DNA from: Verrucomicrobiales bacterium
GTDB lineage: Bacteria > Verrucomicrobiota > Verrucomicrobiia > Limisphaerales > JAFMIX01
Assembly (NCBI GenBank): GCA_017853785.1
Contig: JAFMIX010000003.1
Location: forward strand, 1 to 35,445
Length of the DNA: 35,445 bases
Reading direction: 5' to 3'
Part shown: one piece after another, positions 1 through 35,445 of the stretch
How the letters are laid out: the number at the start of each line of letters is the position of its first letter
Numbering within the stretch: the first letter of the stretch is position 1
Translations under genes and position numbers: made by a program
The notes under the pieces: generated by a model
What the model saw: the letters and a program-made list of their open reading frames with translations, nothing else
Database searches by the model: none
What the model was told of the DNA's origin: nothing

Positions 1-354
1 GGCGCCGCTGACACCGCGTTGGGCGCAGTCCTTGATGATGCCGGGCACGGTGGGCGGCGGGGTGATGATGACGGCGAGATCGGGCGGGGCGGGGACGGCG
101 GTGATGCTGGGATAGGCCTTGAGACCGAGGACGGTGTCGCGCTTGGGGTTGACGGGATAGAGTGCGCCGGGGAAGCGGCCCTTCTGGAGATTTTCCAGGA
201 TGGTGCGGCCCACGCTGCCGGGGGTTTCGGTGGCGCCGATGACGGCGATGGATTGCGGGGCGAAGATGGCGTCGAGCGGCTGCGAGTGGGGATGCAGGAG
301 GTTGTGAGTCCAGTCCGTTTGCGGCGGTTTGGAAGTAGGTAAAGATGATTTCAT
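1..354 (-). CDS. Acetate-CoA ligase family / Pat-like (acyl-CoA ligase-GNAT) protein, N-terminal CoA-binding domain, partial (runs off window)
   Basis: Manual translation from ATG at 354: MKSSLPT...[30 protein letters not shown]...[20 protein letters not shown]...[22 protein letters not shown], typical of the CoA_binding_2 domain. Not in the ORF track because the stop lies outside the window. Confidence 0.85.
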
Positions 355-589
355 GATTAAAAATTAAGTTGCAGTTAAGGTCGCGATTTAGCGGCCGGCT
401 GCCTACACGCAGGTTGGCCTAAGCCAAACAGATTTTGCCCGACTTGTGGGGCAGAAAAGAGCCGGCGATGGGCGGCGAGCGGCGAGTTAATGGGGGTGAT
501 GGCCTTCAAATGAACTCTGAACGGGCGAGCTTTTTTCCTTCCATCTGCCAGCCTGCATCCGCCATCCTCTCGGCGCAATGATAGAAGGC

Positions 590-1129
590 ATGAAACTCTC
601 AACTTTGTCCATCTTGCTCGGCTTGGGTCTCGCGTTGCCGCAGGTTTACGGGCTGCTGCAACCGGCGGCGTTCCAAGCGGCGGTGCGCAAGTTTCCCCGC
701 TCGGTGCCGTGGGGCGTGGCGTTGATGCTGCTGGCGACGGCTTGGTTTGTATGGAATGTGACGCAGGAGGCGGATGCAGATTTCGCGGCGCTCAAGCCGT
801 ATCTGCTGGCGGGGTTCGTCGGGGTAGGCGTGGGCGCGTGCATTTTTGTGCAGGATTTTTTGGCGGCGCGCGGGCTGGCGGTGGTTTTTCTGCTGCTCGC
901 AAAACTGATGGTGGACACGGCGCGGTGGGCGGACACCGACTGGCGCTGGGTCATCAGCGGCTGGGCTTATGTGCTGGTGGTGGCGGGAATCTGGTTCACG
1001 GTTTCGCCTTGGCGGCTGCGCGATGTGCTGGAATGGGGCACGGCCACCGAGGCCCGGGTCCGGGCGGGTTGCGCGGCGCGGTTGGCATTCGGTATTTTTG
1101 TGGCGGTGCTGGGGCTGACGGTGTTTTAG
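590..1129 (+). CDS. Hypothetical integral membrane protein (about 5-6 TM helices)
   Basis: Hydrophobic ORF (MKLSTLSILLGLGLALP...). GAAGG precedes ATG 590; alternative start 578. Confidence 0.8.
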   Translation: MKLSTLSILLGLGLALPQVYGLLQPAAFQAAVRKFPRSVPWGVALMLLATAWFVWNVTQEADADFAALKPYLLAGFVGVGVGACIFVQDFLAARGLAVVFLLLAKLMVDTARWADTDWRWVISGWAYVLVVAGIWFTVSPWRLRDVLEWGTATEARVRAGCAARLAFGIFVAVLGLTVF

Positions 1130-1146
1130 AAACAATTTTTCCGGCA

Positions 1147-2247
1147 ATGAAAATAATGGTCATTGACGACGAAGAAGGTTTGCGGCTGATGATGCTGCAG
1201 GCGTTGCGTCAGCGTGGTTACGAGGTGGTCGGCGCCTCCGGCGGCACTGCGGGCGTGGAACTCGCGCGGAAGGAGTCGCCCGAGCTCATCATCTGTGACG
1301 TCAATATGCCGGTGATGAACGGTTATCAGACGTTGCAGGCCATCCGCGATCATCCCGCCACTGCCAACACTTCGGTGATCCTGATGACGGGCCAGGCGGG
1401 CAACGCCGGGATGCGGCAAGGCATGGAACTGGGCGCGGACGATTATCTGCCGAAGCCGTTCTCCACCGCAGGGCTGTATGCGGCGGTGGAGGCTCGGGTG
1501 AAGAAAATCCAAGCCCTCCGCGCCGAAGCGGAAAAGAAACTTGCCGATTTACGGGATAACATCAGCCTGATGCTGCCGCACGAACTCCGCACGCCCCTCA
1601 ACGGCATCCTGGCCTACGGCGATATCCTGCAGTCGGACGCCGCCAGCTTGCAGCCCGGCGAAATCGCGGAGATGGGGCAAGTCATCGCCGAATCCGGCCG
1701 GCGGTTGCACCACCTCATCGAAAATTTTCTCATCTACGCCCAGATCGAAATCCTGCAGGGCGATTCCCAAAAAGTCGCCGCGCTCCGCAAGGGCCGCACC
1801 CACCAGACCGCGCAATTGATTCAGCAACACGCGATTCAGCAGGCGGGAGCTGCCGGCCGGGCGGGCGATCTGTTGGCGGCGGAGGTGGCGGATTTGCCGT
1901 TGGCCATCGCGGAGAATTATCTCTGCAAGATCGTGGACGAACTGGTGCACAACGCTTTCAAATTTTCTCAGGCCGGCTCGCTCGTGCGGGTAGCCCTCGC
2001 AGCGGACGGCAACGAAGCGGTGTTGACCATCGCGGATGGCGGCCGCGGGTTGGATCCCGAGCACATCCGCAAGGTGGGCGCGTATATGCAGTTCGAACGG
2101 AAGTTCCACGAGCAGCAGGGGCTAGGGCTCGGGTTGACCATCGCGCGACGCCTGGTGGAAGTCCACGGCGGCAGCCTTGTGCTCCACAGCGAACGCACCC
2201 AAGGCACGACGGTGACGGTGAAAATTCCCCTCGCGCCTGCGGCTTGA
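1147..2247 (+). CDS. Hybrid response regulator receiver - histidine kinase (REC-HisKA-HATPase)
   Basis: KIMVIDDE, LIICDVNMP, ADDYLPKPF (receiver); LPHELRTPLNG (H box); ELVHNAFKFS, DGGRG, GLGLGL (ATPase boxes). Start 1147 rather than 709. Confidence 0.93.
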   Translation: MKIMVIDDEEGLRLMMLQALRQRGYEVVGASGGTAGVELARKESPELIICDVNMPVMNGYQTLQAIRDHPATANTSVILMTGQAGNAGMRQGMELGADDYLPKPFSTAGLYAAVEARVKKIQALRAEAEKKLADLRDNISLMLPHELRTPLNGILAYGDILQSDAASLQPGEIAEMGQVIAESGRRLHHLIENFLIYAQIEILQGDSQKVAALRKGRTHQTAQLIQQHAIQQAGAAGRAGDLLAAEVADLPLAIAENYLCKIVDELVHNAFKFSQAGSLVRVALAADGNEAVLTIADGGRGLDPEHIRKVGAYMQFERKFHEQQGLGLGLTIARRLVEVHGGSLVLHSERTQGTTVTVKIPLAPAA

Positions 2248-2248
2248 A

Positions 2249-3082
2249 CTACGCCGGATAAAGCCGGGGTAACCAGCGTTCCACCAGCGCTCCAAGCAGA
2301 TAGACCACCACGATGCCCATTACCGGCGCGAAATCCATGCGGCCGAACCGCAGCGGCACCCAGCGCAGCGGTGTCAGCAACCGGCGCGAGGTGTGGTTCA
2401 CGTAATTCCACAGCGGATGGCTGCCGAAATAAACGTAGCTGTTCAAGAAGTAAAGCAGGAGCAGCCCGGCGATAACGTGTTTCCAGATCAGGCACGCGCC
2501 GACGCCGATGAGCAGGCCTTGTTTCACCGCCGCTCCAACTGTCACCGCCGCCGGGAGGATATCCCACCAGTTAAGCAGGGGGCTCAAACCCAGTCGCAGC
2601 AGCAACACCGCGCCGATCGGCAGGACCAATTTCACCAGCCACGGCAACCGCTCGAACCAGCCGAGGTGGCTGCGCACGAATTTTTGCAGCGGCTCCGTGT
2701 CTGGCACGGCGCGGTTGACCAGCGACAGCAGCAGCAGGGCGAGATAGAAACTCATGAGCGTCGCCCCAAAACTGCAGAACGAGAACAGCAGCATTCGGCC
2801 CAAGAGTTCACTGCGGAAGGGTATGACAATGGCCACGAGGTCCAATTGGGGAATCCAGTTCACTGCCGCGCCGATCCACCAATAGATGAGCGCGCGCAGC
2901 AGCAGCAGGCCAGCCAGGCCGATGAGATATTTGCGCCGCACCACCGTGGTCGTGCCCGCCTGGCGCAACGTGCGCACCAGCGGCGTGGCGGAGTTTTGCA
3001 GCAACGCGCCCGAGGTCACATCCCGCCAGCCCAGCCACAACAGCAGCACGGCCAGATCGAGGATGGAATGAATCAGGCCCAT
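2249..3082 (-). CDS. YggT family membrane protein (apparently two YGGT-like repeats)
   Basis: Multi-TM protein ending in ...LLTPLRWVPLRFGRMDFAPVMGIVVVYLL, a YggT-type motif. Directly downstream of sucD. Confidence 0.7.
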   Translation of the reverse strand: MGLIHSILDLAVLLLWLGWRDVTSGALLQNSATPLVRTLRQAGTTTVVRRKYLIGLAGLLLLRALIYWWIGAAVNWIPQLDLVAIVIPFRSELLGRMLLFSFCSFGATLMSFYLALLLLSLVNRAVPDTEPLQKFVRSHLGWFERLPWLVKLVLPIGAVLLLRLGLSPLLNWWDILPAAVTVGAAVKQGLLIGVGACLIWKHVIAGLLLLYFLNSYVYFGSHPLWNYVNHTSRRLLTPLRWVPLRFGRMDFAPVMGIVVVYLLGALVERWLPRLYPA

Positions 3083-3092
3083 GGGAATTTCA

Positions 3093-3127
3093 AATCACGA
3101 ATATGAGATGTCGAATCATTCGTGATT
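3093..3127. other. Intergenic hairpin between sucD and yggT-like gene
   Basis: AATCACGAAT (3093-3102) pairs with ATTCGTGATT (3118-3127). Confidence 0.5.
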
Positions 3128-3153
3128 CGCAACTGCGCCATTCGCAATCTGCC

Positions 3154-4056
3154 TCACATCATCTTCAACAATGTGTCCGCCATCTCGCTCGGCGTGACGG
3201 CGACGCCGATGCCGGCGGCTTTGAACGCGGCGATCTTCGCTTCGGCCGTGCCTTTGCCGCCGCTGACGATCGCACCGGCGTGGCCCATGCGGCGTCCGGG
3301 CGGGGCGGTCGTTCCCGCGATGAATCCGGCCACGGGTTTCTTGCAGTGCTTCGCGATCCACTCGGCGGCTTCCTCTTCGGCGCTGCCGCCGATTTCGCCG
3401 ATCATGATGATGCCATGCGTCTCGGGGTCGTCATTGAAAAGTTTGATGATATCCAGATGCGACGTGCCGTTGACGGGGTCGCCGCCGATGCCGACGCAAG
3501 TGCTCTGGCCGACGCCGCGCGAGGTGAGCTGCCACACGGCTTCGTAGGTCAACGTGCCGGAGCGGGAGACGACGCCGATGTTGCCTTTCTTGTGGATATA
3601 GCCGGGCGCGATGCCGATGCGGCAGCCGCCGTGGGAATCCTTGCCATCGCCGGGCGTCACGATGCCGGGGCAGTTCGGGCCGATGAGGCGGGTCTTGGCG
3701 TTGCCCTGCATGGCGCGCTTGACTTTAACCATGTCGTTTACCGGAATGCCTTCGGTGATGGCGACGGCGAGTTCAAGACCGGCGTCCACGGCTTCAAGGA
3801 TGGCGTCGGCGGCGAAGGGGGGCGGGACGAAGATAGCGCTGGCAGTCGCGCCGGTCTGCCGGGCGGCTTCGGCGACGGTGTCGAAGATAGGGACTTTTTT
3901 TCCGCCGTGCTCGAAGCATTGGCCGCCTTTGCCGGGCGTGACGCCGGCGACGACGGCGCTGCCGTAGTCTATGGAGAGTTGGGCGTGCCGGGCGCCGAAG
4001 CTGCCGGTGATACCTTGGATGAGAACTTTGGTGTTGGCTTTGACGAGGATAGACAT
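3154..4056 (-). CDS. sucD: Succinate--CoA ligase alpha subunit
   Basis: MSILV...[44 protein letters not shown] (phospho-His). Confidence 0.98.
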
Positions 4057-4075
4057 GGGAAATTGGTGCTGGAGT

Positions 4076-5281
4076 TTATTTGCCGACGGCTTTGACAACC
4101 TTCTGCGCCGCGTCGGCCATGGAGTCGCCGGTGATGAGGGTGAGGCCGGATTCGGCCAAGGTTTTCTTGCCGGCGGCGACGTTGTTGCCTTCGAGGCGGA
4201 CAACGAGCGGGAGTTTGAGGCCGGTTTCTTTCACCGCCGCGACGATGCCGGTGGCAATGACGTTGCAATCCATGATGCCGCCGAAGATGTTCACGAGGAT
4301 GCCCTTCACGTTCGGGTCTTGCAGGATGATCTTGAACGCGGCGGAAACCTGTTCCTTGCTTGCGCCACCGCCGACATCGAGGAAGTTCGCGGGCATGGCG
4401 CCGTAGTGCTGGATGATGTCCATGGTGGCCATGGCGAGGCCAGCGCCGTTGACGAGGCAGGCGATGGAACCATCGAGCTTGATGTAGTTCAGGGAATATT
4501 TGCTGGCCTCGGTTTCCAGCGGCGCTTCCTCGGCGAGGTCGCGCATGTCTTGAATGTTTTTCTGGCGGAAGAGGGCGTTGTCATCAAGGCTAACTTTGGC
4601 ATCCACGGCGCTGAGGGCTTCCTTGCCGTCCGGGCCGGTGACGATGCAGAGGGGGTTGATCTCCACCATGCTGGCGTCGCATTCCCACCAAGTTTTATAG
4701 ACATTGATGAGGAGCTTGATGCCGGAGTTGAAGGCGTCGCCTTTGAGGCCGAGGGCGGCGGCAATTTTCCGGGCCTGGTAGGGCATGATGCCGACGGCGG
4801 GATCGATGGTTTCCTTGAAAATCTTTTCGGGATGTTTTTCGGCTACTTCTTCGATGTCCACGCCGCCTTCGGTGCTGGCCATGATGATGGGGCGGGAGGT
4901 GGTGCGGTCGAGGAGGACGGCGAGGTAGAGTTCTTTTTTGATTTCCGGCGCGGCGGCGATGAGGAGTTTGCTGACGAGGCGGCCTTCCGGGCCGGTCTGC
5001 TTGGTGACGAGCACCTGGCCGAGCATGGCTTGGGCTTTGGCTTGGACGTCCTCCGCGCTTTTGCAGAGTTTGACGCCGCCTTGGAAGCCGGACTTGAAGG
5101 TTCCCTTGCCCCGGCCTCCCGCATGAATCTGGGATTTGACGACGACCAGATGGTTGCCGCCTTGGAAGAGGGTTTCGGCGATGGCGCGGGCTTCCTCGGG
5201 TTTGGTGACGACGGCGCCGGTGGGAACGGTGACGCCGTGGGTGGCGAGGAGTTGTTTGGCTTGGAATTCGTGGATGTTCAT
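4076..5281 (-). CDS. sucC: Succinate--CoA ligase (ADP-forming) beta subunit
   Basis: [58 protein letters not shown]. Confidence 0.98.
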
Positions 5282-5359
5282 TTGGTAAATTGACGGGGCC
5301 GGCAAATCGCCGGCGCTGAAACGGAGAAGGGGCCGGCCCTGTGCCGTCCCTCCTGATGA

Positions 5360-6652
5360 TTACTTTCGCTCCTTGATGGGAACGTATTGCTGGTTGACCG
5401 GACCGACATAGACCTGGCGCGGGCGGCTGATGCGGCCGGCGGGTTCTTCCATGACTTCGCGGTAGTTGGCAATCCAGCCAGGCATCCGGCCGATGGCGAA
5501 GATCACGGTGAACATTTCGAGCGGGATGCCAAGGGCGCGCATGATGATGCCGCTGTAAAAGTCCACGTTCGGGTAGAGTTTACGCTCGATAAAATAGGAT
5601 TCCTTGAGTGCGGCTTCCTCGAGTTTCTTGGCAATGTCGAGGAGCGGGTCGTTGATCTTGAGTTTGGCGAGGACTTCGTCGCACGCCTTCTTGATGATCT
5701 TGGCGCGGGGGTCGTAGTTCTTGTAGACGCGGTGGCCGAAGCCCATGAGCTTCTTGCCGCTGTTCTTGTCCTTGGCGGCGTTGATGAATTTGCAGCCGTC
5801 GTCGCCGGAGGCATGGATTTCGCCGAGCATTTCGAGCACGGCCTGATTGGCCCCGCCGTGGAGCGGTCCCCAGAGGGCGCACACTCCGGCGGCGCAACTG
5901 GCGAACATGTTGGCTTTGCTGGAGGCGACCATGCGGACGGTGGAGGTGGAGCAGTTTTGTTCGTGGTCGGCGTGCAGCAGGAAAATGAGGTCGAGGGCGC
6001 GCACGACTTCGGGGTCGAGCGGATATTCCTCGTAGGGCTTGGAGAACATCATGTGCAGGAAGTTCGCGGTGTATTTGAGTGCGGGCTTCGGATAGTTGAT
6101 GGGCAGCCCGTGGGACTTGCGATAGGCGAACGCCGCGATGGTGCGCACTTGCGAGATCAGCCGGGCGGCTTCGATCTCAAAATGATTCTTGTGCATGCTC
6201 GTGTCGAGCAGCTCGGGATAGAAGCAACTGACGGCGTTAATCATTGAGGAGAGGATGGCCATCGGGTGGGCGTGGCGGGGGAAGCCCTCGAAGTTGTGCT
6301 TCAGGTCCTCGTGCAGGAGTTCATTCTGCGTGAGCAGGTCGGAGAAGCGTTTAAGCTCGGCGCTGTTCGGGAGCTTGCCCATGATGAGCAGGTGGGCGAC
6401 TTCAACGAAGGTGGACTTCTCGGCGAGTTCCTCGATGGGGATGCCGCGGTAGCGCAGGATGCCCAGATCGCCGTCGATGAAGGTGATCTTGCTCTTGCAC
6501 GCGCCGGTGTTTCCGTAGCCTTCGTCGAGCGTGATGTGGCCGGACTGGGCGCGGAGTTGGGAAATGTCCACGGCGCGCTCGCCTTCGGTGCCGATGAGGG
6601 TGGGGAGGGAGTAAGTTTTTCCGTCGAGTTTGAGTTCCGCGTTGCTGCTCAT
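5360..6652 (-). CDS. gltA: Citrate synthase
   Basis: [42 protein letters not shown]. Confidence 0.98.
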
Positions 6653-6829
6653 AAATATTGTGGCGGCGCGACCAAGCCGGGTCGTGACTACCGCCCATTA
6701 AAGTAGGGAAGGCACCGCAGTTTCGCAACCTTGCAATTGAAAATCTTGGGCTGATTCCGGGGAATTTTTCCCGGGCGCGGCGGTCATTTTTCTTGAATCA
6801 GACGGCGACGGCGGTCAGATTGCGCCCCA

Positions 6830-7816
6830 ATGAAACGATTCGCCGCTGCGGTTTGTTGCGCGCTGGCGCTGACGATGGTCGGCGGCGTGACCCTGTCTGC
6901 GCGGGCGGAGCTGCGGGCGGTGAAGTTGTTTGGGCGGGATCACGTGCGGGTGCGGGACTGGGCGGCGGCGAACAAATTCCAAGTTCGCTGGCTCGAGCCT
7001 GACCGGCGCGCGCTGCTGACCAACGCCACCCACCGCTTGGTGCTCACAGCCAACTCCCCGCAGGCGGAACTCAACGGCATCAAAATCTGGCTCGCGTTTC
7101 CTGTGGTCGCCAGCGGCGGCGGGCTTTGCCTCAGCTCCGTGGATTTGCAGACGACGGTGACGCCTTTGCTGTTTCCGCCACGAAATCCGTCGGGCCGAAA
7201 AGTCAAAACCATCGTGCTCGACCCCGGCCACGGGGGCAAAGACCCCGGCAACCGCGTCGGCGCCGAAGCCGAAAAAAAATACACGCTTCTGCTGGCCCAG
7301 GAAATCAAGGACTTGCTCAAGCCGTCCGGCGTAAAAGTTGTCTTCACGCGCACCTCGGACAAGTTTGTTGAACTAGCTGACCGCCCCGCCAAAGCCCAGC
7401 AGGCCGGAGGGGATCTGTTTGTAAGCCTGCATTTCAACGCCACGGCGGAGGGTCGCAACGAAGTCCAAGGCTCGGAGGTTTACTGCCTCACGCCGGTCGG
7501 AGCCACCTCGACGAACACCCGCGGTGAGGGCAACACTTCCCGTGTGGCCGGCAACCGCCACAACGACCAGAGCACGCTGCTCGCTTACCAGATCCAGAAG
7601 GCCCTCCAAGCCGGGACCGTGAGCGAAGACCGTGGCGTGCGGCGGGCGCGCTTCGCCGTCTTGCGCGATGCCGCCATGCCGGCAGCGCTGGTCGAGGCGG
7701 GCTTCATGTCGCATCCCGTGGAAGCGAAGAAGATTTTCAACAGCACCTCGCGCCGCGAGATGGCCCGCGCCATTGTCAAGGGCATCCTTGCCTACAAGCG
7801 CGATGTTGGAGGGTGA
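6830..7816 (+). CDS. N-acetylmuramoyl-L-alanine amidase (Amidase_3) with signal peptide
   Basis: LDPGHGG.DPG, EKKYTL, FVSLHFNA, ALVEAGFMS zinc/catalytic motifs; N-terminal signal peptide. Confidence 0.93.
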   Translation: MKRFAAAVCCALALTMVGGVTLSARAELRAVKLFGRDHVRVRDWAAANKFQVRWLEPDRRALLTNATHRLVLTANSPQAELNGIKIWLAFPVVASGGGLCLSSVDLQTTVTPLLFPPRNPSGRKVKTIVLDPGHGGKDPGNRVGAEAEKKYTLLLAQEIKDLLKPSGVKVVFTRTSDKFVELADRPAKAQQAGGDLFVSLHFNATAEGRNEVQGSEVYCLTPVGATSTNTRGEGNTSRVAGNRHNDQSTLLAYQIQKALQAGTVSEDRGVRRARFAVLRDAAMPAALVEAGFMSHPVEAKKIFNSTSRREMARAIVKGILAYKRDVGG

Positions 7817-7904
7817 AATTTCTTTCTAATCACAATCGTTCTCGTAATCCTGATCCCGTTCGGAGTGCGCAAGATTTCAGTGCGGATTAAATGATGATTT
7901 GACC

Positions 7905-8456
7905 ATGAGCATCGCCACCAAGACTGGAGACCAAGGCCTGACCGGCCTGATGTATAACCGTCGTGTCTCCAAATGCCATCCGCGCGTCGAAGCCTACGGC
8001 GCGGTGGACGAATTAAACGCCGCCCTCGGTTTGGCCCGCGCCACTGCCCTCCACAATTTCGTCCGCGCCAACATCCTCACCATCCAAAAAGACCTGGTCA
8101 TCGTCATGGGCGAACTCGCCACCGGGCTCGAGGATCTGCCGCGCTACGCCCAGGACGGCTTCACGCTCGTCACGCCCGCGTTGACCGTGAAGTTGGATGC
8201 GCTCGTCACAGAAATCGAGGCGCAGAAAGTTTCCTTTGCCGGCTGGGCCACGCCCGGCGCGACGGAAAATTCCGCCGCGCTCGATGTCGCCCGCACCACC
8301 TGCCGCCGTGCCGAGCGCCGCGTCTGCGGCCTGCAGGAAGCCGGGCAGTTGCAGAACGACGAGATCGTCATCTACCTGAACCGGCTCTCCGATCTGCTGT
8401 GGCTCTTCGCGCGCTGGGTGGAGACGCATCAACCGGAGGCGCCAAAAATTTCATAA
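7905..8456 (+). CDS. PduO-type cob(I)yrinic acid a,c-diamide adenosyltransferase
   Basis: MSIATKTGD.G.T, RVEAYGAVDELNA, ARTTCRRAERR, YLNRLSDLLW. Confidence 0.93.
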   Translation: MSIATKTGDQGLTGLMYNRRVSKCHPRVEAYGAVDELNAALGLARATALHNFVRANILTIQKDLVIVMGELATGLEDLPRYAQDGFTLVTPALTVKLDALVTEIEAQKVSFAGWATPGATENSAALDVARTTCRRAERRVCGLQEAGQLQNDEIVIYLNRLSDLLWLFARWVETHQPEAPKIS

Positions 8457-8510
8457 CGCTCCGGGCGTCGGAAAAACTCCGCTCGTCAAGCCGCCGCTTC
8501 GGTAGTAAGG

Positions 8511-10331
8511 ATGGTTTGTGCAACGGTGGACGAACAAACCGGTGGTGGCGGCGGGGCTTGGGTTTGTTCGCCACAACTGGCCGCGGGCGCTCCGCTGCGG
8601 GAGCGGTTTCAATTCAAGGAGGAGGCCTTTCATGTTTTTCTGGCAGGCATTGTCGGTCTGATCGGCGGGCTGGTGAACTTGGGTTTCTTTTACGCCACTG
8701 ACTGGGTCAAGCGTTTGGTTCACATCATGCCCGGCGATCCGTTGGCGGTGGCGTAGCGGATGGCCGATTCGTAGCGGATTTTAGGCCCCGCTGTGGGCGG
8801 ATTTGCGGCGGGTTTGTTTTTATATTGGGGTTTGCGGTTGGTCGGCCGCCAAGGCTCGACCAATCTGTTGGAAATGGTGGTGGCGGGCGACGGGCGGTTG
8901 CAATTCCGCACGGAATTGGTCAAGACGTGGTCGTCGCTGGTGAGCCTCGCCACGGGAGCGTCCATCGGACGCGAGGGTGGCATCACCTAGCTTTCCGCCA
9001 CGCTGGCGTCCTAGCTGAGGCAGTGGGCGGCGTGGCCTCCGTATCGGCTGCGGTTGCTGGTGGGCTGCGGCGCGGCTTCAGGCATTGCGGCGGCCTACAA
9101 CGCGCCCATCGCCGGCGCGGTCTTTTCGGCGGCGACCGGGCTGGGCAGTTTTTCAATCAATCTGTTCGCGCCGCTCGTGTTTTCTTCCGTCATCGCAGCG
9201 ATGGTTTCGCGGAGTTTTTTCGGAATGGGGCCGGTTTACAAAGTGCCGGTCGTTCCGCTGACCAGCCCCTGGCAACTTGCGTGGTTCGTGCCCCTGGGAA
9301 TCTTGAGCGGCGGCGTCGGGGCGTTTTTTCTGAAAGTGCTGCGGGAATCCGAAAAACAATTTTCCCGCTGGAACTGGCCAGTTTATCTGCGGCTGCCGGC
9401 GGCGGGTCTGCTGGTGGGCTTGCTCGCGGTGGCGTATCCGGGGGTTTGTGGCAACGGCTATTCTGTCACCAACCGCATCCTGCACGAAGGTTTTTTGAGC
9501 GAGCCCCAGCCGCTAGTCTGGCTCGGCGGATTGTTTCTGGCGAAGCTGTTTGCCACCGGCTGCACAGTCGGCGCGGGCACGGTGGGCGGGGTGTTTACGC
9601 CTACGCTGTTTTTGGGAGCGAGCGCGGGGGCGTTGTTCGGCAGTTTGCTGCATTTGGCCGGAGGAGCGTTGCTACTGCCGACGAGCGCGTTCGCGTTGGT
9701 CGGCATGGGTGCGGTGCTGGCGGCGACGACGCGGTCGCCGTTTCTGGCCATGATCCTGATTTTTGAATTGTCCTTAAATTATGAGATCGTGCCGTCGCTC
9801 ATGCTGGCGTGCGTGGTGGCCATCCTCGTCGCTCAGCCGTTGCACGGGGCGTCTATCTACACGGAACAACTGGAGCGCCGGGAATTGCTCTCGGGCGCCG
9901 AAAGCCGCGCCACCGGGGCGACCATGGGGCAAACCGTGGGCGGCCGGCTACTCCCGCCCGTGCAGCCGGTCGCGGATTACGCGCGTCTCAAGAACATCGC
10001 CGCCCGTTTTCTGACCGGCCCGAATAATTTCCTGCCGGTGGTCGACTCGCACCAACGGCTGGTGGGGGTGGTGGCGTTGCAGGATCTGAAGGACTTCCTA
10101 AAAACCGAACGCGTGCTTGACGCTGTCATCGCTAGCGATGTGATGCGCCCGCCGCCACCCTGCCTCGTTCCCGGGCAGCGGTTGCTGGATGCCTTGCCGG
10201 TGGCGGCGAGCGAATTGAAAAAAATTCCTGTGATCAACAGTCACGCGAAACACCGGTTGGTGGGCTCGGTCTCCCGGACCGAAGTGTTGGTGCTCTTCAG
10301 CGAAGCGCTGGCGGCGGAAACAAAATTCTAG
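8511..10331 (+). pseudogene. ClC family chloride channel/H+ antiporter with C-terminal CBS pair, interrupted by four in-frame TAG codons
   Basis: ORFs 8511, 8793 and 9054 share one frame. TAG at 8754, 8772, 8988, 9012. Motifs SIGREG, GAASGIAAAYNAPIAG, GGVFTPTL; CBS-like LPVVD..RLVGVV. Confidence 0.8.
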
Positions 10332-11056
10332 CGTTTGTCCCGGGGCTGAGCCGTGAACGTCAGAAACATTTCGGCGCCGTGGCGGTGGGCGGAACGCAAT
10401 CCCATCGGAACGGCGGCGGCTAACTTCAAGCAGCCCGCCCCGTCCGCAATCGTCGGTGCATGCCGGCCACCAAAAATTTTCGGGCAAACGGTTAGGTGCA
10501 GTTCGTTCACCAGTCCGGCGCGGAGCAGCGCGGCATTCAATTCCCCGCCGCCTTCGCAGAGCAGCCAGCGCACGTTCCATTTCGCCCGGAGCCAGCGGAG
10601 CGCGGCTGGGAAATCTATTTCCGTTGCGCCACAGATTTTCACCTCCGCACCGCGCGCGCGCAGCGCGGCGAGTTTTTTTGAGGACGCAGATTTCGTGGTG
10701 AGAATGATGACGGGCGAAAACTTATGGCGGAAAATTTCCGCGCGCGGATTCACGCTGCCGCTGCGGCTGACGATGATGCGCAAATTGTATTCCGCGAGCC
10801 CGCGCTTCAGCCGCTGCCGGCGGAAGTTTGGCGCGCCCGGCCCGAGGTTCACGGCGTTCTCATCCACCGTGCGCGCGCCGGCCATCACGGCGTCGGCGGT
10901 GGCGCGGAGTTTGAGAAGATGGTCGTGATCGCGCTTGCTGCCGAACGACGCAACGGCGCGGTTGGCCGTGGCGATCTTGCCGTCCGCCGTCATCGCCATG
11001 TTAATGAAAACAAACGGCAATTCTTGCTTCCGAATCCTGACTCCTGACTGCTTCAT
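10328..11056 (-). CDS. RibD C-terminal (reductase) domain / dihydrofolate reductase family protein
   Basis: PFVFINMAMTADGKIA, LRATADAVMAGART, LLCEGGGELN, VNELHLTVCPKIFGG. Overlaps the queA stop by 4 nt. Confidence 0.88.
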   Translation of the reverse strand: MKQSGVRIRKQELPFVFINMAMTADGKIATANRAVASFGSKRDHDHLLKLRATADAVMAGARTVDENAVNLGPGAPNFRRQRLKRGLAEYNLRIIVSRSGSVNPRAEIFRHKFSPVIILTTKSASSKKLAALRARGAEVKICGATEIDFPAALRWLRAKWNVRWLLCEGGGELNAALLRAGLVNELHLTVCPKIFGGRHAPTIADGAGCLKLAAAVPMGLRSAHRHGAEMFLTFTAQPRDKR

Positions 11057-12105
11057 AAAATCAGCATCGCATCGCCGTAACTGAAAAAAAGGTAGCGCTC
11101 GCGCACGGCTTCGGCGTAGGCGGCTAAGATGGCTTCGCGCCCGTGCGGTTCGCCCGGCGCGGCGAACGCGCTCACGAGCATGAGCAAGGTGGAGCAGGGG
11201 AGATGAAAATTCGTGAGCAGCGCGTCCACGATTTTGAATTGATACGGCGGATAAATGAAAATTTTGGTGCGGTCGTTCGTGGCGACGAGTCGGCCGGAGT
11301 TTTTTGCGGCGACACTTTCCAGCACGCGCACACAGGTCGTGCCGACGGCGATGACGCGGCGGCGGGACTTTTTCGCGTCGTTGATGGCGTGCGCGGTTTC
11401 GGCGCTCAACTCGAAACGCTCCTCGTGCATGACGTGCGCAGCGAGCGTGTCGGCCTTCACGGGCGCGAATGTGCCAAGCCCGACGTGCAACGTAACGAAG
11501 CGCACCTCCACGCCGCGGGCGCGGATTTCGTCAAGCAGGGCGGGGGTGAAATGCAATCCGGCGGTGGGCGCGGCGACGGAGCCGGGCGGTTGCGCGAAGA
11601 CGGTTTGGTAACGCTCGCGGTCGGCGAGGACTTGGGTCTTGCGCAAGATGTAGGGCGGCAAGGGGATTTCGCCGAGCGCATCGAGTTCGGCGCGGATGTC
11701 GTCGCAGCCGGTGAATTGCAGGCGGCGATGGCCTTCGGTGTTGGTGTCGAGGACGCTCGCAGAAATTTTTTCGGTCAGATTGATCTGCGTGCCGACGGGC
11801 GCGCGCTTGCCGGGCTTCATGAGCGCCCACCAGTTGTTGCGCCCATTTTCTTCAAGTAGAAAAATTTCAAACGCGCCGCCGGTTTTGGCGTTCGTGCCGC
11901 GGAGGCGGGCGGGGATGACGCGGGAGTTGTTCAGCACCAGCACATCGCCGGCGCGGAAGTGGTCGAGGATGTCGCGGAATTTTTTGTGCGCGATGTTGCC
12001 GGAATCGCGTTGCAGGACGAGCAAGCGGGATTCGTCGCGTTGCGGCGCGGGAACTTGGGCGATGAGTTCCGGTGGCAAAACGTAATCAAAATCGGCGGTC
12101 AGCAT
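11053..12105 (-). CDS. queA: S-adenosylmethionine:tRNA ribosyltransferase-isomerase
   Basis: DFDYVLPPELIAQ, PLPPYI, RYQTVFA, AAPTAGLHFT, TLHVG.GTF, NFHLP.STL, FSYGDAM. Confidence 0.98.
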   Translation of the reverse strand: MLTADFDYVLPPELIAQVPAPQRDESRLLVLQRDSGNIAHKKFRDILDHFRAGDVLVLNNSRVIPARLRGTNAKTGGAFEIFLLEENGRNNWWALMKPGKRAPVGTQINLTEKISASVLDTNTEGHRRLQFTGCDDIRAELDALGEIPLPPYILRKTQVLADRERYQTVFAQPPGSVAAPTAGLHFTPALLDEIRARGVEVRFVTLHVGLGTFAPVKADTLAAHVMHEERFELSAETAHAINDAKKSRRRVIAVGTTCVRVLESVAAKNSGRLVATNDRTKIFIYPPYQFKIVDALLTNFHLPCSTLLMLVSAFAAPGEPHGREAILAAYAEAVRERYLFFSYGDAMLIL

Positions 12106-12213
12106 CGGCGGAGAGGGTAGTGAGCAAGGAGAAATTGGCGAGCGGGGAGTGGGGTTATGCGCATGGTTGGGAAGGGATTGTGAATAAGTTGTGCAAAAAG
12201 GCGAAAAATGTAG

Positions 12214-12269
12214 TTGACGAAAAGTGGGGCGGAGTGTTTAACAGTGGGGTGTTAAGGGGCAAAAGTGTG
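12214..12269 (+). promoter_or_regulatory. dcw promoter with putative MraZ-binding direct repeats
   Basis: TTGACG at 12214-12219. GTGGG (12224), GTGTT (12234), GTGGG (12244), AAGGG (12254), GTGTG (12265) recur at about 10-bp period upstream of mraZ. Confidence 0.6.
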
Positions 12270-12299
12270 CCAAAGTCCCTTGATGTGAACAAAACGTCA

Positions 12300-12755
12300 A
12301 TGCAACCCAGCGAAACGATCTATTACAACTCGCTATTCCGCCACGGGGTGGACGAGAAGCGACGCGTGCAGATACCCGCCAAGTGGTTGCCGACGGAGGG
12401 CTCGGTGGAGTTCACGATGATTTTGTGGCCGAAGGCAAAGGAAGGTCCGTGTTTGCGGGTGCTGCCGCCGCAGGAGATGGCGGAGTTGATGGCGTCGATT
12501 GATGCGATGCCGAACAGCGACCCGAACAAGGGCGTGCTGAAACGTTTTATCGGGAGCGAGTCGGTGCAGGTGGTGGCCGACAAGGCGGGGCGGGTTTGCC
12601 TGCCGGAAGAAATGGCCAAGGCCGCGGGCATCAAGGACGAGGCGGTGCTTGTGGGCTGCTTGGACAAGTTTGAGATTTGGAATCCGAGCGCCTATCCGAA
12701 GGTCAAGGCGTCCGACTCGGTGATGGCGACGGAGGCGTTCAAGCTGATGGAATGA
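12300..12755 (+). CDS. mraZ: Division/cell wall cluster transcriptional repressor MraZ
   Basis: Two AbrB-like motifs (HGVDEKRRVQIPAKW; DKAGRVCLPE), VGCLDKFEIWNP. First gene of the dcw cluster. Confidence 0.93.
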   Translation: MQPSETIYYNSLFRHGVDEKRRVQIPAKWLPTEGSVEFTMILWPKAKEGPCLRVLPPQEMAELMASIDAMPNSDPNKGVLKRFIGSESVQVVADKAGRVCLPEEMAKAAGIKDEAVLVGCLDKFEIWNPSAYPKVKASDSVMATEAFKLME

Positions 12756-12758
12756 TTT

Positions 12759-13064
12759 ATGAGCCAGATCAAATCCCTCGTGGCGGGGCGGACGGTGAAC
12801 GGGGCGAAAAGCCTAGGACAATTCCGCAGTGCGAATGATCTGAGTTTGGTTGGTTTCGGTTTGGGCAGGCCGTTGGCCGCCGGGGATACGGACTTTATCC
12901 GGCGCAGTCGCCCCGGGTTTTGGGCCGGAGTCCGCAATAAATTCACGCGTCTGTTCCGCTGGGAAGTGCCAGCGGGTTATGAGGACGAGACAGGGTTCCA
13001 TTTTGGCATTGCGCCCACGCCGCCGCTGGTGGATGCGGGCCGGGGCGCAAGGCCGGTCGAGTGA
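12759..13064 (+). CDS. Small hypothetical protein (C-terminal PAGYEDETGFHFG motif)
   Basis: Tightly packed ORF between mraZ and the next gene; N-terminus aligns without gaps to the next ORF. Confidence 0.65.
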   Translation: MSQIKSLVAGRTVNGAKSLGQFRSANDLSLVGFGLGRPLAAGDTDFIRRSRPGFWAGVRNKFTRLFRWEVPAGYEDETGFHFGIAPTPPLVDAGRGARPVE

Positions 13065-13066
13065 TT

Positions 13067-13618
13067 ATGAGCTTGATGCGATTACTGACAGTTGGTCGTT
13101 CACTGAATGAAGTGAAGGGTGCGGGGCGGTATCACATACCCCGCGAAGTCGGGTTGCCGCAGTTCAATTTCGGCAAGTCGGCGGTGAAGTTTTCGAGCCC
13201 GGCGGCAGCGGCGGCGGTCACGGGCGGCGCAACCGGTGAAATTCCGGCCAAGCCGGCAGTCGCCGAGAAAACTCCGGTGGCCCCGGGCGCTCCGATGCCC
13301 AGTGCGGCGAAGAGGCCGACTTCGAGTGGCTGGTTGAAGCGGTCGAATCCCTTCGCCCCGGCGGCGCAGCCTCAGGCTGCAGCGGTGAAGCCGCCGCAGC
13401 AGACGGAACTGACGTTGGATCAGGTGAAGGTGCAGCGCAACGATTTGGCGGAAGCGGATTTTGAGATTGTGCCGAAGCAGGAACTGCCCCGGCAGGCGGA
13501 GTTGAAGCCGTATCGCAAGCCGAACAAGCCGGCGGCGGTGCCGGAAGACGATATGCTGGGCGCGAAGGCTTGGAACTGGCTGGGTTCGCGGCTGTTCGGC
13601 GCGGCGGCGAAGCATTGA
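13067..13618 (+). CDS. Hypothetical protein with Pro/Ala-rich linker and C-terminal amphipathic segment
   Basis: 183-aa ORF filling the gap before rsmH, with GC-rich third codon positions. Alternative start 13061. Confidence 0.8.
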   Translation: MSLMRLLTVGRSLNEVKGAGRYHIPREVGLPQFNFGKSAVKFSSPAAAAAVTGGATGEIPAKPAVAEKTPVAPGAPMPSAAKRPTSSGWLKRSNPFAPAAQPQAAAVKPPQQTELTLDQVKVQRNDLAEADFEIVPKQELPRQAELKPYRKPNKPAAVPEDDMLGAKAWNWLGSRLFGAAAKH

Positions 13619-13631
13619 CCTGGAATTATGC

Positions 13632-14564
13632 GTGGTGGCCATCTTCGTTCACAAACCAGTTCTGTTGGCCGAGGTGTTGACCGCGCTGCAGCCGAAACCC
13701 GGCGGCAGTTACGTCGATGGCACGCTCGGTGGGGCTGGGCATGCAGCGGCAATTTTGGCGGCGAGCAGCCCGACCGGACGGCTGCAGGGCTGCGACCGCG
13801 ACGGTATAGCGATTGAAGCGGCGGCGGCCCGGTTGGCGGAATTCGCCGGGCGGTTTGAATTGCGGCGCGGCAATTTTTGCGAACTGGCGGAGTGGTTGCC
13901 AGCGCAGAGTTACGACGGGGTCTTGTTGGATCTGGGCGTGAGTTCGCCGCAGCTGGACGCGGCGGAACGCGGGTTCAGTTTCCAGCAGGACGGGCCGCTG
14001 GATATGCGGATGGACGCGCGGCAGCCGGTGACCGCGGCGGATGTGGTGAACACGACCGGGCCGGAAGAGTTGGCGAAGATTTTTTGGGAATACGGTGATG
14101 AGGAACAGTCGCGGCGGTTCGCGAGGGCGATCGCGTTGGACCGGCAGACGCGGCGGTTCACGACGACGAAGCAGTTGGCGGATTTGATCGAACGGCTGGC
14201 GCCGCGGCGCGGCAGCAAGACGCATCCGGCCACGAAAGTTTTTCAGGCCCTGCGGATTGCAGTGAATGACGAGATCGGTTCTTTGAGACGCGGGTTGGAT
14301 GGAGCGGTGAAGATTTTGAGGCCCGGCGGCCGGCTGGCGGTGATCACGTTTCACTCGCTGGAGGACCGGGTGGTGAAAGATTTTGGGCGCGCGCACACGC
14401 GGGACTATGCATTACCTGGAGGGGTGGATGTGCCAGAACTGCGTGTGCCGCGCGACCCGGTTTTGAAATGGGTGATGCGCAAGGCGATCAAGCCTGGCCC
14501 GGCGGAACTGGCGGCGAACCCGCGCAGCCGCAGCGCGCAATTGCGGGTGCTGGAGAAAATTTGA
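13632..14564 (+). CDS. rsmH: 16S rRNA (cytosine(1402)-N4)-methyltransferase
   Basis: HKPVLLAEV, DGTLGGAGHA, DLGVSSPQLD, GPLDMRMD, HPATKVFQALRIAVN, FHSLEDR, NPRSRSA. Confidence 0.98.
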   Translation: MVAIFVHKPVLLAEVLTALQPKPGGSYVDGTLGGAGHAAAILAASSPTGRLQGCDRDGIAIEAAAARLAEFAGRFELRRGNFCELAEWLPAQSYDGVLLDLGVSSPQLDAAERGFSFQQDGPLDMRMDARQPVTAADVVNTTGPEELAKIFWEYGDEEQSRRFARAIALDRQTRRFTTTKQLADLIERLAPRRGSKTHPATKVFQALRIAVNDEIGSLRRGLDGAVKILRPGGRLAVITFHSLEDRVVKDFGRAHTRDYALPGGVDVPELRVPRDPVLKWVMRKAIKPGPAELAANPRSRSAQLRVLEKI

Positions 14565-14565
14565 G

Positions 14566-14958
14566 ATGGCGAAAAACAGAAAAAATCAGTCGGCGGCGGT
14601 CCGGTTCGGTCCGGCGTTGAAGGCCTTTTTGCTGTGCCTGTTCATCGGCGGGTCAGGCGTGGGTTACGTCTGGCAGAAAAATCAGATCTACGAGCTGGGC
14701 AAGCAGATCAAGGCGCGGGAAAACCGGCTGAAGGAATTGCAGGTGCAGAACGAGAAGACGCGGCGGCAGATCGCCATGCTGCACTCGCCGCAGTTCATCG
14801 AACTGCGCATCAAGGAATTGAATCTCGGACTGGTGCAACCCCAGCCGAATCAGATCTGGCGGATGGTCGAGTCGTCAGCGGAGATATCGGGGCTCCCGCG
14901 TCCGCCCGCCGTGCGGCAGCTAGCCGCCCGCCGGAGCACGAATGCAACCATGCCATGA
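14566..14958 (+). CDS. ftsL: Cell division protein FtsL-like
   Basis: Short cytoplasmic N-terminus, one TM, coiled coil, ..ELNLGLVQP; canonical slot between rsmH and ftsI. Confidence 0.75.
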   Translation: MAKNRKNQSAAVRFGPALKAFLLCLFIGGSGVGYVWQKNQIYELGKQIKARENRLKELQVQNEKTRRQIAMLHSPQFIELRIKELNLGLVQPQPNQIWRMVESSAEISGLPRPPAVRQLAARRSTNATMP

Positions 14959-15113
14959 ACTGAAATGATTTTACCGCCGTCCGTGGTGCCGTCGGAGAGG
15001 AACCGATCGCTGCGGACGGTTGGTAGTTTTGCGGTGGGGCACTGAAGACGATTTCGCCGCCGCCCGTGACGCATCGGTTGAGGGCCGATGTTAGCGGGCG
15101 GCTGGTGACTTTT
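14959..15113 (+). repeat. Two diverged tandem copies (about 82-nt period) of a long hairpin, each followed by TTTT
   Basis: Units start with ACTGAA at 14959 and 15041; hairpins at 14972-15025 and 15054-15108; compensatory substitutions between copies. Confidence 0.7.
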
Positions 15114-15118
15114 AGGAC

Positions 15119-16999
15119 ATGGTAAAGCAACTACAATTCAAGCGGCTGTTCTGGCTGGCGCTGCTGCTCGTCTTTGGATTCGCGGGCCTCGGGCTCCGGC
15201 TCGGCTCGCTCCAGGTGCTCCGGCACGAAGAGCTCTCCAACCTCGCGCAGCGCAACACCCAGCGCACCTTCTCCCTGGAACCGCGCCGTGGCGACATCCT
15301 CGACGCCAAAGGAAACCTGCTCGCGACGAGCGTCTTCGTGAAGACCGTTGCCGCCGATTGGAACTTCATCGGCCCGCGCGTACGCGAAGTCGCCCATGCC
15401 GTCGCTCCGGTGCTCGGGCTGGACGAAGCGGGGTTGGTGCAATTTCTCGAATCCCGCCGCCTGCGTAAAAATTCCAAGGGGGAGACCGTCACCAACGCCT
15501 TCGTCGTCCTGAAGAATAAAGTTTCCGCCGAAACCTGGGAGCGGTTGCAGCAGACCATGGCCAATCTTTCCTTCGGCGTGGAAGAAAAGAAACTCCCCAA
15601 AGCCGAGCAAGCCTTCTACCGCAACCTCCGCGCGAAAGCCATCGTCGCCGACCCGCGCAGCGACCAGATCCGGGTCTATCCCAACCAGCAACTCGCCGCG
15701 CATGTCCTGGGCTATGTCGGTCTCGCCGACCGCATCGTCAACAGCAACCGCGTGAGCGAACTCGCCGGAGCGGAAGGCATCGAGCGCGTGCTGAACTCCA
15801 AGCTCTCTGGCGTCTCCGGCTGGCGCGTCACCGAAACCGACCGCCGCAATCGCGAACTGCTGACCCTTCGCGAACAGGAAGTCGCGCCGCACGACGGCCT
15901 CAACGTTGTGCTGACCATTGATTCCATGATCCAACACATCGCCGAGACGGCCCTGGCCGAGGCGGTGCAGAAACATTCGCCCATCAGCGCCTCTGCCATC
16001 GTCGTGCGCCCCCGCACTGGGGAAATCTTGGCGATGGCCACGCTGCCGAACTACGACCCGAACAATCCCGGGGCCGCTGCCGCCGCCGCCCGCCGCAACC
16101 GCGTCATCAGCGACCTTGCCGAACCTGGCTCGACCTTCAAAGTGGTCGTCGTTTCCGGCGCCCTGAATGACGGGCTGGTGCGGCTGACGGATAAGTTCGA
16201 CTGCGAGCGGGGAAAATTCGCCTTCGCCGGGCGGGTGCTCCACGACCACGACCCCTACGACACCCTCACGGTGGAGAACATCATCACCAAATCGTCGAAC
16301 ATCGGCTCGGCCAAAATCGGCATCCTGCTCCAGGAAGCACGGCTGCACCAATACATCCGCGACTTCGGTTTTGGCACCGCCACGGGAATTCCCTTGAGCG
16401 GCGAAGTGCGCGGCATTGTGAATCCCGTCAAGAGCTGGTCCAAGGTTTCCATCGCGCAGATTCCGATGGGCCACGGCGTCGCCGTGACTCCGTTGCAAAT
16501 GATCATGGCCATGAGCGCCATTGCGAACGACGGCGTCTTGATGCGCCCCTTGCTCGTGGATCGGCTCGAAGACGAGACCGGCCATGCTGTCGCGCAGTAT
16601 CCGCCGCAACGCGTCCGCCAAGTCATCAGCGCCGCCGCCGCGCACGAAATGGTCAAGGCTCTCAAGACCGTCGTCACCACGGATGGCACGGCCGCCAAGG
16701 CGGCGCTCGACTATTACACCGTGGCCGGCAAGACCGGCACGGCACAGAAGGTCATCAATGGCCAATACGCCAACGACAAATTTTTCTCCTCCTTCATCGG
16801 CTTCTTCCCGGCGGAGAATCCCGAGCTGTGCATCTCGGTCGTTTTGGACGAACCGAAAGGCGGCCACTATGGCGGCCAAGTGGCGGCCCCCGCCTTCAAG
16901 CAGATCGCCGAACGTGCGGCCAACTACCTCAACATCCGTCCCGACCGCGAAACTGAAGCCAAACCTGGCAAACCAACCAACCTCACCAAGAAATCTTGA
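15119..16999 (+). CDS. ftsI: Class B penicillin-binding protein FtsI (PBP3)
   Basis: N-terminal TM, RRGDILD, R.YP, G.EGIE; transpeptidase motifs EPGSTFK (SxxK), KSSN (SxN), KTGTAQK. Confidence 0.95.
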   Translation: MVKQLQFKRLFWLALLLVFGFAGLGLRLGSLQVLRHEELSNLAQRNTQRTFSLEPRRGDILDAKGNLLATSVFVKTVAADWNFIGPRVREVAHAVAPVLGLDEAGLVQFLESRRLRKNSKGETVTNAFVVLKNKVSAETWERLQQTMANLSFGVEEKKLPKAEQAFYRNLRAKAIVADPRSDQIRVYPNQQLAAHVLGYVGLADRIVNSNRVSELAGAEGIERVLNSKLSGVSGWRVTETDRRNRELLTLREQEVAPHDGLNVVLTIDSMIQHIAETALAEAVQKHSPISASAIVVRPRTGEILAMATLPNYDPNNPGAAAAAARRNRVISDLAEPGSTFKVVVVSGALNDGLVRLTDKFDCERGKFAFAGRVLHDHDPYDTLTVENIITKSSNIGSAKIGILLQEARLHQYIRDFGFGTATGIPLSGEVRGIVNPVKSWSKVSIAQIPMGHGVAVTPLQMIMAMSAIANDGVLMRPLLVDRLEDETGHAVAQYPPQRVRQVISAAAAHEMVKALKTVVTTDGTAAKAALDYYTVAGKTGTAQKVINGQYANDKFFSSFIGFFPAENPELCISVVLDEPKGGHYGGQVAAPAFKQIAERAANYLNIRPDRETEAKPGKPTNLTKKS

Positions 17000-17727
17000 A
17001 TCCCTCCCGCCCCCAACTTTTCGGAATGCTCGCCGGCCTGTTCCTCGCCGCCGGGCTCGTGTGCTCCGCCATGCTCGCCACCGGCGCGTGGGTGAAGATC
17101 AAGAACTCGCAATTCATCAACGTCAAAGGCTCCGTGCAGAAAAGCATCGAGTCTGACCTCGCCATCTGGTCGGGCAGCTTTCAGACCGAGGCTGAAACCT
17201 TGCTCGCCGCGCAGAAAAAAATCCGGGATGACCGCGCGCTCGTCGAAAAATTTCTCCAGAGCGCGGGCGTGAAGGAATTCGCCTTCCTGCCCATCGGCAT
17301 CGAGGAGCTCAAGGCCACGCAGAAATCTGCCGATGGTTTTGTTTCGCACCGGACCACCGGCTATCGCCTGCGCCAGGGCGTATCGGTGGAGTCCGCGGAC
17401 GTGGACCGGTTGGACCGGCTCGACACCACGCCGCTCGTCGAGCAGGGGGTGCTGTTCACCGTTGCTCCCATTCAATTCATCTACACCCGCGCCGGCGACA
17501 CGAAGGTCGAGATGCTCGCCGCCGCGACCAAGGATGCCCGCACGCGTGCGGAGCAGATTGCACGACAGGGAGGCTGCACCATCGCGCGCTTGCATAGCGC
17601 GGACCAAGGCATCTTCCAGATCACGCCCCGGCACAGCGGCGCGACCAGTTGGCAGGGCGAGAGTGACACTTCTTCGCGCCAGAAAACCATCACCGCCGTC
17701 GTGACCGCCAGCTTTATGCTGAAATAA
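16996..17727 (+). CDS. SIMPL (DUF541) domain periplasmic/membrane protein
   Basis: N-terminal TM, INVKGSVQKSIESDLAIW, KVEMLAAATKDARTRAEQIA, GIFQITP, KTITAVVTASF. TTG start overlaps the ftsI TGA; alternative ATG 17026. Confidence 0.85.
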   Translation: MNPSRPQLFGMLAGLFLAAGLVCSAMLATGAWVKIKNSQFINVKGSVQKSIESDLAIWSGSFQTEAETLLAAQKKIRDDRALVEKFLQSAGVKEFAFLPIGIEELKATQKSADGFVSHRTTGYRLRQGVSVESADVDRLDRLDTTPLVEQGVLFTVAPIQFIYTRAGDTKVEMLAAATKDARTRAEQIARQGGCTIARLHSADQGIFQITPRHSGATSWQGESDTSSRQKTITAVVTASFMLK

Positions 17728-17731
17728 AATT

Positions 17732-19123
17732 GTGGAAGCGCGCTCATTGAAATTTATTGCCGCGGCCTGCGGCGGGGAAATCCTGCGGGGCGCGGTGGGT
17801 GCGATGGTGACGCGCGTGTGCATCGATTCCCGCCGGGCACAGTCCGGTGATTTGTTCTTTGCCATCAAAGGCGACCGCTTCGATGGCCATGACTTTCTCG
17901 AAGAAGTCGCGGCCAAGAACGTGGCGGCCGTCGTCATCGCGCGAAATCGCAAGCCGGCTCAATTGCCTGACTGCGCGGTGATCGTTGTGACCGAGGTGCG
18001 CGCGGCGCTGGGCCAGTTCGCGGCGGCGCATCGGGCGGAACTGGATTTGCCCGTCATCGCCGTCGGCGGTTCGAACGGCAAGACGACGACGAAGGATCTG
18101 ATTGCTGCCGTGCTGCGGCAGAAGTTCACCACGCTCGCGAGTGCGGCGAGCTTCAATAACGACATCGGCGTGCCGCTCACACTGTCGCAGTTGACGCGCG
18201 AACATCACGCCGCCGTGGTGGAAGTCGGCACGAATCATCCCGGCGAACTCGCGCCGCTGGTGCGGATGGCCGCACCGCAGTTCGGCGTCATCACGAACAT
18301 CGGGCGGGAGCATCTGGAATTTTTCGGCGACCTCGCTGGCGTGGCGGCGGAGGAGGGCAAACTCGCCGAGCTGCTGCCTGCGACGGGGAAATTATTTTTG
18401 AACGGCGACGACCCGACGACGGAAGTCATGGGCCTGCGTACTCCGGCTAAAGTTGTACGCGTGGGGCTGGGGCGCAGCTGCCACTGGAACGCGGGCGCGA
18501 TCCGCGGTGATCGCCGCGGCACGACCTTCAACGTCGTCGCGCCGGTGGTGGGGTTGGTCGGCGAGTATCGCATCAATTTGCTGGGGCGGCATCAGGTGGT
18601 GAACGCGCTCTTTGCCATCGCGGTCGGCGCGGAGCTGGGTTTGAGCCGCGAGGAAATCCAGCGTGGCTTGAGCGCGTGTCCGCCGGCGAAGATGCGGCTG
18701 CAACTTTGGGAAGCGAACGGCGTGACGGTGCTGGACGACAGTTACAACTCGAACGCGGATTCCATGGCCGCCGCGCTGCAAGTGCTGGCGGAATTGCCAG
18801 GCGCCGGGCGGCGGATTGCGGTCCTCGGCGACATGGCCGAGCTCGGCGTGCACGCGGAGGCCGCGCATGCGGAAGTCGGGCAGCGCGCTGCGGCGGCGGG
18901 CGTGGGGCAGTTGTTCGCCGTGGGCCAGATGGCGGGTGTGCTGGCGGCGGCGGCGCGGGCGGCGGGCCTGACGCGCATCTTTGAATTTCCGGATGCGGCG
19001 GCGGCGGCCGGCGCGGTGGAAAATTTTGTGAAGCCGGGCGATGTGGTGTTGTTGAAAGCGTCGCGGGCGGTGCGGCTGGAGCAGGTGGCGGAACGGTTGC
19101 AGGCCGAGCCGGCCGGGAAGTGA
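17732..19123 (+). CDS. murF: UDP-N-acetylmuramoyl-tripeptide--D-alanyl-D-alanine ligase
   Basis: IDSR, GDRFDGHDF, GSNGKTTTK, SFNNDIGVPLTL, EVGTNHPGE, DDSYNSN, LGDMAELG, LLKASR. Confidence 0.95.
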   Translation: MEARSLKFIAAACGGEILRGAVGAMVTRVCIDSRRAQSGDLFFAIKGDRFDGHDFLEEVAAKNVAAVVIARNRKPAQLPDCAVIVVTEVRAALGQFAAAHRAELDLPVIAVGGSNGKTTTKDLIAAVLRQKFTTLASAASFNNDIGVPLTLSQLTREHHAAVVEVGTNHPGELAPLVRMAAPQFGVITNIGREHLEFFGDLAGVAAEEGKLAELLPATGKLFLNGDDPTTEVMGLRTPAKVVRVGLGRSCHWNAGAIRGDRRGTTFNVVAPVVGLVGEYRINLLGRHQVVNALFAIAVGAELGLSREEIQRGLSACPPAKMRLQLWEANGVTVLDDSYNSNADSMAAALQVLAELPGAGRRIAVLGDMAELGVHAEAAHAEVGQRAAAAGVGQLFAVGQMAGVLAAAARAAGLTRIFEFPDAAAAAGAVENFVKPGDVVLLKASRAVRLEQVAERLQAEPAGK

Positions 19124-19127
19124 TGCG

Positions 19128-20270
19128 ATGTTATATTATTTGAGCCATTATCTTTTGAACGCGGCCCACGGCACGGAGTGGGCGGCGGCGCTCTCGCCGT
19201 TGCGCGTGTTCAAATACATCACGTTCCGCAGTGCGGGCGCGGCGGTGACGGCGCTGGTGTTGAGCTGGCTGTTCGCGCCGCGGATGATTGCGTGGCTCAA
19301 GCAGATAAAGTTCGGCCAGGAATACGCCGACAAGGCGGAGGGCGCGGGCGTGGCGCACGCGACGGTGAAACGCGGCACGCCGACGATGGGCGGGTTGTTG
19401 ATCGTCTCGACGCTGACGATCTCGACGTTGCTGTGGGCGGACTGGAATCCGCTGGTGGCCTTGACGCTGCTGGCGTTGGTGACGTTCTGCGGGCTGGGCT
19501 TCCACGATGACTACACAAAAATCGCGCAAGGCAATGCCCGTGGTGCCACGTCCGTGGTGAAACTGGTTGTGCAGACGACTTTGGCCTTGGGCATCGGCAT
19601 TTATCTGTGGCTCGTGCCGGCGACGAGCAAGCTGGTTACGGACATCATGGTGCCGTTCTACAAGCATCCCGTGGTGACGGGTGCGGTCGGGCTGGGCCTG
19701 TTGCTGATCGTGCTGACCATCGTGGGCAGTTCCAACGCGGTGAACCTCACGGACGGGCTGGACGGATTGGCGATCGGCTGTACGCTGATCGTTTCGTTCG
19801 CGCTGCTGGTGTTGACGTATCTCGCGGGGAATTTCAAGACGGCGAGCTACCTGCAGATTCCGTTCGTGCCGGGCGCGGACGAATTGACGGTGTTTTGCGC
19901 GGCGCTCATCGGCGCAGGGTTGGGCTTTCTTTGGTATAACTGCCATCCGGCGCAGGTGTTCATGGGTGACACGGGGTCGCTCGCGCTCGGTGGTGCGCTC
20001 GGCGTGATAGCGGTCCTGATCCATCAGCCGTTTGTGTTGTTCATCGCCGGCGGGGTGTTCGTGCTGGAGGCCGCCTCCGTGATGCTGCAGACGGGGTGGT
20101 TCAAATTCACCCGCAAACGCTATGGCATCGGGCGGCGGATTTTTCTGATGGCTCCGCTGCATCATCATTTCCAAAAAAAGAGCTGGCACGAGACGCAGGT
20201 CGTGATCCGGTTTTACATCCTGTGCATTTTGTTCGTAGTGCTCGCGCTGAGCACTCTGAAAATCCGCTGA
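19128..20270 (+). CDS. mraY: Phospho-N-acetylmuramoyl-pentapeptide transferase
   Basis: GTPTMGG, GFHDDY.K, SNAVNLTDGLDGLA, FMGDTGSLALG, MAPLHHHF. Confidence 0.98.
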   Translation: MLYYLSHYLLNAAHGTEWAAALSPLRVFKYITFRSAGAAVTALVLSWLFAPRMIAWLKQIKFGQEYADKAEGAGVAHATVKRGTPTMGGLLIVSTLTISTLLWADWNPLVALTLLALVTFCGLGFHDDYTKIAQGNARGATSVVKLVVQTTLALGIGIYLWLVPATSKLVTDIMVPFYKHPVVTGAVGLGLLLIVLTIVGSSNAVNLTDGLDGLAIGCTLIVSFALLVLTYLAGNFKTASYLQIPFVPGADELTVFCAALIGAGLGFLWYNCHPAQVFMGDTGSLALGGALGVIAVLIHQPFVLFIAGGVFVLEAASVMLQTGWFKFTRKRYGIGRRIFLMAPLHHHFQKKSWHETQVVIRFYILCILFVVLALSTLKIR

Positions 20271-20275
20271 TCGCC

Positions 20276-20617
20276 ATGCCCATTTTACGACCCGACAAAA
20301 ACCTGATGCCCGGTGCGCCCCGCCGCGGGAAATCAGCGTTACCCCGGCGTGCTTTTACTCCTTGCGCCACCCCGGGTTCGTTGCTAAAAACACTGCGAGC
20401 AGCGGCGAAAAATTCAGGCGACAACAGCAAGGCGATTTCACTTTCACCGACTGACTTCGGCTTCGACCAGATACGGAACGGCAACCACCTGGGCGGGGCA
20501 TTTTTACCCGATGACAATTTAGTCCGCCGGGGAATTTTCCGAGGAAAAAATTCCCAGGCGGACTCAGACTCAACACAACCAACAACCACCTCAAAGAAAG
20601 GACGCAATCAGCGTTAA
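20276..20617 (+). pseudogene. Probable degenerate remnant of murD 3' end (113-codon ORF)
   Basis: In the canonical murD slot. FTPC..GSLLKTLRAAAKN...ISLSPTDFGFDQIRNGNHLGGAF resembles the MurD C-terminal VLLSPACASFDQF.NY..RG..F motif. Confidence 0.6.
20521..20564 (+). other. Hairpin upstream of LysM gene
   Basis: AGTCCGCC.GGGAATTTT pairs with AAAATTCCC.GGCGGACT. Confidence 0.55.
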
Positions 20618-20621
20618 GCAA

Positions 20622-21416
20622 ATGAAGCAACCGAATCCGTTCAACTCGCCTCAAACCCCACAGGACCGTCTCAACCAAAGCCGCACCCGCCTGCGCCTCG
20701 CCGTTTTCGGCGCGCTCGCGTTATGCCTGCTGGTGCTCGTGCCGCTGCTCGTTCAGGGATGCAAGCGCGAAGAGCCCCCTGCGCCGCCGGTTGACTCCGG
20801 TTTTCCGCCGCTGGTCACGGACACCAATCTGCCGCCGCTCGATTCGGCACACACCAACGTCACGTTGCCGCCCATCAGCTTCCCGCCGATGACCAACCCG
20901 GCCATTCCGCCCGTCGCACCTATCACCCCCGAAGTCCCGCCTGTGACCCCGGTCGCCGCCGATGGCGAATACACCGTGGCCAAAGGTGATTCCTTCTACA
21001 CCATCGGCCAGAAGCACGGTGTGTCCATCAAGGCCATCAGCGAGGCCAACCCCGGCGTGGATTCCACCAAGCTCAAGATCGGCCAGAAGCTGATCCTCCC
21101 CGCGCCCACCGCCGCCGCCCCGACCGCCACCCCCGGCGCTCCCTTCGCGGATGTCGCCAGCGGTGACAAGACCTACACCGTGAAGTCCGGCGACACGCTC
21201 ACCCGCATCGCCAAGACGCAGGGAGCGACGGTCAAGGCCATCAAGGCCGCGAACAACCTGACCACCGACCGCATCAAGGTCGGCCAGAAGCTGAAGATTC
21301 CCGGCAAGGCTGCGGCTGCCGCGCCCCTCCCTGTGACGGAACCGGCCCCGACCATCGTGCCGCCGCCGGCCCCGGAAACCGCGCCGGCTTTGCCGCCGCT
21401 CGCAGCCCCGAGATGA
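20622..21416 (+). CDS. Membrane-anchored protein with two LysM peptidoglycan-binding domains
   Basis: TM ending in LLVQGC, Pro-rich linker, YTVAKGDSFYTIG...KLKIGQKLILP and YTVKSGDTLTRIA...RIKVGQKLKIP. Confidence 0.93.
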   Translation: MKQPNPFNSPQTPQDRLNQSRTRLRLAVFGALALCLLVLVPLLVQGCKREEPPAPPVDSGFPPLVTDTNLPPLDSAHTNVTLPPISFPPMTNPAIPPVAPITPEVPPVTPVAADGEYTVAKGDSFYTIGQKHGVSIKAISEANPGVDSTKLKIGQKLILPAPTAAAPTATPGAPFADVASGDKTYTVKSGDTLTRIAKTQGATVKAIKAANNLTTDRIKVGQKLKIPGKAAAAAPLPVTEPAPTIVPPPAPETAPALPPLAAPR

Positions 21417-21440
21417 TAGATTAAATAGTAAACATTCCAT

Positions 21441-21473
21441 CCCGGACGCCGGCTCCCCTCCCCGGCGTCCGGG
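21441..21473 (+). other. Perfect 12-bp GC stem-loop between LysM gene and ftsW (no U-tract; possible mRNA stabiliser/processing site)
   Basis: CCCGGACGCCGG (21441-21452) / CCGGCGTCCGGG (21462-21473). Confidence 0.65.
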
Positions 21474-21488
21474 GCAGCGACAGGTCGA

Positions 21489-22640
21489 ATGAAATTGGCC
21501 GTCAATACTTTGGTTTTATGTGTGTGCGCACTCCTTGCCCTGGGGATGGTGATGCTTTACAGTGCGAGCATGGCCGATGAGGTGCGCAACCGGCAGGTGG
21601 GCGCTCACTACCTCATGGCGCAACTCGTCTGGTGCACGCTCGGTTTGGTCGGCGGCTGCGTCGTGGCGCTGCTTGACTACCGCACGCTGAAAAAAATCAC
21701 CCTTCCGCTGCTGCTGCTCGCCCTGTTTCTCCTGCTGCTGGTGCTGATTCCGCACATCGGCCTCAAGGTCAACGGGGCGCGCCGCTGGCTCGGCTTCCAC
21801 AGCATCCGCTTCCAGCCTTCTGAGCTGGCGAAGCTGGCCCTCATCGTCTTCCTCGCGTGGTATGGCGAGCGGTATCAGCGCCAGATGCACACCTGGATGC
21901 AGGGAATTGTCATTCCCGGTGCGTTCATCGGGGCGACGCTCCTGCTAATCTTCGTCGAACCGGACCGCGGTTCCACCATCCTGCTCGCGGCGGTGAGCGC
22001 CGCGATGTTGCTGCTCGCGGGCGTGCGCTGGAAATACTTCGTGCCGCCGGTGCTGGCCGGCGTGGCGGCGCTGGCACTTTCCATCTGGCATGACCCGATG
22101 CGCATGAAGCGCATCTTCAGCTGGCTTGATCTCGAGCAGACCAAGTCCGGCGTCGGCTACCAGGCGTATCAGGCGATGCTCGCGCTGGGGGCGGGCGGTT
22201 GGACCGGTCTCGGGCTTGGCAACGGCCGCCAGAAACTCGGCTTCGTGCCGGAACATCATACGGATTTCATTCTCTCCATCATCGGCGAGGAACTCGGCTT
22301 CGTGGCCACCTTTGCCGTCATCGTCGGCTTCATCCTCATCGTTGTGAGCGGACTTTACATCGCCCGGCACGCGCGCGACACCTTCGGGCTGTTGCTCGGG
22401 GCGGGCCTCACAATCCTCATCGGCCTCCAAGCCTTCATCAACATCGCCGTGGTCACCAGCGTCTTTCCGAACAAAGGGCTGCCCCTGCCGTTCATCAGTT
22501 ACGGCGGCTCGAATCTCCTGATGATGCTCGTGTGCGTCGGCTGCTTGCTGAGCATTGCCCGGCAGGCGCGCGAACCGGCGGCTGTGCCGGACCGCGCGGT
22601 TGAAACCGACGAATTCCCCGGCCTCCAAACGGCGCCATGA
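21489..22640 (+). CDS. ftsW: SEDS peptidoglycan polymerase FtsW
   Basis: NGARRW, FQPSELAK, EPD.G, GYQ, PEHHTDFI, EELGF, KGLPLPFISYGGS. Confidence 0.96.
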   Translation: MKLAVNTLVLCVCALLALGMVMLYSASMADEVRNRQVGAHYLMAQLVWCTLGLVGGCVVALLDYRTLKKITLPLLLLALFLLLLVLIPHIGLKVNGARRWLGFHSIRFQPSELAKLALIVFLAWYGERYQRQMHTWMQGIVIPGAFIGATLLLIFVEPDRGSTILLAAVSAAMLLLAGVRWKYFVPPVLAGVAALALSIWHDPMRMKRIFSWLDLEQTKSGVGYQAYQAMLALGAGGWTGLGLGNGRQKLGFVPEHHTDFILSIIGEELGFVATFAVIVGFILIVVSGLYIARHARDTFGLLLGAGLTILIGLQAFINIAVVTSVFPNKGLPLPFISYGGSNLLMMLVCVGCLLSIARQAREPAAVPDRAVETDEFPGLQTAP

Positions 22641-23758
22641 AATCGCCCGCCGCCACCAGCCCCCGCATCGCCATCGCCTGTGGCGGCACCGGCGGCCACC
22701 TCTTCCCCGGCATCGCCATCGGGGCGGAACTGCTCCAGCGCGGTGGCGCGGTCACGTTGCTCATCTCCCCCAAGGACGTGGATCAGCAGGCCGTGCGCAG
22801 CGTTGGCGGCATGGAAGTCGTCACGCTGCCGGCGGTGGCGTTGCAGGACGGCAATTATTTTTCGTTCGCCCGCAGTTTCTGGCAGGCGCGGGGCGCGGCC
22901 CTGAAACATTTCGCCGCCCAGCCGCCGCAGGCCGTGCTCGCGATGGGCGGCTTCACCGCCGCGCCGCCGGTGTTCGCCGCGAAAAAGTTCCGCGCCAAAA
23001 CCTTCCTCCACGAGTCCAACACCATCCCCGGTCGCGCCAACCGCTTCCTCGCCCGCCGTGTGGATGCGGCCTTCGTCGGTTTCCCCGAGGCCGCCCACCA
23101 GTTGCGCGCCCGCGACATCATGGTCGTCGGCACGCCCGTGCGGCCGCAGTTCGCACCGTCGCCGTTTCCGGAAATGCCGACCTCGATCTACCGCACGTCG
23201 CTCGGGCTCGATCCGGCCCGGCCCGTGGTGTTCGTCACCGGCGGCAGCCAGGGCGCGACCGGCTTGAACGATCTCATCCTCGCCGCGCTGCCCGCGCTGG
23301 CCGACCGGGCGGACGTCTGGCAATGGCTGCATCTCACCGGTCCGCGCGATGTCGAGCGGGTCAAAGCCGCCTACGCCGCGCACGGTTGCAAGGCGGTGGT
23401 GCAACCGTTCCTCGTGGAGATGGAAGCCGCTTTCCACGCCGCCACCGCCGTTGTCAGCCGCGCGGGGGCCTCGTCGCTCGCGGAGATCGCGGCGATGAAA
23501 CTTCCCGCGTTGCTTGTGCCACTGCCGACGGCGGCGGACGACCACCAACGCCACAACGCCCGGGCGTTCGCGACTGCGGGCGCGGCGCGCGTGTTGGAGC
23601 AGGCGGCCGCCACGCCGGAAAAGACCGCCGCGCTGCTGCGCGAGTTGATGGAAGCCCCGGCAGCGCGGACGGAAATACAAGTGGCACTGGCGAAACAGCA
23701 CACGCCGACAGCGGCGGCCCGGATCGCGGAAAACATCTTAAACGCTTTGAAGTCTTGA
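22637..23758 (+). CDS. murG: Undecaprenyldiphospho-muramoylpentapeptide beta-N-acetylglucosaminyltransferase
   Basis: GGTGGHLFPG, HESNTIPGRAN, GGSQGA, SRAGASSLAE, HQRHNA. Confidence 0.97.
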   Translation: MKSPAATSPRIAIACGGTGGHLFPGIAIGAELLQRGGAVTLLISPKDVDQQAVRSVGGMEVVTLPAVALQDGNYFSFARSFWQARGAALKHFAAQPPQAVLAMGGFTAAPPVFAAKKFRAKTFLHESNTIPGRANRFLARRVDAAFVGFPEAAHQLRARDIMVVGTPVRPQFAPSPFPEMPTSIYRTSLGLDPARPVVFVTGGSQGATGLNDLILAALPALADRADVWQWLHLTGPRDVERVKAAYAAHGCKAVVQPFLVEMEAAFHAATAVVSRAGASSLAEIAAMKLPALLVPLPTAADDHQRHNARAFATAGAARVLEQAAATPEKTAALLRELMEAPAARTEIQVALAKQHTPTAAARIAENILNALKS

Positions 23759-23760
23759 GT

Positions 23761-24687
23761 ATGAACGCCACCTTGCAATCCTCTGACCTTGCTGCGGAAC
23801 TCGCGGCGCGCGTCACGGCAGCGACGGTCATCCGGCGCGACGAGCCGTTGGCCAAGCGCACGACGATGCGCGTAGGCGGGCCGGCGCATATCCTGGTCGA
23901 GCCGGCTTCAGACGAAGACCTGGCGGCGGTGGTGCGGTTCTGCGGCGAGCAGCGGCAGGAATTTTTCGTGCTGGGCCGCGGTTCGAATCTGCTCGTGCGC
24001 GACGGCGGTTTTCGCGGTGTGGTGATTTCGCTGGCGGCGGCGCATTTCAGCAGGGTGACGGTGGATGGGGAGCGCTTGCGTTGCGGCGCGGGGGCGAAGT
24101 TGAAGGAAGTGGCGGCTGCGGCGAAACGCGCGAGCCTCGGCGGATTGGAATTTCTGGAAGGCATTCCCGGCAGTGTCGGCGGCGCGTTGCGGATGAACGC
24201 GGGCGCGATGGGCGGGGCGACGTTTGATTTTGTGGAGTCGGTGCGCGTCATGGATCGGAGCGGGCTGATCGGCGAACTTTCCCGGCGCGCCATCGCGGTG
24301 GAGTATCGCTCGTGCCGTTTGTTCCAGACGCATCTGGCGCTGGGTTGTGTATTCCACGGCGTGCCCGCGCCGCGCGAGGCGATCGAAGCGAAGCTGAACG
24401 AATTCAACCGCAAGCGCTGGGAAGCGCAGCCGGCCAAGCCGAGCGCGGGTTGCACTTTCAAGAACCCCGCGACGATTCCGGCAGGCAAGCTGGTGGACGA
24501 ACTCGGGCTGAAAGGCGCGCACGTCGGTGGCGCGCGGGTCTCGCAGGAACACGGCAATTTCATCGTGAACGACGGTCGGGCGACTGCGGCGGACGTGTTG
24601 CGGTTGATCGAGGTCATCCGGCAGCACGCGCGGGCGGAACGAGGAATCGAACTGGAGACGGAGGTGGAGATCATCGGTGAAGACTAA
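23761..24687 (+). CDS. murB: UDP-N-acetylmuramate dehydrogenase
   Basis: TTMRVGGPA, GRGSNLL, GIPGSVGGALRMNAGA, SAGCTFKNP, HGNFIVN, LETEV. ATG 2 nt after the murG stop. Confidence 0.96.
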   Translation: MNATLQSSDLAAELAARVTAATVIRRDEPLAKRTTMRVGGPAHILVEPASDEDLAAVVRFCGEQRQEFFVLGRGSNLLVRDGGFRGVVISLAAAHFSRVTVDGERLRCGAGAKLKEVAAAAKRASLGGLEFLEGIPGSVGGALRMNAGAMGGATFDFVESVRVMDRSGLIGELSRRAIAVEYRSCRLFQTHLALGCVFHGVPAPREAIEAKLNEFNRKRWEAQPAKPSAGCTFKNPATIPAGKLVDELGLKGAHVGGARVSQEHGNFIVNDGRATAADVLRLIEVIRQHARAERGIELETEVEIIGED

Positions 24688-24712
24688 ACCATCCAAAAGA
24701 AAGGCGACCGAA

Positions 24713-25615
24713 ATGAAAATCACTGTGATGTTGGGCGGGCCGAGTGCGGAGCGGGAAGTGTCCTTGCGTTCCGGAGCGGCGGTGGCGGACGCGTTGGTTT
24801 CGCGCGGTTATGATGTCGAGGAACTGGATCCGGCCGGGGACGACTGGACGTTACCGCCGGACACCGATGTGGTGTTCCTCGCGCTGCACGGCACCTATGG
24901 CGAGGACGGCACCGTGCAGCGGGCGTTGGATGAGCAGGGCGTGCCTTACACCGGCTGCGGTGCGGAGGCAAGCCGCATCGGGTTCGACAAGATTTTGAGC
25001 AAGCGCGCGTTTCTTACGGCGGGCGTGCCGACGGCGAAGTTCGCGGTGATCAATTCGGTGGCCGCGCCGTGGCCGGCGGGCTGGGAATTGCCGGTGGTGC
25101 TGAAGCCGGCGTGCCAGGGTTCGAGCGTGGGGCTGCATTTCGTGGAGTGCGCGCAGGAATGGCGTGGCGCCTTGGCGGAAAGTTTCCGCTATGGTTCGCC
25201 CGTTTTGCTCGAAGAAAAAATTTGCGGACGGGAGACGACTGTTGGCATCCTTGACGGCGTGGCGCTGCCCGTGGTCGAGATCCGGCCCCGGAGCGGCGCT
25301 TATGATTATCGGTCCAAATACACCACCGGCGCGTCGGAATATTTTTGCCCGGCGGATTTCGATGCGGCGACGACGCAGCGGATCCAGGCGGCCGCGCTCG
25401 CGGCGTTTCACGCCATCGGCGGGCGGGATTATAGCCGGGTGGACGTGATGGTGACGCCGGCTGGCGAGCCGGTCGTGTTGGAGGTGAATACTCTGCCGGG
25501 CATGACGGCGACGAGCCTGTTGCCTAAAGCGGCCGCGGCGGCGGGGCTGAAATTTCCGCTGCTGTGCGAGCGCATGGTGGAACTGGCATTGCAGCGCGCA
25601 CCGGTGGCGGCGTGA
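24713..25615 (+). CDS. ddl: D-alanine--D-alanine ligase
   Basis: GGPSAEREVSL, LHGTYGEDG, GSSVG, YDYRSKY, EVNTLPG. Alternative GTG start 24677. Confidence 0.96.
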   Translation: MKITVMLGGPSAEREVSLRSGAAVADALVSRGYDVEELDPAGDDWTLPPDTDVVFLALHGTYGEDGTVQRALDEQGVPYTGCGAEASRIGFDKILSKRAFLTAGVPTAKFAVINSVAAPWPAGWELPVVLKPACQGSSVGLHFVECAQEWRGALAESFRYGSPVLLEEKICGRETTVGILDGVALPVVEIRPRSGAYDYRSKYTTGASEYFCPADFDAATTQRIQAAALAAFHAIGGRDYSRVDVMVTPAGEPVVLEVNTLPGMTATSLLPKAAAAAGLKFPLLCERMVELALQRAPVAA

Positions 25616-25627
25616 TGCGGATTTTTT

Positions 25628-26593
25628 ATGGCTTGGTTCAAACGAAAATATCAAAATCGGCGTCTGGATCGGCGCCGTGTCTTGTTGGACGTCAAACTGC
25701 GCGCCGACCAGGTGCGCGCCACCCGGATGCGCTGGGGCGCGATCGCGGTGACGGTCTCGGCGGGGACGATCTTCGGGCTGTATCTCGTCTGGCGCACGGG
25801 CGAATGGGCGGTGAATCATTTCCTGTATCAGAACAAGGATTTCGCCGTGCAGCAGATCGAGGTGCAGACCGACGGTGTGGTGGCGGTGGAACAATTGCGG
25901 CGCTGGGCCGGCGTGAAGGCGGGCGACAACCTGCTCGCGCTCGATCTCAGCCGCGTGAAGCGGGATCTTGAACTCGTGCCGCAGGTGAAGACCGCCGCCA
26001 TCGAGCGCGTGTTGCCCCGCACGTTGCGCATTCGGGTAACGGAACGCCAACCGCTCGCGCAGGCTTATGCGCCGCAGCCCCGGCCTGACGGGCGCGGCTA
26101 TGACATGAAGGTTTTCCAGGTGGACAACGAAGGCGCGGTGATGGCGCCGCTCGGGTTGCGGCAGCGGGCGACGCCGCTGGCGCAGGCGGGCGAGCAGTTG
26201 CCGACGCTCGCGGGGATCGACCCGATCAATCTGGCGAACGGCAAGAAGCTGGAGTCGCCACAGGTGCGGGCGGGGCTGGATTTGATCGTGGCGTTCGAGC
26301 GCTCGCCGATGGTGGGCTTGGCGGACTTGGCACGCATCGATATTTCTTCGCCGGGCGTGCTCATCGCGACAACGGGGCAGGGCAGCGAAGTCACTTTTGC
26401 GTTGACCGATTTTGAGCGGCAGTTGAAACGCTGGCGGCTGGTCCATGACCGGTGTCTGGCGGAGGGCAAAGGCATCGCCGCGCTCGATCTGGCCGTGCCC
26501 AGCAACATCCCGGCCCGCACCGTGGATGCCCGCGCCGTCGTCCCCATCGCGCCCAAAGCCAAACCCGCAACCTCCAGGAAACGCAATGTTTAA
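25628..26593 (+). CDS. ftsQ: Cell division protein FtsQ/DivIB
   Basis: Basic cytoplasmic N-terminus, TM, POTRA-like FAVQQIEV...NLLALDL...PQVKTAAIERVLPRTLRIRVTERQP; slot between ddl and ftsA. Confidence 0.88.
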   Translation: MAWFKRKYQNRRLDRRRVLLDVKLRADQVRATRMRWGAIAVTVSAGTIFGLYLVWRTGEWAVNHFLYQNKDFAVQQIEVQTDGVVAVEQLRRWAGVKAGDNLLALDLSRVKRDLELVPQVKTAAIERVLPRTLRIRVTERQPLAQAYAPQPRPDGRGYDMKVFQVDNEGAVMAPLGLRQRATPLAQAGEQLPTLAGIDPINLANGKKLESPQVRAGLDLIVAFERSPMVGLADLARIDISSPGVLIATTGQGSEVTFALTDFERQLKRWRLVHDRCLAEGKGIAALDLAVPSNIPARTVDARAVVPIAPKAKPATSRKRNV

Positions 26594-27815
26594 CCAACCT
26601 TCCGTCATCGTCGGTCTCGAGATCGGCACCTCGAAAGTCTGCGCGGTCGTCGGCGAACGCAACGCCGAGGGCGCGCTGAACATCATCGGCGTCGGTCAGG
26701 CGAAGTCCCGCGGCGTCCGCAAGGGCGAGATCACCGATGCCACCGCCGTGGAAGAAGATGTGCGCAACGCCATCGTCGAGGCCGAGCAGATGGCCAATGT
26801 CGAGATCCGGAGCGTGTATCTCGGCGTCAGCGGCGCGCACATCCGCGGCTTCAGCAACCGTGGCGTCCATCCGGTGGTTTCCGCGGACCGCGAGATCACC
26901 GCCGAGGACGTGCAGGACGTGGTGAAGAACGCGAAGGCGGTGAACGTGCCGCAGGAGAACCACATTCTGCACGCCATCCGCCAGCACTTTCTCGTGGACG
27001 GACAGGATCGCATCATCAATCCCGTCGGCATGCTGGGGGCGCGGCTTGAGGTGGATGTCCACGTCATTCATGGAAATTTCAACCGGCTCCAGAACGCAAT
27101 CCGCATCGTCAAAGGAATGCAGTTGGAGGTGGAGGACGTGGTGTTCAACGGGCTTGCAGCGTCGCTCGCCCTGCTGACCAAGGAGCAGAAAGAACTTGGC
27201 TCGCTCGTGATCGACCTGGGCGGCGGCACGACGGATTACGCGGTTTCGGCCGGGGGCATCATCCAGCACACCGGCGTGCTTGCGGTGGGCGGCGATCACG
27301 TCACGAACGACCTCGCCATCGGCTTGAAGATTGCGCTGGGTCGCGCGGAAGGTTTGAAGCTGGAGCACGGCGCGGCGTTGCCCGATGCGGCGGCGCGGGG
27401 CCAGACCATCACGATTCCCGGCGAGGTGGGCTTGCCGGCAAAGACGCTGAACCTCGATCACCTGCGGCGCATAATGCACCTGCGGCTCGAGGAGATATTT
27501 AATTTGATCGGTCAGGATTTGGAGCGGGCGGATATGCTCGGTCATCTGCGCGGCGGCATTTTTCTCTGCGGCGGCGGCGCGCACATTCCGGGGATTGCCA
27601 AACTGGCGCAGGATATTTTCGGACTGCACGTTTCCGTGGGCAAGACTAACACCATCAGCAGCCTTAAGTCCGCGCTGGACCAGCCGGAGTTTGCGGCTCC
27701 GATCGGGCTGGTGAAATTCGGCTCGTTGCGCGCGCGGCAGCGGCCCAAGCCGAGTTTGCTGCCGTTTGAATTGGGCAAGACGTTCGATCGCCTCTTCAGC
27801 CGCATCGGTGCTTAA
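26586..27815 (+). CDS. ftsA: Cell division protein FtsA
   Basis: GLEIGTSKV, GVRKGEI, DLGGGTTD, GGDHVTNDL, CGGGA, C-terminal amphipathic FDRLFSRI. Confidence 0.96.
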   Translation: MFNQPSVIVGLEIGTSKVCAVVGERNAEGALNIIGVGQAKSRGVRKGEITDATAVEEDVRNAIVEAEQMANVEIRSVYLGVSGAHIRGFSNRGVHPVVSADREITAEDVQDVVKNAKAVNVPQENHILHAIRQHFLVDGQDRIINPVGMLGARLEVDVHVIHGNFNRLQNAIRIVKGMQLEVEDVVFNGLAASLALLTKEQKELGSLVIDLGGGTTDYAVSAGGIIQHTGVLAVGGDHVTNDLAIGLKIALGRAEGLKLEHGAALPDAAARGQTITIPGEVGLPAKTLNLDHLRRIMHLRLEEIFNLIGQDLERADMLGHLRGGIFLCGGGAHIPGIAKLAQDIFGLHVSVGKTNTISSLKSALDQPEFAAPIGLVKFGSLRARQRPKPSLLPFELGKTFDRLFSRIGA

Positions 27816-27827
27816 CCCCACAAAACC

Positions 27828-29069
27828 ATGAGCACGCCAAATGAAACTTCCGCCCGCAACATCAATATCATCGGCGTCGGCGGCGCCGGCCAGAATCTGG
27901 TGGCGCAACTTGTGGCGCTGGCGCTGCCCGGGCTGCGCTGCGCGGTGCTGAACACCGCCGCGCCGACAGGGCCGATGGAATTTATTCCGCTCGCCGCCAA
28001 ACCGGTGCGCGATCTGGAAGTGGCGGACGGCGCGCAGGTGGATGCCGCGCTGGCCCCAGCCCAGCCGCAGTTGCAGGCGTGGCTCGCGGGGGCGGACGTG
28101 GTGTTTATCGTCGCGGGTTTGGGCGGCAAGACCGGCAGCGCGTTCGCGCCGGCGGTGGCGCGGTTGGCGAAGGCGACAGGCGCGTTGACGTTGGGTTTTG
28201 TGACGACGCCGTTCGCGTGCGAGGCGAGCCGACGGGCGCGGCAGGCGGAACAGGGCTTGGTGCGGTTGCGGGCCGAGGCGGATGGCGTGATCGCGCTGCC
28301 GAACGAAAAAATCGTGCGGCTGATCGACGAGAACACCAGCCTGCTCGACACGTTCAAGATTTCCAACGAACTGCTCACCGCCGGTCTGGCCGGGGTGTGG
28401 CGGTTGCTGCATTGCCCCGGGCTAATCCCGATCCATTTTGACGATCTGCGCGAGCTGATCCGCAGCGGCAAGGCGGAGAATGTCTTCGCTACCGCCGAGG
28501 CCGCCGGACCGAACCGTGGCCGGGAAGTGGTGGAGCAATTGGTGGCGCATCCGCTGCTCGATGGCGGGCGCGCGCTCGGCGCGGCGCCGGCGGCGTTGGT
28601 GAGCATCGTGGGCGGGCCGGGACTTTCGCTGGCGGAAGTGAATCGCGTGATGGAACAGCTCAACCGCCAGTGCGAAGGCGCGCAGGTGCTGATGGGTGCG
28701 GCGATCGACGAGACTTTCAAGGACCGCCTCGCGGTGACGATGATTGTGGCGCGCGGGGAAGTCGCCAAGCCCGTTGCCCCGGTCGGGGAATTGGACACGC
28801 AATTCCTCCACGCCGCGGAGCCGGTGCGGCCGCCCTCGCGGTTCGTGCCGCCGCCGCCGGCATTGTCGCCGGAAAAAATCGAGCAACTGGCCGCGCGACG
28901 GATGACCGGCGGCGGGCGCACGCGCAAAAGCGGACCGAAGATGACGCAGGAGCAGTTGCCGCTGGAGATCGTTTCCAAAGGGCGCTTCGACAAGAGCGAG
29001 CCGACGGTGCGAAACGGAGAAGACCTCGATCAGCCGACTTTCATCCGGCGCGGGATGGTGCTGAACTGA
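27828..29069 (+). CDS. ftsZ: FtsZ/tubulin family protein with degenerate GTP-binding motifs
   Basis: After ftsA. IGVGGAG.N, ADVVFIVAGLGGKTGS, PF.CE..RR, PN, PGLI..FDD, GAAIDE, C-terminal DLDQPTFIRR. Confidence 0.88.
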   Translation: MSTPNETSARNINIIGVGGAGQNLVAQLVALALPGLRCAVLNTAAPTGPMEFIPLAAKPVRDLEVADGAQVDAALAPAQPQLQAWLAGADVVFIVAGLGGKTGSAFAPAVARLAKATGALTLGFVTTPFACEASRRARQAEQGLVRLRAEADGVIALPNEKIVRLIDENTSLLDTFKISNELLTAGLAGVWRLLHCPGLIPIHFDDLRELIRSGKAENVFATAEAAGPNRGREVVEQLVAHPLLDGGRALGAAPAALVSIVGGPGLSLAEVNRVMEQLNRQCEGAQVLMGAAIDETFKDRLAVTMIVARGEVAKPVAPVGELDTQFLHAAEPVRPPSRFVPPPPALSPEKIEQLAARRMTGGGRTRKSGPKMTQEQLPLEIVSKGRFDKSEPTVRNGEDLDQPTFIRRGMVLN

Positions 29070-29223
29070 TTTTCCAGCTGCGGATTTTCACGGATGGAAC
29101 ACAGAGGGTGGGGCTGACCTGCCGGGCGGCCCAAATTTCGGCCGTGCGGCAGCACTGCGTAACCGGGGAAATTTATGAGCGAGGCAATCAAAACCAAACC
29201 GGGGGTGGAAACTTGCGCCGGGT

Positions 29224-29706
29224 TCAACCTGTCCCCGGAATGGCTCTCAGGGGCAGGTGTTCGGCGCGGATCTCGTTTTCGTCGCAGTGGAGCAGGGCGA
29301 CGCTGCGTTCCGTGCCGGATTTGGGCTTGCCGGCGTAACCGGGGTTCAGGAAGAGCGTGCCGTTGATGACTTGATTGTATGGCTTGTGCGTGTGGCCGAA
29401 GATGACGACATCGGGCCGGTGTTTGGCGAGTAGGGCTTGGAGCTTCTCGTCGGGCGCGAGCGGGTTGACAATGTGGTGGAGGAGGAACTTGCGGTGCGCC
29501 AGCGTGAGGATTTCCGTGAGACGATAGGTCATGCCGAAATCGGTGTTGCCAAGGCAGGCCGTGACGGGCGCGATGGCCTCCAGTTCCATCAGAATCATCG
29601 GCATCCCGACGTCGCCGCCGTGGAGGATGTGGTCCACGCCGGCGAAGAGTTTGGCGACGCGGGGGTCGAGGAAGTCGTGCGTGTCGGAGATGATGCCGAG
29701 CTTCAT
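29224..29706 (-). CDS. YfcE-like metallophosphoesterase
   Basis: ISDTHD, HGGDVG, GNTD, FGHTH, NPG. Confidence 0.92.
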   Translation of the reverse strand: MKLGIISDTHDFLDPRVAKLFAGVDHILHGGDVGMPMILMELEAIAPVTACLGNTDFGMTYRLTEILTLAHRKFLLHHIVNPLAPDEKLQALLAKHRPDVVIFGHTHKPYNQVINGTLFLNPGYAGKPKSGTERSVALLHCDENEIRAEHLPLRAIPGTG

Positions 29707-29779
29707 GTGGAAAGTGGCAGGCTAAAGATTGCAGGTTTGTCCGGTGCGGACAGTTCTGGGAACTTGAAGCCTGCAACGT

Positions 29780-30421
29780 TCAACTGGCAACCTCTTCAGG
29801 TTCGCCTTCGGCGGTTTCTTCGTCGCGCGCCCCGGCTTTTTTATCGGCGGGGGATTCGGCGGCGGCGGCGATTTTCATCGCGGCGGTGAACAGCGCGGTG
29901 AAGAGGCCGCCGCTGAGGAGGGTGTTGCGGAAGAATTCCCACGTCTGCGGCCAGCCGCCCGTGCCTTTGGTGAGGGCGATGAACCAGCCGGCGAGGGTCT
30001 TGGTGTATTCGGGGTTGCCGAAAGGATTGAAGAGCCACGAGGCGGTGTTGGTGATGAGGTAGAACAACAACGCGCCGAGCACGCCGCCGCCGAGCAGCGC
30101 AGCGAAGCTGGATTGCGGCTTGAACCGGCGACCGAGCAGGATGATAACGAGGAAGGCGGCGTAGTTGCAGAGTTGATATTTCAACACGGAGGTTTCCCAG
30201 ACGTTGATGTCGAGAGCGAGCCAGTAGTAGAGGTTGAGGCCGATGTCCGTGACCAGCAGCACACCGAGTGGTAGCCACCACGCGGCGCGGCCGGAAAAAT
30301 AGACGCCGGCGCAGAAAGCCAGGGCGTACGCGGCGCTGAAATTCTGCGGTAACGCGCCGGGCATCCGCGACAGCGCGAACACCGCCAGCAGCGCGAGCGG
30401 CAATGCAATCTTTCCTTTCAC
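29780..30421 (-). CDS. DUF6580-like putative membrane transport protein
   Basis: Multi-TM: ALSRMP..LPQNFSAAYALAFCAG, LLVTD, FYLITNTASW, FFRNTLLS. GTG start at 30421 chosen because the longer ORF is antisense to rluA. Confidence 0.7.
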   Translation of the reverse strand: MKGKIALPLALLAVFALSRMPGALPQNFSAAYALAFCAGVYFSGRAAWWLPLGVLLVTDIGLNLYYWLALDINVWETSVLKYQLCNYAAFLVIILLGRRFKPQSSFAALLGGGVLGALLFYLITNTASWLFNPFGNPEYTKTLAGWFIALTKGTGGWPQTWEFFRNTLLSGGLFTALFTAAMKIAAAAESPADKKAGARDEETAEGEPEEVAS

Positions 30422-30466
30422 CGCCGGCAATGATACGCCTCTCGTCCGCCATGACAAGTGGCGGAA

Positions 30467-31186
30467 ATGGAAAAACTTTTTGACATCATCCACGAGGACG
30501 CCGACCTGCTGGTGCTGAACAAACCGGCAGGCCTCGTCTGCCATCCGACGAAGGGCGACGAGTATTCGAGCCTCATCAGCCGCGTGCGGTTGCACGTCGG
30601 CGCGGCGACGACGGCGCATCTGGTGAATCGCCTCGACCGCGAAACCGGCGGCGTGGTGCTGGTGGCGAAGAATGCCGCGACGGCGGGCGAGTTGGGGAAA
30701 ATTCTGGAAAGCCGCACGGCGGAAAAGGAATACTTTGCCATCGTCCACGGTCACGTCGCGGCGGAGCAGGGGAGGATTGACGGGCCGCTGGGCAAGGACG
30801 AGCGCAGTCGCGTGGTGATCAAGGATTGTGTGCGCGCGGACGGCGCGGCGGCGGTGACGGAGTTTTTCGTGCAGCGGCGGTTCGAGCGGGCGGAAGGAAG
30901 GTTTTCGTTGTTGCGTGTGCTGCCGCAGTCGGGGCGCAAGCACCAGATCCGCATCCACCTCGCACACCTGGGGCATCCGCTGGTCGGCGACAAGATTTAC
31001 GGCGGGGACGAGGATTTGTATCTCGCGCTCGTGGAAGGCCGGCTCACGGCGGAGCAGCGGGCGCGGCTGATTCTGGAGCATCACGCGCTGCATGCAGCGG
31101 CGGTGCGGTTGGTCTGGCGCGGGCAAGCGGTGGAGTTCAAGGCGAAGCCGGAGGAGTGGTTCGCGGCTTTTGCGGGCGGCGAGTAA
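30467..31186 (+). CDS. RluA family RNA pseudouridine synthase
   Basis: LVLNKPAGLVCHP, NRLDRETGG (catalytic Asp), GRKHQIRIHL, HPLVGDKIYG, HALHA. Confidence 0.95.
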   Translation: MEKLFDIIHEDADLLVLNKPAGLVCHPTKGDEYSSLISRVRLHVGAATTAHLVNRLDRETGGVVLVAKNAATAGELGKILESRTAEKEYFAIVHGHVAAEQGRIDGPLGKDERSRVVIKDCVRADGAAAVTEFFVQRRFERAEGRFSLLRVLPQSGRKHQIRIHLAHLGHPLVGDKIYGGDEDLYLALVEGRLTAEQRARLILEHHALHAAAVRLVWRGQAVEFKAKPEEWFAAFAGGE

Positions 31187-31292
31187 CGGTTGGTTGGGAT
31201 CTTGATCTTCGCCGCGGGCGTTATGTTGAGCACGCCGGCGTGCATTGATTCCGTTTGCGGCGGCGGCGTTTTTCTGGCACATACGGCGCATC

Positions 31293-32819
31293 ATGAATCT
31301 TGGACGTAAGGCATTTATTTTGATGGCGGCGTTCGGCGTTTGGGCCGGCGCGGGTGATGGCCTGGCGGCGCCGGCGGCGGCCACAACGACCTCGCGGTTG
31401 CATTGGCTGGGCAGCCGACAGATCAACGCGTCGCCGGAAGCTCGGCGATTTCAGACGCTATGGAATCTGCCGGAGAGCGTGGCGATGCAAAAGCAGTTGC
31501 TGGACAAGCTCGCCGGGGCGACGAATGCCACCAGCAAGGCGGATGCGCGGCTGCGAGCATTGCTTGAGGATGTCTTGTGCGAGGAATTTTATGCCGAGGT
31601 GCGGCACGAGCCGAATCAACCGGGCGCGGCGGTGTTCGCCATCCGCTTGAACGCGGAGCGGGCGCGGTTGTGGGAATCGAACCGCACCGCGTTGCCCAAG
31701 GGGATCGAGTTGGCCCGCGTCGGCGAATGGACGCTCCTCGGTCAGTCGCCCGGCGCGAATCCGTTGCTTGCGGAATGGCGGGAACGCATCGCCAAGAGCG
31801 GTGCGCCAGCGGCGCGGGGGGCGACGAATTTTTGGCTGGAGGCGGATATGGATCTGCCGGCGGTGGCGCGGGTGCTGGGTTGGAAATTGGAGTTGCCGGC
31901 GGGCTGGCCGCGGACGGTGTTCACGGTAGTGGGCGACGGGGAGAATGTGTTGACGCGCGGTACGCTGGATTTCGCCCGGCCGCTGGACTTGAAGTTGGAG
32001 GCGTGGCGCATCCCGACGAATCTGATCCGCGAGCCGTTGATCGGCTTCGCGGCAGCACGCGGGCTGGGGCCGGTGGTGACGGATACGGGCTTCTGGAAGT
32101 GGACGCAACTGGGCGCGGCTCCGGAGCAGATGTTTCTCTGGGCGCAGGCGGGGGTGCCGTTTCAGACCTACTTCGCGGGGCTAATGCCGGGCGGCTCGGC
32201 TCAGGTGCAGGCGCTTTCTGCGCGATTGCAGGGGGAGGGTAATGCTTGGGCCGCGACCAATCGGATGGGAAGTTTTGAGCCTCTGCCCGGCGTCGGGGGA
32301 GTCGAGTGGAAGAATGTTCCGTTCATGAGCCCGTTTGTGCGAAGCACTTCATCGGGTCAGCGCGACTACGTTTATGGCGGATTATTCAATTTGTCCGACT
32401 CGCGCACCAACGCCACCTTGCCGGCGGAACTGCTCCAACAGGTCGTCGGTGCGCCGCGTCTGGTGTTATACGACTGGGAGTTGACCGGTGCTCGCATGGA
32501 AAGCTGGTTACAAATCACCCAATTGTTCCGGGTGATGTTCCGGAAGGCGCAATTGCCCGCCAATTCAGCGGGTTTGATGTGGTTGCGGGCATTGACTCCA
32601 AAACTGGGCAATACTGTGACAACGGTCACGCAGACCGATGCGCATGAACTCCACTTCACTCGCAAGTCCACCAGCGGCTGCACCGCGCTGGAATTGCATT
32701 TGTTCGCGGACTGGATGGAGTCCCCGGAGTTTCCTAAGGGCTTGCATACATTCCAAGCTGCCCCGGGGTTTGGTTTTGGTGGAAAACGCCCGGCTCCGAC
32801 GATGCCGCCTAAAAAATAG
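31293..32819 (+). CDS. Hypothetical secreted protein (508 aa)
   Basis: Long ORF with signal-peptide-like MNLGRKAFILMAAFGVWAGAG..; no motif recognised. Confidence 0.8.
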   Translation: MNLGRKAFILMAAFGVWAGAGDGLAAPAAATTTSRLHWLGSRQINASPEARRFQTLWNLPESVAMQKQLLDKLAGATNATSKADARLRALLEDVLCEEFYAEVRHEPNQPGAAVFAIRLNAERARLWESNRTALPKGIELARVGEWTLLGQSPGANPLLAEWRERIAKSGAPAARGATNFWLEADMDLPAVARVLGWKLELPAGWPRTVFTVVGDGENVLTRGTLDFARPLDLKLEAWRIPTNLIREPLIGFAAARGLGPVVTDTGFWKWTQLGAAPEQMFLWAQAGVPFQTYFAGLMPGGSAQVQALSARLQGEGNAWAATNRMGSFEPLPGVGGVEWKNVPFMSPFVRSTSSGQRDYVYGGLFNLSDSRTNATLPAELLQQVVGAPRLVLYDWELTGARMESWLQITQLFRVMFRKAQLPANSAGLMWLRALTPKLGNTVTTVTQTDAHELHFTRKSTSGCTALELHLFADWMESPEFPKGLHTFQAAPGFGFGGKRPAPTMPPKK

Positions 32820-33012
32820 TCGTCTGCAGTTTGGCCGCGTCGGATATTTTGACCCAAATTTCGAAATGGAAATATTCCGGCAGCGGAGTGTGCTCGTTCA
32901 GCGCTCCAGCAGGTGAATTATCCCGCACTGAAAAAATTCCTGCTGCCGAAATCCGAAAATCGCTGTAAAGGCCGCGCTTTGGCGTGATGCAAATTCACTC
33001 AGTGATTTCGTA

Positions 33013-33801
33013 TCACTCGCCACCCGGGGTCGGTGGCGTTGGCGTCAAGAAAGTGGGCGGCATCGGAGGCATCCCGGGTGTGTTACGGTGCGCCTCCATC
33101 ATGATTGCCTGATTGATGATTTGAACTTCCGGGGACTCGGCAGCAGGTGCATTCAGTTGGGCGGAACTTTGCGGCAACCGTAGCGAGCGTGAAGGGATGG
33201 AGCGCAGCCCGCCGCTGGAACTAGGTTGGGCAATGCCAGGGGTGAATGCCGTCGGAGTCGTTCCTGGTGCGGTGGTCGTGCCAGAGCCGATGGTGGTCAC
33301 GCCGGCAGCTCCCGGAATCGGCGGTCTGCCAGGAATGGGAATTCCCCCATGCCCGCCCGGTATCCCAGGTGACCCCGGGACTGCTGCTGGTGCGGCTGGG
33401 GCTTTCAGGCCATCCTTGTCAAACGTCAGGGTCGCGACGTTGCCAGCATTGCTCACCTTGACCGTGCCGGCGATGCTGTCAATCGCCAAGACTTCGATCT
33501 GCCCTTCGCGTTGGCCTTCGGTGAGGATATAGGACTGGCTCTTTCCGCTCGGCCCGGGCTCTTGCACCATCAGGAGGGCGTTCTTGATACCCAGAATGGT
33601 GGTTATGCCCGTGAGCTTGATGTTCGAGGGCGGTGGTGTGGGGTCAACTACGGGCGCGGGCGGCGGCGGGGGAATCAGACCGAAGGAATTGCGGGTGACG
33701 ATGCTTTTAAATGGGTTTTCGCCCGGAAGCGTTGCCTGCGCCGGCGGGAGCAGGAGATATCCACCCGCCAGGACCAATGGCATCATCAACACTCGTTTCA
33801 T
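33013..33801 (-). CDS. Hypothetical Pro-rich exported protein, possible GspC/PilP-like domain
   Basis: Signal/TM, NPF..IVTRNSFGL, IKLTGI...ALLMV...ILTEGQREGQIEVLAID...VKV beta-domain, Pro/Gly-rich tail. Confidence 0.7.
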   Translation of the reverse strand: MKRVLMMPLVLAGGYLLLPPAQATLPGENPFKSIVTRNSFGLIPPPPPAPVVDPTPPPSNIKLTGITTILGIKNALLMVQEPGPSGKSQSYILTEGQREGQIEVLAIDSIAGTVKVSNAGNVATLTFDKDGLKAPAAPAAVPGSPGIPGGHGGIPIPGRPPIPGAAGVTTIGSGTTTAPGTTPTAFTPGIAQPSSSGGLRSIPSRSLRLPQSSAQLNAPAAESPEVQIINQAIMMEAHRNTPGMPPMPPTFLTPTPPTPGGE

Positions 33802-33870
33802 GTCAGAAATATAACCGCGCTCCTGAATCAACACCACCGCCAAATACAAGTTGCTCCCTGTGGTCTAGAA

Positions 33871-34071
33871 AACCACGAATGGACACGAATTCACATGAAT
33901 GCGAACGGAGTCAGATCATTACTCGCCTTCTCATAACATCGGTTTAGCCTGCCACACAGCGTGTAACACAGGTGAGACGTGCATGAAGTCGAAGGTTTGA
34001 GCCTGTTTAATTGATGAAGCCCTTATTGGAATGGTTTCTTGATTAGAGTTAATTCGTGTCCATTCGTGGTT
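33871..34071. repeat. Perfect 21-bp inverted repeat enclosing 159 bp (REPIN/MITE-like)
   Basis: AACCACGAATGGACACGAATT (33871-33891) and its exact reverse complement at 34051-34071. Confidence 0.8.
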
Positions 34072-34098
34072 CTCCTTCTGGGTCGGCTTAGAGTGTTC

Positions 34099-34144
34099 AA
34101 AAAAAGTAAAAAAATTTGACACCTTGTGCACGCTCTGCAATATT
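34099..34144 (+). promoter_or_regulatory. Sigma70-type promoter
   Basis: A-tracts at 34099-34114, TTGACA at 34116-34121, 17-bp spacer, then TGc-AATATT at 34136-34144. Confidence 0.6.
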
Positions 34145-34181
34145 CGGGTCACACACGGTAAACAATAAACACAAACACAAC

Positions 34182-34838
34182 ATGAGAACACACAAACTCC
34201 TCGCCGCGGCGGCGATATTCGCGGTCAGTGTTGCCACCTCTCTGGCACAGCCCTATTCACAGAACATTGTCGGGTATATCAACTTGACGGTTAAACCCGG
34301 CTTCAACCTGATTGCAAATCAGTTGAACTCCAGTGGTAGTAATACTTTAAACTCGATTTTTACTTCACCTACGGATGGTGACACTGTTTACAAATATGTT
34401 GGTGGGACTTTTCAGCAGGCCCTCGCGGATGCTGGTGCCTGGGTTGATCCCGTTTCAGGAGACCCAACCCCGATGACTTTGAGCCCGGGTCAAGGGTTCT
34501 TTTACTTCAGTCCAAGTGCCACCGACAAGACGGTGACTTTGGTCGGCAGCGTGTCGACAGGCACAAACACAACCGTTTTGAATTCTGGATTCTCATTAGT
34601 TGCCTCTGCTACACCGGAGTCATACCAGTTGGCTGGAACTAATTACCCTGGCGTCGACGGCGATACGTTCTACAGATATGCATCTGGAACATTTCAACAA
34701 TCGCTGTGGGATGCGGGTGGCTGGGTTGACCCGGTTACTGGCGATCCAGTTACTGTGCAGCCTGCCGTCGGTGAAGGTTTCTTCCTTTTCAATGCCGGAG
34801 CCTCTAGAAATTGGACCAGAGTATTCAATCCCCAATAA
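34182..34838 (+). CDS. Secreted hypothetical protein with two internal repeats
   Basis: Signal peptide MRTHKLLAAAAIFAVSVATSLA; YSQNIVGYIN; repeat GF.L.A...DGDT.Y.Y..GTFQQ.L.DAG.WVDPV.GDP......G.GFF twice. Confidence 0.88.
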   Translation: MRTHKLLAAAAIFAVSVATSLAQPYSQNIVGYINLTVKPGFNLIANQLNSSGSNTLNSIFTSPTDGDTVYKYVGGTFQQALADAGAWVDPVSGDPTPMTLSPGQGFFYFSPSATDKTVTLVGSVSTGTNTTVLNSGFSLVASATPESYQLAGTNYPGVDGDTFYRYASGTFQQSLWDAGGWVDPVTGDPVTVQPAVGEGFFLFNAGASRNWTRVFNPQ

Positions 34839-34874
34839 TCACAGTTATTGCATACAACCTTAAATTAAAATCAA

Positions 34875-35445
34875 ATGAAAACTACAATCGTTGCATTAAT
34901 CGGAATTTCAATAGCCCTAAATAGTTTCGGGCAAGGGCAATTTAGCTTCCAAAACGCGAACGTATCTGCCCAACGGATTACCACAAATGCTTTGGCGAAT
35001 CCGGGCGGGACTGTGGGTAGCATGGCTGGAGCTAGCAATTACCAGTTTCAGGTTTTTTATGGCCCTAACGCCAGTTCCATGACTAACGCTTCTCAAGTAT
35101 TTTTTAATGGATCGACAGCCGGACTGATTTCAGGCGGAACGATTACTTTAGTTGCGGGTTATCCGGCGCTTAGCCCGGTTGGGGCGCTTCAGGCGTTTGG
35201 TTGGTCGACTGGGTTGACGCTCGCTCAAGCTCAAATCACGCCTGGTGCGTTTTGGGGGTCGAGCACGATAATCTCTCCGACTCCTGCTGATCCGCTTGCT
35301 CCGCTGTTCAATTTGTTTACCAGCACTGCCAGTTCAACCCAGTTCTCGGGATTTGTCCTGAATGTTGTCCCGGTTCCCGAGCCCTCCACAATGGTGCTGG
35401 CTGGATTGGGTGCGGCTTCATTGCTGCTGTTCCGCCGCCGCAAGC
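34875..35445 (+). CDS. PEP-CTERM sorting domain protein (stop just beyond window)
   Basis: Manual translation: MKTTIVALIGISIALNSFGQG...VPVPEPSTMVLAGLGAASLLLFRRRK (VPEP, TM, basic cluster). Confidence 0.93.
   Translation, partial: MKTTIVALIGISIALNSFGQGQFSFQNANVSAQRITTNALANPGGTVGSMAGASNYQFQVFYGPNASSMTNASQVFFNGSTAGLISGGTITLVAGYPALSPVGALQAFGWSTGLTLAQAQITPGAFWGSSTIISPTPADPLAPLFNLFTSTASSTQFSGFVLNVVPVPEPSTMVLAGLGAASLLLFRRRK

What the first reader, a model, noticed from the sequence alone, without database searches (positions are those of the whole stretch)
15119..25615. dcw cluster selectively lacking murC, murD and murE while all flanking peptidoglycan steps are intact
Seen: the order is ftsI-SIMPL-murF-mraY-[remnant]-LysM-ftsW-murG-murB-ddl. 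There is no room for murE (ftsI overlaps SIMPL by 4 nt; SIMPL-murF gap 4 nt) or murC (murG-murB gap 2 nt), and the murD slot holds only a decayed fragment. MurB, MurF, Ddl, MraY, MurG, FtsW and FtsI retain catalytic motifs. Established: MurC, D and E act consecutively (L-Ala, D-Glu, mDAP/Lys) between MurB and MurF and usually occupy those three separate slots. Losing exactly these three needs changes at three separate loci, which suggests a shared functional cause. Inference: (a) replacement by a relocated or fused ligase locus, (b) Mpl-type ligation of scavenged tripeptide, or (c) an undescribed stem-peptide route or wall chemistry in which MurF accepts a different UDP-MurNAc substrate.
Basis: partly seen in the sequence, partly recalled or inferred. 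Interest (0 to 1): 0.85.

Follow-up and report, generated by a model that had tools for sequence, protein, structure and literature searches.

The report
Cell-wall cluster missing murC, murD, murE
This bacterium, like about two thirds of its verrucomicrobial order, has truly lost the three enzymes that build the first three residues of the cell-wall peptide, keeping only the recycling ligase Mpl to do that job, and how the peptide is then made is unknown.

Summary
The window reads ftsI-SIMPL-murF-mraY-(murD remnant)-LysM-ftsW-murG-murB-ddl, with the stated 4-nt overlap and 4-nt and 2-nt gaps.

The junctions stand in contigs of other sequencing runs and in 24 other species' loci.

The whole genome (a draft, 84% complete) holds only three Mur-ligase-fold proteins: MurF, FolC and a canonical Mpl on another contig. 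There is no murC, murD, murE or murI. murA is present.

This is a clade trait of Verrucomicrobiota subdivision 3 (Limisphaerales/Pedosphaerales):
- murE was found in 125 of 383 high-quality genomes of the order, Mpl in 364 of 383.
- Losses recur on the tree, murC is gone in every partial state, and decaying murD and murE relics exist.

Relocation, fusion and assembly artefact are refuted.

Best reading: Mpl loads a preformed peptide on UDP-MurNAc and MurF completes it.

Pure scavenging does not explain everything. Limisphaera strain 4302-co is an axenic isolate grown on mineral medium, and its genome has the same reduced gene set. An endogenous, unidentified source of the stem peptide is therefore likely.

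My six literature searches found no report of this.

The parts
12072..12755 (+). mraZ-like ORF at the head of the dcw cluster
   Evidence: Pfam MraZ 38.7 bits, matching residues 164-215 only. The start codon is uncertain.
13632..14564 (+). rsmH/mraW methyltransferase
   Evidence: Pfam Methyltransf_5 353.6 bits
14566..14958 (+). ftsL/DivIC-like septum protein
   Evidence: Pfam DivIC 26.7 bits, under the 28.9 cut-off. The label rests partly on its position.
15119..16999 (+). ftsI (class B penicillin-binding protein)
   Evidence: Pfam Transpeptidase 244.2 bits and PBP_dimer 73.3 bits
16996..17727 (+). SIMPL/DUF541 protein in the place where murE lies in relatives
   Evidence: Pfam SIMPL 80.8 bits. 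In 6 relatives it lies between murE and murF, so it does not replace murE.
17732..19123 (+). murF, D-Ala-D-Ala-adding ligase
   Evidence: TIGR01143 395.3 bits against a 288.6 cut-off, with all three Mur ligase domains
19128..20270 (+). mraY
   Evidence: TIGR00445 332.7 bits against a 192.05 cut-off
20252..20503 (+). decayed remnant of the murD 3' end (C-terminal domain tail), inside the family-less ORF 20096-20617
   Evidence: tblastn with relatives' MurD: 35-40% identity over 50-86 residues, best 43.9 bits. The ORF has no Pfam or NCBIfam match.
20622..21416 (+). LysM-repeat protein, a conserved member of this order's dcw cluster
   Evidence: Pfam LysM 111 bits, two repeats. It was found between mraY or murD and ftsW in the verrucomicrobial loci whose sequence reaches that position, and in none of the Nitrospira, Bacteroidota or Phycisphaerales loci.
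21489..22640 (+). ftsW
   Evidence: TIGR02614 378.1 bits against a 337.5 cut-off
22637..23758 (+). murG
   Evidence: Pfam Glyco_transf_28 94.5 bits and Glyco_tran_28_C 128.8 bits. TIGR01133 scores 248.0, just under the 250.25 cut-off.
23761..24687 (+). murB, standing alone. In relatives with the full set it is the C-terminal half of a murC-murB fusion frame.
   Evidence: NF010480 328 bits against 259; Pfam domains; ATG at 23761. Relatives have 777-828-aa murC-murB frames.
24677..25615 (+). ddl
   Evidence: NF002378 334.6 bits against a 243 cut-off
25628..26593 (+). ftsQ
   Evidence: Pfam POTRA_1 (FtsQ type) 46.3 bits
26445..27815 (+). ftsA
   Evidence: Pfam FtsA 126.7 bits and SHS2_FTSA 86.9 bits
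27828..29069 (+). ftsZ
   Evidence: Pfam Tubulin 75.5 bits (partial match) and FtsZ_C 60 bits

Best explanation
murC, murD and murE, and with them the glutamate racemase murI, have been deleted from this lineage. Every other cytoplasmic and membrane step of peptidoglycan synthesis is kept: MurA, MurB, Ddl, MurF, MraY, MurG, FtsW, FtsI.

The only enzyme left that can attach a peptide to UDP-MurNAc is a canonical murein peptide ligase, Mpl. It lies outside the window at G000:C6, about 4713-6146 on the minus strand. [quoted passage not shown] Shown: the gene losses, their spread across the order, the identity and near-universal retention of Mpl, and the intact rest of the pathway.

Inferred: that Mpl carries the flux, and where the peptide comes from.

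My split on the source of the peptide:
- About 55%: an endogenous route not yet identified, with salvage on top.
- About 35%: salvage only, from the cell's own turnover and from other bacteria's wall fragments.
- About 10%: something else.

The order of events I infer: an order-wide supply of peptide to Mpl made murC dispensable. Once murC was gone, murD and murE had no substrate and decayed in either order.
For: **Own genome.**
- Only 3 Mur_ligase_M matches exist: MurF, a protein on C6 and a protein on C88.
- The C6 protein scores 459.7 bits on the Mpl equivalog model TIGR01081 (cut-off 388.7) and 308.6 bits on the murC model (cut-off 335.1). The C88 protein is FolC.
- The murD and murE models give only cross-hits of 76.5 and 100.6 bits.
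- tblastn with relatives' MurC, MurD and MurE finds nothing else.

**Mpl identity.**
- It carries TAFFDKRSK, EPRSNT and SNGGF, which PMC3060825 names as Mpl-specific.
- Its best solved relatives are the Mpl entries 3hn7 (308.8 bits) and 3eag (255.4 bits), against 199.6 bits or less for MurC entries.
- The (S/T)AFFDKRSK motif is exact in 23 of 25 orthologs across all architecture types.

**Clade pattern in 41 relatives.**
- Over their cut-offs: murD in 22, murE in 19, murC in 13.
- All 5 genomes of the window's genus lack all three.
- murA passes its cut-off in 38 of 41.
- murI passes its cut-off in 10 of 41: nine with the full murC/murD/murE set and G032, which has only contig-end fragments of murD and murC.

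**Order sample of 401 genomes.**
- murE: 131 of 401 at E <= 1e-40; 125 of 383 high-quality genomes.
- Mpl: 377 of 401 over its cut-off; 364 of 383 high-quality genomes. Among the 14 control genomes only E. coli matches.
- At least 256 of the 270 murE-less genomes keep Mpl.

**Recurrent loss.** On a tree of 65 loci the minimum number of state changes is murE 7, murD 8, murC 8.

**Relics.** A murD tail lies in the window. murE-like genes without a detectable ATP-binding middle domain occur in relatives.

**Mpl biochemistry.** From passages of PMC3060825: Mpl accepts the tripeptide at 260 per min, and also tetrapeptide, pentapeptide, L-Ala-D-Glu (1.4 per min) and L-Ala (0.7 per min). Multicopy E. 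coli mpl complements a murC(ts) mutant.

**Salvage parts in the own genome.** LdcA at 142.6 bits and an AmpG-like permease at 184 bits.

**For an endogenous source.**
- Limisphaera sp. 4302-co (locus L068, genome G041) shows the same murE/murD/murC-less cluster.
- It has only 3 Mur ligase proteins, as do all 4 genomes of its family, and no murI.
- PMC13608581 reports it as a pure culture on mineral medium with starch that does not require yeast extract.
Against: - No experiment shows that Mpl carries the flux.
- No enzyme that could make the free tripeptide was found. There is no NRPS condensation domain in G000, G041 or G042. There is no conserved gene neighbour of mpl in 25 loci, only gatB in 7. 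A Ddl-like ATP-grasp paralog and a DgcA/L-Ala-D/L-Glu-epimerase-like protein occur in genomes both with and without murC/murD/murE, and are missing from several that lack them.
- No D-Glu source was identified. murI is not found, and the class IV aminotransferases are IlvE and PabC-like.
- Intact murD passes its cut-off in 4 genomes that have neither murE nor murC (G005, G016, G028, G039). This is awkward if all three genes are useless once murC is gone.
- The window's genome is only 84% complete, and no AmpD-type amidase was found in it.
- Peptidoglycan has not been shown chemically in Limisphaera in the text I saw, only a diderm envelope by electron microscopy.
Confidence: 0.62

Rival explanations
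1. Strict stem-peptide auxotrophy. The organism makes no tripeptide at all and depends on wall fragments released by other bacteria. These would be imported by the AmpG-like permease or peptide transporters, trimmed by LdcA and attached by Mpl. This would be a partial version of the dependence described for Fidelibacter multiformis.
For: - Mpl, LdcA and an AmpG-like permease are present in the own genome.
- murI is gone together with murD, as expected if D-Glu arrives ready-made.
- The stretch occurs in freshwater, estuary, aquatic and sediment metagenomes, that is, in dense communities.
- There is a precedent: strain IA91 needs exogenous muropeptides (PMC11652737, abstract and passages).
Against: - Limisphaera 4302-co, with the same gene set, grows axenically on mineral medium without yeast extract.
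- murA and murB are kept (murA 38 of 41 over cut-off). Bulk import of muropeptides would also supply MurNAc and make them dispensable, as in IA91 and Tannerella.
- No AmpD was found in the own genome, and no AmpG in G041 or G042.
Confidence: 0.28
2. Stepwise assembly on UDP-MurNAc without MurC, MurD and MurE. Mpl would act as the L-Ala or L-Ala-D-Glu ligase, and the remaining residue or residues would be added by a broadened MurF or by ligases of another fold that have not been recognised. The wall chemistry could then be altered.
For: - Mpl accepts L-Ala and L-Ala-D-Glu at low rates and can replace MurC when overproduced (PMC3060825 passages).
- Partial states exist with only murD (8 loci) or only murE (8 loci) beside Mpl and MurF, which fits Mpl delivering shorter units.
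- A dipeptide-epimerase-like enolase-superfamily protein is present in G000 and G041.
Against: - The Mpl residues said to bind the tripeptide are unchanged in all architecture types.
- No MurF alignment column separates loci with murE from loci without it (best score 0.29).
- No further Mur-ligase-fold protein exists.
- The epimerase-like protein and the Ddl-like ligase do not track the losses.
- Several murE-like and murD genes in the partial states are visibly decaying.
Confidence: 0.15
3. The genes are present but unassembled or relocated, because the draft genome is incomplete, or the junctions are mis-assembled.
For: The genome is a 347-contig draft, 83.97% complete.
Against: - All 5 genomes of the genus lack the genes, as do genomes of 92-98% completeness in other families.
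- A genome with a 3.3-Mb contig and an isolate genome also lack them.
- 258 of 383 high-quality genomes of the order have no murE match.
- A murD relic lies in place.
- Contigs from other runs span the junctions.
Confidence: 0.02
4. Peptidoglycan synthesis is being abandoned in this clade and the remaining genes are relics.
For: Loss of mur genes is described for some Planctomycetia orders (PMC12283558, section 13).
Against: - MurF, MraY, FtsW, MurG, MurB, Ddl and FtsI are full length, without stop codons, and 45-72% identical across the verrucomicrobial loci of the order.
- murA passes its cut-off in 38 of 41 genomes.
- Only murD and murE show decay.
Confidence: 0.03

Closest known systems
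Mpl-dependent peptidoglycan recycling of E. coli and Psychrobacter arcticus (AmpG, AmpD, LdcA, Mpl)
   Same: - The ligase family is the same: equivalog model passed, Mpl-specific motifs present, solved Mpl structures are the nearest.
- An LdcA and an AmpG-like permease are present.
- The product UDP-MurNAc-tripeptide is handed to MurF.
   Different: In E. coli the pathway is a dispensable side road beside essential MurC, MurD and MurE (PMC3060825 passages). Here it is the only road left, and Mpl is a core gene of the order (364 of 383 high-quality genomes).
Fidelibacter multiformis IA91 (Marine Group A), dependent on other bacteria's muropeptides
   Same: A free-living bacterium that lacks de novo steps of wall-precursor synthesis and keeps recycling genes (PMC11652737 passages).
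   Different: - IA91 is said to be unable to make MurNAc, D-Ala, D-Glu, DAP and lysine, and needs muropeptides in culture.
- Here MurA, MurB, Ddl and MurF are kept and only the tripeptide steps are gone.
- A relative with the same gene set grows without any supplement.
- The primary paper (reference 15 of PMC11652737) was not seen.
Tannerella forsythia MurNAc auxotrophy
   Same: A selective gap in the precursor pathway, bridged by salvage.
   Different: The gap is the reverse one: murA and murB are lacking and the Mur ligases are kept. I know this from search listings and abstract openings only.
Canonical verrucomicrobial dcw cluster with the murC-murB fusion (Verrucomicrobium spinosum)
   Same: Same cluster backbone. 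Relatives with the full set carry a 777-828-aa murC-murB frame, as described for V. spinosum (PMC12283558 passages; PMC4803751 listing only).
   Different: In V. spinosum murC-B, murD and murE are reported as essential (PMC12283558 Table 1). In the window murB stands alone and murC, murD and murE are absent.

Membership tests
[quoted passage not shown] | Passes the curated equivalog model and scores higher on it than on the MurC model | tested here: met
   TIGR01081 459.7 bits (cut-off 388.7); TIGR01082 308.6 bits (cut-off 335.1)
[quoted passage not shown] | Mpl-specific motif (S/T)AFFDKRSK, absent from MurC, MurD, MurE and MurF | tested here: met
   The motif is named in PMC3060825. TAFFDKRSK is present and is exact in 23 of 25 orthologs of the order.
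[quoted passage not shown] | Mpl-specific C-terminal-domain residues proposed to bind the peptide (HH, EPRSNT, SNG) | tested here: met
   FGHHP, EPRSNT and SNGGF are present and align with 3hn7
[quoted passage not shown] | Ligates the free tripeptide to UDP-MurNAc in an assay | not testable with these tools
   Needs the enzyme and its substrates
Complete Mur ligase pathway (MurC, MurD, MurE, MurF) | MurC, MurD and MurE each encoded in the genome | tested here: not met
   No match over the cut-offs in the own genome. Only 3 Mur_ligase_M proteins. tblastn is negative. The genome is 84% complete, but all four other genomes of the same genus agree.
Complete Mur ligase pathway (MurC, MurD, MurE, MurF) | MurF present | tested here: met
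   TIGR01143 395.3 bits against a 288.6 cut-off
E. coli-type muropeptide recycling (AmpG, NagZ, AmpD, LdcA, Mpl) | AmpG permease | tested here: inconclusive
   G000:C332:4793-5977 scores 184 bits over the whole model but under the 350 cut-off. No AmpG was found in G041 or G042.
E. coli-type muropeptide recycling (AmpG, NagZ, AmpD, LdcA, Mpl) | AmpD-type anhydro-MurNAc-L-Ala amidase | tested here: not met
   No Amidase_2 match in G000 or G043; present in G041, G042 and G036. The own genome is incomplete.
E. coli-type muropeptide recycling (AmpG, NagZ, AmpD, LdcA, Mpl) | LdcA L,D-carboxypeptidase | tested here: met
   Peptidase_S66 142.6 bits at G000:C257:3-353, cut by the contig end
E. coli-type muropeptide recycling (AmpG, NagZ, AmpD, LdcA, Mpl) | NagZ, AnmK, MurQ, Opp/MppA | not tested
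Peptidoglycan-fragment auxotroph of the Fidelibacter type | Cannot make MurNAc (no MurA or MurB) | tested here: not met
   murA 546 bits at G000:C329; murB lies in the window
Peptidoglycan-fragment auxotroph of the Fidelibacter type | Growth requires exogenous muropeptides | not testable with these tools
   The window's organism is uncultured. Limisphaera isolates with the same gene set do not need supplements (PMC13608581).

The most novel reading that the evidence does not exclude
[quoted passage not shown] It would use no Mur-type ligase and no MurI, and would hand the product to Mpl. This peptide-first pathway would have made MurC, MurD, MurE and MurI dispensable, so that about two thirds of a widespread soil and freshwater order build their wall this way.
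Probability: 0.4. Interest if true: 0.92.

Novelty: new variant of a known kind. Interest (0 to 1): 0.85.

Why it matters
MurC, MurD and MurE are treated as essential and universal in bacteria with peptidoglycan, and they are antibiotic targets. Here a large, environmentally common order has lost them repeatedly while keeping the rest of the pathway, and it treats the "recycling" ligase Mpl as a core gene.

Either these bacteria depend on their neighbours for one defined piece of the wall, which would be a new and specific kind of community dependence, or they make the stem peptide by chemistry not yet described.

Axenic Limisphaera isolates with the same gene set exist, so the question can be tested directly at the bench. 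The result also warns against scoring peptidoglycan capacity in draft genomes by the presence of murC, murD and murE.

Tried and rejected
- **Relocated or fused ligases.** Searched with Mur_ligase_M, Mur_ligase_C, the murC, murD and murE models and tblastn. Nothing beyond MurF, Mpl and FolC.
- **NRPS route to the peptide.** No condensation domain in G000, G041 or G042; one in G043 and five matches in G036. Rejected as a general answer.
- **D-amino-acid transaminase as the D-Glu source.** The class IV aminotransferases classify as IlvE and PabC-like.
- **Dipeptide epimerase or N-acetyl-Glu racemase-like enolase protein (G000:C261:7475-8764).** Orthologs occur in genomes with and without murC/murD/murE, and are missing in G004, G008 and G013. 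No conserved neighbours in 6 loci.
- **Ddl-like ATP-grasp paralog (G000:C88:13940-15085).** Found in 6 of the 15 genomes that lack all three genes and in 6 that have them all. Its neighbours are uninformative.
- **Gene neighbourhood of mpl in 25 loci.** Only gatB (7 loci) and a TPR protein (4 loci) recur.
- **Extra ORFs between murB and ddl in relatives.** Mostly PIN-domain proteins, with one Imm33-like and other small ORFs.
- **A long LdcA frame in G041.** Looked like a fusion but is an open-frame effect of high G+C next to a 1624-aa gene on the other strand.
- **Columns of MurF that track murE or murC loss.** None.
- **SIMPL as a replacement for murE.** Rejected, because it lies beside murE in 6 loci.
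- **Literature.** Searches found no report of murC/murD/murE loss in Verrucomicrobiota. The survey in PMC12283558 section 13 calls the dcw genes highly conserved in the phylum. The presence/absence data behind its Figure 5, and any genome tables of PMC13608581, may bear on this and were not seen.
- **Not done.** A class-level or phylum-level test of whether the loss is confined to this order.

Full report
**1. The observation**

The ORF map and the family scans confirm the order ftsI (15119-16999), SIMPL/DUF541 (16996-17727), murF (17732-19123), mraY (19128-20270), a family-less ORF (20096-20617), a LysM protein (20622-21416), ftsW (21489-22640), murG (22637-23758), murB and ddl (24677-25615). 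Upstream lie mraZ, rsmH and an ftsL-like gene. Downstream lie ftsQ, ftsA and ftsZ.

murB begins at the ATG at 23761, two bases after the murG stop. So there is no room for murE or murC.

The 351-nt gap after mraY holds a real relic. The last 50-86 residues of MurD from relatives align to about 20252-20503 at 35-40% identity (best 43.9 bits). That output was cut, so I read only seven of the 12 queries' best hits.

**2. Not an artefact, not a relocation**

The window is contig C321 of a 2.38-Mb draft: 347 contigs, 83.97% complete, 2.93% contamination.

- The whole genome has three Mur_ligase_M proteins: MurF, a protein on C6 and one on C88.
- The murC, murD and murE models give only cross-hits below their cut-offs.
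- tblastn with MurC, MurD and MurE taken from three relatives finds nothing more.
- The stretch 16500-24900 is held nearly identically by 20 runs of 11 studies.
- Single contigs of X2 and X3 span all of it with 14 and 16 substitutions and no indel, and shorter contigs of X4 and X9 bridge individual junctions. The tool warns that near-identical contigs may be the source of this DNA, so I lean more on the next point.
- Of 60 verrucomicrobial loci with at least five of six marker genes, 25 (the window and 24 other species) lack murE, murD and murC in the same arrangement.

**3. What replaces them**

The C6 protein is Mpl.
- It scores 459.7 bits on the equivalog model (cut-off 388.7) against 308.6 on murC (cut-off 335.1). 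The C88 protein is FolC.
- It carries TAFFDKRSK, EPRSNT and SNGGF. Das et al. (PMC3060825, passages) give these as Mpl-specific.
- Its nearest solved structures are the two Mpl entries.
- The same paper reports that Mpl takes the tripeptide best. It also takes the tetra- and pentapeptide, L-Ala-D-Glu and L-Ala, and overproduced E. coli Mpl rescues a murC(ts) mutant.

The own genome also has murA, an LdcA and an AmpG-like permease that scores below its cut-off. No AmpD-type amidase was found.

**4. A trait of the order**

Titles of the nearest public loci place the window in Verrucomicrobiota subdivision 3, Limisphaerales/Pedosphaerales.

In 41 relatives, murD passes its cut-off in 22, murE in 19 and murC in 13. 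By my cross-tabulation:

| State | Genomes | Notes |
|---|---|---|
| All three genes | 16 | |
| None | 15 | includes all 5 of the window's genus and genomes of 92-98% completeness |
| murD only, over cut-off | 4 | G005, G016, G028, G039 |
| Sub-cut-off murD-like gene only | 2 | G024, G025 |
| Ambiguous | 4 | G007 and G018 (murD and murE, no murC); G027 and G032 cut by contig ends |

- murI passes its cut-off in 10 of 41: nine with the full set and G032.
- murA passes in 38 of 41.
- In an even sample of the order, murE was found in 131 of 401 genomes (125 of 383 high-quality ones; 65 of 149 genera).
- Mpl passes its cut-off in 377 of 401 (364 of 383 high-quality), although among the 14 control genomes only E. 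coli has it.
- Of the 20 Mpl-less genomes that names (21 in all), 7 are murE holders. So at least 256 of the 270 murE-less genomes keep Mpl.

**5. History of the loss**

The loci fall into five states:

| State | Loci |
|---|---|
| Full set | 13 |
| murE and murD | 6 |
| murE only | 8 |
| murD only | 8 |
| None | 25 |

- murC is absent from every partial state.
- In full clusters murC is fused to murB (777-828-aa frames), as known for V. spinosum. In the window only the murB half remains.
- murE-like genes in partial clusters have lost a detectable ATP-binding middle domain. Some murD genes score below the cut-off.
- On a FastTree tree of six concatenated dcw proteins (65 rows), the fewest changes are 7 for murE, 8 for murD and 8 for murC. 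The window sits in a starred clade of 24 rows that all lack murE and murC, two of which keep murD.
- Caveats: the loci were chosen by likeness to the window's MurF, the tree is built from the cluster's own genes, and 20 of its 62 inner branches are unsupported. The number of independent losses is therefore rough, but it is clearly more than one.
- The pattern fits loss of murC first, after which murD and murE lack a substrate and decay.

**6. Where the peptide comes from**

Salvage is the textbook answer and has a precedent in Fidelibacter multiformis. Two things speak against salvage alone.
- murA and murB are retained, although imported muropeptides would also bring MurNAc.
- Locus L068 belongs to Limisphaera sp. 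4302-co. Its cluster lacks the three genes. Its genome has only MurF, Mpl and FolC by two domain models. All four genomes of its family are alike, and none has murI.
- The paper describing this strain (PMC13608581; passages and section 6) reports a pure culture obtained by serial dilution, grown on mineral medium with starch, with no need for yeast extract and with a diderm envelope.

So at least that genus must make its stem peptide itself, by enzymes I could not find. NRPS, Dat, an enolase-type epimerase, a Ddl-like ligase, neighbours of mpl and a changed MurF were all examined without result.

**7. Comparison and novelty**

- The mechanism works like E. coli recycling, promoted from a side road to the only road.
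- It resembles Fidelibacter and Tannerella in being a gap in the precursor pathway, but the gap is a different one.
[quoted passage not shown] My six literature searches found no report of this loss. Supplements could not be read.
- I file it as a new variant of a known kind. If the endogenous route is real, it would be a new kind of pathway.

**8. Limits**

- No biochemistry was done or seen.
- The own genome is incomplete.
- NagZ, AnmK, MurQ and Opp were not searched.
- I did not test whether sister orders share the trait.

Noticed in passing
L091 10546-12876; L092 9379-11862 (relatives G036, G012): In relatives with the full gene set, murC and murB form one 777-828-aa open frame, as in Verrucomicrobium spinosum. 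In the window only the murB half is left, starting 2 nt after murG.
   Followed up: partly
window 20622-21416 and all verrucomicrobial loci: A LysM-repeat protein is a fixed member of the dcw cluster between mraY or murD and ftsW in this order. It is absent from the Nitrospira, Bacteroidota and Phycisphaerales loci.
   Followed up: partly
window 16996-17727; L018, L020, L023, L026, L027, L032, L084; also L034, L038, L042, L051, L065, L069: A SIMPL/DUF541 gene lies between ftsI (or murE) and murF in part of the order. Its role in a division and cell-wall cluster is unexplained.
   Followed up: partly
L012 17201-18019, L023 17243-17692, L031 17084-17770, L067 7336-7758, L076 17060-17563: PIN-domain ORFs are inserted between murB and ddl in several relatives, one of them with an Imm33-like neighbour. 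They look like small toxin-antitoxin modules inside the dcw cluster.
   Followed up: partly
L075 8448-9956; L041 8508-9890: murE-like genes keep the Mur ligase C-terminal domain but lack a detectable ATP-binding middle domain. They are either decaying or put to another use.
   Followed up: partly
record titles of L011, L013, L018, L024, L028, L034, L041, L051: Public records titled Methylomirabilota, Bifidobacteriaceae, Klebsiella, Haliangiales or Kapaibacterium carry dcw clusters that group inside the verrucomicrobial clade on the tree. The taxon labels are probably wrong.
   Followed up: no
window 34001-35000: G+C drops to 0.465, against about 0.62 elsewhere in the window. The ORFs there (34116-34838 and 34875-35444) have no Pfam match or were not scanned.
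   Followed up: no
window 27828-29069: The FtsZ GTPase domain matches only profile positions 96-189 of 190. The N-terminal half of the domain is divergent, or the start codon is placed wrongly.
   Followed up: no
window 6830-7816: An AmiC-type N-acetylmuramoyl-L-alanine amidase (Amidase_3, 165.5 bits) lies 5 kb upstream of the cluster.
   Followed up: no
relatives G006, G010, G022, G029, G033, G035, G037: Seven genomes with a full murC, murD and murE set have no murI match. The D-Glu source may therefore be unconventional across the whole order, not only where the ligases are lost.
   Followed up: partly
G000:C88:13940-15085 (-): A divergent Ddl-family ATP-grasp ligase (118 bits, below the 243 cut-off) lies beside a weak Peptidase_Mx-like ORF. 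Its substrate is unknown and its distribution in the order is patchy.
   Followed up: partly

What the first reader, a model, noticed from the sequence alone, without database searches (positions are those of the whole stretch)
27828..29069. FtsZ with an eroded GTP-binding/GTPase site but conserved partner-binding tail
Seen vs established FtsZ motifs: NTD becomes NTA; the T3 loop (GLGAG.NP) is replaced by VRDLEVADG and the region is about 5 aa shorter; the tubulin signature GGGTGTG becomes GGKTGSA; PF.FEG becomes PFACEA; T7 NVDFAD becomes PIHFDD. The ORF is full length, and the C-terminal domain and DLDQPTFIRR peptide are kept, as is FtsA. Established: Planctomycetes and Chlamydiae in the same superphylum lack FtsZ. 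Inference: a pseudo-GTPase, non-treadmilling FtsZ. Together with the murC/D/E loss, this may be an intermediate towards a remodelled or FtsZ-independent division system.
Basis: partly seen in the sequence, partly recalled or inferred. Interest (0 to 1): 0.75.

Follow-up and report, generated by a model that had tools for sequence, protein, structure and literature searches.

The report
Sole FtsZ with eroded GTP-sensing loops
This freshwater verrucomicrobial bacterium keeps a single, still-selected copy of the cell-division protein FtsZ whose GTP-sensing and GTP-splitting loops have been lost or rewritten while its partner-binding tail is intact, so it may be a natural case of division with a slow or non-hydrolysing FtsZ.

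Summary
Window 27828-29069 (+) encodes a 413-aa FtsZ at the end of a dcw cluster, straight after ftsQ-ftsA. Against solved FtsZs it shows NTD>NTA, no T3 GxGxG loop (region 5 aa shorter), GGGTGTG>GGKTGSA, FEG>CEA and NxDFAD>PIHFDD. It is the only tubulin/FtsZ gene found in this 84%-complete MAG and in 4 of 4 congeners. The changes are fixed: 17 database clusters carry an invariant T4 Lys and all lack T3. The gene is under purifying selection, but unevenly: dN/dS is 0.63 for residues 1-85, 0.09 for the C-domain and 0.18 for the tail.

Three caveats. T1, T5, T6 and the H7 Phe stay invariant, so nucleotide binding may survive. A sub-threshold FtsZ score is normal for Verrucomicrobiota (141 of 151 genomes). 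The link to murC/D/E loss disappears once phylogeny is considered; that loss is real, and Mpl is kept.

Best reading (about 0.5): an FtsA-tethered scaffold that has lost gamma-phosphate sensing and most GTPase activity. It is one stage of a graded erosion series in Limisphaerales. No structure model could be obtained. I rate it a new variant of a known kind, of moderate to high interest.

The parts
27828..29069 (+). ftsZ, 413 aa plus stop. It is the only FtsZ/tubulin-family gene found in the genome.
27873..27896 (+). T1 loop G16-N23 (GVGGAGQN). It is retained; GVGGAG.N is also the form in canonical FtsZs of the same order.
27951..27959 (+). T2 N42-T43-A44. The Asp of NTD is replaced (A here; E in the three other congeners readable at T2).
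28008..28034 (+). Former T3 loop R61-A69 (RDLEVADGA). The GxGxGG core is gone. The stretch varies in sequence and length within the clade.
28116..28142 (+). T4 / tubulin signature G97-A105 (GLGGKTGSA). K101 replaces the third Gly and is invariant in 17 of 17 GGK-type database sequences.
28209..28235 (+). T5 P128-R136 (PFACEASRR). P, F, E and RR are retained; the Gly after Glu is Ala.
28296..28310 (+). T6 L157-K161 (LPNEK). The Asn is retained.
28425..28448 (+). T7 loop I200-L207 (IPIHFDDL). In place of NxDxxD it reads P/E, H and an acidic last position. The I.IHF.D form is shared with several sister lineages.
28443..28760 (+). C-terminal (FtsZ_C) domain, residues about 206-311. It is the most constrained globular part (dN/dS 0.09).
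28947..29066 (+). Extended tail Q374-N413 (QEQLPLEIVSKGRFDKSEPT...EDLDQPTFIRRGMVLN). It is a two-part motif conserved across Verrucomicrobiota and ends in the FtsA-binding-type peptide.
26586..27815 (+). ftsA, with the likely start at MFNQPS. The longest ORF runs from 26445.
25628..26593 (+). ftsQ (POTRA_1).
12066..25615 (+). The rest of the dcw cluster, in this order: mraZ, rsmH, ftsL, ftsI, SIMPL/DUF541, murF, mraY, LysM protein, ftsW, murG, murB, ddl. murE, murD and murC are missing from their usual places.

Best explanation
This is the orthologous and only ftsZ of an uncultured freshwater/estuarine Limisphaerales bacterium (Verrucomicrobiota). It is still needed. The C-terminal domain and an extended FtsA-binding tail are under strong purifying selection, so the protein most likely still sits under the membrane on FtsA and organises the FtsW/FtsI septal machinery. 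Its nucleotide site has lost the parts that sense the gamma-phosphate and Mg (the T2 Asp and the whole T3 loop) and two of the three T7 residues that activate hydrolysis in the neighbouring subunit. It has also gained a fixed Lys in the T4 glycine loop. I infer that it may still hold a guanine nucleotide, because T1, T5, T6 and the H7 Phe are kept, but hydrolyses GTP very slowly or not at all. That would make it a largely static or otherwise-regulated scaffold, not a treadmilling GTPase.

Shown: identity, single copy, fixation, and the domain pattern of constraint.
Inferred: loss of GTPase activity and treadmilling, and the scaffold role.
For: Identity and context:
- Pfam Tubulin plus FtsZ_C. 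PDB FtsZ hits to E 1e-48 over residues 9-311.
- Gene order ftsQ-ftsA-ftsZ at the end of the dcw cluster. ftsA lies next to ftsZ in 38 of 39 order loci; the missing one ends at a contig edge.

Single copy:
- 1 PF00091 hit and 1 TIGR00065 hit in G000.
- 1 PF00091 hit in each of G001-G004.

Fixation:
- GGK plus T3 loss in the genus and in 17 of the 120 best database hits. K is invariant in 17 of 17.

Selection, G000 vs G001 with dS about 0.5:
- Whole gene 0.245; residues 1-85 0.63; 86-205 0.29; C-domain 0.09; linker 0.16; tail 0.18.
- Sliding dN is 0.22-0.27 for residues 1-80, against 0.03-0.05 for 221-300 and 361-413.
- ftsZ has the highest dN/dS of six dcw genes for this pair (0.25 vs 0.11-0.20).

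Identity to a canonical FtsZ of the same order (L003):
- FtsA identity in the genus (0.66-0.73) is close to that of canonical-FtsZ genomes.
- FtsZ N-domain identity drops to 0.51-0.58 (canonical 0.66-0.72).
- C-domain identity does not drop (0.57-0.61).

Relaxation rather than one adaptive change:
- Sister lineages of the same clade carry different hits in the same loops: GGGAGTG, GGGSGTG, GGVVGTI, GGVTGTG, a T3 deletion in G038, and T7 variants.

Population level:
- A contig from another study differs at 5 sites in ftsZ, of which 3 are synonymous and 2 conservative.
Against: - No GTP-binding, GTPase or polymerisation measurement exists, and no structure model could be made. Structure prediction was never accepted.
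- Residues for the base, ribose and alpha/beta-phosphate contacts stay invariant in the clade: the T1 Gly's, the T4 Gly's and Thr/Ser, the T5 Glu and Arg-Arg, the T6 Asn and the H7 Phe. The last T7 acidic position is kept (D206). The invariant Lys could compensate rather than block.
- His at the second T7 position also occurs in G008, whose FtsZ is otherwise canonical (314.7 bits), so it may be compatible with activity.
- A non-canonical T7 was found in 20 of 20 sampled verrucomicrobial FtsZs outside the order. This is a phylum in which V. spinosum divides by binary fission with an essential ftsZ (PMC12283558, passages read). I could not tell which sampled genome, if any, is that species.
- NG86 dN/dS with GC3 of 0.83 is rough, and only one pair is unsaturated.
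- All five genomes of the genus are MAGs (73-94% complete).
Confidence: 0.5

Rival explanations
1. Remodelled but working GTPase. The fixed T4 Lys takes over phosphate or charge handling from the lost T3 loop and Mg site, and His203 plus Asp205/Asp206 replace the canonical T7 residues. The protein would still bind and hydrolyse GTP and treadmill, perhaps more slowly.
For: - K101 is invariant in 17 of 17 sequences, and T1, T5, T6 and the H7 Phe are invariant.
- The last T7 position is always acidic in this clade.
- The I.IHF.D form of T7 is shared with the otherwise canonical FtsZ of G008.
- Residues 86-205 still show dN/dS of 0.29.
- An earlier scan note on Opitutales FtsZ reached a 'rewritten then fixed' reading (e1-2587636; not tested here).
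Against: - The former T3 stretch is not conserved in sequence or length within the clade. P0008 and P0011 carry further deletions there.
- Residues 1-85 evolve at dN/dS of 0.63. This looks like lost constraint, not a new site.
- Sister lineages have different non-Gly residues at the Lys position (V, E, Q).
Confidence: 0.3
2. A gene on its way out. Division is already driven by other systems (FtsA, MreB, septal peptidoglycan synthases). On this reading FtsZ is a dispensable remnant or has moved to a different, non-division role.
For: - There is a graded series in the order, down to FtsZs of 87.3 and 34.6 bits (G037, G013).
- Two genomes have no hit (G021 at 83% and G032 at 87% complete).
- ftsZ has the highest dN/dS of the six dcw genes compared.
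- MreB is present in one copy.
- FtsZ is absent from Planctomycetota and Chlamydiota (PMC5147048, PMC12283558, passages read).
Against: - The ORF is intact in all genomes examined.
- dN/dS is 0.09 in the C-domain and 0.05-0.18 in the tail.
- The tail motif is conserved even in the most eroded FtsZs.
- The gene keeps its dcw position next to ftsA.
Confidence: 0.12
3. Assembly or sampling artefact. A canonical ftsZ or btubAB exists but was missed because the genome is an incomplete MAG, so this copy is a redundant paralogue.
For: G000 is 84% complete and lies in 347 contigs.
Against: - Five independent MAGs of the genus (73-94% complete) each give exactly one FtsZ/tubulin hit, the dcw one.
- The gene sits in the orthologous ftsQAZ position.
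- On the tree it nests inside the order's FtsZs.
Confidence: 0.05

Closest known systems
Canonical bacterial FtsZ (NCBIfam TIGR00065; e.g. B. subtilis 2vam, S. aureus, M. tuberculosis structures)
   Same: - Two-domain fold signature (PF00091 + PF12327), aligned over residues 9-311 at E 1e-48.
- C-terminal peptide.
- ftsQ-ftsA-ftsZ gene order.
- T1, T5, T6 and the H7 Phe are retained.
   Different: - Score below the equivalog cut-off (187.2 vs 295.2).
- No T3 GxGxG loop, with the region 5 aa shorter.
- T2 Asp lost.
- Lys in the tubulin signature.
- T7 reads PIHFDD instead of NxDFAD.
- The N-terminal 85 residues are nearly unconstrained.
Verrucomicrobial FtsZ in general. It is described as 'the most divergent' bacterial FtsZ group in PMC9871819. 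V. spinosum FtsZ carries GGGTGSG (PMC1845146) and is essential (PMC12283558).
   Same: - Sub-threshold similarity to the FtsZ model is typical of the phylum: 141 of 151 genomes fall below the cut-off.
- The extended two-part tail ...GRF.K..PT...G.DLD.PTY.RR... is shared.
- T7 is commonly non-canonical.
   Different: - Most sampled verrucomicrobial FtsZs keep the T3 GxGxG core: 26 of 39 in the order and 14 of 20 elsewhere.
- V. spinosum keeps the tubulin signature.
- The GGK clade lacks both T3 and the signature and has the fixed Lys.
Laboratory GTPase-deficient FtsZ mutants (E. coli T4-loop and T7-loop mutants; recalled from memory, not checked here), and work on how far treadmilling is needed (PMC8079713, PMC10994846; titles and abstract starts seen)
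   Same: The changes hit the same loops (T4, T7). Such mutants, and drug-arrested FtsZ, show that constriction can proceed with little treadmilling once the ring is condensed. A natural low-GTPase FtsZ is therefore plausible.
   Different: Here the changes are natural, multiple, fixed across a clade, and include loss of the whole T3 loop. Nothing has been measured.
FtsZ-less division of Planctomycetota and Chlamydiota (PMC5147048, PMC12283558)
   Same: Same superphylum. The dcw cluster is degraded here too (murC/D/E are missing), and MreB is present.
   Different: ftsZ, ftsA, ftsQ, ftsL, ftsW and ftsI are all still present and conserved here.
Other degenerate dcw-resident FtsZs noted earlier in this scan (Auribacterota e1-1247124; gut Opitutales e1-2587636)
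   Same: An intact, selected FtsZ with degenerate GTPase motifs and a conserved tail.
   Different: They come from other lineages and affect other loops. The Opitutales case keeps the tubulin signature. These are unchecked AI notes and serve as leads only.

Membership tests
FtsZ (bacterial cell-division tubulin homologue) | Tubulin/FtsZ GTPase-domain fold signature (Pfam PF00091 over its gathering score) | tested here: met
   75.5 bits vs 33, but only profile positions 96-189 are matched.
FtsZ (bacterial cell-division tubulin homologue) | FtsZ C-terminal domain (PF12327) | tested here: met
   60 bits vs 27.
FtsZ (bacterial cell-division tubulin homologue) | NCBIfam equivalog TIGR00065 over its curated cut-off | tested here: not met
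   187.2 vs 295.2 bits. The same failure occurs in 141 of 151 Verrucomicrobiota genomes and in 31 of 41 genomes of the order, 2 of which have no hit at all.
FtsZ (bacterial cell-division tubulin homologue) | Tubulin signature [SAG]GGTG[SAT]G in T4 (PROSITE pattern as quoted in PMC1845146) | tested here: not met
   The motif reads GGKTGSA: Lys at the third position and Ala at the last.
FtsZ (bacterial cell-division tubulin homologue) | T3 loop GxGxG (gamma-phosphate contact; role recalled) | tested here: not met
   RDLEVADGA stands in place of RGLGxGGDP. There is no GxG anywhere in residues 45-90.
FtsZ (bacterial cell-division tubulin homologue) | T7 synergy loop NxDxxD (catalytic role recalled) | tested here: not met
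   The loop reads P-I-H-F-D-D; only the last acidic position is kept.
FtsZ (bacterial cell-division tubulin homologue) | Conserved C-terminal peptide of the FtsA/ZipA-binding type | tested here: met
   EDLDQPTFIRRG, within a tail motif conserved phylum-wide. Binding itself was not tested.
FtsZ (bacterial cell-division tubulin homologue) | Orthologous position at the end of the dcw cluster after ftsQ-ftsA | tested here: met
FtsZ (bacterial cell-division tubulin homologue) | GTP binding, GTP hydrolysis, head-to-tail polymerisation | not testable with these tools
   No structure model could be obtained. See Tried and rejected for the homodimer job.
Pseudo-GTPase (a GTPase-fold protein that no longer binds or no longer hydrolyses nucleotide) | Loss of catalytic or gamma-phosphate-sensing residues, fixed in a lineage | tested here: met
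   The T2 Asp, T3, and two of three T7 positions are lost in the genus and in 17 of 17 GGK-type sequences.
Pseudo-GTPase (a GTPase-fold protein that no longer binds or no longer hydrolyses nucleotide) | Demonstrated absence of hydrolysis and/or binding | not testable with these tools
   This needs biochemistry. Retained T1/T5/T6/H7 residues argue that binding may persist.

The most novel reading that the evidence does not exclude
A free-living, widespread aquatic bacterium divides with a hydrolysis-dead, non-treadmilling FtsZ kept only as an FtsA-bound scaffold. In addition, Limisphaerales preserve a living stepwise series: canonical FtsZ, then T4/T7 hits, then T3 loss plus a fixed Lys, then barely recognisable FtsZ at 35-87 bits, all with the tail and ftsA intact. 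That series would replay the route by which other PVC phyla came to divide without FtsZ. In one clade it runs alongside loss of de novo peptidoglycan stem-peptide synthesis, with Mpl salvage kept.
Probability: 0.3. Interest if true: 0.8.

Novelty: new variant of a known kind. Interest (0 to 1): 0.6.

Why it matters
FtsZ's GTPase-driven treadmilling is held to be central to bacterial cytokinesis. How much of it is truly required is argued from mutants and drugs in a few model species. A natural, selected, single-copy FtsZ that lacks the T3 loop and the tubulin signature would be a direct test case, and it comes with close relatives that still have a canonical FtsZ for comparison.

It also bears on an open PVC question: how FtsZ-based fission was abandoned. 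Recent literature treats Verrucomicrobiota as canonical for both FtsZ and the dcw genes (PMC12283558). The data here show that a large order departs from that picture on both counts.

Tried and rejected
There is therefore no pocket model and no fold search.
- Homodimer job (residues 1-315, two copies, alignment A1): 'no answer', score 0.00 against a mark of 0.42. This is not evidence either way.
- Link between murE loss and FtsZ erosion: the raw medians differ (286.1 bits in 19 murE-holding genomes vs 204.8 in 20 murE-lacking ones; Mann-Whitney p 0.005). On the FtsA tree only 3 independent pairs lie on well-supported branches, and the sign test gives p about 1. Counter-examples run both ways: G008, G034 and G039 against G017, G035, G037 and G040. 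I do not claim co-evolution.
- Expression: two metatranscriptome libraries hold short identical contigs, one in ftsA (26853-27083) and one spanning the ftsA end plus 9 bases of ftsZ (27640-27836). These are too short to count, and DNA carry-over is not excluded. Nothing can be said about the uncovered rest of ftsZ.
- A specific Lys-Asp salt bridge filling the phosphate site: rejected as a firm claim, because the acidic ex-T3 residues are not conserved and the segment is deleted in P0008 and P0011.
- Walker-A-like reading of GGKT: the upstream position is V, I or L in the sequences, not the required G or A, so I dropped it.
- ZapA, MinC_C and SepF: not found in G000. The genome is 84% complete and these models ring in only 4, 6 and 7 of 14 control genomes respectively, so this says little.
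- Literature searches that found nothing on this variant: 'FtsZ' + 'pseudo-GTPase' (0 papers); 'FtsZ' + 'Pedosphaera' (5 papers, none on the topic by title or abstract); 'Limisphaerales' + 'peptidoglycan' (4 papers); 'FtsZ' + 'tubulin signature' + 'Verrucomicrobia' + 'GTPase' (1 review).
- Earlier scan notes by place and by sequence: nothing.
Full report
THE OBSERVATION

Window 27828-29069 (+) is an uninterrupted 413-aa ORF. Pfam recognises a Tubulin/FtsZ GTPase domain (75.5 bits, but only profile positions 96-189) and FtsZ_C (60 bits). The NCBIfam equivalog ftsZ model gives 187.2 bits, below its cut-off of 295.2. Forty-nine distinct solved FtsZ sequences match, the best being B. subtilis 2vam at E 1e-48 over query residues 9-311.
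- NTD>NTA (N42-A44).
- RGLGAGANP>RDLEVADGA (R61-A69), with five gap positions between T2 and T4.
- GGGTGTG>GGKTGSA (K101).
- PFTFEG>PFACEA.
- NLDFAD>PIHFDD (P201-D206).

T1 (GVGGAGQN), the T5 Glu and Arg-Arg, the T6 Asn (N159) and the H7 Phe (F176) are kept. The tail ends in EDLDQPTFIRRGMVLN.

CONTEXT

The gene closes a dcw cluster with this order: mraZ, rsmH, ftsL, ftsI, a SIMPL/DUF541 gene, murF, mraY, a LysM protein, ftsW, murG, murB, ddl, ftsQ, ftsA, ftsZ.

The window is contig C321 of a MAG of 2.38 Mb in 347 contigs, 84% complete. Record titles of the nearest public relatives name Verrucomicrobiales, Limisphaerales and Verrucomicrobiota MAGs. One database relative is named 'Limisphaerales bacterium'. 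I therefore call the order Limisphaerales. This name comes from those titles, not from a taxonomy of the window itself.

Near-identical DNA (half or more of the sampled words) is held by 18 runs; the 20 holding runs together come from 13 studies of freshwater, estuary and sediment metagenomes. Three of those runs may be the source.

COPY NUMBER

PF00091 and TIGR00065 each find one place in G000. PF00091 finds exactly one place in each of the four other genomes of the genus, which are 73-94% complete. The double TIGR00065 rows for G003 and G004 are two pieces of the same gene. No second ftsZ and no btubAB were found. MreB is present once.

FIXATION

All genus members share T3 loss, GGK(T/A)G(S/T) and I.IHF(D/E)(D/E). 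G003 is unreadable at T1-T3 because of masked bases.

In the large protein collection, 2970 of the 8000 scored candidates had E <= 1e-60. Of the 120 best listed:
- 17 carry GGK[TAIS]G, and all 17 lack the T3 GxGxG.
- 99 carry GLGGGAGTG with T3 intact.
- The remaining four are one GLGGGTG, one GLGGGAA, one regex mis-hit and one fragment.

Within the 17 GGK sequences:
- The Lys is invariant.
- So are the T1 G..AG, T5 PF..E..RR, the T6 Asn and the H7 Phe.
- The former T3 stretch varies in sequence and length.
- The middle T7 position is mostly His (Gln in 2 sequences, Asn in 1).

SELECTION

I computed Nei-Gojobori values for the only unsaturated pair, G000 vs G001 (dS about 0.5):

| Region | dN/dS |
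|---|---|
| Whole gene | 0.245 |
| Residues 1-85 | 0.63 |
| Residues 86-205 | 0.29 |
| C-domain | 0.09 |
| Linker | 0.16 |
| Tail | 0.18 |

In sliding windows, dN is 0.22-0.27 over residues 1-80 and 0.03-0.05 over residues 221-300 and 361-413.

For the same pair the other dcw genes give murG 0.20, murB 0.13, ddl 0.12, ftsQ 0.11 and ftsA 0.15. FtsZ, at 0.25, is the least constrained of the six.

Measured against a canonical FtsZ genome of the order (L003), one search shows:
- FtsA identity in the genus is 0.66-0.73, close to the 0.69-0.77 of most genomes scoring >= 294 bits.
- FtsZ N-domain identity falls to 0.51-0.58 (those genomes mostly 0.66-0.72).
- C-domain identity does not fall (0.57-0.61).

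A contig from another study differs from the window at five ftsZ sites, three synonymous and two conservative (A223G, D245E). It differs at none of the ftsA sites; the six ftsA differences seen in a further run are all synonymous.

So the gene is maintained, but constraint has moved away from the nucleotide-binding half. These dN/dS values are rough: GC3 is 0.83 and the method is simple.

WIDER PICTURE

In 41 genomes of the order (37 families), the FtsZ model score runs without a break from 329 to 35 bits. Ten are over the cut-off, 29 are under it, and 2 have no hit (83% and 87% complete).

In 151 genomes of the phylum, all but the window's own at least 90% complete, all have an FtsZ hit but only 10 reach the cut-off. 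The window's 187 bits is therefore ordinary for the phylum. This agrees with published remarks that verrucomicrobial FtsZ is the most divergent bacterial group (PMC9871819, passages read).

Motif counts in the alignment of 59 sequences are below. The one unreadable row is counted as failing.

| Feature | Order (of 39) | Rest of phylum (of 20) |
|---|---|---|
| T2 | 25 | 20 |
| T3 core | 26 | 14 |
| PROSITE-type T4 | 15 | 4 |
| NxDxxD T7 | 11 | 0 |
| All four | 9 | 0 |

What sets the window's genus apart is the combined loss of T3 and the T4 signature, with a fixed Lys. In the order, T3 and T4 both fail in 12 rows: the 5 of the genus, plus G038, G028, G024, G020, G025, G037 and G013.

The tail ...LPLE(I/V)(V/I)SKGRF(D/E)KSEPT...GEDLD.PT(Y/F)IRRG..LN is conserved across the order, and in looser form across the phylum. 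It is present even in the most eroded proteins.

A SERIES, NOT A SINGLE EVENT

On the FtsZ tree (quick IQ-TREE, SH-aLRT supports) the nesting is as follows:
- The genus (99) groups with G038 and G028 (82).
- That group lies inside a 9-row clade (96) with G015, G030 and G020.
- That clade lies inside a 12-row clade (98) with G008, G033 and G035.
- The 12-row clade sits next to the fully canonical G022.

Along this nesting the states change stepwise:
- G022: fully canonical.
- G008: GGGTATG plus IHFAD.
- G015 and G030: GGGAGTG or GGGSGTG with odd T7 loops.
- G038 and G028: GGV plus T3 deletion or decay.
- The genus: GGK plus T3 loss plus T2 loss.

Different residues hit the same loops in sister lineages. 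This looks like relaxed constraint on GTP hydrolysis in the clade, followed by fixation of Lys in one branch. The FtsA tree recovers an 8-row clade (88) holding the genus with G038, G015, G014 and G030. Several deep forks are poorly supported, and FtsZ's own erosion may distort its tree.

THE MUR GENES

In G000 the only Mur-ligase-type genes are murF (window), an Mpl-type ligase on C6 (459.7 bits vs a cut-off of 388.7; murC model 308.6, below its 335.1 cut-off), and folC. G001-G004 show the same reduced set: murF plus an Mpl-like gene, with a weak folC-range hit in two of them; I assign these by score, as they were not checked against the named models. A control genome with canonical FtsZ (G022) has six.

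Across the 41 genomes, murD is over its cut-off in 22, murE in 19 and murC in 12. An Mpl-like gene is present in nearly all. So the murC/D/E loss is real and widespread in the order.

Its tie to FtsZ erosion is not shown. The medians are 286.1 vs 204.8 bits (p 0.005 uncorrected), but there is no signal in independent pairs (3 pairs on supported branches, p about 1), and there are counter-examples both ways.

MECHANISM

Shown:
- An orthologous, single-copy, selected FtsZ.
- A strongly constrained C-domain and FtsA-type tail.
- A weakly constrained N-terminal part that has lost the T2 Asp, T3 and two of three T7 positions and gained an invariant T4 Lys.

From established FtsZ structure-function knowledge (recalled, not tested here): T3 and T2 face the gamma-phosphate and Mg, T7 of the next subunit activates hydrolysis, and T1/T4 backbone amides, T5, T6 and H7 hold the phosphates, ribose and base.

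Inference: nucleotide binding may persist, while hydrolysis and the GTP/GDP switch that drives treadmilling are strongly impaired. The protein would then act mainly as an FtsA-tethered scaffold for FtsW/FtsI. I put this at about 0.5. The rivals are a remodelled but working GTPase (0.3), a gene on its way out (0.12), and a missed second copy (0.05).

Work in model species indicates that treadmilling matters most for ring condensation and the start of constriction, and is dispensable later in some species (PMC8079713 and PMC10994846; titles and abstract starts seen). This makes a low-GTPase FtsZ viable in principle.

NOVELTY

Papers read in passages:
- PMC1845146: V. spinosum FtsZ is 'canonical' with GGGTGSG.
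- PMC5147048 and PMC12283558: Verrucomicrobiota encode all dcw genes and divide canonically.
- PMC9871819: verrucomicrobial FtsZ is the most divergent group.

None of these mentions loss of T3, a Lys in the signature, or mur loss in Limisphaerales. Four targeted searches found nothing. Subscription journals and supplements were not searched, so earlier notice cannot be excluded. In particular, the 2007-2008 papers on verrucomicrobial dcw genes, which I recall but did not see, could bear on this. Earlier notes of this scan describe comparable degenerate FtsZs in Auribacterota and gut Opitutales (unchecked leads).

Verdict: a new variant of a known kind, interest about 0.6.

LIMITS

- No structure model or fold search was possible.
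- The homodimer job gave no answer.
- All genomes are MAGs.
- dN/dS rests on one unsaturated pair.
- E. coli-style roles of residues are recalled, not tested.

Noticed in passing
window 12066-25615; G000:C6:4760-6085 (locus L048 988-2421, minus strand): murC, murD and murE are missing from the dcw cluster and from the whole 84%-complete genome. An Mpl-type ligase (UDP-MurNAc:tripeptide ligase; 459.7 bits vs a cut-off of 388.7) is present, together with murF, mraY, murG, murB and ddl. The four congeners show the same set. Across 41 genomes of the order, murE is over its cut-off in 19, murD in 22 and murC in 12, while Mpl-like genes are almost universal. This suggests the peptidoglycan stem peptide is obtained by salvage, not made de novo. 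I found no paper on it.
   Followed up: partly
window 16957-17724 and 20523-21413: A SIMPL/DUF541 gene sits where murE usually lies (between ftsI and murF). A gene with two LysM domains, with weak DipM/NlpD-like hits, sits where murD usually lies (between mraY and ftsW).
   Followed up: no
window 28947-29066; the tails of loci L003-L040 and L050-L069: Verrucomicrobial FtsZs share an extended two-part C-terminal motif...LPLEIVSKGRF(D/E)KSEPT...GEDLD.PTYIRRG..LN. It is far longer than the usual C-terminal peptide and is conserved even where the GTPase domain is almost unrecognisable. The upstream GRF.K..PT part may be a second partner-binding site.
   Followed up: partly
L040 (G013:C16), L039 (G037:C13), L060 (G119:C31): These FtsZs are much more eroded: 34.6, 87.3 and 40.4 bits on TIGR00065. 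T1-T7 are largely unrecognisable, yet the ORFs are intact, G013 and G037 keep ftsA alongside (not examined for G119), and the tail motif is kept.
   Followed up: partly
proteins P0019-P0120; L022 (G015): The abundant sister group (99 of the 120 best hits) has GLGGGAGTG, that is Ala in place of the signature Thr. T3 is intact and T7 is VRVAD-like. It is a large environmental clade with a different hit in the same site.
   Followed up: no
G021 and G032 (same order): No FtsZ match at E <= 0.001 in these two genomes (83% and 87% complete). This could be incompleteness or true loss.
   Followed up: no
window 12983-13615 and 31245-32819: Two ORFs with high GC3 have no Pfam or NCBIfam family. One lies between mraZ and rsmH. 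The other is a 524-aa protein downstream of a pseudouridine synthase gene.
   Followed up: no
window 27816-27827: ftsZ starts 12 bases after the ftsA stop, and the spacer (cccc acaaaacc) has no recognisable Shine-Dalgarno sequence.
   Followed up: no
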